NCBI GenBank assembly: GCA_964620125.1 | Contig: CAZUGQ010000006.1 | Location: 6,216 to 70,215 of the forward strand | Reading direction: 5' to 3' | Source of the DNA: an uncultured Hyphomicrobiales bacterium | Lineage (GTDB): Bacteria > Bacteroidota > Ignavibacteria > Kapaibacteriales > Kapaibacteriaceae | Length of the DNA: 64,000 nt | In this document: positions 1 to 64,000 of the stretch, in pieces | Position numbering within the stretch: position 1 is the first letter of the stretch | Layout: the number at the start of each line of letters is the position of its first letter | The notes under the pieces: generated by a model | Databases searched by the model: none | Seen by the model: the letters and a program-made list of their open reading frames with translations, nothing else | What the model was told of the DNA's origin: nothing | Position numbers and translations under genes: made by a program

Positions 1-170
1 CGTGCCCATGTTCACACTTGTCTTGAAGGTACCACCTCCGAATGCCTCATTGATGGTGTAGACAACCTCACCAAGATTGTTCACAAGTTCAATGCGAACG
101 TCTCCTGCCTCGAGGTTAGCAGCTTCAATGTTGAACAGGCCACTCGTTGGGTTCGGGAACACATGAAGCT
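1..170 (-). other. T9SS C-terminal sorting domain (Por secretion tail) of the giant protein, partial; the last ~30 aa lie beyond the window
   Basis: Minus-strand translation contains VFPNPTSG...IELVNNLGEVVYT...FGGGTFKTSVNMGT, the canonical T9SS CTD beta-sandwich motifs. Confidence 0.75.
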
Positions 171-3100
171 CTGGTGCGTGGCCCGCAAACACGACGTCAT
201 TCACATCCGTGAGGGTGACGTCGTATCCATCAGATACCGAGCTACACGTGTTGTCGTCCTGAATCTCAACACGATACGTGCCTGAGGTGTTCACTAGCAA
301 GTAGTGCGCAGTTGCACCAGAAATTGGAGCATACTGACCAGGCATACCGGTTGCACGGTACCACTGGTATCCGCGGGCCACTGCTGAGTTGGCATACAGG
401 GTATCTCCACTGCGAGTTATCGATGGCCGTGCCGGTAGCGGATTAACCACAACGTCGGTTGGAACAGATGCAGCCTCGCAGCTTGCATTGTTGGTTACCA
501 CAACGGTGTAGCTACCTCCGTCAACTACAGTGATCTCACGAGTGGTAGCACCGTTCGACCAGAAGTAGCTGGAATACCCGTCCGGAGCACTGAGTACCAC
601 TGAACCACCATCGCAGAAGGTTGTTGGACCATTCGGAATCACGATTGGGGCTGGTACGGGGCTTACGGTAATGATTACCGTGTCCGATACACCCACACAT
701 CCGTTTGCATCTACAACTTCACAGTAAATGGTGTCCGTTTGCTTCACGAAGATTGAACGACCTGTGCCGTAGTTAATGTTCCGCTCAGAACGCCACGTGT
801 AAGACACATATCCATTCGGAGCACGAACTTCTACACTATCACCTGAACATACGGTGGTGGATCCCACCACAGTAAGTACTGGCGTTGGCTTCGAATTAAC
901 AAATACGTCAACCTCGGTTGAAGTGCCCGTACAGCCATTACCGTCAGCAACCGTTACGGTGTATGAACCAGCTTCGGTTACAACGATTGATTGTGTATTG
1001 GCACCGGTTGACCACAGGTACGTTGCAAATCCTGATGGTGCGGTGAGTGTTACACTGCCACCTTCGCAGAATGTGGTTGGTCCACTAACCGTGATGATTG
1101 GTAGCGAGCTTGGGAACACGTTCACCACAATTGTGTTCGATGTTCCAACGCAGCCATTCTCATCGGTTACCCGAACGAAGTAGCTACCGCCAGTGTGCAC
1201 AACGATACTGCGCGAAGTCTCACCAGTGTTCCATACATAGCTGGCAAAGCCTACCGGAGCAGACAACGTTACGTCGCCACCTTGGCAGAACGTCGTTGGA
1301 CCAGAAGCGGTTATCGTTACCGATGGCAGTTCATTCACAGTCACATTGAGCGAGTTGCGAGCAACACAGCCATACGTGTTGGTTTCTGTAACCGTTACGG
1401 CATGTGTACCCGGTACAGTCCACTCTACCGTAATGTTCGGCGTGCCTTGACCAGAGCGAATGATGTTGCCACCAGATACCACCCACGAGTATGAGTGGCC
1501 TGGCAGACCTGGCGTGCTATACGTATGGATGGTGTTCAAGCATACTGATGTTGGACCAGACACCACCGGATTCGGAAGTGGATTGATCGTTACGTTCAGT
1601 GATGCTGTAACAACACAGCCCCACGTAGAGGTTTGCGTGATCGTTACGGTGCCAGTTGTTGGCGTACTTCCAGCATTCGTCCAACGAACGTTAACGCTTG
1701 TGCTGGTTGATGTTCCAACGATTGAACCGTTGCTCGAAACCGTCCATTGATAGTTGATGAAGCCTTGGGCCGATCCCGTTGCAGGAATGCTGGTCGAGTA
1801 GGTGACCATGTTATCCGTTTGCGGGTTGTCGCCAAGATCCGTTGCACATACAACCGACGGTCCTGTAATCGTTGGAACCGGTGGGTTCGGACGAACAGTG
1901 ATTGACCGTGTGTTGCTGTTGATACAGCTCATGCTTGGCAGAACATCCGTTACCCATTCTGTAACCGAAACCGAACCTGCAATGGTGTTTGGCCACGATG
2001 GGTTCTGCCAGCTAACAGAGATGGTGTTTGTGCCCTGACCACTGATGATCGTGCCGCCAACAACAGTCCAAGTGTAGCTGTTGCCAGTCACGAAAGGTGT
2101 GGTGTACGTTTCAACAGAGTTACCACATGGATTCAGGTTTCCAGTGATGTTTGGCGACGGCGTCGGACGGATATCGAAGGTGTCGCGATCCGTCGTGATA
2201 CAGTCAGAGCCGGGGATGGTTTCCGTGACCGACAGTGTTCCTTGACCAGCAGGGCCCCAGGTTACCTGTACAGTATTCGTGTACTGTCCAGAGACGATCG
2301 TACCGCCCGTTACTGCCCAGACGAAGGTGTTGCCTGGTGTAGCAAAGGTGGTATAGGTATGAGTGCTGAAGTTGCACACGATACCTGGCCGACGTCCGGC
2401 AGGGTTTCCATAACCCGTTGTCGAGGAAATGAACGGCGTTGGGATTTCATTCACCTGTACCTGCATCGACACTGTGGTCGAGCAGCCTCCGGCAATGTTG
2501 GTTTCCGTTACCGTTACGGTATGCAGACCTGGCTGGATCCACTTGATCTCAATAGAGTTCGAGTTTGGATAGCCAACGATTGGTGCAAATGCATTGGTTG
2601 GCGTAATGCTCCAAGCATAGGCACTTCCAACCACAAACGGTGTGAAGTATACGTGATCCTTGTTGATACAGGCCACGTTTGCACCGTTAATGTTCGGAGC
2701 AGGCTTGTAGGTCACAGTTACATTCTGTACGTCAGTGGTTTGGCAATCCGTGCCCGTTGTTGTTTCAACAACAGTGAGCGTTTGATTGCCCAAACTCGTC
2801 CACTTAATCGTGACTGTGTTGCTTGTGCTTGATCCGATGATGTTACCACCCGTGACCGTCCATTGATACGAACTTGTAGCATTGAACGGTGTTGAGTACG
2901 TAATCACGTCGGTTTCACAAGCCTGATCTACCGGTCCGGTTGGCGTGAGACGAGTGATGTTCGTGGTTGAAGGCTTCGGTGAAACAATCACGGACATAGT
3001 TGCTGTGGCTTGACAGTTGCCCGAGGCATTCTTCTCGGTAACGGTCAAGGTTTGCGTACCAGCCGTTGTCCACTTCACCGTGACTTCATTGGATGTAACA

Positions 3101-6100
3101 CCGGATGTGATAATGCCACCCGTGACCGTCCACAGATATGTACTACCTGCGTTGGCCGGTGTTGAGTAGCTCTCCTCTGTATCCGTACATACGTTGGCAT
3201 CACCAGAGATGGAAGGTGCTGGCTGGAACTCAACGGTTACGTTCTTTGTGAGAGTAACCTTACAGTTCGTACCAATGGTCTGAATCTCAACTTCCACCGT
3301 TTGCAGACCCATGGCTGTCCACTGGATCGTTATTGCATTGGTGCCTGCACCGCTAGTAATCGTTCCACCAGTTACCGTCCAGATGTAGGACTGACCTGGA
3401 ATCGACGTTACACTGTATGCTTCAACCGATCCATTGCAAACAGTTGCATCGCCTGCAATTGATGTTTGCACTGGTGTCTGATTAACCAACACACTCAGTG
3501 TGGTGGTCTTGGTGCAGTTTCCAGTTGCGTTGTCTTGCTTGAGTGTTACAGTATGGGTGCCTGCAGTTGTCCACTGGATAGTGGCTGTTGGTGCCACCGT
3601 TCCCGACGTGAACGAACCTCCACCCGAGAGAGACCACAGGTAGCTATGACCAGGTACTGCTGCAACGCTGTACGATGCAATGTCGCCGGTACAAACAACG
3701 TTCGGACCTGCAATAGATGGATTGGGTTGCTCTTCTACGGTTACATCAAGTGTGAGCGTCTTCTCGCAGTTGGTACCGTTCGTGGAGATCTCAACAGTTA
3801 CCACGTTGGTGCCTAGCGCTGTCCACTCCACATTGATTGTGCTCGTTCCAGCGCCGCTTACGATTACGCCACCGGTAACAGTCCAAACGTAGGTCTGACC
3901 TGCAATGTTGGTTACACTGTAGGCTTCCACTGAACCATGGCATACGGTGGCATCACCAGCGATGCTTGTCTGAATCGGTGTTTGACCAACCGATACGCTG
4001 AGTGTGGCAAGAGCAGAGCAATTGCCAGTGCCATTCGTTTGTACTACAGTTACAGTGTGTGTTCCGCCTGTGCTCCATTCAACGGTCATTTCATGAGAGT
4101 TCACACCACTCATGATGGAACCTCCACCGCTGATGGTCCATGCATACGTATGACCTGCAACTGGATTCACACCATACGTTGCAATATCATCTGTACATAC
4201 AACCGCCGGACCAGTGATGGATGGTGCTGGCTGATCTTCAACTGAAACATTCTTGAACAGCTCTGTTTCGCAGTTCGTACCGATGGTACCGATTTCTACA
4301 ACAACAGTCTGGTTGCCGATGGAAGTCCACTGAACGTTGATGCTGCTTGTGCCTGCTCCACTAACAATCGAGCCCCCTGTCACCGTCCACGTATAGGATT
4401 GGCCAGCAACATTGGTCACACTGTATGTTTCCGTGCTGCCATAGCATACGGTTGCATCACCAGTGATCTCGGTTTGTGTTGGAGTCTGACCTACAGTCAC
4501 CAGCAGGCTTGCATTGGCGAAGCAATTGCCAGTTCCATTTGTCTGAACAACATTAACGGTCCATGTACCAGGAGTAGTCCACTCAACCGTTAGGCTGTTG
4601 GATGTGGTTGACGACATGATCGTACCACCACCGCTGATTGACCAGGAGTATGTGTGGCCAGCAACAGCCGTGACGCTGTACGTTGACATGTCGTCCGTAC
4701 AAACGGGTGTTGGACCTGCAATCGTAGGTGCTGGCTGATCTTCGACGTTTACCACTTGTGTAACCGTCTTCGAACAGGTTGTTCCTGCAGTGGTTTCCTT
4801 TAGCGTGATCGTTTGTGCACCAACGGTAGTCCATTCGATGGATACTTGGAAGGTGTTGTTGATTCCGCCAACGAAGTTACCGCCGGTAACATTCCAGAGA
4901 TACGTGTTGCCAACATTGTTCGACGTTCCGTAGGTGATCACCTGGTTAACGCAGGCAATGGCAACACCACCTGTCGGCGAGATCCGAGCGATAGCGGTTG
5001 ACGTTGGTGTCTTTCCTACGGTCACTGTAAGTGTTGCAGTTGCCGTACAGTTACCATTGGTTTCCACAACCTGAACGGTGCGGGTACCTTGCAACGTCCA
5101 CATCACTGTTACTTGATGTGATGTTGTGCCAGACATGATCGTACCACCAGCAGATGGTAGTGACCACAGGTAGGTGCTGCCCGGAACATCAGGTGTAGAG
5201 TAGACGCGAGTGTCTTCGGTACATGGCATTGCATCGCCGGTGATGGCAGGAACTGGCTGATAGGTTACACCAACATTGAGGGTTGATGTAGCCATGCAGG
5301 TTTCAGTTTCATCCTTCTCAACCAGAGTAAGCGTTTGTGTACCAACGTTGGTCCACTGAACGGTTACTTGATTGGTGGTGCCACCACTTACGATCGTACC
5401 ACCAGTTACAGACCATTGATAGATAGCATCCGTGTTGTTCGGCACACTATATACGATGGTGCTGTTGTTGCAAGCCTGGTTAACCGGGCCAGCTGGTGAG
5501 ACTCTGGTAATTGTAACAACCTGTGGTTGATACCTGATTGTAACGCTGATGTTAGTACTTGCCGAACAACCACTGAGTGTGTTCGTTTCTGTTACACCAA
5601 TCGTAGCAGCCAGAGTATTGCCTGGTGTTGGATTGTTGAACAGGATGGTAGCTGCACTTGTGGTACCACCACCAGTAATGGTTCCGTTACCACTGATTGA
5701 CCAAGCATAGGTGTTGCCAGCGATGAACGGTGTGCTGTACGTATGTGAGCTTTCGCCACAAACGTTCAGCGGACCACTGATGGTCGGGGCCGGAGCATTA
5801 GTAATAGTTACATCCTGAGATACCGTAGTTGTGCACTGCGATCCGGTATGCCACTTGTTCAGTGTTACCGTGCCTGTGCCAACAGTATTCCAGGTTACTA
5901 CCACTGTCGAAGCTTCGTCAGTGCCAACAACGGCACCATTCGAAACATTCCACTTGTAGTTGTACGTTGGATTTGGTGCAACTGGATCAGTGTTACCATA
6001 GGTAATTGTCTGACCAAGGCATGCACCACCAACGGCTCCGCCAGCAGGTGCAACACGAGTGATGGTTGGGTTTGGCTTCTCAACAATCGTAACCACCTTG

Positions 6101-9100
6101 GTTACTGTTTCCGTACAGTTCGTGGCAAGAACTGTTTCGGTGAGTTGCAGCGTGAAGGAGGAGCCTCCACCTATGTCGCCAGTCAGCACAGTTGCGGTTG
6201 CGGTATTTGCTCCGCCCGTGATGGTAGCATTGCCACCAGCAAGAACAGTCCACAGATACGTGTTATTCGGAGCGTTGTTAGCCGTGCTGTATGTGTAGAC
6301 GCTGTTGTCGCAAGTCTTGTCGGCACCATTGATTACTGGAACCGGTGTTGGATTTACGACCACGTTGAACGTCGTAACATTCATACATCCGACTGACGAA
6401 ACTTGACGCAGACGAATGAAGGCATTGGGATTCGGCGTATCCAGCCAGTCGATAGAGATGGTGTTCAGACCCACGCCTGACCGCTTGGCCGTATCACCAA
6501 CGATGCCTGCTCCCAGACCTCCGTCGATCGTACCACCAATCACCTGCCAGTTGTAGGTGTCAGACGGGTAGTTGTCTGCGGTGTATACGCGGTTCTGGTC
6601 ACCTTGGCAAACCGTTGTAGGACCATTGATAACCGGAACTGGCAATGGGTAAACAACCACGTCGTGCAACAGCGTTGTGGTGCAACCACCGTGCGAAGGA
6701 GGTAGGGTGATATCGCATTGTACTGTTCCAATGTTGGTACCACCAGTGGTATACCATTCGGCTACAATACCCGGGGTGAACTGTCCGCTGCGAATTGCAC
6801 CACTTACAACACCCGAAGGCATCGTCCACAAATACGTTGTCCCAGCTGGGAACACACATGGTGCTGGACGTTCAACATAGAAGGTATCCAGGTGCTCTTC
6901 GAAACCACCATAGATACAGGACGACGTTGGACCTTGAATATCGGCATCTGCAACAGTCGGTTCGATTGTCACATTATAGAATGCCGTGTCGGTGCAACCC
7001 CATGAGTTGGTGGCAATCATCCGAATGGTTTGTGCTAACGGATTGTAGGTACCATCGCAGTTAAGCAAGTGGATACCCCAGTCAACCACAAACGGATTCA
7101 CCGTACCACTGATCGTTGGGTTCGCAAACGTTGGTGTTGTGCCAGCAGGCGGAACGGTGGTAATCAACCATGAGAAGTACATCGGCGGAGCCGGTGTTAC
7201 CGGATCTGCTGTGTACGTAGCAGTGGATGGTCCACACGAGTTCGTAGGTCCATTAACAACTGCAACTGGCTTCTCATATACCGTTATGTTGGTGGTGCCG
7301 TAGTTAACCGGGCAAGCCGACGTTGGTATCGGTCTGGTATACGTTGCATTCTGAACCAGACGTGCCTCGACTTGCACGTTGTTCACAACGGTGAAGTTCA
7401 CCGGATTCGTAGGCTGGATCTGTGCAACGTTGAACATTGCAGACACCGCACCACCTGTGCCTTGCAGAATCACTTGTGGCGATAGGAAGGAACCGTTTAC
7501 GTTCACTTCGTACTCTACGCCAGCTTCGGTGTTTGCCAGGTTAACGGTTAACATTTCTTCCCAGCAGATTGGATTCGGGAAGAAGGTAACTGTTGGATCG
7601 GCTGGGTCTTCAAAGATGCGAGCCGTTGGGTGGGCCGTCATCGTTGCCGGACAACCACTAGCCGGTGGCAGCAGCGGAGCTGGTGGTATGAAGGCACGTA
7701 CTTCGTACTCGTAGTTGTCTACAGCAAGGAGCGGGCCACCTGTGCCAATTCCTGCCGTAGTGTTGTCCGTAAGCGTGATAGTAGGTGCGATACCCATTTG
7801 AGATACGATGGGTCCTACATAGGCACCTACAACTGGGAAGATCTGACGGCGATACAGCTCGTACATCACGTGTGGTTGCGCTGGCTGTCCTACAGTACCA
7901 ACATCAACCAACACATTGTCGCCTTCGCAAACGAGTGTGGTGGTGATCGTCACTGGGATGTCGTTCGGTGTGTCATATACCTGAATGGTTATGACGTCCG
8001 TTGCAGTACGCAGCCATTCACATGGACCGCTGATATCCGGCGTAAATGTTTGATCCTTAGCCGTGATACGGAACACATGATCTGTAATCGGTGAGGTAGT
8101 AATGGTAAGCACCGACGCAGGAACAGTAATGTTCAGGGCAGCACCTGTACCCGCGACTGGCGTAACACCCGTATTCACCCACGATGTACCATTCCACTCT
8201 TCAACACGGTAGTCTAGCCCAATTTCACTGCTTGAAAGAATTAGGTCTACTGTTTCTCCTTCGCAGATCTTGTTACCCGGTGCTGAAGAAGACGTGGTAA
8301 ACGTCAGTGGCACAGTTGGTATCAGCGGGAGATTAAGTGTTGGTTCGATTGACGTTGCAAAACATGCCGCTGGCGGAGGATTATTCGGGTCACTGGTAAA
8401 CACCAAGTACTTGACCTTACCAGGGGTTGGACCCGTCCAAACAACCTGGCAGCTGGTAGCATTTAGGGCGGCAGTGGTGAACTGACCTACACTAACGTAG
8501 CTGCCTGGTGTTCCAGTGATAATGAAGCCATTGGTTACGTACCACTGATACCAGTGGTTGGCCAGCGGCACAGGTGCAGAGTAGGTGATGATCCGTGTGG
8601 GATCAATTGCCAGCGGGCCAACTACACTAGGATTATCAAAGTACAGAGAATCCACACAAAGCTCATCCTGTGTGGCGTTGGTAATCACTGGTGCAGGTTG
8701 CGGATTCACAGGCTGCGCCACAACCGTGATATCGTAGTGCTGTACGCGCGTACAGCCTGTGATAAGGTCGGTTGCTGTAAGATCTACTGTGTGGGCTCCA
8801 GGAGCACCCCAGTCATTTACCGTGAACGTCGGTGCAACAAAGGCACTTACGGCAGCCGATGTTGCCAAGCTATAGCTGTATAGTCCTGGTAGGTAGTTCG
8901 TGATGTTGTATACCTGTGGATATGCTCCGTCGCAAACAACTTGAGGATTCGGGAAGTCGAGCAGCGGACGCACAGGGCGTGTTTCGACCGTAAACGGTCC
9001 AAAGTTGCCTACGGTAGCACATGATGCAGGTGAAAGGTTGTCGGTAACGGTAATGGTAAGATTGAAGCTTCCACCTGCCAAGATATCTGCCAAGGAAGAG

Positions 9101-12100
9101 TCACCAATTGTCACGTTCCACACTGCAGCAGCGGCGTTCAAGTTGAATGATGTGCTCAACGGAGCAGCACCCGAGTATGCACCAACAGGTGTGAGCTGGA
9201 AGTTCCAGTTACGGGTTACTCCACCACCAGGATATGCTGAAGCATTTCCAGTTATCGCATACGTTCCCCCTACGCAGATTGGAACAGGCACAGTTGGCGC
9301 AAGTACCGTCGGGTCCGGAACAATGTTCACTGACTGAGTGAACGCTACTGCACATCCGCCCACACCAGGATTGGTAACAGTAATGGTCAGATTACCAGAA
9401 GCAACGCCAGGTCCTGGATTGGTGGCTGTAAATGCAACGGATGGAAGATTCAGTGGTGGTGTTAGAGCAATGTTGAGCGGTGTGGTTGTCGACCAGAGGT
9501 ATGTAGCTCCAGGAAGTACTGTTCCAACACCTGGGTTGAAGGTTGCAACTCCACCGTCTCCATTACAAACTGCCGTTGGTACGACCGAAACGGTACCTGT
9601 TGGTTGCGGATTAACCGTGATGTTAAACTCCCGTTCCGTCACGCAGCCAGGCGCTGCTGGGTTGGTTTCGGTAATTCTGATTCTGGCCGAGGTTACCCCG
9701 GCGTTGTACGTAACTCCAAACTGTCCATTAGCAAGATTCAGTGCAACGGAGACGACGCCACCACTCAGGACACTCACACTCCAGTTGTTACCATTTGGCC
9801 ACGGGCCACTAATCTGATAGGTGTGCGGCCCAGTACCGGCACATGGATTTCCTGCAATAGGCGTTACATAACCCGGACCGGAAATTGTTTTCGGTGTAGG
9901 CGACTCAGTTACTGTGACATTCTGAGTAATCGTAACAGCACATCCGGTTGCGATGATGGTTTCAGTTACCGAAACCCAGTTTGCACCAGGCAATGACCAA
10001 CGAACGATAGCATCAAGGTTTGCACCTGCACCGTTCACCAACCAGTTTGAGGTGTTGGTGTTCGTGAATATGCCATTCAGCACCGTGAAATTGTACGAGC
10101 GGCCTGAAACACCAAGAATGCGGTAGGTGTACTCGTACAATGCTCGACCACTTTCTAGTGTTCCACCGATGTATGTACAGCCTTGCGACGGGTTGAGCAA
10201 CCACGTTGGATTCGGAAGTGGATTTACAACAATGTTGTTCAGCGGATTGTGAACTCTGACGCAACCGCCAGAAGTTGTTTCAGTAACGGACACTGAGTAT
10301 GTACCAGGCAACAACCAGTCGATGGTAATGGTGTGGTTGTTTGGAGGAGCAGGAATGGTAGCATTCCAGTTCACACCGGCCGTTCCCGGAGTAATCGACC
10401 AAGTGTACGATGATCCAGGTGTTGCCGCTATGGAATACGTGCGGTTGTCTTGTTCGCACACGGTGCCAGCAGGAGTTTGAACCACTGTGGCTGCTGCCGG
10501 TACACCATTCACCTGGAGAGTATGAACTACCGACGTTGGTCCAGCACATGACCTGTTCGAACCAGGAACTCCAGCAGCACCACCAGTACCGTTTGAAGGC
10601 TGTACCGTGAGAGATGCGGAGTAGTGGCTTGTCGAAGCTGGCCACGCAATCGAAACGGTATTCGTTGGGTGCTGGGTAGTAACCGTAACAGTACCACCAG
10701 ACACAGGGTTACCGTTCATGGTTGTTCCTACCGGTGCACCGGTAAGAACCCAGCGATACAGCGTTGCAGGGGCAGTAGCACCTACACCGGAGGCACCCGC
10801 CTGCGTGTAGATTGCCGTGGTACCAGCGCAGGGGTTACCTGGCTGATTCACTGCTGTGTTTACACCTGGTCCGGTAATTCCTGCTGGTGTTTCAACACCA
10901 GGTGTCCTGTAGAAGGTAGAAGTAATGGTAGCATCCGGGTTGGAAGCACACACGATAGGCACAGAGGTTTGCTCCTCCATGTTAATCGTTACACTCGTTC
11001 CACCTTGCGCCAACAATGCGTTATTGAAGAAAATGGTCGTGTTCTGAGCAGCATTGTTGTTATTTGGAACAAACGCAGTTACTGCCGGGCTAGGCGACGA
11101 CCAGTGGAAGGTGTTCGGTGCATTGCTGTTCGGAACACCTGCAGTGGTGGTTGCATCACCGCATCGGTTAGCACCAAGCGTAATAACCTGCGCTACCGGT
11201 AGTGCAACAACCTGGAAGTTTACTGTGTTCGATGTAACCTGCGATGTTTCACAACCATTAAACGTATAGGTCACAACAGCTGAGTAGCTGTGTGTACCAG
11301 GCGTACGAAAGGCTGGCGGAACTGCGAATGCCGGGGGAATAAATGGATCCACGCCGGGAGTGAAGGTGCCTGCAGTTCCCATTGATGTTGCACCGTCAAA
11401 GTACTCGATGTCAACATCTGCATACGGAGGACCAACAAGAATAGGATCCGACGTGTAGGCCTCGTCATTAATCGCGGCATAGTTCACAAGTGCATTCTGA
11501 TACACTGCGTTACCGGCCGTGCCACACTCATTCTCAAATCCAGCAAACACACCGTAAAAACCTGCACCGGGATTCGGTACATCATCCAAGCGCCATTCGA
11601 TGCGGCTTGGCGTACCGGCATACCCGTCCTCGTAAATGATCAACTGCATGTTGACCACGTTTGCCTGGAATGGGTTCACGAACGGAACATTTTCGTAGGT
11701 GATCACCAGGTAATTGCCATTGGCATCTTCCTGTACTTGCCACCAAATGTTGCCTCCGGCTGCTGGATCCAAATCCACATTACCAAGGATAACGGTCTTG
11801 TTCGGCCCGTTCACGTTTGGAACATTGGCTGGAATAATCCCAGCGTCCACACCATTGAGGAACGTGATGAATCCGTTCGAGGCCACATAGAAGCCATCGT
11901 TGGTAAGATTCAGCAACTCGCCATAGAAGCTGAACTCAAAGTCAGCTCCGCCGGTTTGTTGCGGGTTCTGCTCACCCGAAATCCCATCGTCTCCGAGGGC
12001 AAGGTTGTTTACCGGGCCATTGGCAACGCCACCGGCATTCTGGCCCAGCATACCGCCCGGCCAGAGAAGTGCAGCCGGCGCAGATGGTTGGGGAACGTCC

Positions 12101-12294
12101 TGGCTGGTAATCGATGCAGTGATGTTAAACGCAACACCTTCGCACTGCGGCGATGCCAGCGAGGTCGCAATCGTAATCTGCGACCAAAGACTCGGTGGCG
12201 TGACGGCTCCCAGCATAAGTGCTAGAAGGAACGTCAGCACCACGAACCCTGAACGCCGTTGCGCCCCTAGAGTCGTGGAACCAAAGGATGTCAT
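1..12294 (-). CDS. Giant (>4,100 aa, 3' end beyond window start) T9SS-sorted cell-surface adhesin-like protein. It has a signal peptide, a ~330-aa N-terminal NIDO-like domain, about 40 tandem ~85-aa Ig-like beta-sandwich domains each with a conserved Cys pair, and a C-terminal T9SS sorting domain.
   Basis: Reverse-strand frame is open from the ATG at 12294..12292 (preceded by GGAGGA at a 5-nt spacer) to the window edge. The plus-strand track shows only short antisense fragments. The N-terminal translation MTSFGSTTLGAQRRSGFVVLTFLLALMLGAVTPPSLWSQ is a signal peptide. The recurrent motif is ...C...Y.W...GG.I.SG.GT..I.V.W...G...V.V.E....GC... The minus-strand translation of 1..180 reads ...HAPELHVFPNPTSGLFNIEAANLEAGDVRIELVNNLGEVVYTINEAFGGGTFKTSVNMGT, a typical Por_Secre_tail. 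Confidence 0.85.
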   Translation of the reverse strand, partial: MTSFGSTTLGAQRRSGFVVLTFLLALMLGAVTPPSLWSQITIATSLASPQCEGVAFNITASITSQDVPQPSAPAALLWPGGMLGQNAGGVANGPVNNLALGDDGISGEQNPQQTGGADFEFSFYGELLNLTNDGFYVASNGFITFLNGVDAGIIPANVPNVNGPNKTVILGNVDLDPAAGGNIWWQVQEDANGNYLVITYENVPFVNPFQANVVNMQLIIYEDGYAGTPSRIEWRLDDVPNPGAGFYGVFAGFENECGTAGNAVYQNALVNYAAINDEAYTSDPILVGPPYADVDIEYFDGATSMGTAGTFTPGVDPFIPPAFAVPPAFRTPGTHSYSAVVTYTFNGCETSQVTSNTVNFQVVALPVAQVITLGANRCGDATTTAGVPNSNAPNTFHWSSPSPAVTAFVPNNNNAAQNTTIFFNNALLAQGGTSVTINMEEQTSVPIVCASNPDATITSTFYRTPGVETPAGITGPGVNTAVNQPGNPCAGTTAIYTQAGASGVGATAPATLYRWVLTGAPVGTTMNGNPVSGGTVTVTTQHPTNTVSIAWPASTSHYSASLTVQPSNGTGGAAGVPGSNRSCAGPTSVVHTLQVNGVPAAATVVQTPAGTVCEQDNRTYSIAATPGSSYTWSITPGTAGVNWNATIPAPPNNHTITIDWLLPGTYSVSVTETTSGGCVRVHNPLNNIVVNPLPNPTWLLNPSQGCTYIGGTLESGRALYEYTYRILGVSGRSYNFTVLNGIFTNTNTSNWLVNGAGANLDAIVRWSLPGANWVSVTETIIATGCAVTITQNVTVTESPTPKTISGPGYVTPIAGNPCAGTGPHTYQISGPWPNGNNWSVSVLSGGVVSVALNLANGQFGVTYNAGVTSARIRITETNPAAPGCVTEREFNITVNPQPTGTVSVVPTAVCNGDGGVATFNPGVGTVLPGATYLWSTTTPLNIALTPPLNLPSVAFTATNPGPGVASGNLTITVTNPGVGGCAVAFTQSVNIVPDPTVLAPTVPVPICVGGTYAITGNASAYPGGGVTRNWNFQLTPVGAYSGAAPLSTSFNLNAAAAVWNVTIGDSSLADILAGGSFNLTITVTDNLSPASCATVGNFGPFTVETRPVRPLLDFPNPQVVCDGAYPQVYNITNYLPGLYSYSLATSAAVSAFVAPTFTVNDWGAPGAHTVDLTATDLITGCTRVQHYDITVVAQPVNPQPAPVITNATQDELCVDSLYFDNPSVVGPLAIDPTRIITYSAPVPLANHWYQWYVTNGFIITGTPGSYVSVGQFTTAALNATSCQVVWTGPTPGKVKYLVFTSDPNNPPPAACFATSIEPTLNLPLIPTVPLTFTTSSSAPGNKICEGETVDLILSSSEIGLDYRVEEWNGTSWVNTGVTPVAGTGAALNITVPASVLTITTSPITDHVFRITAKDQTFTPDISGPCEWLRTATDVITIQVYDTPNDIPVTITTTLVCEGDNVLVDVGTVGQPAQPHVMYELYRRQIFPVVGAYVGPIVSQMGIAPTITLTDNTTAGIGTGGPLLAVDNYEYEVRAFIPPAPLLPPASGCPATMTAHPTARIFEDPADPTVTFFPNPICWEEMLTVNLANTEAGVEYEVNVNGSFLSPQVILQGTGGAVSAMFNVAQIQPTNPVNFTVVNNVQVEARLVQNATYTRPIPTSACPVNYGTTNITVYEKPVAVVNGPTNSCGPSTATYTADPVTPAPPMYFSWLITTVPPAGTTPTFANPTISGTVNPFVVDWGIHLLNCDGTYNPLAQTIRMIATNSWGCTDTAFYNVTIEPTVADADIQGPTSSCIYGGFEEHLDTFYVERPAPCVFPAGTTYLWTMPSGVVSGAIRSGQFTPGIVAEWYTTGGTNIGTVQCDITLPPSHGGCTTTLLHDVVVYPLPVPVINGPTTVCQGDQNRVYTADNYPSDTYNWQVIGGTIDGGLGAGIVGDTAKRSGVGLNTISIDWLDTPNPNAFIRLRQVSSVGCMNVTTFNVVVNPTPVPVINGADKTCDNSVYTYSTANNAPNNTYLWTVLAGGNATITGGANTATATVLTGDIGGGSSFTLQLTETVLATNCTETVTKVVTIVEKPNPTITRVAPAGGAVGGACLGQTITYGNTDPVAPNPTYNYKWNVSNGAVVGTDEASTVVVTWNTVGTGTVTLNKWHTGSQCTTTVSQDVTITNAPAPTISGPLNVCGESSHTYSTPFIAGNTYAWSISGNGTITGGGTTSAATILFNNPTPGNTLAATIGVTETNTLSGCSASTNISVTIRYQPQVVTITRVSPAGPVNQACNNSTIVYSVPNNTDAIYQWSVTGGTIVSGGTTNQVTVQWTNVGTQTLTLVEKDETETCMATSTLNVGVTYQPVPAITGDAMPCTEDTRVYSTPDVPGSTYLWSLPSAGGTIMSGTTSHQVTVMWTLQGTRTVQVVETNGNCTATATLTVTVGKTPTSTAIARISPTGGVAIACVNQVITYGTSNNVGNTYLWNVTGGNFVGGINNTFQVSIEWTTVGAQTITLKETTAGTTCSKTVTQVVNVEDQPAPTIAGPTPVCTDDMSTYSVTAVAGHTYSWSISGGGTIMSSTTSNSLTVEWTTPGTWTVNVVQTNGTGNCFANASLLVTVGQTPTQTEITGDATVCYGSTETYSVTNVAGQSYTWTVTGGSIVSGAGTSSINVQWTSIGNQTVVVEIGTIGTNCETELFKNVSVEDQPAPSITGPAVVCTDDIATYGVNPVAGHTYAWTISGGGSIMSGVNSHEMTVEWSTGGTHTVTVVQTNGTGNCSALATLSVSVGQTPIQTSIAGDATVCHGSVEAYSVTNIAGQTYVWTVTGGVIVSGAGTSTINVEWTALGTNVVTVEISTNGTNCEKTLTLDVTVEEQPNPSIAGPNVVCTGDIASYSVAAVPGHSYLWSLSGGGSFTSGTVAPTATIQWTTAGTHTVTLKQDNATGNCTKTTTLSVLVNQTPVQTSIAGDATVCNGSVEAYSVTSIPGQSYIWTVTGGTITSGAGTNAITIQWTAMGLQTVEVEIQTIGTNCKVTLTKNVTVEFQPAPSISGDANVCTDTEESYSTPANAGSTYLWTVTGGIITSGVTSNEVTVKWTTAGTQTLTVTEKNASGNCQATATMSVIVSPKPSTTNITRLTPTGPVDQACETDVITYSTPFNATSSYQWTVTGGNIIGSSTSNTVTIKWTSLGNQTLTVVETTTGTDCQTTDVQNVTVTYKPAPNINGANVACINKDHVYFTPFVVGSAYAWSITPTNAFAPIVGYPNSNSIEIKWIQPGLHTVTVTETNIAGGCSTTVSMQVQVNEIPTPFISSTTGYGNPAGRRPGIVCNFSTHTYTTFATPGNTFVWAVTGGTIVSGQYTNTVQVTWGPAGQGTLSVTETIPGSDCITTDRDTFDIRPTPSPNITGNLNPCGNSVETYTTPFVTGNSYTWTVVGGTIISGQGTNTISVSWQNPSWPNTIAGSVSVTEWVTDVLPSMSCINSNTRSITVRPNPPVPTITGPSVVCATDLGDNPQTDNMVTYSTSIPATGSAQGFINYQWTVSSNGSIVGTSTSTSVNVRWTNAGSTPTTGTVTITQTSTWGCVVTASLNVTINPLPNPVVSGPTSVCLNTIHTYSTPGLPGHSYSWVVSGGNIIRSGQGTPNITVEWTVPGTHAVTVTETNTYGCVARNSLNVTVNELPSVTITASGPTTFCQGGDVTLSAPVGFASYVWNTGETSRSIVVHTGGSYFVRVTDENGCVGTSNTIVVNVFPSSLPIITVSGPTTFCEGGSVTLTAPSGFATYLWSTGANTQSIVVTEAGSYTVTVADGNGCTGTSTEVDVFVNSKPTPVLTVVGSTTVCSGDSVEVRAPNGYVSYTWRSERNINYGTGRSIFVKQTDTIYCEVVDANGCVGVSDTVIITVSPVPAPIVIPNGPTTFCDGGSVVLSAPDGYSSYFWSNGATTREITVVDGGSYTVVVTNNASCEAASVPTDVVVNPLPARPSITRSGDTLYANSAVARGYQWYRATGMPGQYAPISGATAHYLLVNTSGTYRVEIQDDNTCSSVSDGYDVTLTDVNDVVFAGHAPELHVFPNPTSGLFNIEAANLEAGDVRIELVNNLGEVVYTINEAFGGGTFKTSVNMGT
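2950..5300 (-). repeat. DNA-level periodic array (~510-nt period) of alternating A/B domain-pair repeats inside the giant gene. Copies are diverged at roughly 70-80% identity.
   Basis: Recurrent stretches such as ccaccgctgatggtccatgcatacgtatgacctgcaac / ccaccgctgattgaccaggagtatgtgtggccagcaac and gttaccgtccagatgtaggactgacctgg / gtaacagtccaaacgtaggtctgacctgc recur at ~510-nt spacing. The encoded protein motifs are AGQ.Y.W.VTGG.I.SGAGT..I.V.WT (type A) and AGH.Y.W.ISGGG.IMS (type B). Confidence 0.6.
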
Positions 12295-12367
12295 ACGATC
12301 CTCCGAAGAAGTGTAATGATTGATACAGGTTGTTTGCGTGTTGGAAATGGCCGCTGCCAGTGCAGCA

Positions 12368-12395
12368 AACGCCGAAAGGCGCCCTCGGCGCCGCG
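12368..12395 (-). promoter_or_regulatory. GC-rich palindromic element (CGCCGAAAGGCG overlapping GGCGCC-CTC-GGCGCC) in the leader, ~85 nt upstream of the giant gene start. Possible 5'-UTR structure.
   Basis: Self-complementary GGCGCC hexamers separated by 3 nt, plus an adjacent CGCC/GGCG stem with a GAAA tetraloop, seen directly in sequence. Confidence 0.25.
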
Positions 12396-12673
12396 TTGCA
12401 ATCTGGTTTTTTCGTGGACCGATTGTGCTCGATCCGGCCCCAATGTAGCTATCCATCATACTCGGCTAGTTCTCCGTTCCAGTGCAAAGGAACGGCGCAC
12501 ACCACCCCCAAACCGGGCGTGCGGTGTCGTCAAAGCGCCGCTAAAATACCGCAGGCTGGCATACGCGCCAAACAACATTTGACCACATCCGAAAGATGTT
12601 ACCAACGTCAACTGCCGTTTACACTCCGTAATACACATCTGCATGTGTTGTCCGTACCCTAACGATGAACAAA

Positions 12674-12697
12674 CACCTGTGAAAAACGCTTCACAGG
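12674..12697 (-). terminator. Candidate intrinsic terminator downstream of obgE (9-bp perfect stem ACCTGTGAA/TTCACAGGT, 6-nt loop) followed by GTTTGTT on the transcribed strand
   Basis: Perfect inverted repeat ~100 nt after the obgE stop. It is followed by a short U-rich stretch and separates the obgE operon from the giant-gene promoter region. Confidence 0.4.
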
Positions 12698-12800
12698 TCA
12701 CACCGACAAGGTCCCACTACGCGCCTGATATTACAGGACTTGCGTTAAAGGACCCTCACATCCAGCAACATTGTCTCAATGATTGTGCCAAACTTGTGTT

Positions 12801-13817
12801 TTATCCGTAGGTAATCCGTTCCGCCAGCACAGGTTGCCATAACTCTTCGAGAAGTTCGTGCACGCCACGCCCAGTAACTGAGGATATCAGCCGCGCACCA
12901 TGACTTCGCACAAAGCTACTCTGTTCCAACTCCTGCAGCTCGTTAGGCTGTAGCACATCCACCCGGCTCAGGACTACTAAGGATGGTTTGTCCAGCATGC
13001 CCTCGGCATACTGGCGTAGCTCATTGCGCAATGTGCTCAGATCGTGCTCTGGATTGGGCGAGCCTGCATCGATCATGAAAACCAGCACGGCCGTGCGCTC
13101 AACATGCCTCAAAAATTGGTGCCCAAGCCCCCTTCCCTGATGGGCTCCTTCGATCAACCCTGGTATGTCTGCCACAGTAAAGGAACGGCCTTCACCTAGC
13201 CGTACCATCCCAAGATTGGGTACAAGCGTGGTAAACGGATAGTCAGCAATCTTGGGACGTGCGGCGGAAATCACACTGATGAAGGTGCTCTTCCCAACAT
13301 TGGGGAAACCAACAAGGCCTACATCAGCCAGCAGCTTCAGCTCAAGATCCACGGTAAGCTCTTCGCCCGGCGTACCCGGCTCGGCATATCGGGGAGCTTG
13401 GTTTACTGAGGTTGCAAACTCGCTATTGCCACGCCCCCCCCTTCCTCCACGCGCAAGAACGATGCGTTCACCGTCTGTGCGCATGTCTGCTATCTGCTCA
13501 CCGGTATCATGATTCCGAATCACTGTACCACAGGGTACACGGATCGTTACGTTGGAACCACTCTTGCCTGTACACCGGCTGCGCCCACCTTCGGCTCCAT
13601 GGGCAGCCTTGTATGATCGTTTGTAGGTAAAGTCTAACAAGGTGCCAAGCTGCCGATCGGCAATCACCACTACGTCTCCACCGTCGCCACCGTTGCCACC
13701 GTCGGGTCCCCCTTGGGGTACAAATTTCTCGCGCCGAAAACTGATATGCCCCTTTCCACCATTTCCTGCGGCAACAGTAATGGTGGCCGTATCAACAAAC
13801 CCCGAGCCGGTACTCAT
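12801..13817 (-). CDS. obgE: GTPase ObgE/CgtA
   Basis: N-terminal Obg fold (FVD.A.I.V.AG.GG.G..SFRREK..P.GGPDGG.GG.GG.V) followed by a G-domain with GFPNVGKST, DIPGLIEGA and the C-terminal region. Confidence 0.9.
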   Translation of the reverse strand: MSTGSGFVDTATITVAAGNGGKGHISFRREKFVPQGGPDGGNGGDGGDVVVIADRQLGTLLDFTYKRSYKAAHGAEGGRSRCTGKSGSNVTIRVPCGTVIRNHDTGEQIADMRTDGERIVLARGGRGGRGNSEFATSVNQAPRYAEPGTPGEELTVDLELKLLADVGLVGFPNVGKSTFISVISAARPKIADYPFTTLVPNLGMVRLGEGRSFTVADIPGLIEGAHQGRGLGHQFLRHVERTAVLVFMIDAGSPNPEHDLSTLRNELRQYAEGMLDKPSLVVLSRVDVLQPNELQELEQSSFVRSHGARLISSVTGRGVHELLEELWQPVLAERITYG

Positions 13818-14935
13818 CGGTACACCTGATTCAAGGCATGAGCAAACTCCATTGCTACGGTTCCGTTAGGCTCCACCCCATTGTGCGCAAACCAAAGATC
13901 CAAACGCACGGCTGCCTCCCGCCACGAACCAGCTTCAAGGAGTTCGGCTACTGTTGCGTCCATTCGATCAAGGTCGCTGCTAAAAAGCCGCTCGAGGAAT
14001 CGCTTCTGAAGCGAGGCCTCTACCTGACTCTGAAATCGATGCAATCGGTCGGTGCCAGAGTTAGTTGAACGAGGTGTTTCGACTTCAACGTCCGGATTGG
14101 AAGGGGGCTCACCACTCGCGGGAGTGGGAACCTGCGTTTGCTTCTCAATGTCGGCAATAACTCCATCGATCACGTCAATGAGCTTGGTACGGGTTAGGTA
14201 CCGCACATCCTCTCTGTACAACAATCGCTCCAAAGCCTGCGAAATGGGGATGGCTCCTTTGTCGTCCAGAAAAATGATCACCGCCTCGGTTGGTACACTT
14301 TCGGGCAGTAGGTCTGGATTGTGCTCTGCAAAGAACTCAAACATGGGATCGAGGAGCCGCACAAAATCATGCTGTGAAAGGTCGAGGATGGCGTCGTTAT
14401 CCACCTTCTCAACGATTCGCTCAAACTCGATGATTGACAGAATTTCTAGAGTAGGACTGCCATCGGCACCACGTGCGTTGGCCCAACTGCGTATTCCATC
14501 GGTGATATACGAATAGTCGTACAGGTATGCCAACCGTAACAACACTTCGTGTAAGGGCTTGGTTGGCTCTCCACGATACACAAACCACTTGAGAGTTGTG
14601 CGAGGCCTACACAAATAGTTGAGCCGCGTTTTGATAGCAGCGTCGATCGTCGACGTTAGCTCTTCGTGGTCAAACCGTGCCGTTCGAACGTAAGCTTCGT
14701 CGAGTCGGGGGAATAACTCCCGAAATGCAGGGTCGGAAGTGTCAAAGCGCGGATTGGATGATCGTATAGCTCGCTCCTCATGCACCCACCACGCTACTTC
14801 CGCTCCAAAAAAGGTTCGGTAGGCTGGATGCACGGAGCCATTGGTTTGTATGGCGTGCAAAGAAAGGTAGGGGGTAGAGCTGGCGAGCTGTTGCCGAAGC
14901 GACTTTCGCGCGCGCTCGAGTTCCTTTTCGAACAT
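13814..14935 (-). CDS. Hypothetical protein (373 aa) with no recognisable family. Its stop overlaps the obgE start by ATGA.
   Basis: Long ORF. Its 4-nt overlap with obgE indicates co-translation. Confidence 0.5.
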   Translation of the reverse strand: MFEKELERARKSLRQQLASSTPYLSLHAIQTNGSVHPAYRTFFGAEVAWWVHEERAIRSSNPRFDTSDPAFRELFPRLDEAYVRTARFDHEELTSTIDAAIKTRLNYLCRPRTTLKWFVYRGEPTKPLHEVLLRLAYLYDYSYITDGIRSWANARGADGSPTLEILSIIEFERIVEKVDNDAILDLSQHDFVRLLDPMFEFFAEHNPDLLPESVPTEAVIIFLDDKGAIPISQALERLLYREDVRYLTRTKLIDVIDGVIADIEKQTQVPTPASGEPPSNPDVEVETPRSTNSGTDRLHRFQSQVEASLQKRFLERLFSSDLDRMDATVAELLEAGSWREAAVRLDLWFAHNGVEPNGTVAMEFAHALNQVYR

Positions 14936-14978
14936 GGGTCCCGAAGCGAATGCTGCAGCAGCAAATTACGCACCGCCG

Positions 14979-15347
14979 TCATTCCCCGGCGATAATTCCG
15001 TCGTGCACCGGCCCGGGATGCTGCGAACTGGACAAGGGGTACCTGGTTTCTTCCTGCACAGCAGCAGGCGGTAGGTGAAGAAGGTTGGCCGGACGGTTTC
15101 GTACATCCGGAACATGGGCAACACGTACCACGGGTTGCCTAAGCCCTAACCACAGGCTCAACACTGCCGCTAGGCCAAGCACAACGAAAACAGGTGTCCA
15201 GCCCGAAGTAGATGTAGCCCGGGTGATCACTGTACCATCGAAAGTGGCGGGTGCTTCGGCCTGGGGCAGGGTTGCCATCCAGGCACGAATAACAACTTGC
15301 TCGTCGAAATCGTCAGGCACTGGCGTTGTAGGGAGTTTCGTATTCAT
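14979..15347 (-). CDS. Putative anti-sigma factor: single-pass membrane protein whose start overlaps the stop of the ECF sigma factor gene (ATGA)
   Basis: 122 aa with one TM segment (WTPVFVVLGLAAVLSLWLGL). Its position immediately downstream of the ECF sigma gene with a 4-nt overlap supports the call. Confidence 0.45.
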   Translation of the reverse strand: MNTKLPTTPVPDDFDEQVVIRAWMATLPQAEAPATFDGTVITRATSTSGWTPVFVVLGLAAVLSLWLGLRQPVVRVAHVPDVRNRPANLLHLPPAAVQEETRYPLSSSQHPGPVHDGIIAGE

Positions 15348-15949
15348 GGCATTGCACCGTCGTCGTGTCCAAAAACTTCCTGGTACAAACCATGCAGATG
15401 CGTCTGCAACTGCTGTCTGCCCCGGTTGATGCGACTCTTAACCGTTCCCAGTTCCGTGTTGGTAATCGAGGCGATCTCCTCGTAGCTCATCTGCTGGATA
15501 TCACGCATGACTACCATTTCCCGATAGGACGGGGATACGCGCATGAGGGCTTTTTGCACCTCCTGCGAGATCCGTGTGGAGTCCACCCGCTCGTCGGGCC
15601 GGTACTGTTCGTCCGGTATGTCCCACGTCTCGGCGTCGTCTCCCTTACCGAAAACTGCACTGAGCAGTGAGCCGTGTTTCCGACGGTAGCGCTTGAGTTC
15701 GGACCGTGCAAGATTGGCTGCAATGGTATACAGCCACGTTGAGAACTTTACCTCTCCCTGGAATGTGTGACCGAATCGGTACACACGGATGAACGTTTCC
15801 TGAGCAACGTCAACGGCATCATCATAATCACCAAGAAACCGATACACAAAGTTCAGGATGGGTTCACGATACCTCTTCATGAGATCCTTGAAGGCCCGTT
15901 CGTTTCCAGTAAGGAACTGCTGGAGCAGCTGCTCGTCCGTGGTCACCAT
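15344..15949 (-). CDS. ECF-family RNA polymerase sigma-70 factor (start chosen at MVTTDEQLL)
   Basis: Sigma-70 region 2 (FIRVYRF..F.....FSTWLYTIAANLARSELKR) and region 4 (MSYEEIASITNTELGTVKSRINRGRQQL). The listed ORF start at 16063 would overlap radA, so the internal ATG at 15949 is preferred. Confidence 0.8.
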   Translation of the reverse strand: MVTTDEQLLQQFLTGNERAFKDLMKRYREPILNFVYRFLGDYDDAVDVAQETFIRVYRFGHTFQGEVKFSTWLYTIAANLARSELKRYRRKHGSLLSAVFGKGDDAETWDIPDEQYRPDERVDSTRISQEVQKALMRVSPSYREMVVMRDIQQMSYEEIASITNTELGTVKSRINRGRQQLQTHLHGLYQEVFGHDDGAMP

Positions 15950-15989
15950 GGTCTCATTCCTAGCTTGGCGGTGGTTAGACGTGTCACGG

Positions 15990-17348
15990 CTAATCGAGTT
16001 CCCGTGAGGTGAGTGCCAAGCTAATGGCATCCGGAAGTCTCCGCACAGGAGTTGCTGCCGCAATGGTCTGGTTCTCCCCTGCTGGTACGACGAGCTTCCC
16101 TACCCCTAGGCGCACAGCTTCCTGAACGCGCTGCTCGAGGAAGCCTACTCGTCGGACCTCGCCCGTAAGGCCAAGCTCGCCAACAAATGCCACCTCGGGT
16201 GGCAGTGGCCGGTCGGTGGCACTGGAGGCCACGGCCATGGCTATTCCCAAATCCATTGCGGGGTCCTGGATGGTAAGGCCCCCGGCTACGTTCACGAACA
16301 CATCTTGCTGACGGACGGAAATCCCCCCCCTCTTTTCCAGCACTGCCAGTATGAGCTGCAGCCTTCGCCCATCATAGCCGTTGCTCACGCGCTGTGGAGT
16401 GGCATACCCACTTGCAGAAACCAGTGCCTGCACCTCGATAAGCAGTGGCCGCGTGCCTTCCATAACAGCCACCACAGCAGTACCTGGCTCCTGAGTGTTT
16501 CGGTTGGAAAGCAATACCTCGCTTGGGTTGGGAACCTGAGAAAGCCCACCACTGGTCATCTCAAACACACCTATCTCATTGGTGGATCCGTAACGGTTCT
16601 TGAGTGACCGAACGATGCGGTAGGCATACATGCCATCACCTTCAAACTGCAACACGGTGTCTACGATATGTTCTAACACCTTGGGTCCGGCAAGGTATCC
16701 GTCCTTGGTTACATGTCCAATGAGCACAAGAGGCACACCACTCGTCTTGGCAACCTTTGTAAGCAATGATGCACACTCACGCACCTGCGCAACAGACCCT
16801 GTGGAGCTTTCCAATGCGTCGGTGCTCATGGTTTGGATACTGTCAACAACGGCAACAGCGGGCCGCATGTCCAATATCATGGCGGCAATGTTCTCTACGA
16901 TGGTTTCGCTTGCTACGCGCACGTGCTGCACATCAATCGCAAGCCTGTCCGCCCGATGGCGAATCTGATGCAAGCTCTCCTCTCCCGTTACGTAGAGTGC
17001 CGAAGCCCCCTGACGTCCGATGGCTGCACACACCTGCAACGTTAGGGTGCTCTTTCCCATGCCGGGATCTCCACCAAGCAGCACAACACCACCACTCACG
17101 AGTCCGCCACCCAGTACACGATCGAACTCGCGCAACCCTGTTGGCGTGCGGGCCGCCGTGGCAAGGTCAACGTCGCTCAAGGTAACGGCACTTGCTATGG
17201 CCGATACATGCCCCTTGGTGCGGGAGGGGGCTTTGGTTTCAGCTTCTTCGATAAGACTTTCCCATGTTCCGCATGCACTGCATCTCCCCATCCACTTGGG
17301 GGAAACATGGCCACAGGCCGAACATCGATACACGGAGCGGGTCTTCAT
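15990..17348 (-). CDS. radA: DNA repair protein RadA (Sms)
   Basis: N-terminal C4 zinc finger (YRCSACGHVSPKWMGRCSACGTW), RecA-like Walker A GDPGMGKST, KNRYG motif and a Lon-protease-like C-terminal domain. Confidence 0.9.
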   Translation of the reverse strand: MKTRSVYRCSACGHVSPKWMGRCSACGTWESLIEEAETKAPSRTKGHVSAIASAVTLSDVDLATAARTPTGLREFDRVLGGGLVSGGVVLLGGDPGMGKSTLTLQVCAAIGRQGASALYVTGEESLHQIRHRADRLAIDVQHVRVASETIVENIAAMILDMRPAVAVVDSIQTMSTDALESSTGSVAQVRECASLLTKVAKTSGVPLVLIGHVTKDGYLAGPKVLEHIVDTVLQFEGDGMYAYRIVRSLKNRYGSTNEIGVFEMTSGGLSQVPNPSEVLLSNRNTQEPGTAVVAVMEGTRPLLIEVQALVSASGYATPQRVSNGYDGRRLQLILAVLEKRGGISVRQQDVFVNVAGGLTIQDPAMDLGIAMAVASSATDRPLPPEVAFVGELGLTGEVRRVGFLEQRVQEAVRLGVGKLVVPAGENQTIAAATPVRRLPDAISLALTSRELD

Positions 17349-17379
17349 GCAGGGTTGCCAAAGCTAGTACATTCGCGAT

Positions 17380-18279
17380 GTGAACTCAGATCCCATCAGC
17401 GTAAAGGAAGCGTATTCGGTTTGCCGATCCGTTACACTTCGCCATGCGAAAACGTTCTATTTCGCATCCAACTTCCTACCACAAGACAAGCGCGATGCCT
17501 GCTATGCAGTGTATGCGTTCTGCAGGTACGTGGACGACATCGTTGACGTAGCCGTCGAGGAACAAGGTCTAACGGTTGACGATGCCATACACCTTGTGGA
17601 GAGATGGCGATCGGATGTGACATCGTTGTATGAACGGGGTAATGATCAGACAGTATCATCCCGAGAATCCGCCGCTGTGCTCCGTGCATGGGAAGATGTG
17701 TTGGCACGGTACCACATACCTCGGTCGTTACCCGAAACACTCATCGATGGGGTGTTGATGGACACGATGGTTACTCGATTCCAGACATTTGATGAGCTGC
17801 GCGAGTACTGCTATAAGGTGGCATCGGTTGTAGGACTGATGACAACGGAGATATTCGGCTATTCCAATCCTGCAGCACGCGATCATGCTGTTGACCTGGG
17901 AATTGCAATGCAGCTTACGAACATCATTCGTGATGTGAAAGAAGATGCAGAGCGTGGACGGATCTACCTGCCTTTGGACGAGTTGTTTGCACTTCAACTC
18001 ACGGAAGATGATGTGTTAAAGCAGCGCTGGTCCAGCGCCGTGGCCTCACTGATCCAAGTGTACGTGCAGAAGGCTGATGCGTACTACGAGAGTGCCAACC
18101 TAGGTATCAGCATGCTGCATCCGAACAGTAGGGTTACTGTGAGACTGATGAGTGCCAACTATCGCAAGATTCTTCGAGTTGTGGAACGGATGAACTACAA
18201 CGTTTTCCTTGGTCGCGCACACACAACCTTTTGGGAGAAGCTTGTGGAAGTACCGCGTGCGCTGTTTGCTCTTCCATGA
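17380..18279 (+). CDS. Phytoene/squalene synthase family protein (trans-isoprenyl diphosphate synthase, head-to-head)
   Basis: Asp-rich motifs YAFCRYVDDIVD and NIIRDVKEDAERGRIYLP, typical of CrtB/SQS/HpnD enzymes. Confidence 0.8.
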   Translation: MNSDPISVKEAYSVCRSVTLRHAKTFYFASNFLPQDKRDACYAVYAFCRYVDDIVDVAVEEQGLTVDDAIHLVERWRSDVTSLYERGNDQTVSSRESAAVLRAWEDVLARYHIPRSLPETLIDGVLMDTMVTRFQTFDELREYCYKVASVVGLMTTEIFGYSNPAARDHAVDLGIAMQLTNIIRDVKEDAERGRIYLPLDELFALQLTEDDVLKQRWSSAVASLIQVYVQKADAYYESANLGISMLHPNSRVTVRLMSANYRKILRVVERMNYNVFLGRAHTTFWEKLVEVPRALFALP

Positions 18280-18326
18280 TGTGACCAATGGATCCTTGAG
18301 CTGCGCGGATAAAGGCCAAGCAGGCT

Positions 18327-19169
18327 TTAGTAGTGATACCGTACGTCGATTACTCTAAACTGTCCGTACTCCAGATCGCCATCAGCAAGATTCCACACGA
18401 AGTCTACCTCGGTGGGAATCATCACACCTTCATGCTCAGCATAATTCCTGCACACAAGTGTGAAGGTGGTAGGTTCATAGCCACTCTTGGTGTCGCGGTA
18501 TTTATGGTTGGTCACGATTCTCTCCACCTGGCCCATGCTGTTCACATGGAACACAGCTTCCACGCGAACGTTGCCGTCCACAATGATGGCTCGAGCACGA
18601 TTGGCATCAACTTCCTCCCATCGTAGAGTTCGTGTAGGCAGCAAGCCGGTTGGAACCCACACCAGTTCACTCAAAAATCTGAACAACATGCTAGTGCTGG
18701 TTTCAGGTCCTTCGAACTCTTCCAACGTAAGGGCACCGTAGAGTTTGATATGTCCAGACCCTTCTCCATGAAGGTATCCAAGTTTTGCTGTTCGCCACCA
18801 AAATGCATTGTGGCGTAAACGCGCATCCCACACAAATCCCGGCTCCATACCCGAGATAACTTCCGTGGCCACAACATTCATCCAAGGTCGGTTCTTACCA
18901 TGGCGGAATCGCGCTTGCTGCTGGAGAACGGCGTAACGGATGTTCGGCTGGCCATCTTTAAGGACGTAATGGAAGTACCGTTGCATAGCTACAGGCAGCC
19001 GCTCAACCAGGGAAGAAGAGAAATTGGGCAGGCGTTCCTTACCAATGGAGTCCAGCAGACGGCGTGTATACGTGCGCACAAAAAGTCGAGAGCGGATGGA
19101 GCTGGCCATCCACAGCAGAAGTACCGTTCCAAGCGTTGACCCGATAATTACCAGCAGCTTCATCTGCAT
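18327..19169 (-). CDS. Hypothetical membrane-anchored protein (~280 aa from MQMKLL). Its start overlaps the stop of the upstream GT-C gene (TAATG).
   Basis: N-terminal TM helix (LLVIIGSTLGTVLLLWMASS) followed by a soluble domain with no recognised family. The upstream ATG at 19238 would overlap the preceding gene by 70 nt, so the start at 19169 is preferred. Confidence 0.5.
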   Translation of the reverse strand: MQMKLLVIIGSTLGTVLLLWMASSIRSRLFVRTYTRRLLDSIGKERLPNFSSSLVERLPVAMQRYFHYVLKDGQPNIRYAVLQQQARFRHGKNRPWMNVVATEVISGMEPGFVWDARLRHNAFWWRTAKLGYLHGEGSGHIKLYGALTLEEFEGPETSTSMLFRFLSELVWVPTGLLPTRTLRWEEVDANRARAIIVDGNVRVEAVFHVNSMGQVERIVTNHKYRDTKSGYEPTTFTLVCRNYAEHEGVMIPTEVDFVWNLADGDLEYGQFRVIDVRYHY

Positions 19170-20527
19170 TATCGTCCTTTCTCCCACGCCGTAAGCCTGT
19201 TCGACCAATTGTTCAGGAGTGGCGTTGCCGCAACCCATAGATACAACAGCGGAATAAGCTTGAAAACACCGCGGCGAAGTGTCTGCTCAACGATGGCGGC
19301 GGAAAACACCGTACCAACCAGTATCAGACCCACCAGAACTGCTAGGATCCAGATAAGCAGAAGCACAGATCCAACTCGGCGAGTTGCAACTATATTCCAT
19401 ACGAACACTATAGCAAACACCAGAAATGCAGCTCCCCAAAGTCCATGGTCGAAAATGACGTTGCTAAACAAACCACCAGCAACCTGCAGGAATCTTGCCG
19501 CATTGAAGCCTATCAGTTCTCGCGATACGTTTGGCTGAACAGGAAGGTATGTTCGAATGTACAGTCCATTCCATAAGAGGAACATTCCAACCGAAGTAAG
19601 CCCCGTTGCCAGAAGAAACGAACGCATAGCCCCTTTCCAACTTTCTGCGCGCCATACGGCAACACAACAAACGAGTCCGATACCAACAAGCAGGACGGTT
19701 TCGGTTCGGGACCAGCATGCGGCAGCAAACATGATCGCTGCGGGCCACCAGGCCGTGGCAGACTTGCGGTCTGCCGAGAGATAAAGAAGCGTTACGGCCA
19801 CACAGAAGTATGCAGCATTCAGATAGTCGGTTTGCAGCAAGTAGGTGTACCCCAACATCTCTGGCGTAAGGATGAGCAGCATCCACACCACGTTTGCTAT
19901 GAGTGGATGAACCACGTTGCGCATTGCAGCCCAGAACGTCCACGATGCAAGGATGGCAACAATGCTCACCCACACCTGCCCATATGCAAAGCCCATCAGG
20001 CGATACATCACCTGATTCAGCATGGCAAATGGTGCATAAAAGGGTTGATTGCTCAGGTGACCGGCCAGTGTGACATCGGAAAACACACGATTGGCTATGG
20101 TTCCTTCTTCAACGGCATGCCGTGCTACCAGATCGATCCCAGCCATGGCATCGAACGGAGTAACGGGCCAATACCATGCTGCCCATACCACATAGTATGC
20201 TGTGCTACATGCAAACCCCAGGGTAAGCACATCATACATGCGCAAGGTGAATCGTGGTGATTCGAACATCCATCGGTAGAACGACTGGACTCGAGGAAGC
20301 CAGACATTTGATATCACTGCGCCTAGCACAGCCGTGGCCAGAAGCATGGTTTCGTTCAGGCCGAAGCGAATAAGGTCTACGCCAAAGAACAGTACGTTAT
20401 GGAGGAACATGCCAAGCAGCAGTGCAACCGGAAGCACCATGGACTTAGGCAGCCGCGACTGAGTGCTTGCCAGAATACCCAGTCCTGCAATCCATTCCAG
20501 TAGGAGCACAGCTACAAACGTGGTCAT
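19169..20527 (-). CDS. Polytopic membrane protein, GT-C-fold glycosyltransferase-like (ArnT/PMT/GT39-like family)
   Basis: 452 aa with ~11 predicted TM helices and a loop-rich N-terminal half. Its start overlaps the upstream stop by ATGA. Confidence 0.45.
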   Translation of the reverse strand: MTTFVAVLLLEWIAGLGILASTQSRLPKSMVLPVALLLGMFLHNVLFFGVDLIRFGLNETMLLATAVLGAVISNVWLPRVQSFYRWMFESPRFTLRMYDVLTLGFACSTAYYVVWAAWYWPVTPFDAMAGIDLVARHAVEEGTIANRVFSDVTLAGHLSNQPFYAPFAMLNQVMYRLMGFAYGQVWVSIVAILASWTFWAAMRNVVHPLIANVVWMLLILTPEMLGYTYLLQTDYLNAAYFCVAVTLLYLSADRKSATAWWPAAIMFAAACWSRTETVLLVGIGLVCCVAVWRAESWKGAMRSFLLATGLTSVGMFLLWNGLYIRTYLPVQPNVSRELIGFNAARFLQVAGGLFSNVIFDHGLWGAAFLVFAIVFVWNIVATRRVGSVLLLIWILAVLVGLILVGTVFSAAIVEQTLRRGVFKLIPLLYLWVAATPLLNNWSNRLTAWEKGR

Positions 20528-21042
20528 TGCCTACTCCTCAAAGATGCACTGTCTCGCTCGGCAGCCTCATACTCCTTGAGCAAGGAATCAATGTTCACGG
20601 ATCCGCCGGGACGGGTAAGTGTGATGTTCGGCGGGTCGAGTGCAATGAATGCATTGGCCTTGTGGCGCCGTGCAGTATCCGTCCACGCAACAATCGGTTG
20701 AAAGCCAGCCATATAGGTGAAGATGCGCGGATCGGTCCATATCGCCTGAGCCGTCTGGTACCGGCTGGCGTATGCCATAGGCGGCAGAAGCACAACGTCA
20801 GTATCGCGCCGATTGCTGGCAATCCATGTTGGCACGTATGCATTGGCCACATGGCGCATTAGCATGCGTTGCTTCCACGACGTAATGGTCATGAAGGAAT
20901 CTATGCGCTCTGCATAGAAACCGATGCGTTCCTTATGTGAACGGGCGTAGCTGTTAAGCTCTCCCAGTTCGGCGTTATAGAGCAGCAGCAAGAAGACCAG
21001 CAGGATGGCCGACAGGATGAGTGCTCTAACAGTAAAAAACAT
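20524..21042 (-). CDS. Hypothetical protein with N-terminal TM anchor (172 aa). Its start overlaps the atpG stop by 1 nt.
   Basis: ORF with hydrophobic N-terminus (LILSAILLVFLLLLY). It is tightly coupled between atpG and the GT-C gene. Confidence 0.45.
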   Translation of the reverse strand: MFFTVRALILSAILLVFLLLLYNAELGELNSYARSHKERIGFYAERIDSFMTITSWKQRMLMRHVANAYVPTWIASNRRDTDVVLLPPMAYASRYQTAQAIWTDPRIFTYMAGFQPIVAWTDTARRHKANAFIALDPPNITLTRPGGSVNIDSLLKEYEAAERDSASLRSRQ

Positions 21043-21920
21043 CAGCTTGCCGACAGAGCTTCGGCCCCACCAACAATCTCGAGCATCTCCTTGGTGATTG
21101 CGGCCTGCCGTTCACGGTTGTAGATAAGCTGCAACGCAGAAATGAGATCCTTGGCATTGGACGTTGCATTCTCCATCGCAACCATACGCGCAGCCTGCTC
21201 AGCTGCATTAGAGTCGAGGAGTGCCCTCCACACCTGTGTATTCAAGTACTTAGGCAGCAACGAGTCAAGAATGTCGGTACGCGTTGGCTCGAAAATGTAA
21301 TCAACGGAATGTGCACCCTGTTCCTTTTCAACGGGCATGATGGGTAGCAGTGGTAAAATCCGAACTTCCTGCTTGATCACGCTCAGGAACTCATTGAACA
21401 TCAGCTCGATGTGATCTGCACGATGAGCCAGAAACGCATCCGAAGCCAGCTCGGCAACGTTTGTGGCAATCGAGTAGTCAAGCTTGAGGAAGGCATCCGG
21501 AAACCCGGCAACGATCTCTGTTCGCGACTTCCGGAATTGCGCAACAGACTTGCGGCCAATGGCTACCACGCGAATGCTGGCACCGGGATGGAGTTGCTGC
21601 AATTCCGCAATGCGTGATCGAACAGCACGAAAGAGGTTGGTGTTGAAACCACCACACAACCCACGATCGGAGGAAATCACACCAACGATGATGTTCTCCA
21701 CCTTCTTGCGCTGCTCGAAGTAGGGGTGCACAAAGTCCGACTCGGCAGCAGCAAGGTTGCGAAGGATCTTCTCCAGTTGCCTAGCAAAAGGGCGAGCTGC
21801 GGTAATAGCATCCTGCGCTCTGCGCAACTTTGCCGCAGCTACCATTCGCATGGCCTGCGTGATCTTGCTGGTGTTGCGGATTGCAACGATGCGGTTTCGT
21901 GTTTCTCGTAGGGTAGCCAT
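21042..21920 (-). CDS. atpG: F0F1 ATP synthase subunit gamma
   Basis: Full-length gamma subunit: N-terminal MATLRETRNRIVAIRNTSKITQAMRMVAAAKLRRAQ and C-terminal ...ITKEMLEIVGGAEAL. Confidence 0.9.
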   Translation of the reverse strand: MATLRETRNRIVAIRNTSKITQAMRMVAAAKLRRAQDAITAARPFARQLEKILRNLAAAESDFVHPYFEQRKKVENIIVGVISSDRGLCGGFNTNLFRAVRSRIAELQQLHPGASIRVVAIGRKSVAQFRKSRTEIVAGFPDAFLKLDYSIATNVAELASDAFLAHRADHIELMFNEFLSVIKQEVRILPLLPIMPVEKEQGAHSVDYIFEPTRTDILDSLLPKYLNTQVWRALLDSNAAEQAARMVAMENATSNAKDLISALQLIYNRERQAAITKEMLEIVGGAEALSAS

Positions 21921-21941
21921 AGGTGCGTAGTCGGTTCGATT

Positions 21942-22898
21942 TCACAGATAGGGCCACGACGTGGCCAGGTATCCCTGCACATAGTCAGCAATAGCGGTTT
22001 CCAGAGTGGTGGTTGGTGCTCCCACAGCTTCCCGAAGGCGGGTAATGTTTGCACAGGTGTAATTCTGGTACTGGTTTCTCAGGTGTTCTGGCATGGCAAC
22101 ATACTCGATGGCTGGTTCCTTACCCATCGCTGCAAACACTGCCTTCACAAGCTGATTCCAACTGGATGCAACACCCGAACCCACATTCAGGATGCCATGA
22201 ACAGATGGCTGATCCAAACACCGCAACACCACATTTACAGCATCCTTCACGTACACAAAGTCGCGCTGTTGCTCGCCATCCGAAAACTGCGGACTGGTTG
22301 ATGCAAACAATCGCACAACTCCAGTGCTGACCACTTGTTTATATGACTTCCACACCATGCTGGCCTGTTCTGCCTTGTGGTATTCGTTAGGACCGAAGAC
22401 GTTAAAGAATTTGAAGCCTACACAAGCCCCTTCCAAGCCCTGATCTCGTACCCACAAGTCAAACCGGTGCTTTGAATATCCGTACATGTTTAGTGGCCGC
22501 AGGTCACGTTCAGCGTCGTCAAACCCCCGTTCGCCATCACCGTAGGTGGCTGCACTGCTGGCGTAGATGAAGCGCGCATTACGTTCGAGTGCGAACCTGG
22601 CAACATCTACGGAATACCGATAGTTGTTGTCAAACAGGTAGTCGTTGTCCGTTGCCGTTGTAGCGGAGCACGCACCCATGTGAATCACAGCCTCGATGGA
22701 GCCCCACGTTTTACTCTGCAGGTCTCGTCTGAACTGCTCTTTGCTAACGATGTCAAGGAACGAATGATGCGCAATGTTCTTCCACTTTTCTCCCGTTCGA
22801 AGGGAGTCTACGATCAGAACGTCTCGCTGCCCTCGGGCATTCAAGGCTGCCAACACACAGCTGCCGATAAAACCGGCACCTCCAGTGAGTATGATCAT
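21942..22898 (-). CDS. hldD: ADP-L-glycero-D-manno-heptose 6-epimerase
   Basis: MIILTGGAGFIGS..., ...ASSAATYG..., ...YGYSK... and ...FFNVFGPNEYHKAEQASMV... align closely with E. coli HldD/RfaD motifs. Confidence 0.85.
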   Translation of the reverse strand: MIILTGGAGFIGSCVLAALNARGQRDVLIVDSLRTGEKWKNIAHHSFLDIVSKEQFRRDLQSKTWGSIEAVIHMGACSATTATDNDYLFDNNYRYSVDVARFALERNARFIYASSAATYGDGERGFDDAERDLRPLNMYGYSKHRFDLWVRDQGLEGACVGFKFFNVFGPNEYHKAEQASMVWKSYKQVVSTGVVRLFASTSPQFSDGEQQRDFVYVKDAVNVVLRCLDQPSVHGILNVGSGVASSWNQLVKAVFAAMGKEPAIEYVAMPEHLRNQYQNYTCANITRLREAVGAPTTTLETAIADYVQGYLATSWPYL

Positions 22899-22917
22899 GC
22901 GGTAGGTGCCAGAGAAA

Positions 22918-24468
22918 TCATACAGTGGTCATAAACCGTTCCGAGAACGTTCCAATCATCTCGTCAAGCTCACGAGTAATCTCGTCGGTAAGTGCCTTTT
23001 GAACAGACAGCTTGTCAAGCAACGCTGCATGACTCACACGCGCATACTCAAGCAAGTCGGTCTCATACCGCTTTACATCGTCAACCGGTAACTCATCCAT
23101 CGCTCCCTTGGTGGCTGCGTAAATCACCACGATCTGTTCTTCAACAGGAACAGGTTGATATTGCCGCTGCTTCATCACCTCCATAAGGCGTGCACCTCGA
23201 CGCAGTTGCTGTTGCGTACTCTTGTCTAGGTCAGATCCGAACTTGGCAAAGGCTTCCAGAGCACGGTATTGAGCCAGCTCAAGCTTGAGTGGTCCGGCTA
23301 CTTTTTTCATAGCCTTGATCTGTGCATTCCCACCCACACGCGACACGGAGATACCAATGTTCAAAGCAGGGCGAACGCCGGCGTTGAACAGGTTGGGCTC
23401 CAGATAAATCTGTCCGTCAGTAATCGAAATCACGTTTGTTGGGATATACGCGGCAACGTCACCTGCTTGCGTTTCAATCACTGGCAACGCCGTAAGGGAT
23501 CCCCCCCCAAGTCGGTCGCTAAGTTTTGCAGCGCGTTCCAGTAGCCGACTGTGCAGGTAAAAAACATCGCCAGGGTAGGCTTCACGCCCTGGTGGACGGC
23601 GTAGGAGGAGCGACACCTGACGGTATGCGGCTGCCTGTTTGGACAAGTCATCGTAAATCACAAGTGCATGCCGTCCGCTATCACGGAAGTACTCGCCCAT
23701 GCTGCATCCGCAGTATGGGGCGATAAACTGCAAGGGGGCTGGGTCGGACGCAGATGCAGTTACAATGGTTGTATATTCCATTGCACCGTACTTCTCGAGG
23801 GTAGCAAGCACGTTTGCAACGGTTGACCCCTTTTGCCCAATGGCAACGTAGATGCAGTACACAGGCTTGATTCCGCGTTCTGCAGCTTCGGGCGTGTGCG
23901 TGTATTTCTGGTTGATGATCGTGTCTACTGCCACCACGGTTTTACCTGTCTGCCGGTCGCCGATGATCAACTCGCGCTGGCCGCGACCAATCGGAATCAG
24001 GGCATCGATGGCCTTGATCCCCGTTTGCAGAGGTTCGGTAACAGGCTGGCGGTCAATAACGCCAAGGGCTTTTCTTTCGATGGGCAGGTACGCTTCAGTA
24101 TTGATTGGTCCTTTACCATCCAACGGCTGCCCCAGTGGGTTCACAACCCTACCAATCAAGGCTTCGCCAACGGGTACCGAGGCAATACGGCCAGTGCGCT
24201 TAACCTGATCACCTTCCTTTACCTGTGAATCGTCGCCAAACAGCACAACACCTACGCTGTCTTCTTCAAGGTTCAGTACCATTCCCACAACGCCGTTCGG
24301 GAACTCCACAAGCTCCGATACCATCACGTTTGTGAGACCATAGATGCGGGCTACGCCGTCGCCCACCTGAAGAACTGTGCCTACCTCGTAGATGTCGGTT
24401 TCGTTCTCAAATCCTGAGAGTTGGCGCCGAAGGATGGCGGAGATCTCTTCGGGTCTTACTTCAGCCAT
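22918..24468 (-). CDS. atpA: F0F1 ATP synthase subunit alpha
   Basis: Walker A GDRQTGKT, 516 aa, alpha-subunit N- and C-terminal domains. Confidence 0.95.
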
Positions 24469-24489
24469 GTATGTTCCTTAACAAGTAAA

Positions 24490-25029
24490 TCATGTATGTG
24501 CGAGTTCATGCTTCAGTTCTTGAAGCCGATGGCGCAGAGAACCGTCCAAAACGATATCGCCGATGCGAACAACCACACCGCCGATCAGGTCTGGTTTCGA
24601 TGCGAATGTTGGTACCACGTGTTTTCCGGTGCGCTGCTCTAGTGCTGTTTGCAGTTTTTTCTGCGAGGAACCGTCGAGTGCCGCTGCGCTGTTTACGGTA
24701 ACCCGAAGAACGTTGTTTTTGGCATCGAGCAGTTCCTGGAATACCTGTGCAATGTGACCAAGGTATGCCTCCCGGCCTTTCTCGATTACCAGCACGATAA
24801 AGGCGAGGGTGAGTTCCGAAACCTGTCCTGCAAAAACATCCTTGGCAATGTTCATCTTCTGCCATGCCTTTACAACAGGACTGCGGAAAACGATTCGCAG
24901 GTCTGGTGCCGATTCAAGTATTCTGCGCACGGTTGCTAGGTCGGATTCAACAGTGCTGGTGCACTTCAGTCGCTCCGCTTCTTGCAGTAGAGCCATGGCG
25001 TAGCGACTGGAGATGGCCTTGGTTGACAT
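24490..25029 (-). CDS. atpH: F0F1 ATP synthase subunit delta (OSCP)
   Basis: 179 aa OSCP-like protein, positioned between atpF and atpA. Confidence 0.8.
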   Translation of the reverse strand: MSTKAISSRYAMALLQEAERLKCTSTVESDLATVRRILESAPDLRIVFRSPVVKAWQKMNIAKDVFAGQVSELTLAFIVLVIEKGREAYLGHIAQVFQELLDAKNNVLRVTVNSAAALDGSSQKKLQTALEQRTGKHVVPTFASKPDLIGGVVVRIGDIVLDGSLRHRLQELKHELAHT

Positions 25030-25033
25030 AGCT

Positions 25034-25528
25034 TCAGTTCTTAGAGATATCGTTTACGTATTCTTCAACCAAGCGCTTTTGGTCAGCATCCTGAATGGTG
25101 CGGCCAAGCAATTTTTCCGTTGCTTCTACAACAAGCGTTGATACTTCCGCACGCAGAGCTGCGATGGCTTCGTCCTTTTGCCGTTCTATCTCGCGCTGTG
25201 CCTCCACCAACTTCTGATGTTTTACGGCGTCGGCCTCCTCGGTAGCCCGTCGTATAAGTGCTTCTCCCTGTGACTTCCCTTCGCGAATGATTGACATCAC
25301 CTCCGCTTGGGCACCGGCGATCTTTTCCTTGGCCTCTTTCAGCAGACTCTGCGATTCGGCATTCGCACGCTCAGCGGCATGAATGTTATCGGCAATTGCC
25401 TTCTCACGTGCCTCGAGACCTGCACGCATGGGCTTCCACGCAAACCGTGCGATGATGTATGCAAAGATGGTGAAGTTGACGAGGCTCCAGAAGAGCAGGC
25501 CGGGTTGGAGTTGGAGGAAGTCTGGCAT
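25034..25528 (-). CDS. atpF: F0F1 ATP synthase subunit b
   Basis: N-terminal TM helix followed by a long charged coiled-coil (EAREKAIADNIHAAERANAES...). Confidence 0.8.
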   Translation of the reverse strand: MPDFLQLQPGLLFWSLVNFTIFAYIIARFAWKPMRAGLEAREKAIADNIHAAERANAESQSLLKEAKEKIAGAQAEVMSIIREGKSQGEALIRRATEEADAVKHQKLVEAQREIERQKDEAIAALRAEVSTLVVEATEKLLGRTIQDADQKRLVEEYVNDISKN

Positions 25529-25670
25529 ATGAGGGACTGGAGGGACTGGAGGGACTGGAGGGACTAGAGGGGAGGTTGAGTTTGGGTTAGAGGGGTTGGG
25601 AGAGAGGCAGAGTCGGGAGGTCTGGGGAAGGCTTCCCGACTCTGACCCCGGCGTGCGGGGTCGGTGCAGG
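25529..25670 (-). promoter_or_regulatory. atpE-atpF intergenic RNA element. On the transcribed strand, two stem-loops lie immediately after atpE, then a ~85-nt purine-poor CU-rich tract ends in (CAGUCCCUC)x4 abutting the atpF AUG.
   Basis: 11-bp perfect stem CAGAGTCGGGA/TCCCGACTCTG (25608..25644) and 5-bp stem CCCCG/CGGGG (25646..25660). The plus strand carries GAGGGACTG x4-5 at 25531..25575. The intergenic region is 142 nt, whereas other atp junctions are 4-25 nt. Confidence 0.5.
25531..25575. repeat. Tandem 9-nt repeat GAGGGACTG (4 perfect-or-near copies plus 1 degenerate)
   Basis: gagggactg gagggactg gagggactg gagggacta gaggggagg, read directly. Confidence 0.9.
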
Positions 25671-25901
25671 TTATGATTTTACTGCGAGCAGAATGCAGAT
25701 AACGCCGGCGAGAAGTGCCACGCCTTCGATAAGGGCGGCACCGATGATCATCGTTGTGCGGATGTCACCGGCGTTCTCGGGTTGGCGGCTGCTGGCTTCA
25801 AGGGCGGCGGCGGCAAGGCGACCGATGCCGGTGCCTACGCCAAAAACCGTCACGCCCACGCCGAGACCGGCTGAGAGCCATGCGAATGCTACTGCGTCCA
25901 T
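25671..25901 (-). CDS. atpE: F0F1 ATP synthase subunit c
   Basis: 76-aa two-helix proteolipid with a GxGxGxG helix-1 motif and a carboxylate in helix 2 (...AALIEGVALL...). Confidence 0.9.
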   Translation of the reverse strand: MDAVAFAWLSAGLGVGVTVFGVGTGIGRLAAAALEASSRQPENAGDIRTTMIIGAALIEGVALLAGVICILLAVKS

Positions 25902-25926
25902 GTTTCCTCCAAAAGATTAATGTGGG

Positions 25927-27012
25927 TTAGCTGATGGTAGTCGTGTGCTTGAGTTCGAGACCATCGTGGTCGTGATGATGCTCGTGATGTTCATCGTGTG
26001 TTGCATGCTCGCCAAGTGCAAGACCTACGAACACAGAGGTGAGCATGGCGAAGATGTACGCTTGGAGGAAGGCTACAAGTAGTTCGAGTAGATAGATGAA
26101 CACCGAAAAGCCAACACTTACCGGAGTTACAAGCCACGACTCGAAGAAGAAAATGAGCCCAACCAACGCCAGAAGAACGATGTGCCCTGCCGTCATGTTC
26201 GCGAATAGACGAATCATCAAAGCAAAGGGCTTGGTGAACATCGAAATGATCTCTATCGGCACCATTATTAGAGCCATGTACCAGGGGGCTCCACCAAGCA
26301 GGTGGTGTAGCCAGGCCATGATACCGGCATCCTTAATGGCAATGTAGTTCACCACAAGGAAGGATGTTAATGCAAGTGCCGCGGTTAGCCCTAAGGCTCC
26401 AGTGGCGGCATGGTTGCCCGGCAAAAGTCCGAACAGGTTGAGGAAGAGAATGAAAAAGAAGAGCGAGATAATGTATGGCATCAGTCTCATCGCTCTCTTC
26501 ACCGTGCCAACGTTGGGCACAACAATCTGATCCCGTATGTATACCACCAGGCTCTCAAGCAAGTTCTGCAAACCCTTGGGTGCTGCAAGCGGATGGGAAC
26601 GATACCGACGCGTGCCAATGATGAACAACAAGGAAATCACAGCTATCGCCAACCACTCATACACCACGAAGTTGGTAACGGAAAGGTCCAACATCGGATG
26701 CCCATGATCGCTCTTCCTCACCGGATGGCCTTCGTGTAATGTGTACAGGCCTGCCTGCTCCATCGCCGATGTGTTGGCATAGACGTGCAGTCCGTTGTCA
26801 ACCAAAATCACCGGAGTTACCGGCAAATGCACGAAGAATGCATTGATCTCATGATGATCACCTAACTCTCCGATGAGATGGGTGAAAACTTCCGATCCCT
26901 TTACTTCGCCACCATGGGTAGCGTGAGGATCGGCCGCTCCATGTGCCTGCCCTTCTTGTGGATGACCATGCTCTCCATGCCCACCGTTGTGCTGCGAACT
27001 GTCTGCTTTCAT
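25927..27012 (-). CDS. atpB: F0F1 ATP synthase subunit a, with His-rich N-terminal (~60 aa) and C-terminal (~30 aa) extensions
   Basis: Core a-subunit helices with the conserved Arg region (...LFANMTAGHIVLLAL...). The N-terminus reads MKADSSQHNGGHGEHGHPQEGQAHGAADPHATHGGE and the C-terminus ALGEHATHDEHHEHHHDHDGLELKHTTTIS. Confidence 0.85.
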   Translation of the reverse strand: MKADSSQHNGGHGEHGHPQEGQAHGAADPHATHGGEVKGSEVFTHLIGELGDHHEINAFFVHLPVTPVILVDNGLHVYANTSAMEQAGLYTLHEGHPVRKSDHGHPMLDLSVTNFVVYEWLAIAVISLLFIIGTRRYRSHPLAAPKGLQNLLESLVVYIRDQIVVPNVGTVKRAMRLMPYIISLFFFILFLNLFGLLPGNHAATGALGLTAALALTSFLVVNYIAIKDAGIMAWLHHLLGGAPWYMALIMVPIEIISMFTKPFALMIRLFANMTAGHIVLLALVGLIFFFESWLVTPVSVGFSVFIYLLELLVAFLQAYIFAMLTSVFVGLALGEHATHDEHHEHHHDHDGLELKHTTTIS

Positions 27013-27392
27013 GAAAACCGAAGTACCGGTGTAGGTGTCAGTGATTCAATGGCGTTTTTTTTTAACAGGTCACTTACGGGCGGACGCACCTGTCTCTTCT
27101 GCTTTTCGAACCATTGATGAAAAAAAAGGATCTCTCCCATGAGAAAAACAAAGCAGGATATCGCAAACGTTACGGCAAAGGCTACTTGTTCCATGCCGAT
27201 AACACCGATACATGCCCAGATGGCAATGATGACCAGAATGGCACGTATGCCGAACGAGCCAAAGACTAAGGCAAGGAACGTGTTAAGATCCTTGCCAAAA
27301 GCCCAACGCGATACCACAAAGCCTAGCACAGCGTTGAACACACAGATACCGAACGCAGTCAGTGCTGCCACGATCGGTCCTTTTACGTCCAC
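27009..27392 (-). CDS. Putative ATP synthase protein I-like small membrane protein (4 TM). Its stop overlaps the atpB start (ATGA).
   Basis: 127-aa hydrophobic ORF immediately upstream of atpB. The family assignment is by position and topology only. Confidence 0.5.
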   Translation of the reverse strand: MDVKGPIVAALTAFGICVFNAVLGFVVSRWAFGKDLNTFLALVFGSFGIRAILVIIAIWACIGVIGMEQVAFAVTFAISCFVFLMGEILFFHQWFEKQKRQVRPPVSDLLKKNAIESLTPTPVLRFS

Positions 27393-27661
27393 CCGTTTTC
27401 CTTTCCTGCTTTCCGCCGTTGGTCACGAGCCAGCAACCGCTGGGTGGACCGTAAAAATTGAATGAAGCCAACCACGCTTCCTACTCCAAGGCCAACAACT
27501 AATCCCCACGGAGTACTCCCGGAACGGTTGTCTATCAGCCAACCGATACCGCCCATCAGCAACACGGTGACCGCCAATTGCGATCCCAAAGCCATGTACG
27601 GTGCGAGTTGCCCCATCACCGTTGCTGACCGCTGGTCCTTGGGAGTTTTGGGTAGGGACAT
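27383..27661 (-). CDS. AtpZ/AtpI-family small membrane protein (putative F0F1-ATPase-associated)
   Basis: 92 aa with two TM segments and Gly-rich helices (MGQLAPYMALGSQLAVTVLLMGGIGWLID...GLVVGLGVGSVVGF). It is the first gene of the atp cluster. Confidence 0.5.
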   Translation of the reverse strand: MSLPKTPKDQRSATVMGQLAPYMALGSQLAVTVLLMGGIGWLIDNRSGSTPWGLVVGLGVGSVVGFIQFLRSTQRLLARDQRRKAGKENGWT

Positions 27662-27686
27662 TGCGGCGCTTGGTAAAAAACGCGGG

Positions 27687-27716
27687 CAAAATTAGGCAGA
27701 TGGGCTAAAAACCCAA
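27687..27716 (-). promoter_or_regulatory. Candidate Bacteroidetes-type sigmaA promoter for the atp operon: -33 TTG and -7 TAATTTTG (19-nt spacing), ending ~25 nt upstream of the atpZ ATG
   Basis: The minus-strand sequence ...TTGGGTTTTTAGCCCATCTGCCTAATTTTGCCCGCG... matches the TTG / TAnnTTTG consensus described for Bacteroidetes promoters. It spans the last codons of the upstream gene and the 43-nt gap. Confidence 0.4.
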
Positions 27717-29075
27717 TTCCCTAAGTGATGCCATCACGCCGTCGGTGAAAATATTGCGCGTTTCCCCATACCATCGGTCATTTGGTATGAAGCGTATACC
27801 ACCATAACTCGATGGATTCAAATCATTTAGGGGGCTGGTAGCAATGGTGGTGGTTTCCTCGGGCCGAAACTCGTTATCCACATCGTGCAGGACAACCGTG
27901 CAACCAAACTCTGTTGTGCCATCCTCGTCGAGTGGTGGTGCAGAAAAACCAAGCAGTACCAAGGGTATCCGAACCTTCACAACAAAGCCGTTCGAGCGTT
28001 GCGTTGTAACCACACGTACGGAGTTCAGAACGCTGCTCTGCTCCTGGTCGAACTCATCCGTTGTTTTCACCTTGATCGCTGGTGGAATGTCAGCAAAGTC
28101 GCCAATCTTTACGGCAAACGCATAGATGCCGCTATCTGCCTCTTCTCGTGCTACAACACCCGACCGGCCCACTCTTGTGATTGTTCTACTGTACTGCCCC
28201 TCGGCTGGCTCGTTTACTTCGAACCATAACTCCACCCTGTCGGCCGGACATGTATCACACCAGCCTGTAACCACAGTGCTGTCAACCACGGCAACTCGCA
28301 CATAAAGGTACTCTGCATCATAAACAAATCGTGCCGCGAACGAGGCATCCGAAGCCCCTTTCCACCAATAGGTACCGTTCAGCACATGGTCTATGGAATA
28401 GGCATGAACTTCTGGCTGAATTCCAGCACAGATCTGTCGAGTACGTTCATAACAGGGAATCGTAAGGAATGCATTGCTGTAGATCTCCTCTCCTTCGGCA
28501 TTCTCGAACTTCTCCCGTGTTGCTAATGTGTGGTAGTTGCGGTACTCTTCGTGAGGGAGCATTGCCACCTTGTTCGTGGTGAATTCGTCAACGAGAACAA
28601 CGCTGCCCTGCAGAAAGCGATATCCTTTCATCCCCCAATCATCGTTTTTACGCTTGCGTGCTATGTAGCATGTGGTATCCTTGATAACTACACCAACTTC
28701 CAGCGGCAACTCAACAAAGCTTACTGGAAATGTTGCCACATTCACGAGGTAGCCATCGATATCACCGAATAGATAAACGTGGCACTCCTTCTTTCGAACA
28801 CCAGCAATGTAGATGCTAAAGGCAACATCATTGTAGCCGTCACCGGTAAAGTCACCAACATCCCAGCCCCAAATGCGGTACTGGGCACCGCGCGGCATCA
28901 CCTTTTCGAGATCTCCAATGAGCTCTTTGTCAAAGTAGGTAACGAGTTTCGCAGAGAGTTCCTCGAATGCCATGCCGGTCTGTGCGGTGCCGTTTGCACT
29001 CAACACCAACAAGCCAATGGCACACAAACCCACTCGAAATAAACATGTAAGGGGCTTTGGGTTTCGATACCTCAT
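27705..29075 (-). CDS. Secreted hypothetical protein (456 aa) with an FG-GAP-like N-terminal segment and a possible CBM9/DOMON-like beta-sandwich C-terminal region
   Basis: Signal peptide (LFRVGLCAIGLLVLSANGTAQ), the motif GWDVGDFTGDGYNDVAF, and a start overlapping the kinase stop (ATGA). Confidence 0.45.
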   Translation of the reverse strand: MRYRNPKPLTCLFRVGLCAIGLLVLSANGTAQTGMAFEELSAKLVTYFDKELIGDLEKVMPRGAQYRIWGWDVGDFTGDGYNDVAFSIYIAGVRKKECHVYLFGDIDGYLVNVATFPVSFVELPLEVGVVIKDTTCYIARKRKNDDWGMKGYRFLQGSVVLVDEFTTNKVAMLPHEEYRNYHTLATREKFENAEGEEIYSNAFLTIPCYERTRQICAGIQPEVHAYSIDHVLNGTYWWKGASDASFAARFVYDAEYLYVRVAVVDSTVVTGWCDTCPADRVELWFEVNEPAEGQYSRTITRVGRSGVVAREEADSGIYAFAVKIGDFADIPPAIKVKTTDEFDQEQSSVLNSVRVVTTQRSNGFVVKVRIPLVLLGFSAPPLDEDGTTEFGCTVVLHDVDNEFRPEETTTIATSPLNDLNPSSYGGIRFIPNDRWYGETRNIFTDGVMASLRELGF

Positions 29076-30076
29076 GATTCAATGGTAGGCGATGTGTGAA
29101 GAATTGCATCGCGCACTTCAATGTGGTTTACCTTGAGTCTAGCACCGTACTGTGCAACAACACGAGCACTGCAATACGATGCCAGGCGCCCGGCATGTTC
29201 CGGGTGATGACCATGCAACACTCCATACAAGAAGGCACCAGCATACATGTCTCCAGCACCGGTGGTGTCTACAGTGTCAACTGCATACGCAGGTATGGTT
29301 GCTTCGCGACCGAACCACGACACCATGGAACCATGTTCACCGAGTGTTACTGCCACGTTTCCATACGTGCTGCGAAGCGAACGGTAGGCATCGCGAACAT
29401 TGGACTCCTGAGCTAAAGCCATGGCTTCGTGCTCATTGCAGAAAACCATGTCTGCATGTTTGAGAATGGTCTTTAAACGGTCGCCAAAAACATCAACAAC
29501 AAATCCATCAGAACAGCTTACGGCAACACGTGCGTTGTTCTTGCGTGCAACAAAGGCAGCGTACTCAAGTGCGTCTGCACCAGTCTCCTCGGTAAGCTTG
29601 TATCCTTCAAGCAACAACCACTCACTGTTCTTTACGATAGCCTCGTCAACATCTCTTCTTCCAAAGGTTACGTTGGCTGCTAGGGTTGTGTTTAGCGTCC
29701 GTTCTCCGTCGGGCGTGATCAGCACGATGCATGTTCCGGTGTCAAGACCCGAACGCTCGTCCGCATGGAGTATAATGCCAAGGTTCCGGAACTCGTCTGC
29801 ATAAAACCTGCCAATCTTGTCGGATCCAAGAACCGAGATAAAGCCAGCACTGCCCCCAAACTGTGCAAAGGCCATGATGCTGTTGCCTGCCGAGCCACCG
29901 GAGCTGCGATGTGATTCTCGATCGCCAAGCGCATCAAGAATCTCAGCCTGCCGGGAAGGCTCGGTAAGAGTCATGGCTCCCTTCTTGATGCCGAAGCGAG
30001 CAAGTTCTTCTTCTGTAACACTGAACTCAGCATCAACCAGGGCATTGCCGATGCCAGTAAGGAGAACCTTGCTCAT
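29072..30076 (-). CDS. PfkB-family carbohydrate/nucleoside kinase (adenosine kinase-like). The start at MSKVLL overlaps the ddl stop (ATGA).
   Basis: Motifs GGSAGNS and DTTGAGDMYAGAFLYG (PfkB signature 2). The upstream in-frame extension to 30205 would overlap ddl and is rejected. Confidence 0.75.
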   Translation of the reverse strand: MSKVLLTGIGNALVDAEFSVTEEELARFGIKKGAMTLTEPSRQAEILDALGDRESHRSSGGSAGNSIMAFAQFGGSAGFISVLGSDKIGRFYADEFRNLGIILHADERSGLDTGTCIVLITPDGERTLNTTLAANVTFGRRDVDEAIVKNSEWLLLEGYKLTEETGADALEYAAFVARKNNARVAVSCSDGFVVDVFGDRLKTILKHADMVFCNEHEAMALAQESNVRDAYRSLRSTYGNVAVTLGEHGSMVSWFGREATIPAYAVDTVDTTGAGDMYAGAFLYGVLHGHHPEHAGRLASYCSARVVAQYGARLKVNHIEVRDAILHTSPTIES

Positions 30077-31089
30077 TCCGCACTCTCCAAACTCAGCGTG
30101 ATAAGTTCTTCGCACAGTGCGCCAAATTCGATGCCGGCTTCTCGTGCAGCCATGGGTACCAGACTCAACTCTGTAAATCCTGGTGATGTGTTTACTTCCA
30201 AGCAAACGGGAACGGAGTCGTCATTGAGCCTAAAATCAACGCGGCTTATCGCACGGCAACCGATTACGGTATGCGCCGCAACCGCCAGACTCATCACGTA
30301 GTCGCGAACATCCTCTGTAAGATCTGCCGGACAGTGATACTCCGTTTGCCCCTTGGTGTACTTGTGCTCGTAGTCATAGAATCCCTCATTGGGTATGATT
30401 TCGATCACAGGCAATGCCTCGTTACCTAATACGGCAACAGTAAGCTCACGCCCTGCAATGTATCGTTCGATGAGAATTGTGTTGGAGTACTCACCTGCTG
30501 TGTGAATGGCTTCGGCTATGTCGTCAGCAACACCGCTATGAACAATGGTCATCCCAACGGTTGACCCCTGATCATTGGGTTTGACAACTATCGAGCCGGG
30601 TAGCTCTCGGCGTATCTCGTCAAGCACATCAATGTTACTAGCCTGATGTGGTTTAACGGTAACCCAGTGTGGTGTTGGTACACCAGCAACCTGCAACATC
30701 AACTTGGCGGCAGCCTTATCCATGGCAAGAGCACTTGCCAGCATCCCACTCCCGGTGTAAGGAATGCCATAGAGGTCCAGTATGGCTTGCACGTATCCAT
30801 CTTCTCCGTACTTGCCATGGAGCACGTTGAACACAACATCAGCTTCACGTACCTCCGGCACATGAGGAAGTTGTGCAATCAAGGTGTGGTCCAGCCCCCT
30901 GAGAAAATCATTCGATACCGATGCAGCCGTTGCACGTGCAAGCTCGGCGTCGGATACGACGCCGGCTACGGGATCAACAGGAGTAACCGTATGACCACGC
31001 TCGCGAAGAGCCTTCGTAACTGCACGGCCACTGAGTAGCGAGATGTTGCGTTCGGGGCTCATGCCACCAAGGAGGACTGCAATCTTCAT
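30073..31089 (-). CDS. ddl: D-alanine--D-alanine ligase
   Basis: MKIAVLLGGMSPERNISLLSGRAV..., ...FNVLHGKYGEDG... and an ATP-grasp C-terminal half. Confidence 0.9.
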   Translation of the reverse strand: MKIAVLLGGMSPERNISLLSGRAVTKALRERGHTVTPVDPVAGVVSDAELARATAASVSNDFLRGLDHTLIAQLPHVPEVREADVVFNVLHGKYGEDGYVQAILDLYGIPYTGSGMLASALAMDKAAAKLMLQVAGVPTPHWVTVKPHQASNIDVLDEIRRELPGSIVVKPNDQGSTVGMTIVHSGVADDIAEAIHTAGEYSNTILIERYIAGRELTVAVLGNEALPVIEIIPNEGFYDYEHKYTKGQTEYHCPADLTEDVRDYVMSLAVAAHTVIGCRAISRVDFRLNDDSVPVCLEVNTSPGFTELSLVPMAAREAGIEFGALCEELITLSLESAE

Positions 31090-31817
31090 GCTAGGTGCTT
31101 ATCAATGAGTGAGCGGAGAAACTTCACGTCCTCCCATGTGTCGCGTTTCCACGTTGGATTGCGGAGCAACGCTGCAGGATGGTACGTCACGATAGTTGCG
31201 ATGCCTTGGTAGTCATGGATCTTACCGCGCAGGTTGCCCATGCTTTCCTTGTTCTTGAGCAGGGTGTTTGCAGCTGTTAGCCCAAGTGCAAGAATGAACT
31301 TCGGTCGAACAAGTTCTATCTGCTTCCATAGGTATGGTTCGCAGGAATCTGTTTCGATTGCCGTTGGACGTCGGTTGTTCGGCGGTCTGCATTTAAGGAT
31401 GTTGCAGATAAACACATCGTCGCGCTTCAGGTCGATGCTCTCAAGAATCTTAGTAAGAAGCTGGCCGGCACGTCCAACAAAGGGTAATCCCTGTTCATCT
31501 TCGTCAGCGCCTGGCGCTTCGCCAATCACCATCACCGAAGCATTGGGGTTACCGCTGCCGAACACAAAGTTCTTTCGTGTTGCACCCAACGCACAATCCA
31601 TGCAGTTGCAGATGGCACGCTTGAGAGCATCCAGCGATGATGCATCGTGCCATGCTTCGTTGGTAGGGGGCTTGGGTTCCGCAACGGGGGCATCAATCCT
31701 GTCAACAAGTCTTGGATTGGAGGGTGATCCACCCATGACCCACGTAGTGCTGCCGTGAACATCTTTTACCTGCCTGAGGTAGGCAATCACATCGTCAAGT
31801 GTTTTCATCCAGCACAA
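31086..31817 (-). CDS. Uracil-DNA glycosylase, family 4 (Fe-S cluster type)
   Basis: Motifs C.C..C.L, GEAPGADEDEQGLPFVGRAGQLL and HPAALLR. It overlaps ddl by 4 nt. Confidence 0.85.
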   Translation of the reverse strand: MCWMKTLDDVIAYLRQVKDVHGSTTWVMGGSPSNPRLVDRIDAPVAEPKPPTNEAWHDASSLDALKRAICNCMDCALGATRKNFVFGSGNPNASVMVIGEAPGADEDEQGLPFVGRAGQLLTKILESIDLKRDDVFICNILKCRPPNNRRPTAIETDSCEPYLWKQIELVRPKFILALGLTAANTLLKNKESMGNLRGKIHDYQGIATIVTYHPAALLRNPTWKRDTWEDVKFLRSLIDKHLA

Positions 31818-32403
31818 ACTTCGTGGTCAGCACGGTACCAATCTCCCATGCGGCAGGCCAGATGGAACTATTGCTTTCGAACGTAATCACATAAAGCCGG
31901 TCGGTGCGTTCGTTGGCAACAATCAGCTGATGCACACGAACCGGGTCGGCAGCAGGTGCCGAGGTATCAGCAACAAGGATCTGTTTTTCGTACTGCAATC
32001 CGTACATCACGAAGACACCCTGGGGATTTTCCCACTCAGTGATAACACGAATGGTGGAATCCATCTTGATTGCTTCGTGCATCGCGCGCGCATACTGCTT
32101 TACCCACAGGTTTGATGCCTTGGAAATGTTTGGCACCGTATTCACGGATAGACCTGTACGAAAGCCCCCTTCAACATCGATGTTCTGCAGCGTTATGAAG
32201 TAGGCATCGGAACCGTCAGCGCCAACATGCTTGAAGTGCCAACCGAATGGCATGAGGAATTTGGCCTTTATTTCCTGGAATTCCTGCCACTGGAAACCGG
32301 CTGGAGCAATAAGTGCGGTGGCGGTGTCTTGGGCTCCACAGGGAAGCACCAGGAACACCGCCAGCAACAGTGACGTGATTCGAACATTCATCAGGGGCAT
32401 CAC
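31795..32403 (-). CDS. Secreted hypothetical protein (202 aa). Its start overlaps the clpC stop (ATGA).
   Basis: Signal peptide (ITSLLLAVFLVLPCGAQ). No recognisable family. Confidence 0.5.
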   Translation of the reverse strand: MMPLMNVRITSLLLAVFLVLPCGAQDTATALIAPAGFQWQEFQEIKAKFLMPFGWHFKHVGADGSDAYFITLQNIDVEGGFRTGLSVNTVPNISKASNLWVKQYARAMHEAIKMDSTIRVITEWENPQGVFVMYGLQYEKQILVADTSAPAADPVRVHQLIVANERTDRLYVITFESNSSIWPAAWEIGTVLTTKFVLDENT

Positions 32404-34907
32404 TCTTCGTGTGTTTCCGCTTCCTCCGGTTCTTCTTCGCTGTCGGGCTTGGGTTTACCGAGAACAAAGGTCACGGTATTTGCTTTCTTATCCAGCTTAC
32501 CCTTTACTACACTTCCCTCTGTGTAGGTGCCCTTGAGCATTTCTTCGGCAAGGGGATCCTCCACATATCTCTGCAAGGTTCTGCGCAGTGGCCGAGCACC
32601 GTACTTCTCATCAAAGCCTTGTTCCGCCAGGAATTCCTTCACGGTTTTGGAGAGTTCGAGTGTGATACCTCGCTGACCTAACCGCTTGTACAAGTCCTCT
32701 AATTGCAGGTCGATGATCTGCACCATGTGCTCCTTGCGGAGAGGCCGGAAGATCACATACTCGTCAATACGATTCAGGAATTCTGGATTGAAGAGGCGCT
32801 TCATCGTCTCTTCGATCGTGGACTTCACATTATCGTAGGCGTCGGCAACTTCATCCGTGGAGAAACCGATACGTCCACCAGCTTTCACGTCGCGCATACC
32901 AACGTTGCTCGTCATGATGATGATGGTGTTCTTGAAGTCCACGCGCCTGCCAAGCCCATCGGTAAGCTGTCCGTCGTCAAACACCTGTAGCAAGATGTTG
33001 AACACATCGGGGTGCGCTTTTTCGATTTCGTCGAGCAACACGATGCTGTAGGGTTTGCGACGGACTTTTTCCGTGAGTTGACCACCTTCTTCATACCCCA
33101 CATATCCTGGAGGGGCGCCTACGAGACGAGACACGGTAAACTTCTCCATGTACTCACTCATATCGATGCGAATGAGAGCATCCTCGGAATCGAACATGTA
33201 ACGCGCTAGAGCCTTTGCCAGTTCGGTTTTACCGACGCCGGTAGGACCAAGGAACATGAACGAGCCAATCGGGCGGGTAGGATCCTTGAGGCCTGCTCTT
33301 GCCCTACGAATGGCTTTCGCAAGATGATCTACGGCTTCTTCCTGGCCTATCACACGACTCTTGAGCACGTCAGCCATCTTGAGCAGCTTGTTGCTTTCGC
33401 TTTCAGCAATACGGTTCACGGGGATGCCCGTCATCATGGCTATCACGTCGGCAATGTCGTCCTCGGCCACATCGTGCACCATCTCATTACCAGACTGCTC
33501 CCAATTCTCTTTGGCTTGTTCGAGCTCTGCCTGATATCGTTTTTCCAAGTCGCGAAGGCGTGCTGCTTCCTCGAAGTTTTGTGATTTAACCACCAGGTTC
33601 TTTTCCTGGCGAACCTCTTCGATCTTTTCTTCGAGTTCCAGAACCTCCTTAGGCACGGTGATGTGAGACAGGTGCACACGAGCACCAGCTTCGTCCATTA
33701 CGTCCAGCGCCTTGTCGGGAAGGAATCTGTCGGTGATGTACCTATCGGCCATGAACACGCAGGCTCGAACGGATGCATCGTCGTATCGTACGCCATGGTG
33801 TTTTTCGTATCGGTCGCGTACGTTCATCAGGATCTGCACCGTTTCCTCGGGGGTTGGAGGATCGACGAGGATCTTCTGGAATCGGCGATCAAGTGCTCCA
33901 TCCTTTTCTATGAACTGTCGGTACTCATCCAACGTGGTGGCACCGATGCATTGGATATCACCTCTGGCTAGAGCGGGCTTGAACATGTTGGATGCATCCA
34001 GCGATCCTGATGCCCCACCGGCCCCAACGATCGTGTGGAGCTCGTCAATAAACAGGATTACATCCTTGGCCTTCTCCAATTCATTCATTACCGCCTTCAT
34101 GCGCTCTTCGAACTGACCTCGATACTTGGTCCCCGCAACGAGAGCAGCCAGGTCAAGCGTAACGATTCGTTTGTCGAACAGCACGCGCGACACCTTACGG
34201 TCAACGATTCGAATTGCCAACCCTTCTACGATAGCCGTCTTCCCAACACCTGGTTCACCAATAAGCACGGGGTTGTTCTTTTTCCGCCTACTCAGCACCT
34301 GGGCTACGCGTTCGATTTCCTTTTCGCGTCCAATCACGGGATCGAGCTTACCTTCCACAGCGAGCTTAGTGAGGTCACGGCCAAAGTTGTCGAGCACAGG
34401 TGTTTTCACTCGTTCTGGTGCAGCCTTGGTTCTACCACTTCGTTCGGGCTTGGGAGTTCCGGCACTTGGCTTGCCACTCAGGTAGGCATCGAGTTCCTTC
34501 CGGACGGCATCGTAATTCACTGCGAACTGCGACAGGATTTGCGCGGCAATGTTGTCCTCATCACGCAGCAGCGAGAGAAGCAAGTGCTCTGTGCCAATCA
34601 CGTCACTTTTATAGAGCTTGGCTTCGAGATAGGTGATCTTGAGCACCTTCTCTGCCTGTTTTGTAAGTGGGATGTTGCCAATCGTGAGAGGGCCGCTCAT
34701 GGAACGGACCGTGTCTTCGATCGCCCGCTTGAGTTTTCCGAGATCTACGCCAAGGTTGCGTAGGATCTTCACGCCGATGCCTTCACCCTCGCGGATGATT
34801 CCAAGCAGGAGGTGCTCCGTTCCAATGTAGTCGTGACCGAGCCGTAGAGCCTCCTCCCGGCTCAGTCGGATCACGTCCTGTACTCTATTCGAAAAATTGC
34901 CTTCCAT
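32400..34907 (-). CDS. clpC: ATP-dependent Clp protease ATP-binding subunit ClpC (class III stress-type AAA+ chaperone)
   Basis: Two Clp_N repeats, NBD1 Walker A GEPGVGKT, a UVR-like linker, NBD2 [15 protein letters not shown], and a C-terminal D2-small domain. Confidence 0.9.
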
Positions 34908-35048
34908 TGCGGTGCCTTCGGGGAGGAGTGAGTGTACATCTACTACGACGTACGGGTGTGGCTTCTGTTACTTTTCTGCAACGCTTGCACAACACCGTGA
35001 ATATAGTGGCAGTTTGACGGCTGCCTATCCCGAAGATTTCAACATCGC

Positions 35049-35966
35049 CTAATCGTACAATCTCTTCACCTTGCCGATGCGGGCTACAAGGGTGGGATGA
35101 GAAGTGTGCGCAGGCTTCGGTGCTGTCGGCACTGAGGTCGTGGTTTTCTTTCCCTTCTTACCCGTTTGTGGTGGCGCAACAGGCGGAGGTACGTAAACGG
35201 CGTTTCCCGGCAACGTGCCGGTTACAACAGCCAGGCGCAGATCGCCATTCTTTACGTCTTTCATGTATTGTTTTACCGCTTCCTTGCGCTGAGACACTAG
35301 CTGAATGTTGGGATCGGTAGGTGATGCTGGTGGCACCGGCGCAATGGGAGGATCGGGCTTCTGCGTTTTCTTCTTGTACTTTTTTTCCCACGCCTTGAAG
35401 TCCTTGTCCCACTTAAGAGAGTCCTTTTTGTACTGTTCCTGCGTCTGATGTATAAGCACTGCCAGCTGATCTTCATCGGGCAGAACGGTGATCTCTACGT
35501 TCATTTGCTGGTTTGAGTTCATTGTTGCCATCAGCTCATCCAGCGCCTTTCGACCGGCTGCATTCAATGTAGCTGCATTCAATTCAAAGCCTCTTGCCTC
35601 TGCAACAACAGTTCCCTCTTCGAGGGCTCGTAGAGAAAAATCTCGTTTGATCTCCTGGAACTTCTCGCTAAATGGCACATTCACCACGATTTCCTTGCGA
35701 TACACATTGTACCCGGCCATGACAAAGGAATGCGGGCCAGCTTCGTTGACCACAACGAGGTAACTACCGTCCTTACTGTCTGACTTGATACTGGTCTTTT
35801 TGGTCGGACCGATCACGGTAATTGCGCAGCCAATTGGTTTGTTGGATACGCTATCAATCACCCGACCTTCAATGCGAGTTGTGGCTGCCTTCTGCGCCGT
35901 AACCGCGGGATGAGAAACTGCCGTGACGATAGTACAGATGACTGTATATACAAGTAGTCGAAGCAT
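35049..35966 (-). CDS. Secreted hypothetical protein with an N-terminal carboxypeptidase-regulatory-like domain and a Lys/Pro-rich C-terminal region
   Basis: Signal peptide, RIEGRVIDSVSNKPIGCAITVIG (CarboxypepD_reg-like) and a KK/PP-rich low-complexity tail. Confidence 0.45.
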   Translation of the reverse strand: MLRLLVYTVICTIVTAVSHPAVTAQKAATTRIEGRVIDSVSNKPIGCAITVIGPTKKTSIKSDSKDGSYLVVVNEAGPHSFVMAGYNVYRKEIVVNVPFSEKFQEIKRDFSLRALEEGTVVAEARGFELNAATLNAAGRKALDELMATMNSNQQMNVEITVLPDEDQLAVLIHQTQEQYKKDSLKWDKDFKAWEKKYKKKTQKPDPPIAPVPPASPTDPNIQLVSQRKEAVKQYMKDVKNGDLRLAVVTGTLPGNAVYVPPPVAPPQTGKKGKKTTTSVPTAPKPAHTSHPTLVARIGKVKRLYD

Positions 35967-35969
35967 GTG

Positions 35970-36737
35970 TTAATGTTGTTGTTGAGATAAGAACTGTGCA
36001 ATGCCTTCGCGGCAGTCGTCCGTTTGCCGTGCCAATGCATTCATAGCAGCGGCATAGTGAAGACCAGCATCGAGACTCATACCGTGTAAGGCTGTCAGCA
36101 TTGACTTACTGAGTGCAAGAGCACTCCTGCTATTGGCTGCTAGCCGACGTGCGATGCTCATTGTGCGTGTTTCCAGATCTTCATCTGGAACAACGGTTGT
36201 GATGAGTCCAATGCGCGCTGCTTCGTCTGCTCCGATGATTTCCGCACCAAGCACCAGACGCCTGGCCTGCATATCACCCACCTTGCGGATAAGAAATACC
36301 ATCACGATAGCAGGAATAAACCCGATGCCAACTTCACTGTACCCAAACCGAGCGCGATCTGAGCCGGCAACAACAACATCGCATACGGTTGCGAGACCAC
36401 AGCCCCCTGCAATCGCGGGACCATGCACCATGGCTACCACGGGTTTCGGACATTCGTACAGGGCTTTGAGAAGCTCCATAAGCCGCATACTGTCGGCCAG
36501 ATTATCCAAGGCACTGTTATCTGCAATCTGCTGCAGGTAGGCAAGATCTGCTCCGGCACAGAAGGCTGGACCTTCACCGCGAAGTACGATTACACGAATG
36601 GAGTCATCGGCCGCAAGGTGATTCACAGCGTTGTGTAGGGCTGCCACCAATTCGGGATTCAAAGCATTGCGCTTCTCCGGTCTGTTCAAAGCGATAATGC
36701 CGATAGCATCCTGCTGCGTAATGTTCACCACTGCCAT
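35970..36737 (-). CDS. Enoyl-CoA hydratase/isomerase (crotonase) family protein
   Basis: ALNRPEKRNALN, FCAGADL and GPAIAGGCGLA motifs of the crotonase fold. Confidence 0.85.
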   Translation of the reverse strand: MAVVNITQQDAIGIIALNRPEKRNALNPELVAALHNAVNHLAADDSIRVIVLRGEGPAFCAGADLAYLQQIADNSALDNLADSMRLMELLKALYECPKPVVAMVHGPAIAGGCGLATVCDVVVAGSDRARFGYSEVGIGFIPAIVMVFLIRKVGDMQARRLVLGAEIIGADEAARIGLITTVVPDEDLETRTMSIARRLAANSRSALALSKSMLTALHGMSLDAGLHYAAAMNALARQTDDCREGIAQFLSQQQH

Positions 36738-36761
36738 GGCGACAAAACTAGAACGAACCGA

Positions 36762-39599
36762 CTATCTCAAGACAACCAATGACCTTCTGGATACCACAAC
36801 GCCATTCAGCAGCCGCACATCATAGGTGCCGGACGGAAGTGCACTCACATCGGCAGCAACCAACGTGGGTGCGTTGCTGGTAACCCAAGTACTCCACACC
36901 TTCTGGCCTTGAACATCGTGTATGGCAAGCTCACCATTGTGTACAGGACCCGTTATGGGTATCGTAACCAGTGATCGTGCTGGAATTGGGAACGGCGTGC
37001 CAAGAGTTTGGTTCTGGCTGGAGAACAGCGAATCCTGCGGCCGACCAACCTGTGATGTTGCGGATCCAAGCTCGTAGAGTCTGCTCTCCAACGTATCGAT
37101 GACCAACACCTGTCGATAGGATCTGCGACTCCTTGGTTCGAGTGGGTACAGGAATCGCATGCCGGTTGCCGCTGCTACGTCTGCATCCGACAGCTCCACG
37201 CCAACTTCTTCTCCACGTAGCATAGAACTTTTTCTTCCAATGGGAAAGCCGGCGTATGTAGTGGAGTTGTCAACCAGCACAGTTATGGGCATGGCATCGG
37301 TGTGGTAACTGCTCGTCTGCATTAGAACAAGGGGCTCACCATTCACGATGCTCCCTGCAACAATCTCGGCCACCGAGGTGCCCTTTCGCACGAAGTTGTG
37401 TGCGGGGTTGGTGCCGAGATCCCAGTCCAGATACCAGGCAACACCAACATTGCGGAGAACACTATCAGATGTGTTCTCCACGGTAACATCCAGCACCACT
37501 ACACCACTATCCTTTGATGCAACAAAGGCCTGGACTTCCGCGCGAACACCCAAACGCAGCGAGTCGGGTGCATCTGCGTCAGTGAACACGGCAGTAAGGG
37601 GCTCTGGTGCAACGAATGGCTTGAGTGGATGAAAGAAGTCATGAACGCCACGTTCCGCTCGCACAGCATCGACAACCAATCCATTGGCTCCAATCATCAA
37701 CCCACCTTCGTAGAGCTGCCCGCAGAACCTGCGATACACCAAGCCGTCACCTTGACCACGTTGAATATCTGTGTTGCCAATCCGACCGCGGTCACCCAGT
37801 GAAACTGTAAGTACATCGTTTGACACGGTTCGAAATGCAGGTGCTGGTACCACTGCCACCTGGATCGGACGTTCATGAATCTCACCTGCACCGGTAGTAC
37901 CGCGAATTGTGGCCACGATGTAAACAGCCGTATCTGTTGACCGCTGTACAACACACGACGCCATTGGTATTCGCAATCGTTCGCCTGTCGAAAGCTCCTC
38001 GTTGATCGGAATAGTTGCCGAACTGATCAACGATACGGCTGAAGCCTGTGCACCCACCACGCGCACCTGTGCCAACTCCACAGCCGTCCACTCCGCCAGG
38101 ACCGACGTTCCGTCAAGGGTTATGTCGATGGTATCACCCACGCCCCACCGCTCATCTCCACTGCGTGCGCTAATCACGGGACTGCTCCATTCCATGGAGG
38201 GGAGACTGTCCGGCGACATGGATACGGCATTGAGGACATCGATGCGGCCGAAGGGAAGCAGGTCCGGAATCATAGTGCCGGGAACTTTAGTTCCCGGCAC
38301 TATGATTCCGCCATCCGAGCTCCACGGCGCCCTCCGCGCACTTTCACGCACTAAGGCACATGCCTGTATGGGAGTTAGGTCGGGATGCCGCGATCGCACC
38401 ATTCCTACAACGGCTGCAACAATTGGGCTCGCTCCAGACGTGCAGCAGAAGCCTCCATAGCCTCCGTCGTTCGAGGTGGTTAGGGTTTCCTGTCCGGGCG
38501 CCATCACATCAACCGTCGGACCATGCCCACTCATGGCAATCACAGAATCATCAGGATTGGTCACACCTACATTCAATACTCCGGGGTACGATCCGGGATA
38601 AAAGGATGTTGGCGTTCCGTGATTCCCTGCTGCAGCAACAATTGCTGTTCCCCGCGCAATGGTGTAGGCCACTACTGCCTCATCGATGCACGAGCGGTTG
38701 AAAGAACCCCACGAACAGTTCACAACGTCGATTCCATTCACTGCACAATACACGAGCGACTCGTATCCATATACGATGCCGCCCATATTGTCCGGCATGG
38801 TCTTGATTGGAACAAGCTTGTTGTTGCGGGTTACGCCCGCCACTCCGATGGCATTGTTTGATGTAGCCCCACATATCCCGGCTACCCCTGTTCCATGACC
38901 CTCACGCTTGTTGAAGGTGTTGCCCGGTGGCGTTCCATCATCACTCGTGCAAAAGTTATACCCTCGGTGGTCATCCACGTACCCGTTCCCATCATCATCA
39001 ATGCCATTGGCTGGTACCTCTGCAGTGTTCACATGTATGGCATCCTTCAAGTCTTCATGATCCTGCAACACTCCACTGTCACTAATGCCAATCAGGACGG
39101 TATCGGAGCCCCCTTCCACATCCCACGCAGTAAACACGCGAATTGAATCCAACATCCTCTGGTCTGCAAGTCGAGCGTCGTTCGGACGCTCCAGAAGTTG
39201 CTGCACAACAACAGGACTGCAACATTCAACAAGAGTGCATGAACGTAGCAGCTGTTCCATCATCCTCTCCGGTGGCACGGAAGGATCGAATCGTATAACG
39301 TATGATCTGAGAAGGGGCTCTTCGAGTCGCAGGATTTCTTGGTGATTCTGCGTTTCACTTCCCGGTTTCATGGCATGATACGATGCCTGGTACGGCAGCA
39401 TCGCGTACTCGATTTCTGCCCCAAGGTCGCGCAGAACTGCAGCATGCTGATATCGTGGTATACCCGCCTGCAACATGACCTTGAGCCTACCAGCAACAAC
39501 CGGTTCACTGCGTATCCCTATCTGCGGCTGGAGAACGGTCTGTGCAGTGAGTGTTGCTGCGCAGCACACTGCACATATGTGTGCAAGAAGTGTTCGCAT
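36762..39599 (-). CDS. Secreted subtilisin-like S8 serine peptidase with Ca-binding insert, beta-sandwich domains and T9SS C-terminal sorting domain
   Basis: Signal peptide; catalytic D (GISDSGV), H (HGTGVAGI) and S (CTSGASPIVAA); DDDGNGYVDDHRGYN insert; C-terminus ...LAIHDVQGQKVWS...LPSGTYDVRLLNGVVVSRRSLVVLR. Confidence 0.85.
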   Translation of the reverse strand: MRTLLAHICAVCCAATLTAQTVLQPQIGIRSEPVVAGRLKVMLQAGIPRYQHAAVLRDLGAEIEYAMLPYQASYHAMKPGSETQNHQEILRLEEPLLRSYVIRFDPSVPPERMMEQLLRSCTLVECCSPVVVQQLLERPNDARLADQRMLDSIRVFTAWDVEGGSDTVLIGISDSGVLQDHEDLKDAIHVNTAEVPANGIDDDGNGYVDDHRGYNFCTSDDGTPPGNTFNKREGHGTGVAGICGATSNNAIGVAGVTRNNKLVPIKTMPDNMGGIVYGYESLVYCAVNGIDVVNCSWGSFNRSCIDEAVVAYTIARGTAIVAAAGNHGTPTSFYPGSYPGVLNVGVTNPDDSVIAMSGHGPTVDVMAPGQETLTTSNDGGYGGFCCTSGASPIVAAVVGMVRSRHPDLTPIQACALVRESARRAPWSSDGGIIVPGTKVPGTMIPDLLPFGRIDVLNAVSMSPDSLPSMEWSSPVISARSGDERWGVGDTIDITLDGTSVLAEWTAVELAQVRVVGAQASAVSLISSATIPINEELSTGERLRIPMASCVVQRSTDTAVYIVATIRGTTGAGEIHERPIQVAVVPAPAFRTVSNDVLTVSLGDRGRIGNTDIQRGQGDGLVYRRFCGQLYEGGLMIGANGLVVDAVRAERGVHDFFHPLKPFVAPEPLTAVFTDADAPDSLRLGVRAEVQAFVASKDSGVVVLDVTVENTSDSVLRNVGVAWYLDWDLGTNPAHNFVRKGTSVAEIVAGSIVNGEPLVLMQTSSYHTDAMPITVLVDNSTTYAGFPIGRKSSMLRGEEVGVELSDADVAAATGMRFLYPLEPRSRRSYRQVLVIDTLESRLYELGSATSQVGRPQDSLFSSQNQTLGTPFPIPARSLVTIPITGPVHNGELAIHDVQGQKVWSTWVTSNAPTLVAADVSALPSGTYDVRLLNGVVVSRRSLVVLR

Positions 39600-39600
39600 G

Positions 39601-42435
39601 CTATCGATTAATAACGAAGGGCAGGGTTACCAATCCACTGGATGTACGCACTCTGCAGGCATACACGCCTGGTGAAAGATGCTGCAGGTTTACGGTTGCT
39701 GTCATTACACAGTCGGTGTTCTGTTCATACACGGTAGATCCGTGTACATCTACAATCATCACTCGATCAAAGGGAACGGATGAAGTAGCCGTAATCCCAT
39801 CCTGCGTGGGATTCGGCCACACCTGCATCTGCACAGCTCGAGCTTCGGTCACGGAGTTTGGCGTTGCAATGGTTTCGCGTACCACCCGAGATGCCTCATC
39901 GGCCGACGAGCCTACGCCAATCACAACCATAAATGAACGCTTCTCGCCTGGCTGAAGCTCTCCTGGAAACTTCATCCCAATGGCACAACATGCATCGCCA
40001 GCTCGCGTGGTCTGGATGGAGGTGCCACTGTTCAAAAGCGTGATGGCATTGGCATCATCCAAATCTTGTGCATACTCATACAACATCATTCCGGCACATT
40101 GGGGTTGAACACTGGGTTCGGCCGACACTGCAGCACACGCTATCGCAATCGGGAAGTTCTGACGCTGAAACATGAGTGCCTCGCCAGTAGATCGCATCGA
40201 TGTGGGTATACACTCCGGTGCAAGGCGCACTGTGTTGTCAAGACCGCTGGGCCCGATATCGAAATCAAACAGATACCCGGCACTTACATCGCGGAGGACG
40301 TTACCTGAACGGTTTTCAACCTCTATGCTGATGACGGTTGACGGTACATCCGGCCCCGGGAACGTACACCGCTGACTAATGCGCACTCCAATCTGATTCG
40401 GGTGTGATACATCAACCATCACTCCACGATTCTGCTCGGGTGCAGTAAATGGTTTTTCGACTTCGAAATCGGTAGGGTCAGCATGATTGTCATAGGCACG
40501 AACCACACGAGACAAATTCTCCGTTAGCATGAATCCACTATACCATCCAAGGTCCTGCTGAACCTCCAGCCAACCAAGTCCGCCGCCTTCAGCAATGGTG
40601 TTGGCCCATTGCGATGTTGCGAATCCGAATGTTCCGTTATCACCGATGGAATAGCGAAGCTGATTGTTACTCATGGTGCTCATCACTGATGGCTGAGGAA
40701 TGTAGGCCACCACCACATCCACACCGCTATCGTCTTCCAGGTGAACCATCACCATCAAAGGTTCTCGATTGGTGGTCTCTACAATCAGGGTAAACGGCCC
40801 AATACGAACCTCTCCACCTGATGGAACCGCATCCACACGTACCTGATTTGTTGAGAGTGTTGCAGTCCACCCAGGGTTGTCGTTGATTTCTGCAGAACAC
40901 AGTAGCTGGCTGCTCGGCCCAAGATCGTTCACTACATCGAAATGCAACAGCACCGTGTCGCCTGCACGATACCGTGTTAGTGGAACTCCCTCCTTTGTTG
41001 TCATCACAACCTGTTTGAGCCTGAATCCTGGTCTCTGCATCGGATCCTGCAACACTGCCTGGTAAGCGTTCAAGCGTGGCGGCACAACGTTTGGATAGAA
41101 TGGGTTGAGTTGCCCGATCTCGATGGCTGTTCGCCGCAGGTGTGTACCTACCTGCCGTGTGTTTAACTGTGGCCATCGCGTTCGTACCAATGCTGCTGCT
41201 CCTGCAACAAAGGGGGCTGCAAAGGAGGTTCCGCTTATCCCACTGCTGCTGTAGCCACCTCCATAGAGAGTGGTGAGTGCACCGTTGCCAGGAGCACAAA
41301 CCAAACCATTACCTAGCAAACCGGATGTCGTTGTTACCTTGTCTTCAGGAGTGGTCTCGGATGCACCGATTACCCCGTCGTAACCCGATGGATAGTTGAA
41401 CTGCCGCCATCCGGACCCTCCTACGCCGTTACCGTGATTGCCGGCACTTGCCACCACTACCATACCCAAGGCATTGCAGTAATCAATCACTGCCTTGTCG
41501 ATATGACTGTATGGCTTTGGCATGTTCGCATCATTCTGTGTTCCAAACGAACAGTTGGCTACTGCAAATCCCATCTCCGCCGCGTAAATCATCGCTTCGT
41601 ACCCAAAGAGGATTCCTCCGGTGTTTCGCAACGCTGTTTTGATGGGAAAGATCTTGCAGCGATTCCCTGCTCCGGCGATGCCCAAAACATTGTTGGTGGC
41701 TGCTCCAACAATGCCAGCAACACTGGTACCATGACCCTGTTGACCAACGTTTGCAGTGTTTCCTGGTTCAGTGCCGTCAAAAAGCCATGTGAGATTGGCC
41801 CCGTTGTAGTCGTCAACAACGCCATTGCCATCATCATCGATGCGATTGCCGGGAACTTCTGCCTGATTGATCCAGATGTTGGGCCTAAGATCTTCATGAG
41901 TTTGGTCTACACCGTTGTCAATAATCGCGATCACCTGGTTGCTGTCTCCCTGCACGAGATCCCATGCCAAAGGGAACTGTGCAACCTGCAGGCCTGTCTG
42001 TTGCGAGAACTCTGCGTCGTTAGGCGTCCACTGCGTTGCTAACACATACCACGGCTCGGCATATTCAACCGATGGATACTTTCGCAGTTGGGCACTTACG
42101 CTGCGAGGGTCTGCCGTACCCTCGTACCTAAGTACAGCGCAACGAGCAAGCCTCTCATGTGCACGCATGACGTTCGTTGTTCCCCTAGCCGGCCGGGACA
42201 TCATTGACGCCGCCTGCCACGATCGTGGTGTTACGAACCGGTGAGCAATCTGAAAGCCTGCCGGAAGGTCTGCCTCTGCGAACCACGGCGTATCCATCAT
42301 CACTCGCACATGCCCTGCCACCATCTCTACACCATCCACCGTGATGATCTGTAAGGGGGCTTGGGCCTGCGCATGGCACATTGCACGCATCAGGATGAGG
42401 ATAACTAGACTGACGATTGTTTTGGTACGGCACAT
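39601..42435 (-). CDS. Secreted subtilisin-like S8 serine peptidase, a paralog of the adjacent gene, with T9SS C-terminal sorting domain
   Basis: Signal peptide; D (IIDNGVDQTHEDL), H (HGTSVAGIVGA) and S (GTSFAAPFVAGAAAL); IDDDGNGVVDDYNGAN insert; C-terminus ...VWPNPTQDGI...LSPGVYACRVRTSSGLVTLPFVINR. Confidence 0.85.
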   Translation of the reverse strand: MCRTKTIVSLVILILMRAMCHAQAQAPLQIITVDGVEMVAGHVRVMMDTPWFAEADLPAGFQIAHRFVTPRSWQAASMMSRPARGTTNVMRAHERLARCAVLRYEGTADPRSVSAQLRKYPSVEYAEPWYVLATQWTPNDAEFSQQTGLQVAQFPLAWDLVQGDSNQVIAIIDNGVDQTHEDLRPNIWINQAEVPGNRIDDDGNGVVDDYNGANLTWLFDGTEPGNTANVGQQGHGTSVAGIVGAATNNVLGIAGAGNRCKIFPIKTALRNTGGILFGYEAMIYAAEMGFAVANCSFGTQNDANMPKPYSHIDKAVIDYCNALGMVVVASAGNHGNGVGGSGWRQFNYPSGYDGVIGASETTPEDKVTTTSGLLGNGLVCAPGNGALTTLYGGGYSSSGISGTSFAAPFVAGAAALVRTRWPQLNTRQVGTHLRRTAIEIGQLNPFYPNVVPPRLNAYQAVLQDPMQRPGFRLKQVVMTTKEGVPLTRYRAGDTVLLHFDVVNDLGPSSQLLCSAEINDNPGWTATLSTNQVRVDAVPSGGEVRIGPFTLIVETTNREPLMVMVHLEDDSGVDVVVAYIPQPSVMSTMSNNQLRYSIGDNGTFGFATSQWANTIAEGGGLGWLEVQQDLGWYSGFMLTENLSRVVRAYDNHADPTDFEVEKPFTAPEQNRGVMVDVSHPNQIGVRISQRCTFPGPDVPSTVISIEVENRSGNVLRDVSAGYLFDFDIGPSGLDNTVRLAPECIPTSMRSTGEALMFQRQNFPIAIACAAVSAEPSVQPQCAGMMLYEYAQDLDDANAITLLNSGTSIQTTRAGDACCAIGMKFPGELQPGEKRSFMVVIGVGSSADEASRVVRETIATPNSVTEARAVQMQVWPNPTQDGITATSSVPFDRVMIVDVHGSTVYEQNTDCVMTATVNLQHLSPGVYACRVRTSSGLVTLPFVINR

Positions 42436-42473
42436 GGCTTTTCGCAGTTTTCGGACCCGTTATCACGAGCACC

Positions 42474-44183
42474 ATGGAAGAAGAACAGAATTTCATCGTC
42501 ACGGCGCGCAAATGGCGTCCGCTCAGATTCACCGACGTTGTTGGGCAGGAGCATGTTACCACAACGCTCCGCAACGCCATCCGCACAGGTCGCGTGCACC
42601 ATGCCTACCTGTTCACCGGACCACGTGGTGTAGGCAAGACTACGTGCGCACGTATCCTGGCTCGAGCCTTGAATTGTTTGTCCCCGCAGGATGCTGAACC
42701 GTGTAATGCCTGTGTGGCGTGTACAGAGGTTTTAGACAGCCGAAGTGTAGACGTTATCGAGATTGACGGTGCCTCCAACAACAGTGTTGATGATGTTCGG
42801 AAACTACGCGACAATGCCAAATATTCCCCGGTTTCGGGTCGGTACAAGCTGTACATCATCGACGAAGTGCACATGCTCTCAACGGCAGCCTTTAATGCCT
42901 TGCTGAAGACGTTAGAAGAGCCCCCCCCTCATCTGGTGTTCGTATTTGCCACAACTGAAATCCACAAGGTACCTGCCACCATACTCAGTCGTTGCCAGCG
43001 GTTCGACTTTCGCAGGATGGAGATTGCCAGCATTGTTAGCCATCTCTCCACCATTGCCAAGGCCGAAGGCATCGCTGTGGAAGAAGAGGCGCTTGTGGCC
43101 ATTGCACGCAAGGCTGACGGCTCGATGCGTGATTCGCAGAGCATCTTTGACCAGGTGGTTGCATTCTGCGGCAACACAATCGGCATGGCCGATGTTGCCG
43201 ATGCGTTACATCTGATTGATACCGACTTCTTTTTTGACATTAGCATTGCCGCACGTGAAAACAATGTGGCGCGCATGTTTGATCTCTCCCGCGCCGTTGT
43301 TTCCCGGGGATATGATTTGCAAGAATGCCTCGTTGGCTTACTTGAACACTACCGCAACCTTCTCACGGTCGTTGCCACGGGCTCTGCCGATCTTATTGAA
43401 GGGGCTGAAGTAACACGCGCACGGTATGTGGAAGAAGCAGCCAAATACAGTCAGACAGATTTGGTGCGACTCATGGCAGCCGTCAGCCAGGGGGAATCCA
43501 TGCTGCGGCAGAACCCACCGCAGCCACGTGTTCGATTTGAGTTTACGCTGGTAAAACTTGCCACTATGGACAGCAGCGTTGACCTTACCGAGTTGCTTGC
43601 CCGATTGGGAGCTGCACCAACAGCACATCCCGTTGGTGGCGTGCCGGTTGCGATGAAGGTTGGTCCGCGTACTACATCGGCAGCTATGCAGGCAGGTAAG
43701 CCAAAGCCCCCTAACGTAGCACAGACTGTTAGCACATCGCTTCAGCCGATTTCGAATTTCAAGCAGAAGATCAAGTCGCGCACGGAGCCTGTGAACAGCT
43801 TGAGTTCGTTAGAGATTGCGCAGCGGTGGACGGAAGTGCTTGCTGCATTACCAGAGCATCTGGCCTTTGTGCGTTCGTCGGTAAAACAAGGTGTGCTGGG
43901 AGTAGACTTCTCCGAAGTAGGTCTGCTTCTCCGTCCAACAGCAGAGATCATCGCCCATCGGCTTGCAGACAAGCTGCCGCAGTTCAAGGAGCATCTTGCC
44001 AGTGTTTATGGCACTCCAGTGGGTGTTCAGGTCGTAGCAGTTCCGCAGGTACAGCAGCCTGTGAATCAGGAGAATCTGATACCAGGAAGCGAAGGCGCAC
44101 CACTTTCAGCATCTGGATATACGCCGCTACCCATCGAGGAAGCGTTGATACGCCTGTTCAGTGCCAGACGTGTTGGAGCTTGA
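42474..44183 (+). CDS. dnaX: DNA polymerase III subunit gamma/tau
   Basis: The start chosen at MEEEQNFIVTARKWRP... matches the conserved DnaX N-terminus. Walker A GPRGVGKTT, the Zn module C..C..C and a long tau C-terminal extension are present. Confidence 0.9.
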   Translation: MEEEQNFIVTARKWRPLRFTDVVGQEHVTTTLRNAIRTGRVHHAYLFTGPRGVGKTTCARILARALNCLSPQDAEPCNACVACTEVLDSRSVDVIEIDGASNNSVDDVRKLRDNAKYSPVSGRYKLYIIDEVHMLSTAAFNALLKTLEEPPPHLVFVFATTEIHKVPATILSRCQRFDFRRMEIASIVSHLSTIAKAEGIAVEEEALVAIARKADGSMRDSQSIFDQVVAFCGNTIGMADVADALHLIDTDFFFDISIAARENNVARMFDLSRAVVSRGYDLQECLVGLLEHYRNLLTVVATGSADLIEGAEVTRARYVEEAAKYSQTDLVRLMAAVSQGESMLRQNPPQPRVRFEFTLVKLATMDSSVDLTELLARLGAAPTAHPVGGVPVAMKVGPRTTSAAMQAGKPKPPNVAQTVSTSLQPISNFKQKIKSRTEPVNSLSSLEIAQRWTEVLAALPEHLAFVRSSVKQGVLGVDFSEVGLLLRPTAEIIAHRLADKLPQFKEHLASVYGTPVGVQVVAVPQVQQPVNQENLIPGSEGAPLSASGYTPLPIEEALIRLFSARRVGA

Positions 44184-44226
44184 GCCGTAGGTTTGTGCAT
44201 GTTTCCGGATTGTTGCAAGGTGCTAT

Positions 44227-44700
44227 ATGGCGCTTGAAGAAGGAGTGCGGGCACCATCCTTTACCGCACCAGCCGATGGTGGACGCACGCTAACACTCAA
44301 AGATCTTCGCGGGTCGTGGGTGCTTTTGTACTTCTATCCCGAAGATGATACACCAACATGCACGGCGCAGGCATGCACATTCCGCGATGGGATGGAGCAG
44401 CTTACCCAGCTTGGCATCACGGTTGTAGGTGTAAGTCCAGACCATCCATCGGCTCACGATGCTTTCAAGGCCAAATACAACCTGAACTTCAGCTTGGTTG
44501 CCGATCCCAAACTCAAGATCATGCATGCGTATGATGTATGGAAACTCAAGAAGCTGTATGGTAACGAGCACATGGGAGTGGTTCGCACCAGCTACCTTAT
44601 TGATCCAAAGGGTATCATCAAACGAGTGTGGACCAATGTGCGCCATGCACGCCACCTGCAGCAGATCAGGCAAGCCATGGAGCAGCTCGGTGCCGCATGA
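44227..44700 (+). CDS. bcp: Thioredoxin-dependent peroxiredoxin Bcp
   Basis: YFYPEDDTPTCTAQAC peroxidatic Cys motif, 157 aa. Confidence 0.85.
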   Translation: MALEEGVRAPSFTAPADGGRTLTLKDLRGSWVLLYFYPEDDTPTCTAQACTFRDGMEQLTQLGITVVGVSPDHPSAHDAFKAKYNLNFSLVADPKLKIMHAYDVWKLKKLYGNEHMGVVRTSYLIDPKGIIKRVWTNVRHARHLQQIRQAMEQLGAA

Positions 44701-46262
44701 TTGATTCCCACGCACACATAGATACCAAACCGTTTGACTCTGACCGACCACGTATGCTGCAGAGAGCCTGGGAGGCTGGACTGCAGGCTGTTATCGTGCC
44801 AGACATCGAACCTGCCCGACGAGCACACTTGATCGATGTAGTAAACGATGACGCTCGATTGTACCGTGGCATTGGTATTCACCCTCACCACATAGCCGAT
44901 CAACCACTGTCCGAACTGGACAGAATCGAAGAGGGTTCAGTCGATTCGAAGGTAGTTGCCATCGGAGAGATTGGTCTGGATTATTACTACGACTTTGCGC
45001 CACGCGACACGCAACTTTTCTGGTTTCGCAAGCAGATTGGAATCGCAAAACGAACTGGATTACCGATCATCGTGCACAATCGTGATGCCGATGATGATGT
45101 GCTTCAGGTGCTCACGGAAGAACAGGATGGAACTTTGCGTGGCGTGTTACATTGTTTCTCCAGTGGAATCGAAGTACTTGAACGGGCACTGGAACTTGGA
45201 TTTCATGTTTCGTTCACAGGCAATATCACCTTCAAGAAATCGGTTTTGTCGTCTGTTGTAAGCGCCGTACCAGCGGACCGCTTCATGCTCGAAACCGATT
45301 CACCCTACATCACGCCGGAACCACACCGCGGCACACGCAACGAACCAGCTCACGTGGCACTCGTTGCAGAGAAGATTGCCGAGATACGAGGCACCACTAT
45401 GAACGTCATAGCAGAGATTACCACGCGAACAGCTCGATCCTTCTTTGGATTGTTTTTAATGCTCCTCGCCATAACTAGCATGGCTGTAGCGCAGCCTACA
45501 CCACCCGTGGATGAGGACTATCCCGATGATCGAGATTGGGAAGTAGCACTAGACAACTATTATGCGGATAGCATTGCTTATGAAAAGTGGATCAAACCCC
45601 GCAAGCTTGGCATAGGAGTAACTGTGGGGTCACTAACACCTGTTGAGATTCAGCAACTCCTGCAAACGTATGACTACAGGGCTACCGGAAGCGCTACCGA
45701 CCCTTCACGGTGGAGTTTTTGGCCACGTGACGAAGGCCCGTCGCGCTCAGAGTCATTCTCAGGTCTCGTGGCCTATGGCGGCACAGTTACCTATGGTTTG
45801 TTTACGTCTCTCGTGCTAGAGGGCACGTTTCTGTATTCAGAGAACACAACACCAGCCTTGGAATACGGTCTCGACCCGATTACGTACACGGTTGGAGAAC
45901 TTACAGCATTGTATTCGTTGAACCCGTATAGCCGGGTAAACTTCCTTCCTCATGGCGGTTTGGTGTACACCAGCATTGATGACGGTACAACCAATAGAAC
46001 AAAGTTTGGCGTGAACTTCGGCGTTGGCATTGGAGCCAACATTGACACGCCTGTTGGTTTGTTCTATCCAATGTTCAACGTGCGATTCAACTTCCTGATT
46101 GGAACAGACCAGGATAGGATCGTGAGGCGATACACGGATCCCGAGACCAACCAGGAGTATGTAAACAGTGCCGACCCCAGCATCACATCCAGGGACCTGG
46201 CCGATGTAAACACCTTGCATTCGATTCTACGGTTCACGCTTCTGTACTACATCCCTTTCTAA
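44697..46262 (+). CDS. TatD-family metal-dependent hydrolase/DNase (~255 aa) that continues in-frame, without a stop, into a signal-peptide-like hydrophobic segment and a ~270-aa outer-membrane beta-barrel-like domain ending in ...LLYYIPF
   Basis: The start overlaps the bcp stop (ATGA). TatD motifs are DSHAHID, EIGLDYYY and ...AEITTRTARSFFGLF, where TatD proteins normally terminate. The next segment is LFLMLLAITSMAVAQP, followed by alternating-hydrophobic beta-strand patterns and a C-terminal aromatic residue. Confidence 0.6.
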   Translation: MIDSHAHIDTKPFDSDRPRMLQRAWEAGLQAVIVPDIEPARRAHLIDVVNDDARLYRGIGIHPHHIADQPLSELDRIEEGSVDSKVVAIGEIGLDYYYDFAPRDTQLFWFRKQIGIAKRTGLPIIVHNRDADDDVLQVLTEEQDGTLRGVLHCFSSGIEVLERALELGFHVSFTGNITFKKSVLSSVVSAVPADRFMLETDSPYITPEPHRGTRNEPAHVALVAEKIAEIRGTTMNVIAEITTRTARSFFGLFLMLLAITSMAVAQPTPPVDEDYPDDRDWEVALDNYYADSIAYEKWIKPRKLGIGVTVGSLTPVEIQQLLQTYDYRATGSATDPSRWSFWPRDEGPSRSESFSGLVAYGGTVTYGLFTSLVLEGTFLYSENTTPALEYGLDPITYTVGELTALYSLNPYSRVNFLPHGGLVYTSIDDGTTNRTKFGVNFGVGIGANIDTPVGLFYPMFNVRFNFLIGTDQDRIVRRYTDPETNQEYVNSADPSITSRDLADVNTLHSILRFTLLYYIPF

Positions 46263-46270
46263 GCTTCATC

Positions 46271-46897
46271 ATGGTCACCATCCTAAGCGGGGCAGGCGTC
46301 GGCCACGAACTGTCCATCATCCGCAGCAAGGAATCGGACGTCGCCACATTTCGATCAGCTATCTACCGTATAGGATTGCACCTTGCCGTAACAACTGCTC
46401 AGCACTTACCGGGAGTATCGACTGTGGTTCACACACCTCTCGCACCCGCAACTGTTACCCGCATTGATGGTTCTGTAGTCCTTGTTCCTGTTTTGCGTGC
46501 AGGTTTGGGATTGCTGAGTGCCTTCATGGAGGTGATACCCACAGCCATCGTAGGTTTCGAGGGCCTTCGGCGCAACGAAGCCACACTCCAGCCCGAGGAA
46601 TACTACCGCAACATCCCTTCGGTAGACGAACAGACCAGCTACGTTATCCTCGACCCGATGCTGGCCACAGGGGGTAGCTTAAGTGCAACGATCTCGCGGC
46701 TGCAGGATCAGCCTCATCGAACCATTATTGCCTCCTGCATCATCGCCGCGCCCGAAGGCTTGCAGCGTGTGCAGGAAAAACATCCCAGTGTGCACGTTAT
46801 CGTTGCCGCAGTAGATGATGGACTTAACGATCACGGCTTCATCGTGCCGGGACTCGGTGATGCTGGCGACAGAATGTACGGAACCTTCCAGAACTGA
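46271..46897 (+). CDS. upp: Uracil phosphoribosyltransferase
   Basis: UPRTase PRPP-binding motif (YVILDPMLATGGS) and 208 aa. Confidence 0.85.
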   Translation: MVTILSGAGVGHELSIIRSKESDVATFRSAIYRIGLHLAVTTAQHLPGVSTVVHTPLAPATVTRIDGSVVLVPVLRAGLGLLSAFMEVIPTAIVGFEGLRRNEATLQPEEYYRNIPSVDEQTSYVILDPMLATGGSLSATISRLQDQPHRTIIASCIIAAPEGLQRVQEKHPSVHVIVAAVDDGLNDHGFIVPGLGDAGDRMYGTFQN

Positions 46898-46997
46898 AAA
46901 TATTTCTTTCGCTACGTATGAATTGCGCTTGGCATCCCGATGTGTTGGATGTACATTGTGGCTAATCACGATCTCTCCAATTACGCCCGAGGTAACC

Positions 46998-47234
46998 ATG
47001 AAGATCTTCCATTTTGGCAAGCACAGCGTCCCTTTCTCCGACATTCACGATATCAACGTGGAATACAAGTATCACGACAATGAAATCTTCGTTGACCTGG
47101 AGATCAATGGTGGAGCTCAGCTAAGCTTGAATCTGCCCGATTCATTGGAGTTCATGGAGCAATTCATCGCCAAGATCCGCGAAGTGAAAGATATTCGCGT
47201 AGATCAACCGCGCACTATCGAGTCTACAAATTGA
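46998..47234 (+). CDS. Small hypothetical protein (78 aa)
   Basis: ORF preceded by GAGGTAACC at RBS distance. The longer upstream extension would overlap upp. Confidence 0.4.
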   Translation: MKIFHFGKHSVPFSDIHDINVEYKYHDNEIFVDLEINGGAQLSLNLPDSLEFMEQFIAKIREVKDIRVDQPRTIESTN

Positions 47235-48378
47235 GCTGCGCAGGCAAGGCTCCAATCAGCGCATCCACCTCCTGCTTAGTTGTGTAACCGTGTACACTGA
47301 ATCGCAGAATCGGCACTCCAAGCCATTGCATGCAAATCGTCTGTATGCGATGATCCCGAAGTAACGCCCGCTGCAACACGTCCGCCTGGGTTCCTTCAGG
47401 TAACAATACAGCACCCATCATCAGCCCGTGGTCGGCCCAATCAGCCGACACGGGCTGAAGTCCTAATTGCGCCAGAGCCGCCATTCCATAGTGCACTAGC
47501 TCGCGAGCACCTGCTACCACATTCGTCCAATTACTGTGCTTCATCCAATCCAGTGCTGCCTGTGTTACGAGAAAGGGGCTTGGATCTCGCGTTCCAACGT
47601 ATTCATGTTCATCAATGAAAGCGCCATCTTCAACGCTTAGCCAGTGGTTGCCCCAGCTTCCAACAAGTGGTGGAAAGAACGGCTGCAGTTCCGATCTCAC
47701 CCACAGGAAAGCCGATCCCTTGGGTGTACACATCCACTTGTGGAGGTTAGCGGTGTAGGCGTCAACACCAAGCGTACGCAGACTTAGGGTAATGTGACCA
47801 GGAACATGAGCACCATCCACAAGCATGAGGATGTCGCGCTGCTTTGCCTTCGCAGCAATCTCACCAACAGGTAGCAAACATGCTGTAGGAGATGTAATGT
47901 GGCTGATAAAAATCGCGCGGGTTGCCTCCGTAACTGCCTCCCAGATACGTTCGGCAACTTCATCCATGGTGGGTATCGGTATCGGTATATGACAGGGTAC
48001 AATGTTGATCCCAGTTCCTCGAAGGTGGAACTCCCAAGCGCGCCTGCAAGCACCATACTCATGATCCGGAATCAATACATCATCACCGGGCTTTAGATGC
48101 CGTGCCATCGCATACGCCATCACGTTAGCACCGAATGTGCTGTTCTGCACAAATACCAGATCCGTCCGCGAGGCATCAACAAAACCTCCCAGCGCAGCCC
48201 GAGCCCCCTTCATGCGTTCGGGCAAAGCATGAAAGAATGCAACGGGTTCCCGTTCCAATACCTCTTGCCATATACGCTGCTCACGGAGCAGGTGGATGGG
48301 GCAGGCACCAAACGATCCGTGGTTGAGAAAAACTATCTCTGGATCGAGTAGAAAATCGGAGCGACTGAGCACTGGCAC
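47224..48378 (-). CDS. Aminotransferase class V-fold PLP-dependent enzyme (cysteine desulfurase / isopenicillin-N-epimerase-like)
   Basis: Fold-type I PLP enzyme features: HKW lysine motif (TANLHKWMCTPKGSAFLWV), ...LVDGAH..., 384 aa. Confidence 0.75.
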   Translation of the reverse strand: MPVLSRSDFLLDPEIVFLNHGSFGACPIHLLREQRIWQEVLEREPVAFFHALPERMKGARAALGGFVDASRTDLVFVQNSTFGANVMAYAMARHLKPGDDVLIPDHEYGACRRAWEFHLRGTGINIVPCHIPIPIPTMDEVAERIWEAVTEATRAIFISHITSPTACLLPVGEIAAKAKQRDILMLVDGAHVPGHITLSLRTLGVDAYTANLHKWMCTPKGSAFLWVRSELQPFFPPLVGSWGNHWLSVEDGAFIDEHEYVGTRDPSPFLVTQAALDWMKHSNWTNVVAGARELVHYGMAALAQLGLQPVSADWADHGLMMGAVLLPEGTQADVLQRALLRDHRIQTICMQWLGVPILRFSVHGYTTKQEVDALIGALPAQLNL

Positions 48379-48414
48379 TTTACCTTGACGTGTTTGTCAC
48401 ATCTCATCACTGTG

Positions 48415-50250
48415 TTAGTCGAAACGAACCCACACGCTGCGCTGCGTAAGCCTACCCAATGGCGAGCTGGATGCTGCCGTTTGCACAGGAGCATTTAGTT
48501 CTACCGTGATCGCCGTGGATTGAATGCCAAGATAGCGGAGTGCTGCGTCCGCTCTGCGCTTGCGAAGGTTCTGGTTGTAATCAGTTGATCCGATGGCATC
48601 CGTTCCTGGTACCAAGGTTACCGTGCGCCCGGCCTTGAGTGCTGCACGTATCGAGTCAGCCACTACAAGGTCGGCAGTGGATATCACATCCGAATCAAAG
48701 GCAAACAGGCATAGCAAGAGCCCGTCGCTGTGCGCAACGCCTACGGGATCAACGGTTACCGTGGTGCGCTGCACCGAACGGGTTGTTGGTCGCACAATCA
48801 TTGTAGCACTCGAAACCCTCTGTTGTCCGCCTGCATCGGTAGTCTTCAACTCTACATGCACGGGCATTACCGAGTCAGCACGCGGAGCAAGTGCTGCGGG
48901 AATGATCACGGGTATCACGGCATCCGTGGTTGTGGTTGCAAAACTCACGGCCCCATCAACACGAACGGCAGTGGTGCAAGGTCCGTTCTCGCAGGTAAGG
49001 GTATGCACAGCTGCTAGCTCGATGGCCTGTGCAAACTTCTCCGTTGTACTTGCATACCGGCGCAGCATCCGCGGCATGCTTCCCAGCGAAAGTCGTACAT
49101 GCCGTGCTTCCTCATCTAGCTCCGGGTACGTCATCGAATCTGCTCTAATAAGTTCGATTGTTACGTTGTTCTGATCAATCGGTAGGTACGGCAACAAAGC
49201 CGATACGCGTTGGCGCGCTATGGCCGGTTCCTCATCGTGTGATGTTGAACCCACAATTACGATGCGCTCACGCTGGTCCGTCCAGTCAACGATGCTCTGC
49301 CGAATGGCAGCAACAAACCTCTGCATCTCCTCCTGACCACCAAGAGGCTCAGTGCTGTTCTGTGCGAAAAAGAGGTAGGGGGCTACAGCATGTACGGTAT
49401 CTGTGACTACTTCATCAATGATTGGTACGTGCACTTCGTCGCCGAGCACTGTGCTGTTCGGCACTCTGCATAGCAGGTCGACAGTGCTCGTGAGGGCTGG
49501 AGGTTGAACAGCCACAGGAGGAGGCGGTGGCGGCGGTGGTGGCGGTGCAGTTTCTTCCAGCACTGGTATGCGGTACCGAAGCAGCAGGCCACCGACGAGA
49601 CTGTTCACGGACCACTGAGCAGCGCCGGTTAGGCTGTTGAGTCCATGCTGATACCGAAGTGCAGCAGATAACTCCCATTCATTGGTAATCGGTACATCGT
49701 ACCGTACACCTGCTGTTATTGCTACCGTGGTTGAGGACTGCGGTAGTTCACCGCCGGATACCTCGCGCACCCTTTGGCCATTTTCGAAGGTATATGATGG
49801 ATCAGTGGGCGAAACAAGCATCTGCTGCTGGTCGAGAGCTGTACTCACAGGAAAGGAGAACAATGCTCCAACGGTTATATGAAGCCGCTCAACTGGCAGC
49901 GGAACTGCAATCGTTGGGTCGATGCTTACGGCCACGTACGATAGGTCAAGCTGATGTTCAACCACACCATCGGTTGCGGTGTTGTTGGCTATGATGTTGC
50001 CAACTTCTTCGTCCACGCGAAAAGACGTTGGCAGTGCTCGTATCCCTAGTGCACCGTACAATCGGAGTGGTTGGTTGAAGACGTTCAGCTGAGTTGCCAC
50101 ATCCACGCCCACACCGGCACTTAACTCCAGTCCCGCCGTCTGTCCGTACTCCACGCAACAATTGGGGAAGGCAGGCAACTGCACAAACGATGCATCGTGG
50201 CTCGCACTCCCGCCAATGAGTGCGGCCATGAGGAAGGTTTCGCTGATCAT
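48415..50250 (-). CDS. OmpA-family outer-membrane protein: N-terminal beta-barrel-like region, a poly-Pro linker and C-terminal OmpA-like peptidoglycan-binding domain(s)
   Basis: ETAPPPPPPPPPPVAVQPP linker; C-terminal GSTDYNQNLRKRRADAALRYL (OmpA_C signature) and an earlier GSTSHDEEPAIARQRVSAL. Confidence 0.7.
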   Translation of the reverse strand: MISETFLMAALIGGSASHDASFVQLPAFPNCCVEYGQTAGLELSAGVGVDVATQLNVFNQPLRLYGALGIRALPTSFRVDEEVGNIIANNTATDGVVEHQLDLSYVAVSIDPTIAVPLPVERLHITVGALFSFPVSTALDQQQMLVSPTDPSYTFENGQRVREVSGGELPQSSTTVAITAGVRYDVPITNEWELSAALRYQHGLNSLTGAAQWSVNSLVGGLLLRYRIPVLEETAPPPPPPPPPPVAVQPPALTSTVDLLCRVPNSTVLGDEVHVPIIDEVVTDTVHAVAPYLFFAQNSTEPLGGQEEMQRFVAAIRQSIVDWTDQRERIVIVGSTSHDEEPAIARQRVSALLPYLPIDQNNVTIELIRADSMTYPELDEEARHVRLSLGSMPRMLRRYASTTEKFAQAIELAAVHTLTCENGPCTTAVRVDGAVSFATTTTDAVIPVIIPAALAPRADSVMPVHVELKTTDAGGQQRVSSATMIVRPTTRSVQRTTVTVDPVGVAHSDGLLLCLFAFDSDVISTADLVVADSIRAALKAGRTVTLVPGTDAIGSTDYNQNLRKRRADAALRYLGIQSTAITVELNAPVQTAASSSPLGRLTQRSVWVRFD

Positions 50251-53200
50251 CTATCTTACCACCACCACGGGATATCGTACTGTTGTGTTGCCATCAAGTT
50301 CGATGGTGTACAGACCACTGGGAACGGTTGACACGTCTACCTGCACCTGTTGGTCACCAGGTTGCAACTGCAACGAAGGATACCCAACGATTTGTATTCC
50401 GCTAGCATCAAGAAGGCGAACGGTGATGTGTTGTACGCTGTTGCTGGCAACGGTGAGTTCAATATGACTTGTTGCTGGCTGCGGATATACAGCCTGAACG
50501 ATGAGTGACTCTCCAGTTGTAATGATGCGCCTACGTGGGTCTGGATGTTCGATGCGAAGTTCACCCTCAGTGTACGTAACGGGTATGGTCGATCCGAAGC
50601 CAAGGGATGCAGAATCAAGAATCAGAGGTGATACATCCACTGCCGCCATACCGGCATGGCCAACAAGCCGAACAATCTCTATGGTATCTGCAAACCTGCC
50701 CTCTACGCGGAAGTGTATTTCACGCCAGTCACCAACCACGTTTTGCGAAACAATCACTGCACTTCTTTCGCTGCTCGAAACTCCATTGGCCAGGTACAAT
50801 CGCGGATGAACGCGTAGAATACCTTCGAAGAAGCGCACACCATCATACGGTATGGACTCCTGAATGATGGCAACGATGGGCAAGGATGTGGTGTCACTCC
50901 GAGGGTCGGCAACTATGCGTGGTGCAGCAACAGTTGCAGTACCAACGTAGGAAGCCAGTCGCACCACGGCTTGGGCAGCACATGGCTGAGCACTGAGGGT
51001 AATTGAAGCGGCATTGCCAATCACTCCACCGGTGTAGCGGATGCGTATTGTAGCGGCTTCGCCTGGTTCAATGATCAACGGCATGGCGGTGAGCAGATCG
51101 AAAGGTTCACCAGCCGTGATGGAAGCACTATCCAGACGTACTCGATTCTCGCTGTTGTTTGTGATGGTGATCTCACGCTCAACAATCTCTGGGATGAACT
51201 GCAACGTTGCATGCGATAGGATAAGGTCGGCTCCACTTCCACGACCCAGAACGCGCACGGTTCGTCGAACACTCTGCTGATTGGCGTACTGGATGATTAC
51301 AACACCAGTGTCAAGGCCAAGCTTCGCCGGTACGAATTCAACTACTACTTCCAGTGTTGCACCGGGCTGGAGTATGCTGTCGGATACGGATTCAACAATT
51401 CTGAATGCAGACCCCAAGCCCCCTTCAACGAACACATCGTTGATCATTACTGGAACAGGATCATCGTTCCGCAGAACGGATAATCGCTTGATGCGTGAGC
51501 TGCCTACACACAGATCACCAAAATCGTCCTCCGGTATCAGCAGTGTAAGCTGCCGGTCTACAACCGTTACCTGAACCGGTACTGCAAACGTTGTTCCGCA
51601 GGATTGTACGTACACGGTATCTACAAGCCTTCCAGTGTCAAGAACGTTTGCCTCGAGGTGCAACGTCAGACACTCCCCAGGCTGTACCGTGTCGGCCACA
51701 AAGGGCGTGGCCAAGCGCAACCAACTTCCAGAAGGTACCTGGACGTCTGTAATGATGGCCATAACTGGTCCAGGATTGCAGACGCTTGCGGTTATAACGG
51801 TATCGCGCGTACTTCCTACCAACATGGTGGCAATCGTTACCGGAGAAACGTTCATCTGCACTGGCACAATGCGGAAGGGCGAATCACTTACGTCAGACTC
51901 TGGCACGCTTACTCTGCGGAGTAACAGATTATTGGTACTATCAATGCTGCTGGTAACGATGGTTGATCCGTCTGGACTAAACGCTATGTCAGTAAGCTTA
52001 TTCGCATGCCCCGCTGCAGAACCACTTGGTGGGAGTGTTCTCGCACTGGCAAGGTCATACACAACAAACTGTGGGTTGAACTCAAAGCCAAGGCCTAGGT
52101 AGGCATCGCTGGGACTGAACGTAAGGTTTACAACATCACTTCCTTCGCGGTACAGGATCTTCACGATCTTGTCCGTTGCCATGTCGTAGATGTATGTGCG
52201 TTGCTCGCGCGGCTCATTGACTGCACTGGTAAGCTGGGGCCCAGCAAGAGCGACAAGCCTGCCGGTAACGGACGCGGCCACCTTTGCGGTATACGGACCC
52301 AGGGCTTCCGCAATACCCGTCTGCGAACGATCGAGCTCTCTGCCATCAACGGAACTGTACGTGACTACTTCACCATCGAGCATGGAGGCAACGATGATGG
52401 ATCCATTCATCGAGGTACTTGCTGCAGTCTTGCCCAAAACAATGTTTGAGAGTGGTGCAAGGGTTTCGGGTTCCAATCGAGGAATGCGGGCACCCAACTT
52501 GGGCAGCAGGTAGAGAACCGATCCTGCTACGTCGCTGGAAACTCGTGCTACCAGTACATCCGCGGGCACGGCCTGTGTTGCCACTGCGGAGGGTGTTCCT
52601 TGATTGAATCGTAGCACAGTGCCTCCCTTTGTGTTGGCACGCACGGCAACGGCAGCGATGTTCCTTCCTGTACCAATGTAGCACAGCGCTTGTATGGGCG
52701 TGGCCGACAGATTGCCAAGCGTGTAGGTGTTCAGGCGCTGGCCGCTTACAACATCCCATTCAATGATGCTGCCGTTGCCGTGTCCTGATATCAGGTACCG
52801 TCCGTCAGCCGAGTACGCAACGGCGGTAACCGAAGCTTGTGGTCCCTGCAACCACATCGAACTTGTTGCCTCGAACTTCTGATACACGCGTATCCGCGCA
52901 CTATCCGAATACGACTCGGGAACCGTCCACATGTAGGTGCTGTCAAGCGTGCTATCGACAGCCTCCCACGTTCGCCCGTTGTTGCTGGTAAACTCCAGGT
53001 GCGCATAGAAGCCGCTCACCATGCCACTCCATGTAATCGGAATCATTTGGCAGGGGGCTAGGGTTTCGCCACCGTTGGGACTTGTAAGCCGGAGAATCGT
53101 CCGCCGCGGAAATGCCGAGGGATTGGCTACAACCTGAACGGTTGTTCGCATGCCACCTTCGAACGTAACAGTGAGCACATCACTGATTGGCTCATCGGTT

Positions 53201-53850
53201 GTTGGCGAGCAAACAAGGTCAATCCTATACTCCAAAGGCGACAGGATGTTCGTTGGTAACGGACCTGATCCGAACGATCCCTTCCAAATCACTTTGAATT
53301 GTGGCTGGGTGGTGGTGATGGACTCAAGTAGGCTGCTCCGCGCGTGCGGGGGAGTGCCAGACAACGCAGCCTGCGTTGCAACCACCTTGAGCTTGAGCGT
53401 ATCGGTGGAGCCGGCGGGAACTCGCCCAAAGTCAACAAACTTTGGAACGTTCCTACTCACACTATCGCGCACCACAACCGTTGCACCCTTATCAAGTGGC
53501 AAGGCTGAAGAGAATACCGTCGAGGCCGTTTCGCCTTCATAGCTAGCCACAATCGTTGCATTCAGCAAGCCGAAACGAAGAGCAAACCATTCCACGATAT
53601 GGATGCCATTCCCCGTGTGCGTAACCGTACTTGGCAGCATGCCAATGTTGGTTTCCAGCACGTGTGCCGTGTTGGAACCAAGCACTACTGGCTGGCCTTT
53701 GTACGTGCAGCGAATCTGTGCCCGGACGGCAGGGTAGGCAGTAACATCCAACGCGCTACCACTAGGAAACGCTACCTGCGTTATGGCGAACTGTGCATGC
53801 ACAGCCAAGCCCCCTATCAACAACAGGAAAGCAAGGATGGGAATGCGCAT
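50251..53850 (-). CDS. Large secreted WD40/beta-propeller repeat protein with multiple beta-sandwich domains and a T9SS C-terminal sorting domain (start chosen at MRIPILAFLLLIGGLAVHAQ)
   Basis: WD-like repeats (YSADGRYLISGHGNGSIIEWDVVSGQ; IAFSPDGSTIVTSS) and a C-terminus ...LLDASGIQIVGY...VPSGLYTIELDGNTTVRYPVVVVR. The ORF extends to 53907 with a non-signal-like extension. Confidence 0.75.
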   Translation of the reverse strand: MRIPILAFLLLIGGLAVHAQFAITQVAFPSGSALDVTAYPAVRAQIRCTYKGQPVVLGSNTAHVLETNIGMLPSTVTHTGNGIHIVEWFALRFGLLNATIVASYEGETASTVFSSALPLDKGATVVVRDSVSRNVPKFVDFGRVPAGSTDTLKLKVVATQAALSGTPPHARSSLLESITTTQPQFKVIWKGSFGSGPLPTNILSPLEYRIDLVCSPTTDEPISDVLTVTFEGGMRTTVQVVANPSAFPRRTILRLTSPNGGETLAPCQMIPITWSGMVSGFYAHLEFTSNNGRTWEAVDSTLDSTYMWTVPESYSDSARIRVYQKFEATSSMWLQGPQASVTAVAYSADGRYLISGHGNGSIIEWDVVSGQRLNTYTLGNLSATPIQALCYIGTGRNIAAVAVRANTKGGTVLRFNQGTPSAVATQAVPADVLVARVSSDVAGSVLYLLPKLGARIPRLEPETLAPLSNIVLGKTAASTSMNGSIIVASMLDGEVVTYSSVDGRELDRSQTGIAEALGPYTAKVAASVTGRLVALAGPQLTSAVNEPREQRTYIYDMATDKIVKILYREGSDVVNLTFSPSDAYLGLGFEFNPQFVVYDLASARTLPPSGSAAGHANKLTDIAFSPDGSTIVTSSIDSTNNLLLRRVSVPESDVSDSPFRIVPVQMNVSPVTIATMLVGSTRDTVITASVCNPGPVMAIITDVQVPSGSWLRLATPFVADTVQPGECLTLHLEANVLDTGRLVDTVYVQSCGTTFAVPVQVTVVDRQLTLLIPEDDFGDLCVGSSRIKRLSVLRNDDPVPVMINDVFVEGGLGSAFRIVESVSDSILQPGATLEVVVEFVPAKLGLDTGVVIIQYANQQSVRRTVRVLGRGSGADLILSHATLQFIPEIVEREITITNNSENRVRLDSASITAGEPFDLLTAMPLIIEPGEAATIRIRYTGGVIGNAASITLSAQPCAAQAVVRLASYVGTATVAAPRIVADPRSDTTSLPIVAIIQESIPYDGVRFFEGILRVHPRLYLANGVSSSERSAVIVSQNVVGDWREIHFRVEGRFADTIEIVRLVGHAGMAAVDVSPLILDSASLGFGSTIPVTYTEGELRIEHPDPRRRIITTGESLIVQAVYPQPATSHIELTVASNSVQHITVRLLDASGIQIVGYPSLQLQPGDQQVQVDVSTVPSGLYTIELDGNTTVRYPVVVVR

Positions 53851-53924
53851 GGCGCAGGTACTGAGCTTGATGTGAACCATGAAGGGTGCAAAGACGGCAG
53901 TGCGCAAGGTTTCGTTACACGAGA

Positions 53925-54710
53925 CTAGAAACCTTCGGCAACGTAGCGAGATAAAAAGTCAACAACCTCGGAGTCCGTGCTGCTCCGTAGCTCGGATACG
54001 GTGCCTTCGAACCAGACAACGCCGTTGTGCAGCATGGCCACTCGATCGGCAACGTTAAAAACGCTGAACATGTCGTGAGTGATAACAACCGACGTTACGT
54101 TGAGTGTGCGTGCCAACTCTGCGATGAGGTCATCAATCTGTTGCGATGTCACGGGATCTAGGCCCGTTGTGGGTTCATCATAAAAGATGTAATCGGGCTT
54201 GCCAACAAGAGCTCTGGCAACCCCAACACGCTTGCGCATACCTCCGCTAAGGTCGCTGGGCTTTTTTCGTTTTAGAATGGCGTATTCGCGTTGATACTCA
54301 TTGCTTTCTCGTTCGGTGAGTGGTGGTAGCAGACCAACAGCACTCAGCACGCGGCAGGCTTCCGACTCCAACGCCTCGGCGTTTTTTTCTCCGCGTTCTA
54401 CCATGGATATCACCACGTTGTTGAACACGGTAAGTGAGTCGAACAGTGCTGCTCCCTGAAACACGTACCCAACTTTTCTGCGCAAGGCAAAGAGTTCGGT
54501 GCGGTTCAATCGCTCCATTCGTTTACCGTCGATCTCCACATGACCGCCGTCGGCGCGGAGCAGTCCAACGATGTGCTTGAGTAGAACGCTTTTGCCGCAG
54601 CCTGACCGGCCAATGATGCACGTGGTGCTTCCTGTTGGCACGCTAAGCGTAACGTTCTCCAACACAGGCCTAGTGCCAAATGCCTTGCGCAAACCTTGAA
54701 TCCGTATCAT
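53925..54710 (-). CDS. ABC transporter ATP-binding protein, MlaF/Ttg2A-like (start at MIRIQGL)
   Basis: Walker A GRSGCGKS, signature LSGGMRKRV, Walker B IFYDEPTTGLD, single NBD. No permease partner is present in the window. Confidence 0.8.
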   Translation of the reverse strand: MIRIQGLRKAFGTRPVLENVTLSVPTGSTTCIIGRSGCGKSVLLKHIVGLLRADGGHVEIDGKRMERLNRTELFALRRKVGYVFQGAALFDSLTVFNNVVISMVERGEKNAEALESEACRVLSAVGLLPPLTERESNEYQREYAILKRKKPSDLSGGMRKRVGVARALVGKPDYIFYDEPTTGLDPVTSQQIDDLIAELARTLNVTSVVITHDMFSVFNVADRVAMLHNGVVWFEGTVSELRSSTDSEVVDFLSRYVAEGF

Positions 54711-54711
54711 C

Positions 54712-56505
54712 TCATGCTGCGTTGCGTTCTGCCATACGGCGCCGAATCTCGTCAACCGTACCAAGCGGTATTGCTTCGATCAATCCACGTGTGTAGCTCT
54801 GTTGTGGCTGCTCATACACATTGTTGGCAGTGTCCAACTCAACGATCTTGCCGGCATTCATTACGGCAATACGATCACTTATGAACTTCACTACGCTAAG
54901 ATCGTGTGAGATGAAAATGTATGTGAGCTTAAACTCCTCGCGCAGTGAAACCAGCAGATTGAGTACCTGTGCCTGTACCGACACATCAAGAGCACTAACA
55001 CTTTCGTCGCAAATCAGAAGTTTGGGTCTCAGCGCCAAGGCACGTGCGATGCAGATGCGCTGCCTCTGGCCACCCGAGAACTCATGGGGATAGTTACCAA
55101 AGTGCCGTGGCAGAAGGTTCACCTTGTCCAACAAATACAACACCTGATCCTTACGGTCCTTCTCACTCTCACCGATGCCGTGAACGCGAAGCACTTCGGT
55201 AATGGCAGATCCAACACTCAACCGAGGGTTGAGTGAAGAGTAAGGATCTTGGAAAATGATTTGGAAGTCACGCCTAAGTGCCTTGAGGTCATTGGTTGAG
55301 AGAGCACGAACGTCCTTGCCCTCAAAAATCACCGATCCTCCGGTAGGTTCCACCAAGCGAAGGATAGCCCTTCCTGTTGTGGTCTTGCCGCAACCGCTTT
55401 CACCAACCAAACCAAGCGTTTCGCCCGGCTTTACGTCGAACGTGATTCCGTCAACAGCCTTAACCCACCCTGTGGTTCTGCCAAACAAGCCAGCATGGAT
55501 AGGGAAGTGCACCTGCAGGTCTGTTACCTGCAGGATTGGTGCTGTTGCCTGCAAGGCCGCATTTCGCGCATCAATCTCGTCCTTGGTAAATGCAAGGCGA
55601 TGAACCACGACGTCTACATTGTCGTGCGACCTCTCCGTTATTGACCCATCCTGAGCTTCATCCATGAAGTCACGAACCGTAGGCAGCACTTTGAGTTTGG
55701 TGTCGAGCCGCGGACGGCATGCGAGGAGACCTTTCGTGTAGGGGTGCTGCGGATTGGCAAAGATTTGTTCCACGGTGCCGGTTTCAACGATGCGCCCCTT
55801 GTACATCACGATCACGTCGTCGGCTATCTCTGCAATCACCCCCAGATCGTGTGTGATGAACATCATGCTCATGCCATGCGAACGCTGCAAGCGGCGCATT
55901 AGGTCGAGAATGGTTGCCTGTACGGTTACGTCCAAAGCTGTTGTTGGCTCATCAGCAATAAGGAGATCAGGATTACAGCTCATGGCCATGGCAATCATCA
56001 CGCGCTGCTTCTGTCCACCGGAAAGCTGATGGGGGTAGGATGACAGCATGGTCTCCGGCCTTGGCAGCTGGACTTCGTTGAGCAGTTCCAGGGCTCGCGT
56101 ACGGGCCTCGGCTTTGTCTACCTTCTGATGAAGCCGTATGGCTTCGACGATCTGATCACCACATGTGAACACGGGATTCAGACTCGTCATCGGTTCCTGG
56201 AAGATCATTGCAATGCGATTGCCGCGATAGGTTCGCATGCGATCTTCGGACACCTGAAGCAGGTCCGTTACGGAACCGTCAGCCTCATGAAACAACACCT
56301 GCCCGCTCACGATACGTCCCGGCGGAGTTTGTATCAGACGCATCACACTTAGGCTGGCAACACTCTTGCCCGATCCGCTTTCGCCAACGATTCCAAGCGT
56401 TCTGCCACGTTGAACGGAAAAACTCACGTCGTTCACGGCCTTCACCGTGGCCTGTTCCGTACGAAACTCCGTGACTAGGTTGCGAATATCGAGGAGTGGC
56501 TCCAT
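54712..56505 (-). CDS. ABC transporter ATP-binding protein with two fused nucleotide-binding domains of the oligopeptide/dipeptide (DppD/DppF, GsiA-like) type (start at [10 protein letters not shown])
   Basis: Two Walker A motifs (GESGSGKS; GESGCGKT), two signatures (LSGGQKQRV; FSGGQRQRI) and two oligo_HPY-type C-terminal motifs ([12 protein letters not shown]; [12 protein letters not shown]). Confidence 0.85.
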
Positions 56506-56530
56506 GCGGGCAAAGATAGTGGCAGGGGGC

Positions 56531-57826
56531 TCACCACCCCTGACGAAGCCGACGGGAAATGACGTAGGCATATAGCGATGAGAGCACGCTGCCAATGCCG
56601 ATGGCAATGCTCGCCGCCAGTGCACCGTGAACCGTTCCCAACACCGTGAACACCGTCATACACAACGCCATCGTTCCCACCTCAATGGCCATGCTCACCG
56701 ATACGTGAATCGTCTGATGCGTGGCAATCATGACAGATCGCTGAAGAGAGTACATTGCCGCAGTCACCGGTACGATGATCAGCAACTGCGTTGGCAGAAT
56801 AGCAAGCTGAACAAGATTCGGCTCGAGCGCAAAAACATACGTGTAGGTAAGCGACAAAAGCGGCGTAGCCACAACGATGATCATTAAAACGGAAGTGGCA
56901 AGGGTAATCCATACTCCCACCCGCCGAACAACACGATAGTGCGCCGGGCTCATGCCCAAGAACGTGATGCCAACTTCCTGATACGAAAAGCCAAAGCTCC
57001 GGAATACAAAGAGGAGGGAGCTTACAACCGGAATCACGGCAAGTGACTCTACCGCCATTGGCATGCGATTGACGAAGAAGGACAAGAGCGGTGTGGCGAA
57101 GAAACTCACAACCGATGTAAGAGCCAGCGGGGCATAGAACTGTATGATCCGACGATCGGTAAGTGGCTCTGAAGCTCCTTCGTCCTCAGCATCCGGCTGC
57201 CGACGGGCAATCAACCAGATGGCAGTACCTTCGAGTACCACGCCGGCCGTAAGGCCTACGCATCCCACAACAACTCCCTCTACTCCATACGCCGACAGCA
57301 ACAATCCGCTGGCTGCCATAGACAGCAACCGTGCAATGGTTCCTATGGCCACACTTCTGGTTAGCCCCCTTCGAATCAACAGCCCCTGATAGAAACGGCG
57401 TACTCCAATGGCTGCTGGCCAGGGAATCATGCAGAGCAGCCCAACATGAACTCTCCATGCAACCTCGGATGGTAGGCCAATGATGTTGAGTGCCACGAGG
57501 TCGAACACCGGCGGAATACATATCCCGATCATCAGAACCGTAACCAGCCAGTTAAGGCGCACCATGAATCGGTGAAGCAACGAACGCGAGTGATCGTCGC
57601 GACTAAGTGCCACCGAAGCGCTCAGCAATGCGATAACCGGACTCTCGATAAGCATCGCGATTGCCGCAGCAACCCCGTACGCAGCGAGGTTTACCGTAGG
57701 ATCGGCAAGCCTAGCCACCAGAGCTGCTAGAATGGGTCCCTCCATTGCCATCATCAGCCAGGTACTGCTTAGGGGGATCCAGAACCTGACCACGTTGCGC
57801 TCGGTAATCACAGCACAAATATTCAC
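56531..57826 (-). CDS. MATE/MOP-superfamily multidrug or oligosaccharide efflux/flippase-type transporter (12 TM)
   Basis: 431 aa with ~12 hydrophobic helices in two 6-TM halves. The family call is from topology and the N-terminal ...LSSTWLMMAMEGPILAALVARL pattern only. Confidence 0.55.
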   Translation of the reverse strand: MNICAVITERNVVRFWIPLSSTWLMMAMEGPILAALVARLADPTVNLAAYGVAAAIAMLIESPVIALLSASVALSRDDHSRSLLHRFMVRLNWLVTVLMIGICIPPVFDLVALNIIGLPSEVAWRVHVGLLCMIPWPAAIGVRRFYQGLLIRRGLTRSVAIGTIARLLSMAASGLLLSAYGVEGVVVGCVGLTAGVVLEGTAIWLIARRQPDAEDEGASEPLTDRRIIQFYAPLALTSVVSFFATPLLSFFVNRMPMAVESLAVIPVVSSLLFVFRSFGFSYQEVGITFLGMSPAHYRVVRRVGVWITLATSVLMIIVVATPLLSLTYTYVFALEPNLVQLAILPTQLLIIVPVTAAMYSLQRSVMIATHQTIHVSVSMAIEVGTMALCMTVFTVLGTVHGALAASIAIGIGSVLSSLYAYVISRRLRQGW

Positions 57827-58007
57827 TCAATGAGTTCCGGGCGAGCTCTTGTTGTATGAATTGCGTTACACAATGGTTGTTTACGCATAACACGCCGCTA
57901 ACAGTGCCGTAACGCTGGCCGGATAGTTTCGAACGACAATTCTGCGGCTACCCTGCACAGCTGCACCTGTTCGAGAACACCCAACCCACTTATTAAAGGT
58001 TTCCACC

Positions 58008-59864
58008 ATGAAGCGTTCGCTCCTTGCGATTGCTATGTGCTGCGCCATTGTGGCCAATGCACAAGATTTTCCAGTGAAGATCGAGCCTGTGACAATGATT
58101 CCCTATCTGCAGGGAAGAGTTGTTGTTCCACCAGCACCTCTGAAGTATCAGAACATCTTTGTTGGTGGCGTTGACAGCGTTGCCATTCTCGACGCTGCTG
58201 GACGTCCAGCAGGAAAAGCTCCAGCAAAACAGTGGCATGACTACATTGGCTATGCCTCCGATCCATCCGGCATGTCGCTGGGATATGCCGTGGTGAATCA
58301 TGAAATGACGGAAGCAAATCCGAAGATCGGCGACGGCGGTGGCATGACGATGTTCAAGCTCGGCAAGAAGTCCGACGGTACCCTCGAAGTACTCGAGCAA
58401 ACCTTGGCAGACGGCCGTACCGGCAAGTTTTTCAACGTGGACTTCGTGAACACCGTTGGAGAAACAGGCATGAACTGCGGTGGTATCTCAAAGAATAATC
58501 GCATCTGGACTGCAGAAGAATGGTACCAAACAAGCAATGCCGGTATCTACGCTAATGGTGAAGGCTTCCGCGACACCAGCGATTTTGTGATCGGCTCCAA
58601 AGTTCCATCCGGTTTTCCAGGTCTTGACGGCAAGGCAATCAAGCGCTATCAAAATCTGAACTGGATGGTAGAAATTGACCCGGTAAACGCCAAGGCCATT
58701 CGCAAGCAGTACAACTGGAGCCGTCAAGGTTTCGAAGCTGGCGTAGTCATGGATGACAACAAGACGGTATACCTGTTCGAAGATGGTGCTGCTGGACGTT
58801 CCATTCTTACCAAGTTCGTTGCTGACGAACCCGGCGACATGACCAAGGGCAAGCTGTACTTCTATAAGCAGGATGCAAACGCCTTTACGGGCACGTGGGT
58901 GCAAGTACCAAACGACCCAGCAACAAACTGGGATATCATGGTTGCTCCTCATACATGGGCAGCACAAAACGGCATTACTGGTTTCACCCGCCTCGAATGG
59001 GGTCAAGTAAACAAGACGGACGGTAAGATCTACATCACGGAAACGGGTAACGATAATCCATCCAATGCATACAAGAGCGCAAAGGCTGCTGGTTGGACAC
59101 TACCAAAGCACCTGCGCGATCGCGCCGCTTCCATGGGAATCACAGAAGATAGTTCAGCATATCGCGACTACTATGGTCGTGTTCTGGTGTTTGACCCTGC
59201 CGACAACAGCATCCGCTCCTTCCTCGAAGGCGGACCAGCGCTCACGGACGCCCAAGCTGTTCCAAGTATGTACCCTGAAAAGCACCTTTCAAACCCAGAC
59301 GGCATCGGCTTCCTCTATGTAAATGGCAAGACGTTTATGATGATACAGGAAGACCTTAACGGTGTAAGCATGGGTCGGATGCCAAACACCGGCATGCGTG
59401 GCACCAACTGCGAAGCCTGGTTGCTTGACATGTCGAAAGAGCCAACCATCAACAACCTGTATCGCTTGGCTATCACCCCGTATGGCACTGAAGTTACTGG
59501 CTTTGCTACGTACGACGATGGAAATGTTGTGCTCATCAATTCCCAACATCCAATTAGCGCCGAGATTACGGATGCTGCTGCAAAGAACTCTCTCACCTTT
59601 GCTCTGAGCGGTCTTAAGCAACTAGTGTCCAGCATCGAGGAGAGTGAAGGGGACAATCCATCCGGCATCAAGGTGTTCCCCAACCCTACGTCGAGCGAGT
59701 TGAATTTCTCCGAGCAGATTGATGCTGCTCTCTACAACGCCGCTGGTGAGCGAGTTCGCGAAGTTCGTGGTGCAAGCTCGATTGGTGTTGCCGATCTGCC
59801 AAATGGTGTGTACTACCTCATGTCGAGTGATGGAAAGACGCAACAGATTGTTCTGCAGCGCTAA
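58008..59864 (+). CDS. Secreted PhoX-like (DUF839) beta-propeller phosphatase-family protein with T9SS C-terminal sorting domain
   Basis: Signal peptide MKRSLLAIAMCCAIVANAQ and a beta-propeller-like repeat pattern with NPDGIGF and related motifs. The C-terminus reads ...IKVFPNPTSSELNFSEQ...LPNGVYYLMSSDGKTQQIVLQR. The PhoX assignment is tentative. Confidence 0.45.
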   Translation: MKRSLLAIAMCCAIVANAQDFPVKIEPVTMIPYLQGRVVVPPAPLKYQNIFVGGVDSVAILDAAGRPAGKAPAKQWHDYIGYASDPSGMSLGYAVVNHEMTEANPKIGDGGGMTMFKLGKKSDGTLEVLEQTLADGRTGKFFNVDFVNTVGETGMNCGGISKNNRIWTAEEWYQTSNAGIYANGEGFRDTSDFVIGSKVPSGFPGLDGKAIKRYQNLNWMVEIDPVNAKAIRKQYNWSRQGFEAGVVMDDNKTVYLFEDGAAGRSILTKFVADEPGDMTKGKLYFYKQDANAFTGTWVQVPNDPATNWDIMVAPHTWAAQNGITGFTRLEWGQVNKTDGKIYITETGNDNPSNAYKSAKAAGWTLPKHLRDRAASMGITEDSSAYRDYYGRVLVFDPADNSIRSFLEGGPALTDAQAVPSMYPEKHLSNPDGIGFLYVNGKTFMMIQEDLNGVSMGRMPNTGMRGTNCEAWLLDMSKEPTINNLYRLAITPYGTEVTGFATYDDGNVVLINSQHPISAEITDAAAKNSLTFALSGLKQLVSSIEESEGDNPSGIKVFPNPTSSELNFSEQIDAALYNAAGERVREVRGASSIGVADLPNGVYYLMSSDGKTQQIVLQR

Positions 59865-59895
59865 GCGTTCGTAGTCGGTCAATTTTCAGGAGAAG

Positions 59896-59935
59896 GGATC
59901 AGCAAGAGATTCTCTTGCTGATCCTTTCTCGTTTC
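59896..59935 (+). terminator. Strong intrinsic terminator after the PhoX-like gene: ~13-bp stem GGATCAGCAAGAG/CTCTTGCTGATCC followed by TTTCTCGTTTCC
   Basis: Near-perfect inverted repeat 30 nt after the stop codon, immediately followed by a T-rich tract. Confidence 0.65.
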
Positions 59936-59954
59936 CATACCTGCTTGAATCGTT

Positions 59955-61895
59955 ATGAAAGTCCTTCTGTTTTTCACTGCAGCAGCCGCCTCAGGTGTAC
60001 TGGTTGGCACAACACAACCCAATTACCATCAGCAGCGATATGATCGCGTATGGTCGTTTATTGCTGATACACGTACCGCTGTGTACAACAGGTGCGACTC
60101 TTTGAGTGTCGCCGTTGAAGCAATGTCTGGCCCGAGGGATGTACCTGCTGTGCTTGATGCCTACGAACGTTTGCGCGGCGCATGGAAAGCCATCGAACCA
60201 CTAGCCGAATACAGCGATCCACAACAGGTAAGCTGGTTCATCAACGGAGCGCCGTTGCCCCGGCTCGATCCAAAATCACAGTACGTTGAAGTTCTCGAGC
60301 CCTCCGGCCTGCAGGTTATCGACGAACTTCTGCATGCACCTGATGAAGATGTGCTGGCCTCTCAACAGCATCTTCAAACACTCGTGGGCTCACTACGTTC
60401 CAGCTTGACAGACCTGTTCTCGGTACTTGTTAACTCCCGTTGGACGAGCCGCATGCAGCTCGAAGCGTGCCGGTCTGGATTGATCCGCATTACGTCGCTT
60501 GGGCTCACTGCCTTCGACCGACCAGCCTCCGACCCCCGCCCTTCCGACAACGTGGTGCCACTGCAGACCATCGGCTTTGTCTTGTGGGGTTTTCGTCAGC
60601 AGCTCGAAGCAACCAATGCTAAATATCTCGCATCCAGGGCTGATTCACTCCTTAGCCTTGGCATTCGAATGATACGGTCTGCAAACAGTGATGACGACCT
60701 AGATAAGGCTGAACTCATCAGAGCCTCGTTAGATCCGCTTTATGCGGTGGTAGTGGACATACAGATGGCCTTGCAGATCGAGTTTGCTGATGAAGCACTC
60801 GCCATCACCCCGCCGCTGGATGCTCGCTCTCGAAGCATGTTTGCGAACAACACACTGGATCCGTACACCTGGGCAGGCGTTAGCCGCAAATCCGTTACGG
60901 ATTCTATGATTGAGCTTGGCAGAACCTTGTTCTTCGATCCTGTGCTCTCCAGCAATGGTGAGCGGGCTTGCGCCTCCTGCCACCTTCCGGAGCTTGCGTT
61001 CACGGATGGACGAGTTAAGAGTATGGCATTTGACCGTCAGGGAACAGTTCGGCGTAATGCACCAACACTCATCAACGCCGTGCTTGCCAAGCGATTCTTT
61101 CTTGACCTTCGTGGTGAACGGCTCAGCGAAGTGGTAGAGCATGTGATTAATGATGAGCGTGAGTTTAACTTCAATGTGCTAAGCGTAGTGCGACGCCTGG
61201 AGTCTTCACCTGAATACAGGGCCCGGTTTACTACTGTTTTTGCCCAATGGGGCGAGTCAGCAATTACCCCAACAAATGTGAACATTGCCTTGGCTGCATA
61301 CCTTGGTACACTGGTCAATCTTAACAGTCCTGTTGATCGGTATCTGCGAGGTGAAGCTGTAACGTTGAATCCATCCGTGCGGCGGGGGTTCAACCTCTTT
61401 ATGGGGAGGGCTGCCTGTGGCACATGCCATTTTGCCCCTACCTTCGCTGGATATGTTCCCCCCGCCTTCATGGAATCGGAAAGCGAGGTGCTCGGCATTC
61501 CAACTGCACCAGATACTGCCAATGCCATCCTTGATCCAGACCCCGGCAGGTACGGTGGCGCATTGCGCGATGGTGCCGAGATTTTTCGCCACTCGTTTAA
61601 AACGCCAACCATCCGCAACGTGAAACTCACAGCCCCTTACATGCACAACGGCGCCTTCCCAAGTCTGCGCGATGTGGTAAAGTTTTATGATCTGGGAGGG
61701 GGCTCAGGCATTGGCGCCATTGCTGCTCACCAAACGTTGGCATCGGACAGACTTGACTTCACCGATAAGGACTACGACGATCTGATTGCCTTCATGGAAG
61801 CATTAACGGATACGACCGGATTTGCTCGAATGCCAGCACATCTTCCCTCCGTGCCTGGCATGTCGGATCACCGTGAGATTGGCGGAGAATATTAA
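59955..61895 (+). CDS. Di-heme cytochrome c peroxidase (CCP/MauG family) with a ~300-aa N-terminal extension of unknown function
   Basis: Two CxxCH motifs (CASCH, CGTCH) and the CCP-family context ...FFDPVLSSNGERACASCH...APTLINAV...; ...TPTIRNVKLTAPYMHNGAFPSLRDVVKFY.... Signal peptide present. Confidence 0.8.
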   Translation: MKVLLFFTAAAASGVLVGTTQPNYHQQRYDRVWSFIADTRTAVYNRCDSLSVAVEAMSGPRDVPAVLDAYERLRGAWKAIEPLAEYSDPQQVSWFINGAPLPRLDPKSQYVEVLEPSGLQVIDELLHAPDEDVLASQQHLQTLVGSLRSSLTDLFSVLVNSRWTSRMQLEACRSGLIRITSLGLTAFDRPASDPRPSDNVVPLQTIGFVLWGFRQQLEATNAKYLASRADSLLSLGIRMIRSANSDDDLDKAELIRASLDPLYAVVVDIQMALQIEFADEALAITPPLDARSRSMFANNTLDPYTWAGVSRKSVTDSMIELGRTLFFDPVLSSNGERACASCHLPELAFTDGRVKSMAFDRQGTVRRNAPTLINAVLAKRFFLDLRGERLSEVVEHVINDEREFNFNVLSVVRRLESSPEYRARFTTVFAQWGESAITPTNVNIALAAYLGTLVNLNSPVDRYLRGEAVTLNPSVRRGFNLFMGRAACGTCHFAPTFAGYVPPAFMESESEVLGIPTAPDTANAILDPDPGRYGGALRDGAEIFRHSFKTPTIRNVKLTAPYMHNGAFPSLRDVVKFYDLGGGSGIGAIAAHQTLASDRLDFTDKDYDDLIAFMEALTDTTGFARMPAHLPSVPGMSDHREIGGEY

Positions 61896-61900
61896 CATCC

Positions 61901-63226
61901 ATGAAGCAACCGCTGTGCATCGTTCTGGTGGGTATTGTTGGTCATGTCCTTTCGATTGCACAGCCAGCAGCCATAACGTTTACTCAGCACGTTGCACCGA
62001 TTATCTACCGCAACTGCACTCCTTGCCATGTTGATGGCGGTCCCGGACCATTCCCCCTTGTCACGTACTCCCAGGTTAGTGCCAAGGCGTCCATGATTGC
62101 CATGGTTACGCAGGACCGGTACATGCCTCCACAACGCAACGATCCTACGTACCGAAGCTTCGCCCACGAACGAAGGCTTACGGATAGCGACATTCAAACC
62201 ATCAGGTCTTGGGTGCAATCGGGAAAAAAGGAGGGAGCGCAACGGTTCCTACCAAAGCCCCCTACCACGCAGGCAAACCGATCGATACATGGTAAGCCGC
62301 ACATCACACTAAGCATGCCGTCGGCAGTTCCCATTCCCGGCAACAACCAGCAGACGTATGTGTGTTACGCCATTCCGTTTGAGTTGGACAAAGAATATCA
62401 GGCACGTGGCATCGAGTATGTACCCAGCAATCGCAAGCTTGCACACCATGCTAGCTATCAGATTCTTGAAGTAGCACCCGATGTTATGCTCGACAGCATA
62501 CCACGTTACTTTTTCTACGAACCTGGACGGCGTGTTGTTGATGACGTAGACTACAATTACTTCAAGCTCATCAGTCCTACGTATGGTCCACCAATCGAAA
62601 CCTTCCATGGCGGTTGGCTTCCGGGAAGCTCACCGTGGGTGTACCCAGATGGCATAGGCTTCCGATTACCTCGCCGCGGCGTGCTCATGTTGCGCAACCT
62701 GCACTACGCACCAACACCGGTTCCATCGTCTGACTCCGTTACCGTGCATATCTATCTGGGTAAGAAGGAATCACGAACCGTGACCTTTGCTGCATTCCGA
62801 CCAGCAATCGGTGTTGCCGATACCGTTATCCGAGCCAACTCGGTAGACACTCACCGCATCTATGTTCGGATACCGCAGGACATCAGCCTGCTAAACATCA
62901 ACCCACACATGCATCGTTTGGGGCGCAGCTTTACGGTCTGGGCAGAAACTCCATCGAAGGATACTATCAAGTTGTGCCGCATCCCCGACTGGGACTTTGA
63001 TTGGCAGGACTTTTATCTGTTCAAGAATCCTGTTCACATTCCGGCAGGTAGCGTGTTGAATGCCATTGCCATTTTCGACAACACACCGGCCAACCCCAAT
63101 AACCCATTCTACCCACCGCGCGATGCACCATTCGAAGTTGGAATGGATGACACCAACGAGATGATGCGCTTAGTGCTTCTAGCTCTTGAGTATCGAAAAG
63201 GCGACGAAAAGATCAGGCTTGAGTGA
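61901..63226 (+). CDS. Fusion of an N-terminal c-type cytochrome domain (PSCyt1-like, CTPCH ... YMPP) with a copper type II ascorbate-dependent monooxygenase (PHM/DBH)-like two-domain region
   Basis: Heme motif VAPIIYRNCTPCH and DRYMPPQ. Putative CuH ligands are LAHHASY and a downstream His. Putative CuM ligands are NPHMHRLG and NEMM, comparable to the PHM HxH...DEMC arrangement. Confidence 0.5.
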   Translation: MKQPLCIVLVGIVGHVLSIAQPAAITFTQHVAPIIYRNCTPCHVDGGPGPFPLVTYSQVSAKASMIAMVTQDRYMPPQRNDPTYRSFAHERRLTDSDIQTIRSWVQSGKKEGAQRFLPKPPTTQANRSIHGKPHITLSMPSAVPIPGNNQQTYVCYAIPFELDKEYQARGIEYVPSNRKLAHHASYQILEVAPDVMLDSIPRYFFYEPGRRVVDDVDYNYFKLISPTYGPPIETFHGGWLPGSSPWVYPDGIGFRLPRRGVLMLRNLHYAPTPVPSSDSVTVHIYLGKKESRTVTFAAFRPAIGVADTVIRANSVDTHRIYVRIPQDISLLNINPHMHRLGRSFTVWAETPSKDTIKLCRIPDWDFDWQDFYLFKNPVHIPAGSVLNAIAIFDNTPANPNNPFYPPRDAPFEVGMDDTNEMMRLVLLALEYRKGDEKIRLE

Positions 63227-63250
63227 ATCTACTTTTTGTAGCTTCACGCC

Positions 63251-64000
63251 ATGATCGATTGCCAGAACACGATGCGGTTTGCCCGCATCGTACTTGTGTT
63301 GGGCATGTACCTTGTAGCGGCTTTCGCTGTATCTGCAGCCGATACTCTGCGAGTATGCACGTACAATGTGCTGAACTACGGTACCAGCAATGATGACGGT
63401 CGAATCCCCATGTATGCCACGATCATGCAGGAAATCAAACCTGATATTCTGGTCTGCCAGGAAGTGGTTGACAACTCCTTGGGGCCACAATTCATCAGCA
63501 ACGTTCTCACATGGTCAAGCTTTGGTGCTTCACCGTTTGTAGACGGCCGCGACACAGACAATCAGCTCTTCTACGACCTCAGAAAACTTCGTCTGCTCAC
63601 CCATCGGCAGATCGGCACCGAGCTGCGCAACATCAGCGAATACATGCTGGAGCGTTTTCCAGTGGCTGGCCAGCAACCCGACACGCTGGTAGTGTACTCA
63701 GGTCATCTGAAGGCAAACAACGACGATGCTTCGGCAGCACAGCGTGGCCGCGAAGTGGCAGCAATGCAGGCCACCGCTTCCTCAGCCCCCTACCTTTTTT
63801 TCTGTGGCGACCTCAACGTATACAGTCCAAACGAAACTGCCTATCGTGCCCTCACGCAGCCTGCAATGGGGCGCACCTTTGTTGATCCCTTGGGCACATC
63901 GTGGGTACGAAACACATCGCAACATGCAGCCCTGTACACACAATGCACTCGTGCCAACACCATCAGCGGTTGTGGCGGTGGCGTTGACGGCGGTCTTGAC
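63251..64000 (+). CDS. Secreted endonuclease/exonuclease/phosphatase (EEP)-family protein, 3' end beyond window
   Basis: Signal peptide (RIVLVLGMYLVAAFAVSAA) and EEP N-terminal motifs LRVCTYNVLNYG...DILVCQEV. Confidence 0.7.
   Translation, partial: MIDCQNTMRFARIVLVLGMYLVAAFAVSAADTLRVCTYNVLNYGTSNDDGRIPMYATIMQEIKPDILVCQEVVDNSLGPQFISNVLTWSSFGASPFVDGRDTDNQLFYDLRKLRLLTHRQIGTELRNISEYMLERFPVAGQQPDTLVVYSGHLKANNDDASAAQRGREVAAMQATASSAPYLFFCGDLNVYSPNETAYRALTQPAMGRTFVDPLGTSWVRNTSQHAALYTQCTRANTISGCGGGVDGGLD

Follow-up and report, generated by a model that had tools for sequence, protein, structure and literature searches.

In the Kapabacteria lineage, hldD, the gene for an LPS heptose epimerase, lies between atpA and atpG, inside the gene string for the F1Fo ATP synthase. 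We analyzed this arrangement in a 64-kb stretch of DNA (hereafter, the window) and in its relatives; it is the norm in the lineage, a synapomorphy of the Kapabacteria, and it is still unusual across bacteria as a whole. The explanation that we prefer, with a probability of roughly 0.68, is that an hldD predicted from its sequence to be functional was captured once, has been vertically inherited since and is co-transcribed with the atp genes as a “locked-in hitchhiker”. The analysis shows the identity of the epimerase and its catalytic residues, its position and clade-wide conservation, and its single origin and co-divergence with the atp genes; co-transcription, and the absence of a dedicated functional coupling of hldD to the ATP synthase, are inferred. 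The novelty is in the gene order only; the F1Fo operon and the LPS heptose epimerase are both textbook systems.

The open reading frame list and the sequence give the order atpB, atpE, atpF, atpH, atpA, hldD and atpG, all on the minus strand (Table 1). The six atp genes were identified with NCBIfam and Pfam models, each scoring above its NCBIfam equivalog cutoff, and the genes for subunits a, c, b, delta, alpha and gamma are co-stranded and in the canonical order, as expected of an atp operon. However, atpG does not directly follow atpA, from which it is separated by the 957-nt hldD. Family-model matches and coordinates agree with an earlier note on this DNA, which had described the canonical atpBEFHAG order as broken by a full-length hldD, and the spacings given there (19 nt between atpA and hldD, 21 nt between hldD and atpG) proved exact when the coordinates were rechecked. 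Family-model searches detected neither atpD nor atpC (beta and epsilon) within the 64-kb window; in the Bacteroidota/Chlorobiota group, it is normal for atpDC to be encoded away from the main atp cluster. The cluster has the same gene set and order as the split atp(Z/I)BEFHAG operon of the FCB group, which also ends at atpG with beta and epsilon absent.

Table 1. Features of the atp-hldD gene cluster and its downstream genes, listed in the direction of transcription.
Feature	Position	Strand	Evidence and remarks
Candidate operon promoter TAATTTTG, exact TAnnTTTG	27687..27694	-	25 nt upstream of the ATG of the AtpZ-like gene
AtpZ-like small membrane protein, first gene of the cluster	27383..27661	-	PF09527 ATPase_gene1, E = 9e-12; kept in related loci
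127-aa hydrophobic ORF in the atpI position	27009..27392	-	No family match; kept in related loci
atpB (Fo subunit a), His-rich extensions at N- and C-terminus	25927..27012	-	TIGR01131, 135.5 bits (cutoff 102.6)
atpE (Fo subunit c)	25671..25901	-	TIGR01260, 49.3 bits (cutoff 43.95)
atpF (Fo subunit b)	25034..25528	-	TIGR01144, 90.6 bits (cutoff 65.5)
atpH (F1 delta)	24490..25029	-	TIGR01145, 116.8 bits (cutoff 57.5)
atpA (F1 alpha)	22918..24468	-	TIGR00962, 822.5 bits (cutoff 484)
atpA-hldD spacer, 19 nt	22899..22917	-	No Shine-Dalgarno, promoter, terminator or significant hairpin (z = -0.2)
hldD, ADP-L-glycero-D-manno-heptose 6-epimerase, 318 aa	21942..22898	-	TIGR02197, 382.5 bits
hldD-atpG spacer, 21 nt	21921..21941	-	No promoter, terminator or significant hairpin (z = -1.3)
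atpG (F1 gamma), last atp gene of the cluster	21042..21920	-	TIGR01146, 314 bits (cutoff 194)
172-aa protein with N-terminal hydrophobic segment	20524..21042	-	No family match; start overlaps atpG stop; directly after atpG in the core clade
452-aa polytopic membrane protein	19169..20527	-	Start overlaps stop of the 172-aa gene; position conserved
DUF6544/DUF6920 protein, last co-directional gene	18327..19238	-	E about 1e-55

The embedded open reading frame scored 382.5 bits against TIGR02197 (cutoff 274.6), with residues 2-312 aligned to positions 1-315 of the 316 in the model, whereas the models of competing SDR families remained far under their cutoffs (GalE, 83.7 bits against 262; RmlB, 61.9 bits against 365). 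Its closest solved structures are E. coli AGME/HldD 1EQ2 (E = 2e-66) and 2X6T (E about 1e-66). With E. coli HldD it shares the family, 41% identity over the full length in a pairwise alignment, the NADP-binding GxxGxxG motif (GGAGFIGS, residues 6-13) and the catalytic residues, S115, Y139, K143 and K175 being aligned to Ser116, Tyr140, Lys144 and Lys178 of the E. coli enzyme. We take these residues to be the Ser/Tyr/Lys triad of SDR enzymes and, in Lys178 (E. coli numbering), the second base of the two-base mechanism (1EQ2). The cofactor motif and the Ser/Tyr/Lys/Lys set are invariant across eight divergent atp-embedded HldD copies. The window protein differs from E. coli HldD in a loop five residues longer (DGEQQ) before RDFVYV, a feature common to non-proteobacterial HldD. 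Because of the end-to-end match to TIGR02197, the relation to 1EQ2 and the retained catalytic residues, we assign the open reading frame as a true HldD orthologue and, judging by its sequence, an ADP-heptose epimerase, in agreement with the identity proposed earlier.

HldD is the last enzyme in the synthesis of ADP-L-glycero-beta-D-manno-heptose for the LPS core. In E. coli and Salmonella, hldD (rfaD, htrM) is the first gene of the hldD-waaF-waaC-waaL LPS-core operon; while the enterobacterial gene thus heads an operon with heptosyltransferases, the gene described here is found between F1 subunit genes, apart from other LPS genes. Family-model searches of the 64-kb window revealed no other heptose-pathway genes or heptosyltransferases. 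A PfkB kinase (29072-30205) was considered as a heptose-7-phosphate kinase and rejected as generic, its 50 bits with rfaE_dom_I (cutoff 345) being far under the HldE/rfaE cutoffs. The metagenome-assembled genome (MAG) of the relative “Ca. Thermonerobacter thiotrophicus” encodes, elsewhere in the genome, ADP-heptose synthase (COG2870, two genes), a COG0241 phosphatase and several COG0859 heptosyltransferases (PMC6338057 Table S1). Since ADP-heptose synthase and heptosyltransferases are both present in this MAG, a pathway that requires HldD exists in the clade.

To survey synteny, we used an alignment of AtpG as a query, so that hldD was not presupposed, with one genome per species, and placed 15 window proteins on 64 loci. 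The order atpA-hldD-atpG was found in all 47 fully informative species-level genomes (AtpG 47-78% identical) and also in four further loci with partial information (AtpG at least 47% identical), and the same arrangement was seen on JGI, Logan and NCBI contigs. By comparison, atpA abuts atpG with nothing between them in seven loci of the FCB group (L056-L059, L061, L062 and L070; AtpG 42-46%), which are labelled Ignavibacteria, Chlorobiota, Bacteroidetes or, mistakenly, Chromatiales and Ectothiorhodospiraceae. In two Dehalococcoidia loci and one Mycoplasma locus, atpA is likewise joined straight to atpG. The nearest HldD homologues (57-67% identity) are annotated as proteins of Ignavibacteria, Kapabacteria or Kapaibacterium MAGs, and the gene context of two close homologues reads CBM9-like, AtpZ-like, atpBEFHA, hldD, atpG, the 172-aa gene, the 452-aa gene, DUF6544 and radA. 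In a metagenome scan with an HldD alignment, seven of the best 80 homologues had atp genes around them, in each case with a Kapabacteria-like AtpA, and the remaining 73 (47-55% identity) had no atp neighbours.

These results bear on the earlier note in two ways. The novelty at which it hinted was not sustained, as comparative synteny of atpA-atpG shows hldD in every sampled relative with at least 47% AtpG identity, an outcome that the note itself had named as the mark of a lineage norm. Its description of the insertion as atypical fails for the lineage, where all 47 relatives share it, but holds for bacteria overall, given sister operons that lack hldD and the 73 of 80 homologues located elsewhere. 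The misassembly that it had raised as an alternative is excluded by the occurrence of the same order in more than 50 independent assemblies, because of which we regard the arrangement as neither chance nor misassembly.

In a neighbor-joining (NJ) tree of concatenated AtpA and AtpG, the 54 operons with hldD form a single clade in every one of 100 bootstraps, sister to the seven FCB operons without hldD. HldD distances correlate strongly with those of its neighbours (Mantel r of 0.91 with AtpA and 0.90 with AtpG, against 0.95 between AtpA and AtpG). The GC and GC3 contents of hldD (0.52 and 0.57) are indistinguishable from those of the flanking genes, and a search for direct or inverted repeats flanking hldD returned short chance matches only. 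The clade is deep, the lowest pairwise AtpG identity among its hldD-bearing members being 44%. A tree of HldD only recovered a core clade of 46 embedded copies and did not separate the deepest copies from hldD genes outside atp clusters; deep branches are left unplaced because the internal branches are very short, and monophyly was therefore assessed on the AtpA and AtpG tree. Together, the data fit a single ancient capture, which would have occurred in the ancestor of the Kapabacteria (in NCBI terms Bacteroidota, Eximiradiia, Kapaibacteriaceae and allies), followed by vertical inheritance.

Both junctions are short throughout the clade. Among 52 related loci, the median spacer is 12 nt between atpA and hldD and 29 nt between hldD and atpG, and in 49 of them neither spacer exceeds 43 nt; three deep-branching loci (L048, L054 and L055) have about 200-250 nt before atpG, which leaves room for a promoter. 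A scan of 17.3-29.3 kb detected no terminator-like or sigma-70-like site at either junction, hits being no more numerous than in shuffled sequences. RNA folding at both junctions and at the 3' end of the operon gave values like those of shuffled controls, and scans of all 64 kb for Rfam families and tRNAs returned no match; the Rfam scan and the junction folding thus revealed no regulatory RNA, riboswitch or structured element.

The sigma-70 model is ill-suited to Bacteroidota, and we used in its place TAnnTTTG, the consensus of the Bacteroidetes -7 promoter element, chosen because the lineage belongs to Bacteroidota. Exact matches are depleted in the window (9 observed against 23 ± 4.6 expected). 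Five of these nine are followed closely by the start of a gene, in one case the first atp gene (Table 1). The minus strand has no exact match from 27661 to 18327, atpA and hldD included, and the next one on this strand after the candidate operon promoter is at 17359-17366, upstream of radA. Of 36 related loci, 35 also have the motif upstream of their first atp gene. The genes thus show the usual features of an operon: they are co-stranded, their spacers are too short for a promoter plus a 5' UTR, no terminator intervenes and the order is conserved in distant relatives. Short gaps are less diagnostic here because they are common in a compact, co-directional genome; the region from 18.3 to 42.4 kb is entirely co-directional and tightly packed. 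Taken together, tiny spacers, the lack of a terminator and the upstream motif suggest that hldD is likely co-transcribed with the atp genes, and co-transcription of atpA, hldD and atpG, as the earlier note had it, stands at that strength. The 3' ends of atpA or hldD could still contain weaker promoters that deviate from the exact consensus.

Three co-directional genes follow atpG (Table 1), and the last of them, the DUF6544 gene, is convergent with a phytoene synthase-like gene at 17380-18279 on the plus strand. The 452-aa protein matched the LA_3751/LA_3752 family (a Leptospira putative glycosyltransferase) with E = 1e-7, under the cutoff, and four of its ten orthologues matched PMT_2 weakly (best E = 2.8e-6); a profile search of the window protein against PDB sequences gave no match. 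We consider it probably a GT-C (PMT_2/ArnT-like) membrane glycosyltransferase, as judged from these similarities. The 172-aa and GT-C-type genes give the operon tail an envelope flavour. Neither the deepest hldD-bearing branches nor two of the core members have the genes after atpG, and for this reason we regard these genes as later additions that are not tied to the insertion of hldD.

The only public expression data that we found are for the Kapabacteria member “Ca. Thermonerobacter thiotrophicus”, in which genes 3, 4, 5, 6 and 9 of one scaffold encode gamma, a nucleoside-diphosphate-sugar epimerase, alpha, delta and a, respectively (PMC6338057 Table S1), and beta and epsilon are on a separate scaffold of the MAG (PMC6338057). 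The epimerase was assigned to the “weak evening” diel class, as were gamma, beta and epsilon, whereas alpha, delta and a were classed as “strong evening” (Thiel et al. 2019, PMC6338057 Table S1). A single transcript with attenuation after atpA would fit these classes; the difference between atpA and the epimerase could reflect internal attenuation, processing or a separate promoter.

Linkage of an envelope-precursor gene to an ATP synthase cluster recurs among bacteria. In E. coli, glmU-glmS lies just after atpC, Bacillus subtilis has murAA downstream of atpC, and in mycobacteria the atp genes are preceded by wecA/rfe and followed by murA. All of these lie beside the atp operon, whereas hldD in the window is inside the F1 string, between the alpha and gamma genes. 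To our knowledge, glmUS, murAA and wecA/murA are transcription units separate from the atp operon. The sister-group FCB operons provide the closest comparison, as atpA and atpG are adjacent there and in the Kapabacteria clade hldD comes in between. We found no description, in the searchable literature, of hldD/rfaD inside an atp operon or of a gene within the F1 string.

In the explanation that we prefer, the common ancestor of the Kapabacteria would have acquired hldD, once, in the slot between atpA and atpG. One long transcript would start at a Bacteroidetes-type promoter upstream of the AtpZ-like gene and, after atpB-E-F-H-A, would include hldD and atpG, with an extension in the core clade over the 172-aa, GT-C-type glycosyltransferase and DUF6544 genes. 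As an envelope housekeeping gene, hldD would obtain constitutive expression from the atp promoter, and it would stay in place because its excision or relocation would risk breaking an essential atp operon. No biochemical link between the ATP synthase and HldD would be necessary.

Other explanations differ from this one on how hldD and atpG are expressed or on why the slot has been kept. Internal promoters in the upstream coding sequence might drive hldD, atpG or both, which would make the adjacency physical only. The general compactness and co-directionality of the genome would agree with this, as would the different expression classes of atpA on the one hand and the epimerase and atpG on the other in the relative (PMC6338057), the three loci with long gaps before atpG, and five related loci with TAnnTTTG 38-42 nt before atpG. 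However, these five matches, four of them in close relatives, stem from the conserved C-terminal Tyr-Leu-stop codons of HldD (TAC CTT TGA) and are about as many as expected by chance, while the window has no exact -7 motif in atpA or hldD and no sigma-70-like site at the junctions. Read-through would occur even given internal promoters, because no terminator follows atpA or hldD, and overall we consider this explanation unlikely. The placement might instead be adaptive: the supply of ADP-heptose, and of the GT-C product in the core clade, might be tied to ATP synthase expression, or the roughly 1-kb hldD might serve as spacer or attenuator, so that less gamma (one copy per complex) is made relative to alpha (three copies). 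The slot has indeed been kept over a deep clade (minimum pairwise AtpG identity of 44%), envelope-type genes (172-aa, PMT_2-like) with overlapping stops and starts follow atpG in the core clade, and the expression class of alpha, delta and a is stronger than that of the epimerase and gamma (PMC6338057). Yet the conservation is equally well explained if a gene is hard to remove from an essential operon, sister lineages handle the alpha:gamma stoichiometry without a spacer, and the deepest branches with hldD lack the downstream envelope genes, so that the insertion and an “envelope module” do not share the same distribution; moreover, the Rfam scan and junction folding yielded no regulatory element. 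Adaptive placement therefore seems quite unlikely to us, and we are very doubtful of a composite “energy plus envelope” operon, in which the ATP synthase promoter would drive hldD and, in the core clade, the 172-aa and GT-C glycosyltransferase genes, and in which the supply of LPS-core heptose would be scaled to respiratory capacity, or hldD would tune the alpha:gamma ratio, or both.

The remaining alternatives concern the nature of the gene itself. One could argue that the protein, though HldD-like, is an SDR that acts on another substrate or has another role, such as that of a different NDP-sugar epimerase or a partner of the ATP synthase; the points in favour are the odd location, the window having no other heptose-pathway genes and the generic IMG annotation of the Thermonerobacter orthologue (COG0451). 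Against this, the equivalog cutoff is exceeded by more than 100 bits with GalE, RmlB and other SDR models far below, the protein retains the cofactor motif and all four catalytic residues, and the related MAG has an ADP-heptose synthase and heptosyltransferases that would need the HldD product; we hold a different substrate or role to be highly improbable. We give a negligible probability to the idea that the arrangement is an artefact of assembly or binning, or that it stems from a recent horizontal insertion in this genome only. No point in favour of it was found, the window being derived from a single 127-kb NCBI contig, and it is refuted by comparative synteny, since the more than 50 independent assemblies with the same order come from varied studies and assemblers. 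Furthermore, hldD matches its neighbours in composition, HldD co-diverges with the products of the atp genes, and no repeats flank the gene.

The atpA-hldD-atpG order is a clean, clade-defining synteny marker that distinguishes Kapabacteria-type operons from those of other MAGs labelled Ignavibacteria, Chlorobiota or Bacteroidetes, and it reveals MAGs that wrongly carry the labels Hyphomicrobiales, Bradyrhizobiaceae, Patescibacteria or Chitinophaga. It also provides a natural case of an unrelated housekeeping gene trapped over the long term in an essential, stoichiometry-sensitive operon. If the coupling were regulatory, F-type ATPase operons would have a regulatory architecture that has not been described before. 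For the biology of these uncultured Bacteroidota, the retention of hldD suggests that they have a heptose-containing LPS.

Behind atpG, the core Kapabacteria clade of hldD-bearing operons (atp loci L001-L046 of the species-representative genomes) carries a conserved trio of genes with overlapping stop and start codons. Among the compared loci, L015 and L066 lack this trio, as do the deep-branching loci L047-L055. In the window, the trio belongs to an unbroken run of about 24 kb of co-directional, closely packed genes, which starts at the subtilases, takes in clpB, ddl, pfkB, a CBM9-like gene and the atp cluster, and ends with the DUF6544 gene. Because genes are packed so closely over so long a stretch, a short gap between neighbours is, on its own, a poor indicator of an operon in this genome. 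The two tandem subtilase (Peptidase_S8) genes encode proteins of about 945 aa each, and the upstream one bears a C-terminal sorting domain for type IX secretion. A T9SS tail is also present on a 1218-aa WD40/beta-propeller protein.

Within the atp cluster, the spacer between atpE and atpF is unusually long (142 nt). Two neighbouring hairpins lie right behind the atpE stop codon (MFE -31.1 kcal/mol, z=-2.9) and are followed by a C-rich tract in which the 9-nt unit AGTCCCTCC occurs four times in tandem, and which ends at the atpF ATG. The spacer may act as an mRNA stability or processing element favouring expression of the c subunit. Fo subunit a, the atpB product, has His-rich extensions at both its N-terminus (…HNGGHGEHGHPQ…HATHGG…) and its C-terminus (…HATHDEHHEHHHDHD…), both of which fall outside the core ATP-synt_A domain.

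TAnnTTTG, the Bacteroidetes-type -7 promoter element, is far rarer in the window than expected, with nine matches against approximately 23, and five of the nine (those tabulated below) are located directly upstream of gene starts or right behind the preceding stop codon. This depletion, together with the placement at gene starts, suggests that the organism uses Bacteroidetes-style promoters with very short leaders.

Features of the window and their coordinates
Feature	Position	Strand	Description
Stop-free frame	1-12465	minus	single frame of >4155 codons
Trio behind atpG	18327-21042	minus	172-aa unknown protein; 452-aa PMT_2/LA_3751-like GT-C glycosyltransferase; DUF6544/DUF6920
Co-directional run	18327-42435	minus
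atpE-atpF spacer	25529-25670	minus
atpB	25927-27012	minus	Fo subunit a
Tandem subtilases	36762-42435	minus
WD40/beta-propeller gene	50251-53907	minus
TAnnTTTG	17359-17366	minus	motif match
TAnnTTTG	27687-27694	minus	motif match
TAnnTTTG	36743-36750	minus	motif match
TAnnTTTG	44188-44195	plus	motif match
TAnnTTTG	56511-56518	minus	motif match

The stop-free frame extends past the window start. It is a giant gene, missing from the ORF list because the window edge cuts it.

Several MAGs with a Kapabacteria-type operon carry the record labels Hyphomicrobiales, Bradyrhizobiaceae, Patescibacteria or Chitinophaga pinensis; the conflict concerns the genome contigs of loci L007, L008, L010, L039, L040, L041, L053 and L066. 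The likely cause is a wrong taxonomic label or the mis-binning of contigs; the atpA-hldD-atpG synteny flags such cases.

Follow-up and report, generated by a model that had tools for sequence, protein, structure and literature searches.

A covarying double hairpin and a G-poor, C-rich tail between atpE and atpF in a Kapabacteria-like clade: a candidate RNA element for partitioning expression of the atp operon

On the minus strand of the window (the whole stretch of DNA that was analysed, 64,000 nucleotides long) lies a string of atp genes, for which ORF calls and their translations give the following order: an ORF of the ATPase_gene1 family (27383-27661), an unnamed ORF (27009-27392), atpB (a subunit, 361 aa; 25927-27012), atpE (c subunit, 76 aa; 25671-25901), atpF (b subunit, 164 aa; 25034-25528), atpH (24490-25029), atpA (22918-24468), a gene for an NAD-dependent epimerase (21942-22898) and atpG (21042-21920). 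The identification of atpE is based on the ORF and its translation and on a PF00137 match of the identical protein in relatives, and atpF is an ORF that starts with AUG and has no Shine-Dalgarno (SD) sequence. The gene for the NAD-dependent epimerase/dehydratase, between atpA and atpG, occupies the same place in relatives L015-L024, and downstream of atpG there are ORFs without a Pfam match instead of atpD/atpC. AtpB carries histidine-rich extensions at its N- and C-terminus (GGHGEHGHPQEGQAHG... and HATHDEHHEHHHDHD), especially at 25940-26010 and 26900-27012, and a 12-nt repeat was detected by TRF at 25970-26002.

The junction between atpE and atpF measures exactly 142 nt (25529-25670, minus strand) and is the sole long one of the string, the remaining junctions having 4-25 nt, just as had been noted when the locus was first read from its letters. 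On the mRNA strand it reads UAA-CCUGCACC-(GACCCCG CACGC CGGGGUC)-(AGAGUCGGGA...UCCCGACUCU)-G-CCUCUCUCCCAACCCCUCUAACCCAAACUCAACCUCCCCUC-UAGUCCCUC-CAGUCCCUC-CAGUCCCUC-CAGUCCCUC-AU-AUG, where the brackets enclose two hairpins, hereafter H1 and H2. The N-terminus of AtpF that follows, MPDFLQLQPG, aligns to MP.FL..PG in all relatives. Public annotation of atpF cannot be relied on here: P0008, the call given for the source itself (131 aa), takes the internal Met34 as its start, so that most of the N-terminal hydrophobic segment is lost, and the calls in relatives are N-extended to 186-196 aa, the one that was checked (P0027, 187 aa; L035 1501-1569) starting at an ATG within the H2 loop. The possibility that the spacer is itself coding was rejected: neither ATG nor GTG nor TTG occurs on its sense strand, even though the atpF frame is open throughout, and the lengths of the relatives' spacers (92-261 nt) follow no frame. 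An internal promoter was rejected as well, no promoter-like site having been found inside the spacer.

H1 (25644-25662, minus strand) begins 8 nt past the atpE stop codon and has the sequence GACCCCG-CACGC-CGGGGUC, with 7 bp, a 5-nt loop and a folding energy of -11.9 kcal/mol. H2 (25608-25644, minus strand; CAGAGUCGGGA...UCCCGACUCUG) follows with a gap of 0 nt and has an 11-bp perfect stem, 3 apical pairs and an energy of -19.5 kcal/mol (z = -4.96). The sequence-only reading had placed two adjacent stem-loops after atpE on the mRNA strand, and both are there; its 5-bp GC stem for the first falls short of the 7 bp of H1, and its 11-13-bp perfect stem for the second agrees with H2. When the intergenic transcript is folded, H1 and H2 jointly reach -31.3 kcal/mol with z = -5.0, and none of 200 shuffled sequences folds as well; the tail that follows has 0 kcal/mol.

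In order to follow the junction beyond the window, relatives were gathered by AtpF similarity in genomes and metagenomes, by AtpE protein identity and by homologue look-ups. They are metagenome-assembled genomes labelled Candidatus Kapaibacterium, Ignavibacteria and similar, and the window encodes proteins with type-IX-secretion sorting domains, which fits the FCB group. No conspecific sequence was found in the collections, the exact AtpF being absent from the records; among full-length AtpF proteins the best identity is 75%. H1 and then H2, with zero spacing, are present in all of the distinct spacers, about 25 in number, which come from relatives whose AtpF is 59-75% identical and from loci with an identical AtpE. 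The H1 sequence is often unchanged (GACCCCGCACGYCGGGGUC), and the H2 stems are wholly different between clades (CAGAGUCGGG..., GGUCGUAGGG..., CAGUGUCGAC..., UGAGCAUGG...). Distant AtpF homologues (31-36% identity) have an 8-nt junction without a hairpin, or one unrelated hairpin. In one relative the spacer contains a further structure: at L010 3819-3960 a 45-nt unit is repeated 3.3 times inside the atpE-atpF spacer (261 nt), each copy with its own GC hairpin (CCCCGGGCCUUGGCCCGGGG).

A covariance model of H1+H2, R1, was built from a hand-checked alignment, and covariance-model re-alignment was used, since MAFFT-only alignments put the helices out of register. Across 21 distinct sequences, 95.5% of the cells are in standard pairs (94.6% in H1 and 96.2% in H2), as compared with 29-52% when the partners are slid by 1-3 columns. 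Both sides have changed in 14 of the 17 pairs, and all ten modelled H2 pairs covary in these 21 sequences; since the alignment was made to fit the model and the sequences belong to a few clades, the independent events are fewer than these cell counts suggest. An analysis of 16 sequences agrees with that of 21. G-U pairs, of which there are eight at one H2 position, indicate that the structure is an RNA on the sense strand and not a DNA palindrome. Taken together, the comparisons show that H1+H2 is a real, selected RNA structure just 3' of atpE, and that the conserved part of the junction is the hairpin pair, not the repeat in the tail.

In the window, R1 has a single significant match (25603-25668, minus strand; 65.4 bits, E = 2e-15), and with filters off the next best score elsewhere is 8.4 bits, apart from the opposite strand of the same site. 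A dispersed REP- or MITE-like element was rejected: the model matches the 64 kb once, and about 220 kb of loci yield a single match for each locus, at atpE-atpF every time. When the region was scanned against Rfam with E values up to 10, the best hits were miRNA models with 16-24 bits, against gathering scores of 60-97, and a scan of the whole window at the gathering level gave no match. The searched literature contained no specific description of a hairpin between atpE and atpF or of Rho sites in atp operons. As far as searched, then, the covarying two-hairpin motif at atpE-atpF of this Kapabacteria-like clade is undescribed in Rfam and in the literature; the principle of intercistronic protective hairpins and of Rho attenuation is already well known.

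The best reading of H1+H2, by analogy, is that the pair serves as a decay terminator, like the intercistronic stem-loops of malE-malF and puf. A different proposal, which seems improbable, is that the double hairpin is a specific site, where RNase III would cut a coaxially stacked rod of about 20 bp, or RNase E/Y would cut beside it, or a protein would bind and regulate atpF translation or Fo assembly, so that the two halves of the operon would be uncoupled. The proposal draws on a constraint that goes beyond what a simple exonuclease block would need: the H1 sequence given above occurs in two clades with completely different H2 stems, the GGGUC junction is nearly invariant and the helix spacing is always 0 nt. 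Against it, H1 is quite different in L015, L017 and L018 despite their identical AtpE, each helix alone is below RNase III length, and there is neither a candidate protein nor a precedent in Rfam or the searched literature. The decay-terminator reading of the pair is the one retained below.

The remainder of the spacer is an unstructured, C-rich and G-poor tract of 80 nt (25529-25608, minus strand; C 43, U 18, A 14, G 5). Folded alone it has an MFE of 0 kcal/mol, and in its first part the unpaired probability is 0.98. It had been described beforehand as an almost purine-free tract of about 85 nt; a long C-rich tract is indeed there, with 80 nt and 24% purines, and it is G-poor rather than purine-free. 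Within it lies a tandem repeat of the unit CAGUCCCUC on the mRNA strand (25531-25571, minus strand), which is the best-scoring TRF array in the window (period 9, 4.6 copies, 96% matches, score 75). Four repeat copies abutting the atpF AUG had been reported for this place, which is nearly so: three copies are exact (CAGTCCCTC), one starts with U (TAGTCCCTC), and between the last copy and the AUG there are 2 nt (AU). A two-unit 18-mer has three matches with at most 3 mismatches, as compared with 0.02 expected by chance.

Tail length in the relatives varies between about 25 and about 180 nt, and only the tails of close relatives can be aligned. Their composition is kept, the last 30 nt before atpF having on average 12% G, against 19% in the other leaders of the window and 26% genome-wide. 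The unit CAGUCCCUC is not conserved, and relatives have other units or none; at least six lineages have lengthened the tail through tandem duplication, with units that differ. To the 9-nt unit of the window (4.6 copies) correspond a degenerate 8-nt unit in L027 (6.9 copies), 14-nt units in L001 (4 copies), L009 (2.9 copies by TRF; CCTCACA three times by eye) and L035 (2.5 copies), and in L010 the 45-nt unit with a hairpin in each of its 3.3 copies. In L027, the closest relative, the same two hairpins stand in a spacer of 141 nt, and the C-rich tail after them, 78 nt long, has another sequence; the L027 spacer is identical in five samples. Part of the best explanation of the junction is that slippage has recently expanded the tail into the 9-nt repeat, which has no sequence-specific role. 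The length of the tail and the periodicity of its C-runs appear to be maintained without conservation of sequence.

A neutral origin of both the CU-rich repeat and the long tail, by microsatellite-like slippage in a tolerant spacer where only about 25 nt of unstructured RNA is needed, with expression left unaffected, is rather unlikely. The lack of a conserved unit and the wide range of tail lengths speak for it, as do the near-identical copies, which imply a recent expansion, and the independent expansion of different units in L001, L009, L010, L035 and L027. Nevertheless, all of these independent expansions stay G-poor and C/A-rich on the mRNA strand, the spacers of the window and L027 measure 142 and 141 nt although their tails have diverged, tandem repeats are denser in the atpE-atpF spacers (1.6 per kb) than in the rest of the loci (0.31 per kb), and a long untranslated C-rich RNA in an essential operon should carry a cost if Rho is active. 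The C content could also be a by-product of the avoidance of G, which counts against the preferred reading of the junction given below.

The complement of the repeat (25533-25562, plus strand) forms G3N6 four times over and is the sole canonical G4 motif (G3+N1-7 x4) on either strand of the 64-kb window, and the loci that were fetched contain one only at the corresponding position of L027-L031 (L027 1947-1972, minus strand), where the repeat unit is different. From here it is possible to speculate, at long odds, that the C-run tract is a selected attenuator tunable by slippage, whose length and CCC periodicity are kept (142 vs 141 nt) and which would set how often transcription aborts before atpF, through Rho loading or a template-strand G-quadruplex. 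If that were true, a gain or loss of repeat units would shift the Fo c:b ratio by heritable steps, SD strength not being available to this lineage for the purpose.

The selected hairpin pair and the tail have to be considered together with the way in which the two flanking genes are translated. An SD-like motif at -20 to -4 precedes 7 of the 48 large ORFs of the window (crude gene calls). In such an SD-poor genome the missing SD before atpF is normal; the 30 nt upstream of atpF are CCAGTCCCTCCAGTCCCTCCAGTCCCTCAT, and the atpF genes of the relatives likewise lack an SD. Such SD-poverty is expected of relatives of Bacteroidetes, where it is the absence of structure, and no SD, that tunes initiation (PMC6847099, PMC7797042). 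As for atpE, it has a GGAGGA SD 4 nt before its AUG (25902-25918, minus strand), and GGAGG is found upstream of atpE in all the relatives (L001-L021). The atpE SD is an exception to the SD-less habit of the lineage, at the gene that needs the highest output. Its conservation means that the excess of subunit c is probably achieved in part by translation, as in E. coli (PMC4378010).

The G-poor, unstructured leader of atpF is a selected feature. The proposal that the CU-rich repeat is a translational tuner of atpF is supported in part: a leader of this kind is common in the relatives and fits SD-independent initiation, but the unit CAGUCCCUC itself is not conserved. In the MFE structure of atpE plus spacer, 1.5 repeat units are paired with the region of the atpE SD, and an anti-SD mimic that sequesters the atpE SD was considered and rejected: the duplex has z = -1.6 against shuffled tails, and in 20 relatives z scatters around 0. 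The remark that the CCCUC repeats resemble an anti-SD core thus finds no support, shuffled tails pairing with the atpE SD just as well and relatives showing no such complementarity. The same can be said of their SD-like complement, as nothing credible is encoded on the opposite strand, which carries no more than the end of an ORF (86 aa) that runs antisense to atpF.

The composition of the tail also resembles that of a Rho-loading region. The 78 nt at 25530-25607 contain 43 C and 4 G, and this C minus G of 39 (z = 5.9) is the highest on both strands (128 kb scanned), the next best 78-nt window having 24. The first 78 nt of atpF are C>G-skewed too (C 32, G 10 at 25447-25524) and are among the top ten. 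The tail holds a chain of seven YC dinucleotides spaced N9-13, and so has the features expected of a rut site, that is, some 70-80 nt of untranslated and unstructured C>G RNA with spaced YC; directly upstream of this rut-like region there is a stable stem-loop without a U-tract. Rho-dependent 3' ends of E. coli mapped by Term-seq show the same arrangement, a stable U-less stem-loop with the rut directly downstream, and exonucleases trim the RNA back to the hairpin (PMC6061677); Rho is encoded by most FCB-group genomes (PMC11347177). Out of 25 distinct loci, 9 have the strongest C>G window of their sense strand at this position. The C>G tract is extreme in three lineages only (the window, L027 and L001) and unremarkable in L002, L018 and L039. 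Moreover, many of the relatives' tails, with 25-30 nt and 17-20% G, are too short for Rho loading, so that Rho cannot be the conserved mechanism.

A canonical intrinsic terminator was rejected, as the terminator scan had no match in 25529-25670. There remains the unlikely variant in which the hairpins form a partial, factor-independent terminator (an attenuator) without a U-tract, RNA polymerases stopping after H2 so that there are fewer atpFHAG transcripts and the tail is only a spacer or leader, a variant suggested by the stable GC-rich hairpins directly past a highly expressed cistron, by a U-run a few nt past H2 in some relatives (UUUUUU in L002, UUUUU in L009 and UUUU in L003) and by another strong inter-gene hairpin with a weak interrupted U-run (59890-59930), and opposed by that negative scan, by the sequence directly after H2 (CCUCUCUCCC), which has no U-tract, by the lack of conservation of a U-tract in relatives and by the fact that efficient intrinsic termination normally needs one (PMC6061677).

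The reading that is preferred for the junction as a whole, with a probability of roughly 0.55, is that the spacer is a two-module intra-operon device that partitions expression, made up of decay-terminator hairpins for the atpE segment and a G-poor leader that in this lineage would also load Rho. The ATP synthase has 8-15 c subunits per a, b2 and F1 set, and the way operons supply subunits in such proportions is a classic problem of stoichiometric tuning, which E. coli solves mostly by translation. In the first module, H1+H2 would work as a stable 3' cap that stops 3'-to-5' exonucleases, so that the atp(I)B-E segment ending at the hairpins would outlive the atpFHAG part, whatever ends or cuts the transcript downstream; a longer-lived atpE segment and the strong, conserved atpE SD would together give the c-subunit excess. 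In the second module, the unfoldable G-poor tail would leave the SD-less atpF start unpaired and at a distance from the hairpins. The 70-80 nt of untranslated, rut-like C>G RNA that this genome and a few relatives have there may in addition load Rho, in competition with the ribosomes that start at atpF; Rho would probably end a fraction of the transcripts inside atpF, and exonucleases would trim these back to H2.

Stabilisation of the upstream atpE segment had already been suggested in the sequence-only reading. It now has in its favour that the hairpins are selected and placed where they could protect the 3' end, with compensatory changes and sense-strand G-U pairs, and this support is comparative in kind. 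A point against all models of stabilisation is that atpB, the gene of a single-copy subunit, lies on the same upstream segment and would be stabilised too.

The stem-loops of malE-malF and puf reportedly go back to Newbury in 1987 and Chen in 1988. Protective 3' structures between cistrons set the stoichiometry of operons, the examples being the REP hairpins of E. coli malE-malF and the puf stem-loop of Rhodobacter capsulatus (PMC5927463). The atpE-atpF junction resembles these systems in that stable hairpins lie in the spacer right after the cistron that is needed in excess, no U-tract follows and there are compensatory changes. A longer-lived upstream segment is the effect to be expected here too. 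The junction differs from them in having two abutting hairpins with a fixed spacing of zero, in forming a motif that is unique in 64 kb and not a dispersed REP, and in belonging to an atp operon of an uncultured FCB-group lineage.

The resemblance to the Rho-dependent 3' ends of E. coli (Dar & Sorek, 2018; PMC6061677) lies in the succession of a stop codon, a U-less stem-loop and about 80 nt of unstructured C>G RNA. The skew here is far stronger (C 43 / G 4). Unlike those ends, this junction lies inside an essential operon and directly before the next start codon, so that termination would be partial, and its rut-like tract is derived in part from a 9-nt tandem repeat and is extreme in only some relatives.

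The E. coli atp operon also needs c in a ratio of about 10:1 and also gives atpE the strongest ribosome-binding signal of the operon, here the conserved GGAGG with a G-poor leader; in E. coli there is a translational enhancer of atpE, and the gene has a higher ribosome density and mRNA depth (PMC4378010). What lies between atpE and atpF in E. coli is of another kind: the spacer is 61 nt long and AU-rich, it includes an SD for atpF, its folding is not significant (z = -0.75), and neither the hairpin pair nor the C-rich tract has a counterpart in that operon. With regard to initiation, the junction agrees with the SD-independent mode of Bacteroidetes (Baez, 2019, PMC6847099; Jha, 2021, PMC7797042) in the missing SD before atpF, the unpaired start codon and the SD-poor genome. 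It departs from Bacteroidetes initiation regions in that the leader is C/U-rich and not A-rich, position -3 is C and atpE keeps its SD.

The presence of a covarying double hairpin after atpE throughout the clade suggests that part of the stoichiometry is set at the level of RNA, by 3'-end protection and possibly by Rho attenuation, the 9-nt tandem repeat being lineage-specific. The motif is an unannotated cis-RNA element and a candidate for the RNA family databases. It can also be used to check gene calls, atpF being mis-started in the public annotations of the source and of related genomes.

Other strong hairpins were observed in the window. At 59890-59930 (plus strand) there is a 19-bp hairpin (context fold z = -4.9) between the genes of a PhoX-like phosphatase and a di-haem cytochrome c peroxidase, the second inter-gene hairpin of a co-directional pair, and the weak interrupted U-run after it is CUCGUUUCC. 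A 12-bp hairpin at 63266-63294, about 40 nt past the end of the ORF at 61901-63226 (plus strand) and without a clear U-tract, may be another U-less 3' structure of this genome. Finally, a 46-nt palindrome at 38265-38310 (CGGAATCATAGTGCCGGGAACT...), with a 21-bp stem and -40 kcal/mol on either strand, is located within a 945-aa subtilase ORF that has a T9SS sorting domain, just past the S8 domain.

Follow-up and report, generated by a model that had tools for sequence, protein, structure and literature searches.

A conserved reading frame joining a TatD-type hydrolase to a predicted outer-membrane beta-barrel through an internal signal peptide, with a candidate internal start

A single open reading frame (ORF) in the window, the 64,000-nucleotide stretch of DNA analysed here, encodes a complete TatD/YcfH-type hydrolase and runs on, without a stop codon, through a signal-peptide-like segment into a small outer-membrane-type beta-barrel, and this arrangement is kept in related genomes. 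From the comparative sequence evidence we consider it probable, though by no means certain, that this one ancient and selectively maintained ORF supplies two proteins, a TatD/YcfH-type nuclease for the cytoplasm and a small barrel for the outer membrane, by way of a full-length precursor and of an internally initiated pre-OMP.

Results

An uninterrupted frame encodes a complete TatD domain and continues beyond it

44697..46262, + strand: single ORF with TatD domain, internal signal peptide and beta-barrel; one frame in 46/46 testable loci
44697..45452, + strand: TatD/YcfH-type metal-dependent hydrolase domain, aa 1-252, without an N-terminal signal peptide (PF01026, TIGR00010)

The ORF encodes 521 aa plus a stop codon with zero in-frame stops inside, crosses the junction at ...TARSFFGLFLMLLAITSMAVA/QP... 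(the slash marking the predicted cleavage site) and terminates with ...LLYYIPF, and the identical 521-aa product stands as one gene call in a public collection. It lies in housekeeping surroundings with the order dnaX-bcp-tatD, where dnaX, bcp and upp are neighbours and the preceding bcp/AhpC-TSA gene shares bases of its stop codon with the ATG at 44697 (ATGA). The first-pass annotation had described a TatD domain that reaches its normal end with no stop after it, and the profile searches confirmed this: Pfam TatD_DNase (PF01026) matched aa 2-251 over the full profile (1-253/253; E 1.7e-73; 247.6 bits, cutoff 27), and TIGR00010 scored 239 bits against a cutoff of 206. The domain carries the VHNRD and LHCFS motifs, its metal-binding residues H5, H7, E91 and D201 are invariant in 44/44 orthologues, and the TatD part of the full-length AF2 model is a confident TIM-barrel.

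The equivalog models for E. coli YcfH/YjjV/TatD all remained below cutoff (NF008075, 160.8 vs 438; NF008522, 139.8 vs 481; NF007745, 130.8 vs 395), and by these profile scores the domain is a member of the family with no assigned equivalog. The Qat anti-phage nuclease QatD was considered and rejected, as NF041926 gave 83.9 bits against 230 and the neighbours dnaX, bcp and upp are not Qat genes. Like the TatD/YcfH 3'-5' exonucleases/hydrolases, the N-terminal 252 aa make up a complete member with all metal-binding motifs. Known TatD proteins, however, are soluble, about 255-265 aa long and stop soon after ...LFGL, whereas the window protein lacks a stop there and continues into a signal peptide and then an outer-membrane-type barrel. 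A limited literature search returned nothing relevant to TatD-OMP fusions.

The fusion is conserved over deep divergence

An uninterrupted TatD-barrel frame was found in all 46 of the related loci that had enough upstream DNA to be testable; these come from separate MAGs and metagenomes. Database relatives of at least 465 aa all contain a complete TatD domain and, near residue 252, a hydrophobic run within a single frame. Both halves are free of frameshifts over deep divergence: TatD identities are 51-70%, and those of the barrel are 29-61% across the loci and drop to about 25% in relatives from the databases. Judged from sequence comparison, the TatD-barrel arrangement is conserved far beyond chance, and the fusion is spread across Kapabacteria/Ignavibacteria. 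The nuclease/OMP chimera that the first-pass annotation had put forward is real and conserved. The separate tatD and OMP genes for which it had proposed to check orthologous loci did not appear in the testable set; one distant relative, L055, has them.

In L055, two in-frame stops separate tatD from the barrel gene P0073, which lies directly 3' of the separate tatD, and dprA lies directly 5' of tatD. Because L055 still has tatD and a barrel gene split, an ancient origin of the fusion from two adjacent genes is plausible. As a side observation, the unfused tatD-barrel adjacency and the presence of dprA in L055 would be compatible with a partnership between the two proteins, which they do not demonstrate. 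Among the short representatives, true standalone barrel genes were limited to P0073 (L055) and P0046 (L054), both with ordinary N-terminal signal peptides, and P0073, when used as a query for more unfused versions, retrieved itself and one fragment only.

Two groups of seeming standalone barrels were discarded. P0003 (302 aa) differs by a 13-bp deletion from a fused locus with 99% identity and does not represent an ancestral split, and the majority of short representatives (215-347 aa) are gene calls cut short, with their start within TatD. A single-sequence search with the C-terminal half retrieved two contig-end fragments only, too little to decide the fusion question, which was settled by the locus scans and a profile search.

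A predicted Sec-type signal peptide lies inside the frame

45426..45491, + strand: internal Sec-type signal peptide, with n-region R244/R247, h-region F249-M262 and c-region A263-V264-A265
45491..45492, + strand: predicted signal peptidase I site AVA/QP, aa 265/266 (Q-rule, 44-sequence alignment)

The hydrophobic stretch behind TatD, which had been described as signal-like, has the features expected of a signal peptide: Arg/Lys residues precede an uncharged hydrophobic run of 14-22 aa (mostly 14-18, TatD's own FFGL included; mean Kyte-Doolittle about 2.2), and an A/Q site follows it. Position -1 is Ala in 43/44 sequences, -3 is small or aliphatic, and +1 is Gln in 44/44, with QP in 42/44. Similarly, 9 of about 10 signal peptides in the window end in A/Q, and the N-terminal signal peptides of the standalone relatives align in register with the internal segment. 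From sequence rules and this homology to N-terminal signal peptides, a Sec signal peptide and a signal peptidase I site are predicted to precede the barrel domain, even though they are internal. In the AF2 model, an unbroken helix covers residues 235-263.

The motif resembles the Q-rule substrates of signal peptidase I in Bacteroidetes, in which Gln occupies +1 after the cut, and a Q-value of 77% is reported for Ignavibacterium album (PMC5837995). Q-rule substrates carry the ...A/Q motif in N-terminal signal peptides, whereas in the window protein it lies 265 residues in.

The C-terminal half is predicted to form an outer-membrane-type barrel

45492..45602, + strand: conserved acidic segment at the N-terminus of the mature protein, QP..P.EDDYE.D.DYE.ALENY..DS.AW.K..KPR (alignment)
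45603..46259, + strand: small outer-membrane-type beta-barrel, 8-10 predicted strands
46230..46259, + strand: C-terminal strand RFTLLYYIPF, candidate BAM beta-signal, with Phe last

For the C-terminal 256 aa an all-beta barrel was predicted, and outer-membrane barrels were its best structural matches; the predicted fold is a closed antiparallel beta-barrel of the OmpA/OmpW class. At the level of structure prediction, this bears out the earlier proposal of an outer-membrane-type barrel ending in Phe. The pattern SIPR[LF]T.L.[FY]P.F is conserved at the C-terminus, and 71/97 complete members end in F or W, most of the others having a short tail past the aromatic residue. Mature residues 15-31, within the acidic segment, are predicted to form an amphipathic helix (AF2, moderate pLDDT).

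At the sequence level, the barrel scored 19.7-20 bits with PF13505 (OMP_b-brl) against a gathering threshold of 28.7; across the family 9/28 members matched PF13505 at E<0.1, every one of them sub-threshold, and a profile search of PDB sequences gave no match to the barrel. It is accordingly only marginally similar in sequence to the known small OMP barrels (OmpA N-domain, OmpW, OprF-N, NspA, PagL, Legionella porin III and PF13505), from which it also differs in its distinct, conserved acidic N-terminal helix segment. The barrel family comprises 58 cluster representatives among 1.84 billion and is nearly always fused behind TatD.

An SD-like core and an in-frame ATG are conserved within the tatD coding sequence

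45388..45391, + strand: SD-like core GAGG, 7 nt 5' of the internal ATG; equivalent core in 24/27 diverged orthologues
45399..45401, + strand: candidate internal in-frame start ATG (Met235), for a pre-OMP whose signal peptide would be 31 aa long

An in-frame combination of GGAG or GAGG, a spacer (N6-10) and ATG is present at residues 233-242, 28-33 codons 5' of the cleavage site, in 24 of the 27 diverged genes, and such a combination is nearly unique per gene. Relative to the cleavage site, 42/44 sequences have an in-frame ATG between -28 and -38, and the core and the ATG shift jointly in L059, the window and L003. Both elements are missing from L008 and L036 and the core is missing from L035, so internal initiation can be neither universal nor essential.

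The nucleotide-level constraint is concentrated on the core. The GCG-GAG encoding of Ala228-Glu229 is the top outlier among 90 conserved residue pairs (0.84 vs 0.55 for the next best), and in the ranking of synonymous constraint Ala228 comes 1st of 83 and Glu229 2nd of 76 columns. In the AT-rich subfamily, GAG accounts for 26% of all Glu codons, yet for 6/6 at this position. Synonymous resampling gave expected values of 2.2/21 and 1.6/6 against the observed 18/21 and 6/6, with P-values that ignore phylogenetic relatedness. Two subfamilies that diverged deeply both have the SD-like core and ATG, spelled by different codons. A broad 11-codon sliding synonymous scan produced no marked peak at the junction; the signal is confined to 2-3 codons and emerged at single-codon resolution only. 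The conserved SD-like site and ATG suggest that the barrel may also be translated separately.

The surrounding lineage makes little use of such cores: a well-placed SD core precedes 1/14 well-defined starts in the window, marking the lineage as SD-poor, and is found at the tatD start in 17% and at the upp start in 5% of loci. The ribosomes of Bacteroidia reportedly ignore SD sequences (PMC7797042, PMC13000453); should the same hold in Kapabacteria/Ignavibacteria, the conserved GGAG/GAGG might have another role. Met235, for its part, may in some measure have a structural role in the TatD helix.

The first-pass annotation had raised internal initiation at an ATG or TTG around 45455. An internal start as such has good comparative evidence in its favour, at ATG 45399 with its GAGG, whereas the site near 45455 falls inside the hydrophobic core. 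Starts at TTG 45450 or ATG 45459 would lie within the h-region and leave a signal of 11-14 aa without an n-region; they have no SD-like core, and their position is not conserved.

In E. coli, in-frame internal starts giving C-terminal products are described for arcB, rpnE/ypaA and infB, and those of rpnE-C and ypaA are preceded by an SD sequence, their C-terminal products being the same as those of independent genes (Meydan et al., bioRxiv 10.1101/520783). The candidate here resembles these cases in its SD-like core before an in-frame AUG, its synonymous conservation and a C-terminal product that is independent elsewhere. The relocalised E. coli products (speA, bamA, ivy, yghG), however, lose a signal sequence, whereas the candidate start here would expose one, so that the short product would leave the cytoplasm and the N-terminal domain of the long product would remain there, and the window's lineage, in contrast to E. 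coli, is SD-poor.

Discussion

For export, cleavage, outer-membrane insertion, internal initiation and what becomes of TatD, we infer the following course. Since no stop exists, ribosomes starting at ATG 44697 must make the full 521-aa precursor, in which the barrel's own Sec signal peptide, now internal, would join both proteins. When the hydrophobic segment (aa 249-262) emerges, Sec would insert it into the inner membrane with the N-terminus inside, an orientation that fits the Arg/Lys before the segment and the strongly acidic sequence after it. The C-terminal part would then be translocated and cut by signal peptidase I at AVA/QP, giving a barrel with an N-terminal Gln that BAM may assemble in the outer membrane via the C-terminal ...YYIPF strand, and TatD would stay cytoplasmic with the signal peptide as its C-terminal membrane tail. 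The GAGG at 45388-45391 and the ATG at 45399 would most likely act as an internal start for the pre-barrel alone, with a signal peptide of 28-33 aa whose n-region would be the last TatD helix, and this start would uncouple barrel output from TatD output. As it lies in frame within tatD, a tatD stop codon could not evolve without destroying the barrel gene, which would explain why the fusion has never been broken.

A known protein of this layout is the Bradyrhizobium japonicum FbcH cytochrome b/c1 precursor, which is cleaved by signal peptidase at an internal signal peptide. The window protein has the same arrangement of an internal hydrophobic segment with positive charge on its N-terminal side and a signal peptidase I motif on its C-terminal side, and the likeness extends to one ORF with an internal Sec-type signal peptide where a cut, predicted in the present case, separates two mature proteins. 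FbcH, however, joins two subunits of one membrane complex, whereas the partners joined here, a soluble-type enzyme of the cytoplasm and a protein of the outer membrane, are not known to be functionally linked.

The cleavage of FbcH also lends weight to a pure precursor scheme, in which only the full-length protein is made and the signal peptidase I cut yields membrane-tailed TatD and barrel 1:1, the core and the Met having no part in initiation and serving, for instance, in pausing, in the mRNA or as a structural residue. This scheme gains from the SD-poor lineage and the SD blindness of Bacteroidia ribosomes, and from L008 and L036, which retain an intact fusion and AxA/QP with neither internal ATG nor core, so that the fused route alone can suffice. 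It leaves without a good alternative reason, however, that the SD-like core and ATG form the strongest synonymous constraint in the gene, in two subfamilies, and move as a unit, and we regard it as rather unlikely. If the signal segment were instead never cut, the product would be a bitopic protein with a permanent signal anchor, TatD being tethered in the cytoplasm and the barrel being periplasmic or in the outer membrane, perhaps with nuclease-pore coupling. The continuous AF2 helix would accommodate such an anchor, and the conserved fusion and tatD-barrel adjacency, with dprA directly 5' of tatD in L055, could mean physical cooperation. Yet the uncharged run is short, its near-invariant small-x-Ala/Gln end is identical to that of the lineage's cleaved signal peptides, and the segment is homologous to the cleavable N-terminal signal peptides of the standalone relatives. 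In addition, only about 37 residues connect the membrane segment to the first strand of the barrel, a short stretch for crossing a periplasm, and the full-length model (pTM 0.47) places the domains without confident mutual packing; we give the uncleaved form a low probability.

The first-pass annotation had also considered that two genes were merged by a sequencing error or by a recent loss of the tatD stop, to which an assembly error may be added. Gene calls in this family can indeed be altered by small lesions, as in the near-identical pair of L053 and the fused L027, where a 13-bp deletion in L053 splits the gene call, and L055 does have two separate genes. An error or accident confined to this genome is nevertheless refuted by the comparative data and extremely improbable, since every testable orthologue, however deeply diverged, carries the fusion, in independent assemblies, all long database relatives are single-frame, the 521-aa window product was already a public gene call, and both halves are frameshift-free. 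Beyond the favoured reading of one ORF with two routes to the barrel, a physical or functional partnership may be imagined, going further than a gene merger that is merely tolerated, in which the signal segment, whether cut or not, would serve to keep TatD at the inner membrane with the barrel as its outer-membrane partner, for example in nucleic-acid uptake, export or turnover across the envelope, and the SD-dependent internal start would be a rare, specialised use of SD in an otherwise SD-independent lineage; we give this only a slim chance.

If the favoured reading is true, this would be a natural, clade-wide case of one bacterial reading frame serving two compartments, with a signal peptide that works 250 residues into the polypeptide and an n-region that doubles as the enzyme's last helix. 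It would allow the handling of internal signal peptides by Sec, SRP and signal peptidase to be studied in vivo, it would illustrate that a nested start in the same frame can keep a fusion from coming apart, as no stop codon can evolve, and it bears on the function of SD-like elements in Bacteroidota-related, largely SD-independent lineages. Because the public annotations name all records as TatD/YcfH only and leave the barrel part unnamed, a whole small OMP family is currently invisible, and the localisation of TatD would be mispredicted from such an annotation.

A single reading frame joins TatD to an outer-membrane-type barrel

The candidate gene joins an N-terminal TatD domain to a C-terminal outer-membrane-type beta-barrel domain, and the elements of its locus are as follows.

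44227..44700, peroxiredoxin gene bcp, upstream; its stop overlaps the ATG of the next ORF (ATGA)
44697..46262, + strand, TatD-barrel ORF, 521 aa, uninterrupted
45388-45391, + strand, GAGG core from the codon pair CGA-GGC, 7 nt upstream of the internal ATG
45399-45401, + strand, candidate internal ATG
45492-45602, acidic segment, first ~37 residues of the predicted mature barrel protein, highly conserved motif QP..P.EDDYE.D.DYE.ALENY..DS.AW.K..KPR

The uracil phosphoribosyltransferase gene upp starts 8 nt past the stop of the ORF. Pfam TatD_DNase matched residues 2-251 of the window protein over profile positions 1-253 of 253 (E 1.7e-73) and the NCBIfam TIGR00010 cutoff was passed; the N-terminal half is a genuine member of the TatD/YcfH family, though it is no equivalog of an E. 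coli protein. The protein begins with MIDSHAHID, which puts the HxH metal site right at its start, and thus the TatD-barrel protein has no N-terminal export signal. Just as the first-pass annotation had described, and at the coordinates it gave, the frame stays open beyond ...TTRTARSFFGL, through a hydrophobic stretch ending AVA-QP and 256 more residues to the terminal ...LLYYIPF. This C-terminal half resembles an OmpA/OmpW-class barrel in predicted fold and working, and lies below the Pfam membership threshold. In the full-length AF2 model, the TatD TIM-barrel was confident, helix 235-263 was continuous and of low confidence, and the barrel was also modelled, with a pTM of 0.47 and between-domain packing without confidence. 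The acidic segment is predicted to contain an amphipathic helix.

The fusion is conserved in two deeply diverged subfamilies

The first-pass annotation had set a nuclease/OMP chimera against two genes joined by sequencing error or recent mutation. A first search with the C-terminal half as query returned two relatives only, both cut by contig ends; pattern scans of genome and metagenome collections yielded 50 loci, labelled mostly Candidatus Kapaibacterium or Ignavibacteria. The TatD and C-terminal matches lay in one frame with no stop between them in 46 of 46 loci with sufficient upstream DNA (stop-to-stop ORFs of 478-674 codons; six further loci that run off a contig end are outside this count). 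A profile search of 5.8 billion proteins found 23 relatives, and 58 came from 1.84 billion cluster representatives searched exhaustively with HMMER; all relatives of at least 465 aa carry a complete TatD (query 1-251) followed by an 11-23-aa hydrophobic run at ~residue 252. These results refute an error or recent mutation as the origin of the fusion. Identity to the window among the loci is 51-70% for TatD and 29-61% for the barrel, the latter falling to ~25% in database relatives, and the TatD metal ligands H5, H7, E91 and D201 are invariant in 44 of 44 orthologues. The gene order dnaX-bcp-tatD::barrel is common to the Kapabacteria-type group and the AT-rich Ignavibacteria-type subfamily (window 42417-46897; loci L053, L057, L058, L059 and L060), the latter having a low-complexity acidic stretch in place of the conserved acidic motif. 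Collectively, the chimera reading is supported, as an ancient architecture that the Kapabacteria/Ignavibacteria lineage has conserved.

The gene 3′ of tatD::barrel differs among loci (upp, Nramp or an opposite-strand M23 peptidase), and the opposite strand upstream of dnaX often carries a divergent S8 peptidase with a T9SS Por_Secre_tail. Five loci (L003, L010, L015, L018 and L032) bear record titles of Bradyrhizobiaceae, Didemnitutus, Patescibacteria or Chitinophaga pinensis MAGs despite a Kapabacteria/Ignavibacteria-type locus, probably binning or labelling errors in public records. The exact window protein is already in a public collection, predicted there as one gene of 521 aa, and the only labels carried by named relatives are "TatD family hydrolase", "DNase" or "YcfH"; the literature search found no paper on a TatD-OMP fusion.

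Separate barrel genes and the origin of the fusion

Separate tatD and OMP genes, the arrangement that the first-pass annotation had proposed to look for in orthologous loci, were absent from all 46 testable loci. One apparent split, the barrel protein P0003 of L053, was rejected: this locus is 99% identical to the fused L027 apart from a frame-shifting deletion.

L053:5980-6010 vs L027:5921-5950, 13-bp deletion AAAACTTGCGGAG with CGGA repeats on both flanks

The deletion removes the Shine-Dalgarno (SD)-like GGAG and shifts the TatD frame, leaving gene calls of a truncated TatD and a 302-aa barrel gene from the internal ATG; it may be either a real variant or an assembly error. Two real standalone barrel genes exist among the relatives, P0046 (L054), which lacks an upstream tatD, and P0073 (L055), directly 3′ of a separate tatD.

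L055:2996-5717, dprA (DNA-processing protein A), tatD, barrel gene; the only unfused relative with context

The L055 tatD (279 aa as called, N-terminally extended) has the C-terminus ...CKLFGLEC*; between it and the barrel gene lie two in-frame TGA codons and a spacer of 30 nt. Here the adjacency is kept without fusion, beside a natural-transformation gene. The internal segment of the fused proteins can be aligned, in the same register, with the ordinary N-terminal signal peptides of P0046 and P0073 (e.g. MKNRIFLLLLSIFIFSPLLG↓QPP), and so is a homologue of a true N-terminal signal peptide. The most plausible source of the fusion is an adjacent tatD-omp pair; alternatively, the separate L055 genes may be the product of fission.

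The junction has the layout of a Sec signal peptide

In a non-redundant set of 44 orthologues, the helix at the TatD C-terminus (TT.TA[RK]..F.L) leads into 14-22 uncharged, strongly hydrophobic residues (mean Kyte-Doolittle ~2.2), ending (A/T/S/V/L/G)-x-A↓Q-P and followed by an acidic stretch. Ala occupies -1 in 43/44 and Gln +1 in 44/44, with QP in 42/44. Judged by sequence, the segment is built like a Sec signal peptide (n-, h- and c-regions), with a predicted signal peptidase I site. Bacteroidetes SPase I substrates follow a "Q-rule", Gln at +1, and the Q-value reported for Ignavibacterium album is 77% (PMC5837995). The window organism obeys this rule: of about ten clear N-terminal signal peptides on other window ORFs, nine terminate in ...A↓Q (or S↓Q, T↓Q).

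12294(-), 29075(-), 32403(-), 35966(-), 42435(-), 53880(-), 58008(+), 59955(+), 61901(+), signal peptides at ORF starts with A↓Q-type ends

A Met inside the h-region, 10-14 residues before the cleavage site, is present in roughly half of the orthologues (window Met255, 45459-45461). No SD-like core precedes it, and it may be a mere hydrophobic residue or the relic of an older start.

A conserved SD-like core precedes an internal ATG

Internal initiation, as first suggested, gained support from a conserved core and ATG at 45399, and not at the codon proposed near 45455. An in-frame ATG lies 28-38 codons before the cleavage site in 42/44 sequences; that of the window is two codons later than the Kapabacteria-type position. 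In the Kapabacteria-type group, a conserved Ala-Glu four codons before the ATG is encoded GCG-GAG in 16/19 sequences, so that a GGAG stands 9 nt before the ATG; over the whole gene, GCG makes up 21% of Ala and GAG 53% of Glu codons. Ala228-Glu229 is by far the most codon-constrained of 90 adjacent conserved residue pairs (0.84 vs 0.55 for the next best), Ala228 ranking 1st of 83 four-fold and Glu229 2nd of 76 two-fold columns. The window uses GCC, not GCG, for Ala228, and L003 has AAGGA 6 nt upstream of its ATG. DNA of six loci of the distant Ignavibacteria-type subfamily, where GAG is only 26% of Glu codons, was examined; all six have an in-frame ATG at residue 241/242 with GAGG(T) exactly 8 nt before it, and in L059 the ATG is shifted to residue 234 and GAGG along with it. 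Core plus ATG is present in 24/27 genes, in which such an in-frame combination is essentially unique per ~500 codons (5 others in total). Synonymous-codon resampling, with relatedness ignored, gave 2.2/21 and 1.6/6 genes with a core as expected, and 18 and 6 were observed (P<0.0005 and 0.001, respectively). L035 keeps the ATG and lacks the core, L008 and L036 have neither, which indicates that the fused route alone can suffice, and both standalone barrel genes lack a core before their ATG.

The lineage hardly uses SD sequences: a well-placed core occurs at 1/14 well-defined window starts and, across loci, at 17% of tatD and 5% of upp starts. Among the 14 inspected window starts, canonical GGAGG is well placed only at 12294 (-).

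1..12294, - strand, very large ORF of ~4098 codons with an N-terminal signal peptide, candidate start 12294

Bacteroidia ribosomes are reported to ignore SD sequences, special cases such as rpsU apart (PMC7797042, PMC13000453); no statement on Ignavibacteria was found in PMC7797042. Given both points, the conserved core may be a specialised signal, or may serve another role.

A proposed route to two products

We infer the steps past the sequence anatomy, namely Sec engagement, cleavage, BAM insertion and the internal start, as follows. Ribosomes starting at 44697 would necessarily make the 521-aa precursor. Bitopic proteins can have large N-terminal cytoplasmic domains, and by analogy the hydrophobic segment would engage Sec while TatD stays cytoplasmic. 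Cleavage is predicted because the h-region is short and the A-x-A↓Q site is typical of the lineage; it would free a barrel protein with an N-terminal Gln, probably cyclised, for insertion via BAM, and TatD would keep a membrane tail at its C-terminus. From the conserved core and ATG, the pre-barrel protein is predicted to be made on its own as a second product; the last TatD helix would then serve as the n-region of its 28-33-aa signal peptide. Both routes would give the same mature barrel protein. With the internal start in frame within tatD, a tatD stop 3′ of it would cut the barrel gene short as well, and this offers a simple explanation for the absence of a regained stop among the orthologues.

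For the proposed processing, the nearest known precedent is FbcH of Bradyrhizobium, a cytochrome b/c1 precursor split by cleavage at an internal signal peptide. For the expression mode, the nearest are the in-frame internal starts of E. coli arcB and rpnE, the C-terminal product of the latter matching the independent gene ypaA; such starts stand out by an SD-like core and by conserved synonymous sites (bioRxiv 10.1101/520783). E. coli internal starts alter localisation by loss of a signal sequence, whereas that of TatD-barrel would gain one. Gene fusion, internal signal peptide and in-frame nested start are each of a known kind; what is unusual is their combination, which lends itself to direct testing. 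The internal start would allow the cell to make more barrel than nuclease.

What the first reader, a model, noticed from the sequence alone, without database searches (positions are those of the whole stretch)
59955..63226. Adjacent extended di-heme peroxidase and cytochrome c-PHM/DBH-like copper monooxygenase fusion
The first gene is a 646-aa CCP/MauG-family protein with a ~300-aa N-terminal extension that lacks heme motifs. The second gene, 5 nt downstream, fuses a PSCyt1-like mono-heme cytochrome c domain (CTPCH...YMPP) to a region carrying PHM/DBH-like ligand sets (HH...H and HMH...NEMM). A heme c domain could supply electrons to the Cu centres in place of ascorbate. Together with the peroxidase this looks like a periplasmic oxidative-modification or oxidative-stress module. 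Such c-type-cytochrome-PHM fusions are poorly characterised.
Basis: partly seen in the sequence, partly recalled or inferred. Interest (0 to 1): 0.55.

Follow-up and report, generated by a model that had tools for sequence, protein, structure and literature searches.

The report
Haem-wired bacterial PHM-like copper monooxygenase
A bacterial gene fuses a c-type cytochrome to a complete copy of the two-copper enzyme that animals use to make peptide hormones and noradrenaline; it belongs to a large family I found no study of, and here it sits in what looks like a phosphate-scavenging operon, next to a MauG-like haem enzyme whose regular partner is the phosphatase gene upstream.

Summary

**Gene 2 (61901-63226)** encodes a signal peptide, a mono-haem cytochrome c and a two-domain PHM/DBH fold.
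- All six copper ligands and PHM's Gln272 equivalent are invariant in 43 homologues.
- The AlphaFold model has pLDDT 92, and its top 31 PDB matches are all PHM or DBH.
- The family is large (4,337 clusters at 50% identity), almost all labelled Bacteroidota, and I found no paper on it.

**Gene 1 (59955-61895)** is not a plain peroxidase.
- The haem domain is MauG-like, with an invariant Tyr at MauG's axial Tyr294 position.

**The "peroxidase + Cu enzyme module" reading is only partly supported.**
- Gene 1's regular partner is the upstream T9SS-tagged PhoX-like gene. This arrangement matches the phosphate-starvation-induced phoX/mauG-like operon of Flavobacterium johnsoniae.
- Gene 2's usual partner is a thioredoxin-like redoxin, either adjacent or fused.
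- The two genes are linked only in one subclade, and syntenic relatives lack gene 2.

The substrate of gene 2 is unknown.

The parts
58008..59864 (+). PhoX-like beta-propeller phosphoesterase gene with a T9SS C-terminal sorting domain.
   Evidence: Pfam PhoX E 2.8e-20 and Por_Secre_tail E 7.9e-6. NCBIfam T9SS type A sorting domain is above its cut-off. Only distantly related to solved PhoX (E 0.004). Lies immediately upstream of the gene 1 homologue in all 9 orthologous loci.
59890..59930 (+). Hairpin with a 19-bp stem followed by UUUCUCGUUU, in the 90-nt gap between the phoX-like gene and gene 1. Possibly a partial terminator or a 3' end stabiliser.
   Evidence: Free energy -33.1 kcal/mol, z-score -6.4, and none of 200 shuffles folds as well. 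L081 and L001 have 12-nt perfect inverted repeats at the same position; L084, L005 and L086 have none.
59955..61895 (+). Gene 1: a periplasmic fusion of an imelysin/EfeO-M75-like domain and a MauG-like di-haem domain (646 aa).
60024..60854 (+). Gene 1 residues ~24-300: an all-helical imelysin/Peptidase_M75 (EfeO-like) fold with no HxxE motif.
60882..61892 (+). Gene 1 residues ~310-646: the di-haem CCP/MauG domain. Haem motifs are C339xxCH (60969-60983) and C488xxCH (61416-61430). Tyr578 (61686-61688) sits at the MauG Tyr294 position.
   Evidence: Pfam CCP_MauG E 1.1e-40. The second haem domain matches MauG best (E 7e-12), ahead of MbnH, BthA and bCcPs, and the alignment places Y578 on MauG Y294. 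Y578 is invariant in 38 homologues.
61901..63226 (+). Gene 2: signal peptide, mono-haem cytochrome c and a PHM/DBH-like two-copper domain pair (441 aa).
61964..62245 (+). Gene 2 residues ~22-115: the class I-type cytochrome c domain. C39xxC42H43 lies at 62015-62029 and the presumed axial Met75 at 62123-62125.
   Evidence: C39, C42, H43, M75, P76 and P77 are invariant. Pfam hits to Cytochrome_CBB3 and Haem_bd are weak.
62288..63223 (+). Gene 2 residues ~130-441: the PHM/DBH-like double jelly roll. The CuH set is H182/H183 (62444-62449) and H268 (62702-62704). The CuM set is H336/H338 (62906-62914) and M421 (63161-63163).
   Evidence: The Foldseek top 31 PDB hits are all PHM or DBH, E 3.6e-12 to 2.3e-9. 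The profile alignment places HH, H and HxH on PHM H107/H108, H172 and H242/H244. All six ligands are invariant.
63272..64000 (+). Start of an endonuclease/exonuclease/phosphatase-family gene, co-directional and cut off by the window end. An alternative start is at 63251.
   Evidence: Open frame found. Pfam Exo_endo_phos E 2e-5, just above its cut-off. The same gene follows in syntenic L081/L082 and L084/L085.

Best explanation
The region is part of a co-directional four-gene cluster: phoX-like (T9SS-secreted), then gene 1, then gene 2, then an Exo_endo_phos gene. The cluster most likely serves organic-phosphate scavenging.

**Gene 1** is a periplasmic imelysin/EfeO-like domain fused to a MauG-like di-haem domain.
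- Shown: across its family this gene sits beside a secreted phosphoesterase gene.
- Inferred, by analogy with MauG and MbnH and following the proposal of Lidbury et al.: it uses peroxide or O2 at its haems to oxidatively mature or activate that phosphatase before secretion.
- My speculation: the helical domain may handle the metal.

**Gene 2** is a separate enzyme that was recruited into this operon in one lineage.
- Shown: it has a signal peptide, one c-type haem site, a PHM/DBH fold and complete, invariant CuH and CuM ligand sets.
- Inferred mechanism: the haem takes single electrons from the periplasmic pool and passes them to CuH. In most relatives a thioredoxin-like partner may also contribute. 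CuH reduces CuM, which binds O2 and hydroxylates a C-H bond.
- The substrate is unknown. It is probably not a glycine-extended peptide, because PHM's substrate-binding Arg240, Asn316 and Tyr318 are replaced.
For: Gene 2 identity:
- The ligands C39, C42, H43, M75, H182, H183, H268, H336, H338 and M421, plus Q369 (PHM Q272), are invariant in 43 sequences.
- The family profile hits PHM at E 2.4e-4, with the ligands aligned.
- The model has pLDDT 92.4, and its top 31 PDB matches are PHM or DBH.
- 38 of 43 members hit Pfam Cu2_monoox_C.

Gene 1 context:
- The phoX-like gene is directly upstream in all 9 orthologous loci.
- A phosphoesterase lies within two genes in 39 of 51 eligible metagenome loci. 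This is PhoX-like in 33 and the unrelated Pfam PF04185 family in 6.

Literature:
- In all Flavobacterium genomes phoX is in an operon with a MauG-like peroxidase.
- Both genes are strongly induced by phosphate depletion.
- PhoX from F. johnsoniae was inactive when expressed in a P. putida mutant lacking its own phoX (PMC8812569; PMC8115612).

Gene 2 context:
- A thioredoxin-like redoxin lies directly upstream in 42 cases (44 loci) among the 83 examined; its commonest motif, CPLC, is present in 26 of the 49 cluster members, and 13 have no CxxC.
- Redoxin-cytochrome c-PHM fusions exist.

Linkage of genes 1 and 2: the trio is kept in 9 of 9 closest loci despite rearrangements.
Against: - No activity, metal content or expression was measured here.
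- The window's PhoX-like protein is only distantly related to solved PhoX (E 0.004), and its active-site residues were not checked.
- Orthology to Fjoh_2477/2478 was not tested directly.
- MauG's inter-haem Trp93 is Leu383 here and Tyr in the family consensus, so MauG-type bis-Fe(IV) chemistry is not assured.
- The window protein itself is below Pfam gathering scores for both Cu2 monooxygenase domains.
- The haem-to-CuH distance could not be measured.
- A strong hairpin between phoX-like and gene 1 could separate transcription units.
- Why a copper monooxygenase would sit in a phosphatase operon is unexplained.
Confidence: 0.6

Rival explanations
1. Genes 1 and 2 form a dedicated two-gene periplasmic module. 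The peroxidase either removes H2O2 leaked by the copper enzyme or works with it on a common substrate or in oxidative-stress defence.
For: - The genes are 5 nt apart on one strand.
- The 9 closest gene 2 orthologues all have a gene 1 homologue within about 5 kb, including rearranged loci L004, L006 and L007.
Against: - None of 83 loci chosen through gene 1 has gene 2.
- Syntenic L084/L085 lack gene 2 exactly between gene 1 and the EEP gene.
- 71 of 80 genome loci with gene 2 homologues have no gene 1.
- L083, a 51% identical gene 2 homologue, has a redoxin upstream instead.
- Gene 1 has Tyr rather than Met at the high-potential haem and lacks the bCcP distal His, which is unlike detoxifying bCcPs.
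Confidence: 0.12
2. Gene 2 is the protein substrate of gene 1 in this subclade. The MauG-like enzyme would oxidatively modify the copper protein, as MbnH converts a Trp of MbnP into a kynurenine copper ligand.
For: - Gene 1's best NCBIfam hit is the MbnH family (E 4.5e-49).
- MbnH (6e1c) is among the top PDB matches.
- The adjacent gene encodes a copper protein.
Against: - The NCBIfam score of 167 is far below the MbnH cut-off of 363.
- Most gene 2 homologues have no MauG-like neighbour, yet they keep the same standard His/Met ligand sets, so no extra modified ligand is needed.
- Gene 1's regular neighbour is a phosphatase.
Confidence: 0.06
3. The PHM-like part is not a substrate-hydroxylating enzyme. 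Instead it would be a copper-handling or electron-transfer protein, for example a cuprous oxidase, an O2 or H2O2 reductase, or a copper-delivery factor working with a TlpA-like thioredoxin as in CuA assembly.
For: - The regular partner is a thioredoxin-like redoxin (commonest motif CPLC, 26 of 49 cluster members), either adjacent or fused.
- PHM's substrate-binding residues are not conserved.
- No substrate is evident from the gene context.
Against: - The full noncoupled two-site ligand arrangement is strictly conserved, including Met421 and the Gln272 equivalent. This is the signature of the O2-activating PHM/DBH mechanism.
- The gene occurs inside SusC/SusD nutrient-uptake loci.
- Some relatives carry T9SS sorting tails, which suggests action on external substrates.
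Confidence: 0.12
4. The adjacency has no functional meaning. Gene 2 was inserted by chance between gene 1 and the EEP gene and is expressed and used independently.
For: - The gene is present or absent at exactly this site among syntenic relatives.
- Gene 2's family has other, more frequent contexts.
Against: Linkage is retained in Bacteroidia-labelled and other-lineage MAGs with three different gene orders (L001-L005, L004, L006, L007). Chance would not preserve this.
Confidence: 0.15

Closest known systems
Peptidylglycine alpha-hydroxylating monooxygenase (PHM) and dopamine beta-hydroxylase (DBH), the eukaryotic copper type II ascorbate-dependent monooxygenases
   Same: - Same two-jelly-roll fold.
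- Same CuH (His-His...His) and CuM (His-x-His...Met) ligand sets.
- Same conserved Gln (PHM Q272), invariant across the family.
   Different: - Bacterial and periplasmic.
- About 15-17% identical.
- Carries an N-terminal c-type cytochrome domain where the eukaryotic enzymes rely on ascorbate.
- PHM's substrate-binding R240, N316 and Y318 are N334, R423 and V425 here.
- Has a family-specific WDFxWQxxY motif and a longer loop before the Met.
- The window protein is below Pfam gathering scores.
Flavobacterium johnsoniae phoX-like / MauG-like operon (Fjoh_2478 / Fjoh_2477), Lidbury et al. ISME J 2021 and PNAS 2022
   Same: - A PhoX-family gene (PF05787) lies next to a CCP_MauG gene (PF03150), and the PhoX-like protein is exported.
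- In Flavobacterium both genes are strongly induced by phosphate depletion.
- The authors propose that the MauG-like protein is needed to make PhoX active.
   Different: - Orthology was not tested here.
- Fjoh_2478 is a lipoprotein, whereas the window protein has a T9SS tail.
- The papers do not mention an imelysin-like domain, a cytochrome c-PHM gene or an EEP gene in the operon.
MauG (tryptophan tryptophylquinone biogenesis), MbnH and BthA, the di-haem enzymes that oxidise protein substrates
   Same: - Two c-type haems.
- Tyr at the axial-ligand position of the six-coordinate haem (Y578 = MauG Y294).
- No bCcP-type distal His.
- The second haem domain is more similar to MauG, MbnH and BthA than to bCcPs.
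- Encoded next to a candidate protein substrate.
   Different: - The inter-haem Trp (MauG W93) is Leu here and Tyr in the consensus.
- Scores are far below the NCBIfam MauG and MbnH cut-offs.
- Has a 300-residue imelysin-like N-terminal domain.
- The neighbour is a phosphatase, not an amine dehydrogenase or MbnP.
EfeO/EfeM (Peptidase_M75) with the haem peroxidase EfeB, and the imelysin-like proteins IrpA and ICMP
   Same: - As in EfeUOB, an M75-type domain is combined with a haem peroxidase in the periplasm.
   Different: - Here the two are fused in one chain.
- The peroxidase is a di-haem c enzyme, not a DyP.
- The HxxE motif is absent.
- No EfeU-type permease was seen in the loci examined.

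Membership tests
PHM/DBH copper type II monooxygenases | Two-domain jelly-roll catalytic core | tested here: met
   AlphaFold model pLDDT 92.4. The Foldseek top 31 PDB hits are all PHM or DBH, E 3.6e-12 to 2.3e-9, with 306-335 aligned columns.
PHM/DBH copper type II monooxygenases | CuH site: His-His plus a distant His (PHM H107, H108, H172) | tested here: met
   H182, H183 and H268 are invariant in 43 sequences. They align to PHM vHH and qvHY in the profile alignment.
PHM/DBH copper type II monooxygenases | CuM site: His-x-His plus Met (PHM H242, H244, M314) | tested here: met
   H336, H338 and M421 are invariant, and HxH aligns to PHM HtH. The equivalence of M421 with M314 rests on invariance, spacing and a pairwise alignment to a PHM fragment that I recalled from memory. 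That fragment's numbering is self-consistent and it overlaps the sequence printed.
PHM/DBH copper type II monooxygenases | Score above the Pfam gathering threshold for Cu2_monooxygen (PF01082) and Cu2_monoox_C (PF03712) | tested here: not met
   For the window protein, PF03712 scores 17.8 bits against a cut-off of 23, and PF01082 does not hit. Among relatives, 38 of 43 hit PF03712 (best E 2.1e-8) and 2 hit PF01082, all at E <= 0.01.
PHM/DBH copper type II monooxygenases | PHM peptide-binding residues R240, N316 and Y318 | tested here: not met
   The aligned positions are N334, R423 and V425. The residue roles come from established knowledge of the substrate-bound PHM structure 1OPM.
PHM/DBH copper type II monooxygenases | Copper content, reductant dependence and O2-dependent hydroxylation | not testable with these tools
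   Needs purified protein.
Class I c-type cytochrome domain | CxxCH haem attachment site, a distal Met, and export by a signal peptide | tested here: met
   C39, C42, H43 and M75-P-P are invariant. The N-terminal hydrophobic leader is read directly from the sequence. Pfam hits to Cytochrome_CBB3 and Haem_bd are below their cut-offs for the window protein.
   PSCyt1 was not listed for the window protein at E <= 1. It was also not among the families hit by the 43 relatives.
MauG/MbnH-type di-haem enzymes | Two CxxCH haems, with a Tyr axial ligand on the six-coordinate haem | tested here: met
   CxxCH at residues 339 and 488. The alignment 'vvkfyd' / 'ailfyn' places Y578 on MauG Y294. Y578 is invariant in 38 sequences.
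MauG/MbnH-type di-haem enzymes | Trp between the two haems (MauG W93, bCcP W94) | tested here: not met
   The aligned residue is L383; the family consensus at this position is Tyr.
MauG/MbnH-type di-haem enzymes | Score above the NCBIfam equivalog cut-offs (TIGR03791 MauG, TIGR04039 MbnH) | tested here: not met
   159 bits against a cut-off of 444, and 167 bits against a cut-off of 363.
Bacterial cytochrome c peroxidase (bCcP) in the strict sense | His/Met high-potential haem and a distal His switch on the peroxidatic haem | tested here: not met
   The Met275 position of P. nautica CCP carries Y578, and the His71 position carries F359 (alignment).
Imelysin / Peptidase_M75 / EfeO-like | Fold of two helical bundles | tested here: met
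   [not shown]
Imelysin / Peptidase_M75 / EfeO-like | HxxE metal-binding motif | tested here: not met
   There is no HxxE in residues 1-310, and no invariant His in the N-terminal domain.
Bacteroidota phoX / mauG-like phosphate-starvation operon | A PhoX-family gene next to a CCP_MauG gene | tested here: met
Bacteroidota phoX / mauG-like phosphate-starvation operon | Induction by phosphate depletion, and dependence of phosphatase activity on the MauG-like gene | not testable with these tools
   Induction is reported for F. johnsoniae only. The dependence is a published hypothesis, not a shown result.

The most novel reading that the evidence does not exclude
A periplasmic PHM-type copper monooxygenase, wired to the respiratory or thiol electron pool through its own haem c instead of ascorbate, has been recruited into a phosphate-scavenging operon. 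There it would hydroxylate a carbon next to phosphorus or nitrogen in organophosphorus compounds, such as phosphonates or aminoalkyl phosphoesters. This would make them cleavable by the neighbouring PhoX-like and EEP enzymes, giving a copper-based counterpart of the iron-dependent PhnY*/PhnZ route.
Probability: 0.1. Interest if true: 0.85.

Novelty: new variant of a known kind. Interest (0 to 1): 0.55.

Why it matters
PHM and DBH are textbook eukaryotic enzymes. How electrons travel between their two distant copper sites is still debated, and they need ascorbate.

A soluble bacterial relative could help in several ways.
- It has a built-in haem electron donor and, in many relatives, a fused thioredoxin-like domain. 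That would give a system in which electron entry can be triggered and followed by spectroscopy.
- The family is large (thousands of sequence clusters, almost all labelled Bacteroidota), occurs in nutrient-uptake loci and sometimes carries secretion tags. It probably represents an unrecognised oxidative step in how these bacteria process external organic matter.

Separately, imelysin-MauG-like fusions sit beside two unrelated families of secreted phosphatases. This makes the published idea that Bacteroidota phosphatases need oxidative maturation sharper and directly testable.

Tried and rejected
- **Sub-profile search.** A profile of the last 120 residues only (A3) was run against the PDB to show the Met alignment. 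It found only chance hits. I fell back on a pairwise alignment to a remembered PHM fragment.
- **Exact protein look-up.** Looking up the window's own gene 2 protein returned nothing. Relatives P0003 and P0012 were used instead.
- **Promoter and terminator scan.** Hit counts did not exceed those in shuffled sequence (8 promoter-like sites against a shuffle mean of 5.1, sd 2.1; 3 terminator-like sites against 5.6), and the scan missed the strong hairpin found by eye.
- **Literature.** Five searches for cytochrome c-PHM fusions or bacterial PHM/DBH homologues found nothing relevant.
- **Rejected: PSCyt1 label** for the cytochrome domain.
- **Rejected: gene 1 as a peroxide-detoxifying bCcP**.
- **Rejected: gene 2 as a true peptidylglycine hydroxylase,** because the substrate-binding residues are not conserved.
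- **Rejected: the EEP gene as a conserved member of the trio.** It is present only in the window's nearest relatives.
- **No redoxin partner nearby.** No close TlpA-like redoxin is encoded in the window.
- **Not done.** I did not check the PhoX active-site residues, test orthology to Fjoh_2477/2478, or measure the haem-to-copper distance, because model coordinates are not exposed.

Full report
**Observation**

- Gene 1 has CxxCH only at residues 339 and 488, and nothing haem-like in its first ~305 residues.
- Gene 2 has one CxxCH (C39-T-P-C-H43), then M75-P-P, H182-H183, H268, H336-M-H338 and N-E-M421-M.

**Gene 2**

The sequence evidence is as follows.
- On its own the window protein gives only a sub-threshold Pfam hit to Cu2_monoox_C (E 0.0025, 17.8 bits against a cut-off of 23) and nothing in the PDB by sequence.
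- It has hundreds of full-length homologues.
- In an alignment of 43 of them (32-62% identity to the window protein), every proposed cofactor residue is invariant. These are C39, C42, H43, M75, P76, P77, H182, H183, H268, H336, H338 and M421.
- A profile of that alignment finds PHM in the PDB (E 2.4e-4). It places HH on PHM H107/H108, H268 on H172, HxH on H242/H244, and the invariant Q369 on PHM Q272.
- 38 of the 43 sequences hit Cu2_monoox_C at E <= 0.01, and 2 hit the N-terminal Cu2_monooxygen domain.

The structural evidence agrees. The AlphaFold model is confident (pLDDT 92.4, pTM 0.86). Its 31 best PDB matches are all PHM or DBH (E 3.6e-12 to 2.3e-9) and cover both jelly-roll domains.

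Three qualifications apply.
- The equivalence of M421 with PHM M314 rests on invariance, spacing and an alignment to a PHM fragment that I recalled from memory. The fragment's numbering is self-consistent and it overlaps the sequence printed.
- PHM's peptide-binding R240, N316 and Y318 are N334, R423 and V425 here, so the substrate is unlikely to be a glycine-extended peptide.
- The cytochrome domain matches Cytochrome_CBB3 and Haem_bd weakly and does not match PSCyt1.

All three were tested and none holds.

**Size and shape of the gene 2 family**

- A profile search of 1.84 billion cluster representatives gives 4,337 proteins at E <= 1e-30 and 12,479 at E <= 1e-10.
- A capped scan of one genome per species returned 596 confirmed matches. 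Nearly all of the 80 best loci listed are labelled Bacteroidota, and they include cultured Pedobacter, Chitinophaga, Hymenobacter, Parapedobacter and Ohtaekwangia.
- Variants include forms with a T9SS sorting tail, tandem duplicates, and fusions with a Redoxin/AhpC-TSA domain at either end.
- I found no paper on such proteins. One paper explicitly treats PHM as the eukaryotic branch of its clan (PMC8812541).

**Gene 1**

- The haem part is a CCP_MauG domain (E 1.1e-40).
- Its second haem domain resembles MauG most (E 7e-12). MbnH and BthA come next, and classical peroxidases are at 5e-7 or weaker.
- The alignment puts Tyr578 on MauG's axial Tyr294. The earlier alignment implies the same position as bCcP Met275.
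- Tyr578 is invariant in 38 homologues.
- The bCcP distal His71 position is Phe359. The inter-haem Trp is Leu383, and Tyr in the family consensus.
- The protein scores far below the NCBIfam MauG and MbnH cut-offs.

Gene 1 is therefore MauG-like but a family of its own.

The N-terminal extension is now identified.
- 14 of 38 homologues hit Peptidase_M75.
- The model of this part is all-helical and confident.
- The HxxE motif of metal-binding M75 proteins is absent.

**Context**

Upstream, at 58008-59864, lies a PhoX-family beta-propeller gene with a T9SS sorting domain. Downstream, from 63272 to the window end, an Exo_endo_phos gene begins. Gaps between the four co-directional genes are 90, 5 and 24-45 nt.

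*Loci chosen through gene 2 (80 genome loci plus 3 look-ups).*
- The phoX-like/gene 1 pair is nearby only in the 9 closest orthologues: L001-L007, L081 and L082.
- There it is always present, in three different arrangements.
- Elsewhere the regular neighbour is a ~195-aa thioredoxin-like redoxin, directly upstream in 42 cases (44 loci). Its commonest motif, CPLC, is present in 26 of the 49 cluster members, and 13 have no CxxC.
- In the Pedobacter, Chitinophaga and related loci examined, the pair often lies in a ROK - SusC - SusD - redoxin - gene 2 - FG-GAP/ASPIC - PAP2 locus.

*Loci chosen through gene 1 (83 loci).*
- None has a gene 2 homologue.
- 39 of 51 eligible loci have a phosphoesterase within two genes. 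It is PhoX-like in 33 and the unrelated Pfam family PF04185 in 6.
- Relatives L084/L085, syntenic with the window, carry phoX-like, gene 1 and the EEP gene with only 21 nt where gene 2 would be.

**Link to published work**

Lidbury et al. report the following for Flavobacterium (PMC8812569; PMC8115612).
- In all Flavobacterium genomes the phoX-like gene is in an operon with a MauG-like c-type cytochrome peroxidase.
- Both Fjoh_2478 and Fjoh_2477 are strongly induced by phosphate depletion.
- The PhoX-like protein gave no activity when expressed in a Pseudomonas putida mutant lacking its own phoX.
- They suggest the MauG-like protein makes a cofactor that PhoX needs.

The window shows the same two-gene core. 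I did not test orthology directly.

**Interpretation**

Gene 1 is best read as the phosphatase-associated maturation or activation factor of this operon, not as gene 2's peroxidase. Gene 2 is an independent haem-wired PHM/DBH-type copper enzyme of unknown substrate that joined this operon in one lineage and can be lost from it.

The electron path haem c to CuH to CuM, followed by O2 activation, is inferred from complete conservation of the cofactor residues and was not measured. The recurrent redoxin partner, adjacent or fused, may be a second electron source or a maturation factor.

Retention of the trio through rearrangements argues that the linkage is functional in that subclade. What the copper enzyme would do for phosphate acquisition is open.

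**Verdict**

- Novelty: a new variant of a known kind.
- Interest is moderate (0.55). The family is large, I found no study of it, and it is mechanistically attractive, but its function is unresolved and Pfam-level annotation already hints at the domain.

Noticed in passing
window 1-12465, minus strand: A single open reading frame of at least 4,155 codons runs off the start of the window. It would encode a giant protein. Its nature was not examined.
   Followed up: no
window 59890-59930: A hairpin with a 19-bp stem (-33.1 kcal/mol, z-score -6.4), followed by a U-rich tract, lies between the phoX-like gene and gene 1. L081 and L001 have 12-nt perfect inverted repeats at the same intergenic position; three other relatives have none. 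It may set the ratio of phosphatase to downstream products.
   Followed up: partly
window 63272-64000 (alternative start 63251): An endonuclease/exonuclease/phosphatase-family gene with a signal peptide starts 24-45 nt after gene 2 and is cut by the window end. It also follows in syntenic relatives, with or without gene 2.
   Followed up: partly
L110-L113, L119-L121, L127, L133 (for example L111:5438-6805): In these metagenome loci the imelysin-di-haem fusion lies directly downstream of a PF04185 'Phosphoesterase family' gene rather than a PhoX-like gene. The same accessory enzyme is therefore paired with two unrelated phosphatase families.
   Followed up: partly
P0254, P0373, P0383, P0245, P0352; P0260, P0321: Some relatives of gene 2 are fused to a Redoxin/AhpC-TSA domain, at the N-terminal or C-terminal end, and P0245 holds two such units. 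Others carry a T9SS sorting tail, which implies a cell-surface or secreted haem-copper enzyme.
   Followed up: partly
L017, L031, L079 and others (for example L031:1007-15438): In the Pedobacter-type loci examined, gene 2 homologues sit in a conserved locus. The order is ROK regulator, SusC, SusD, redoxin, cytochrome c-PHM, FG-GAP/ASPIC-UnbV protein, PAP2-family protein, and in L031 an alpha-L-fucosidase.
   Followed up: partly
L021, L027, L036, L080: Two paralogous cytochrome c-PHM genes occur per locus, adjacent or near-adjacent in the Chitinophaga loci L021, L036 and L080 and about 5.5 kb apart in L027 (labelled Flavihumibacter). One protein (P0241, 1,064 aa) holds two copies plus EF-hand motifs.
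   Followed up: no
window 50251-53907, minus strand: A 1,218-aa protein. Its ~1,220-aa counterpart at the same position in syntenic L081/L084 has beta-propeller and Ig-like Pfam hits. In the window and in those loci it is followed by two ABC ATPase genes and a Pfam-less multi-pass membrane protein.
   Followed up: no
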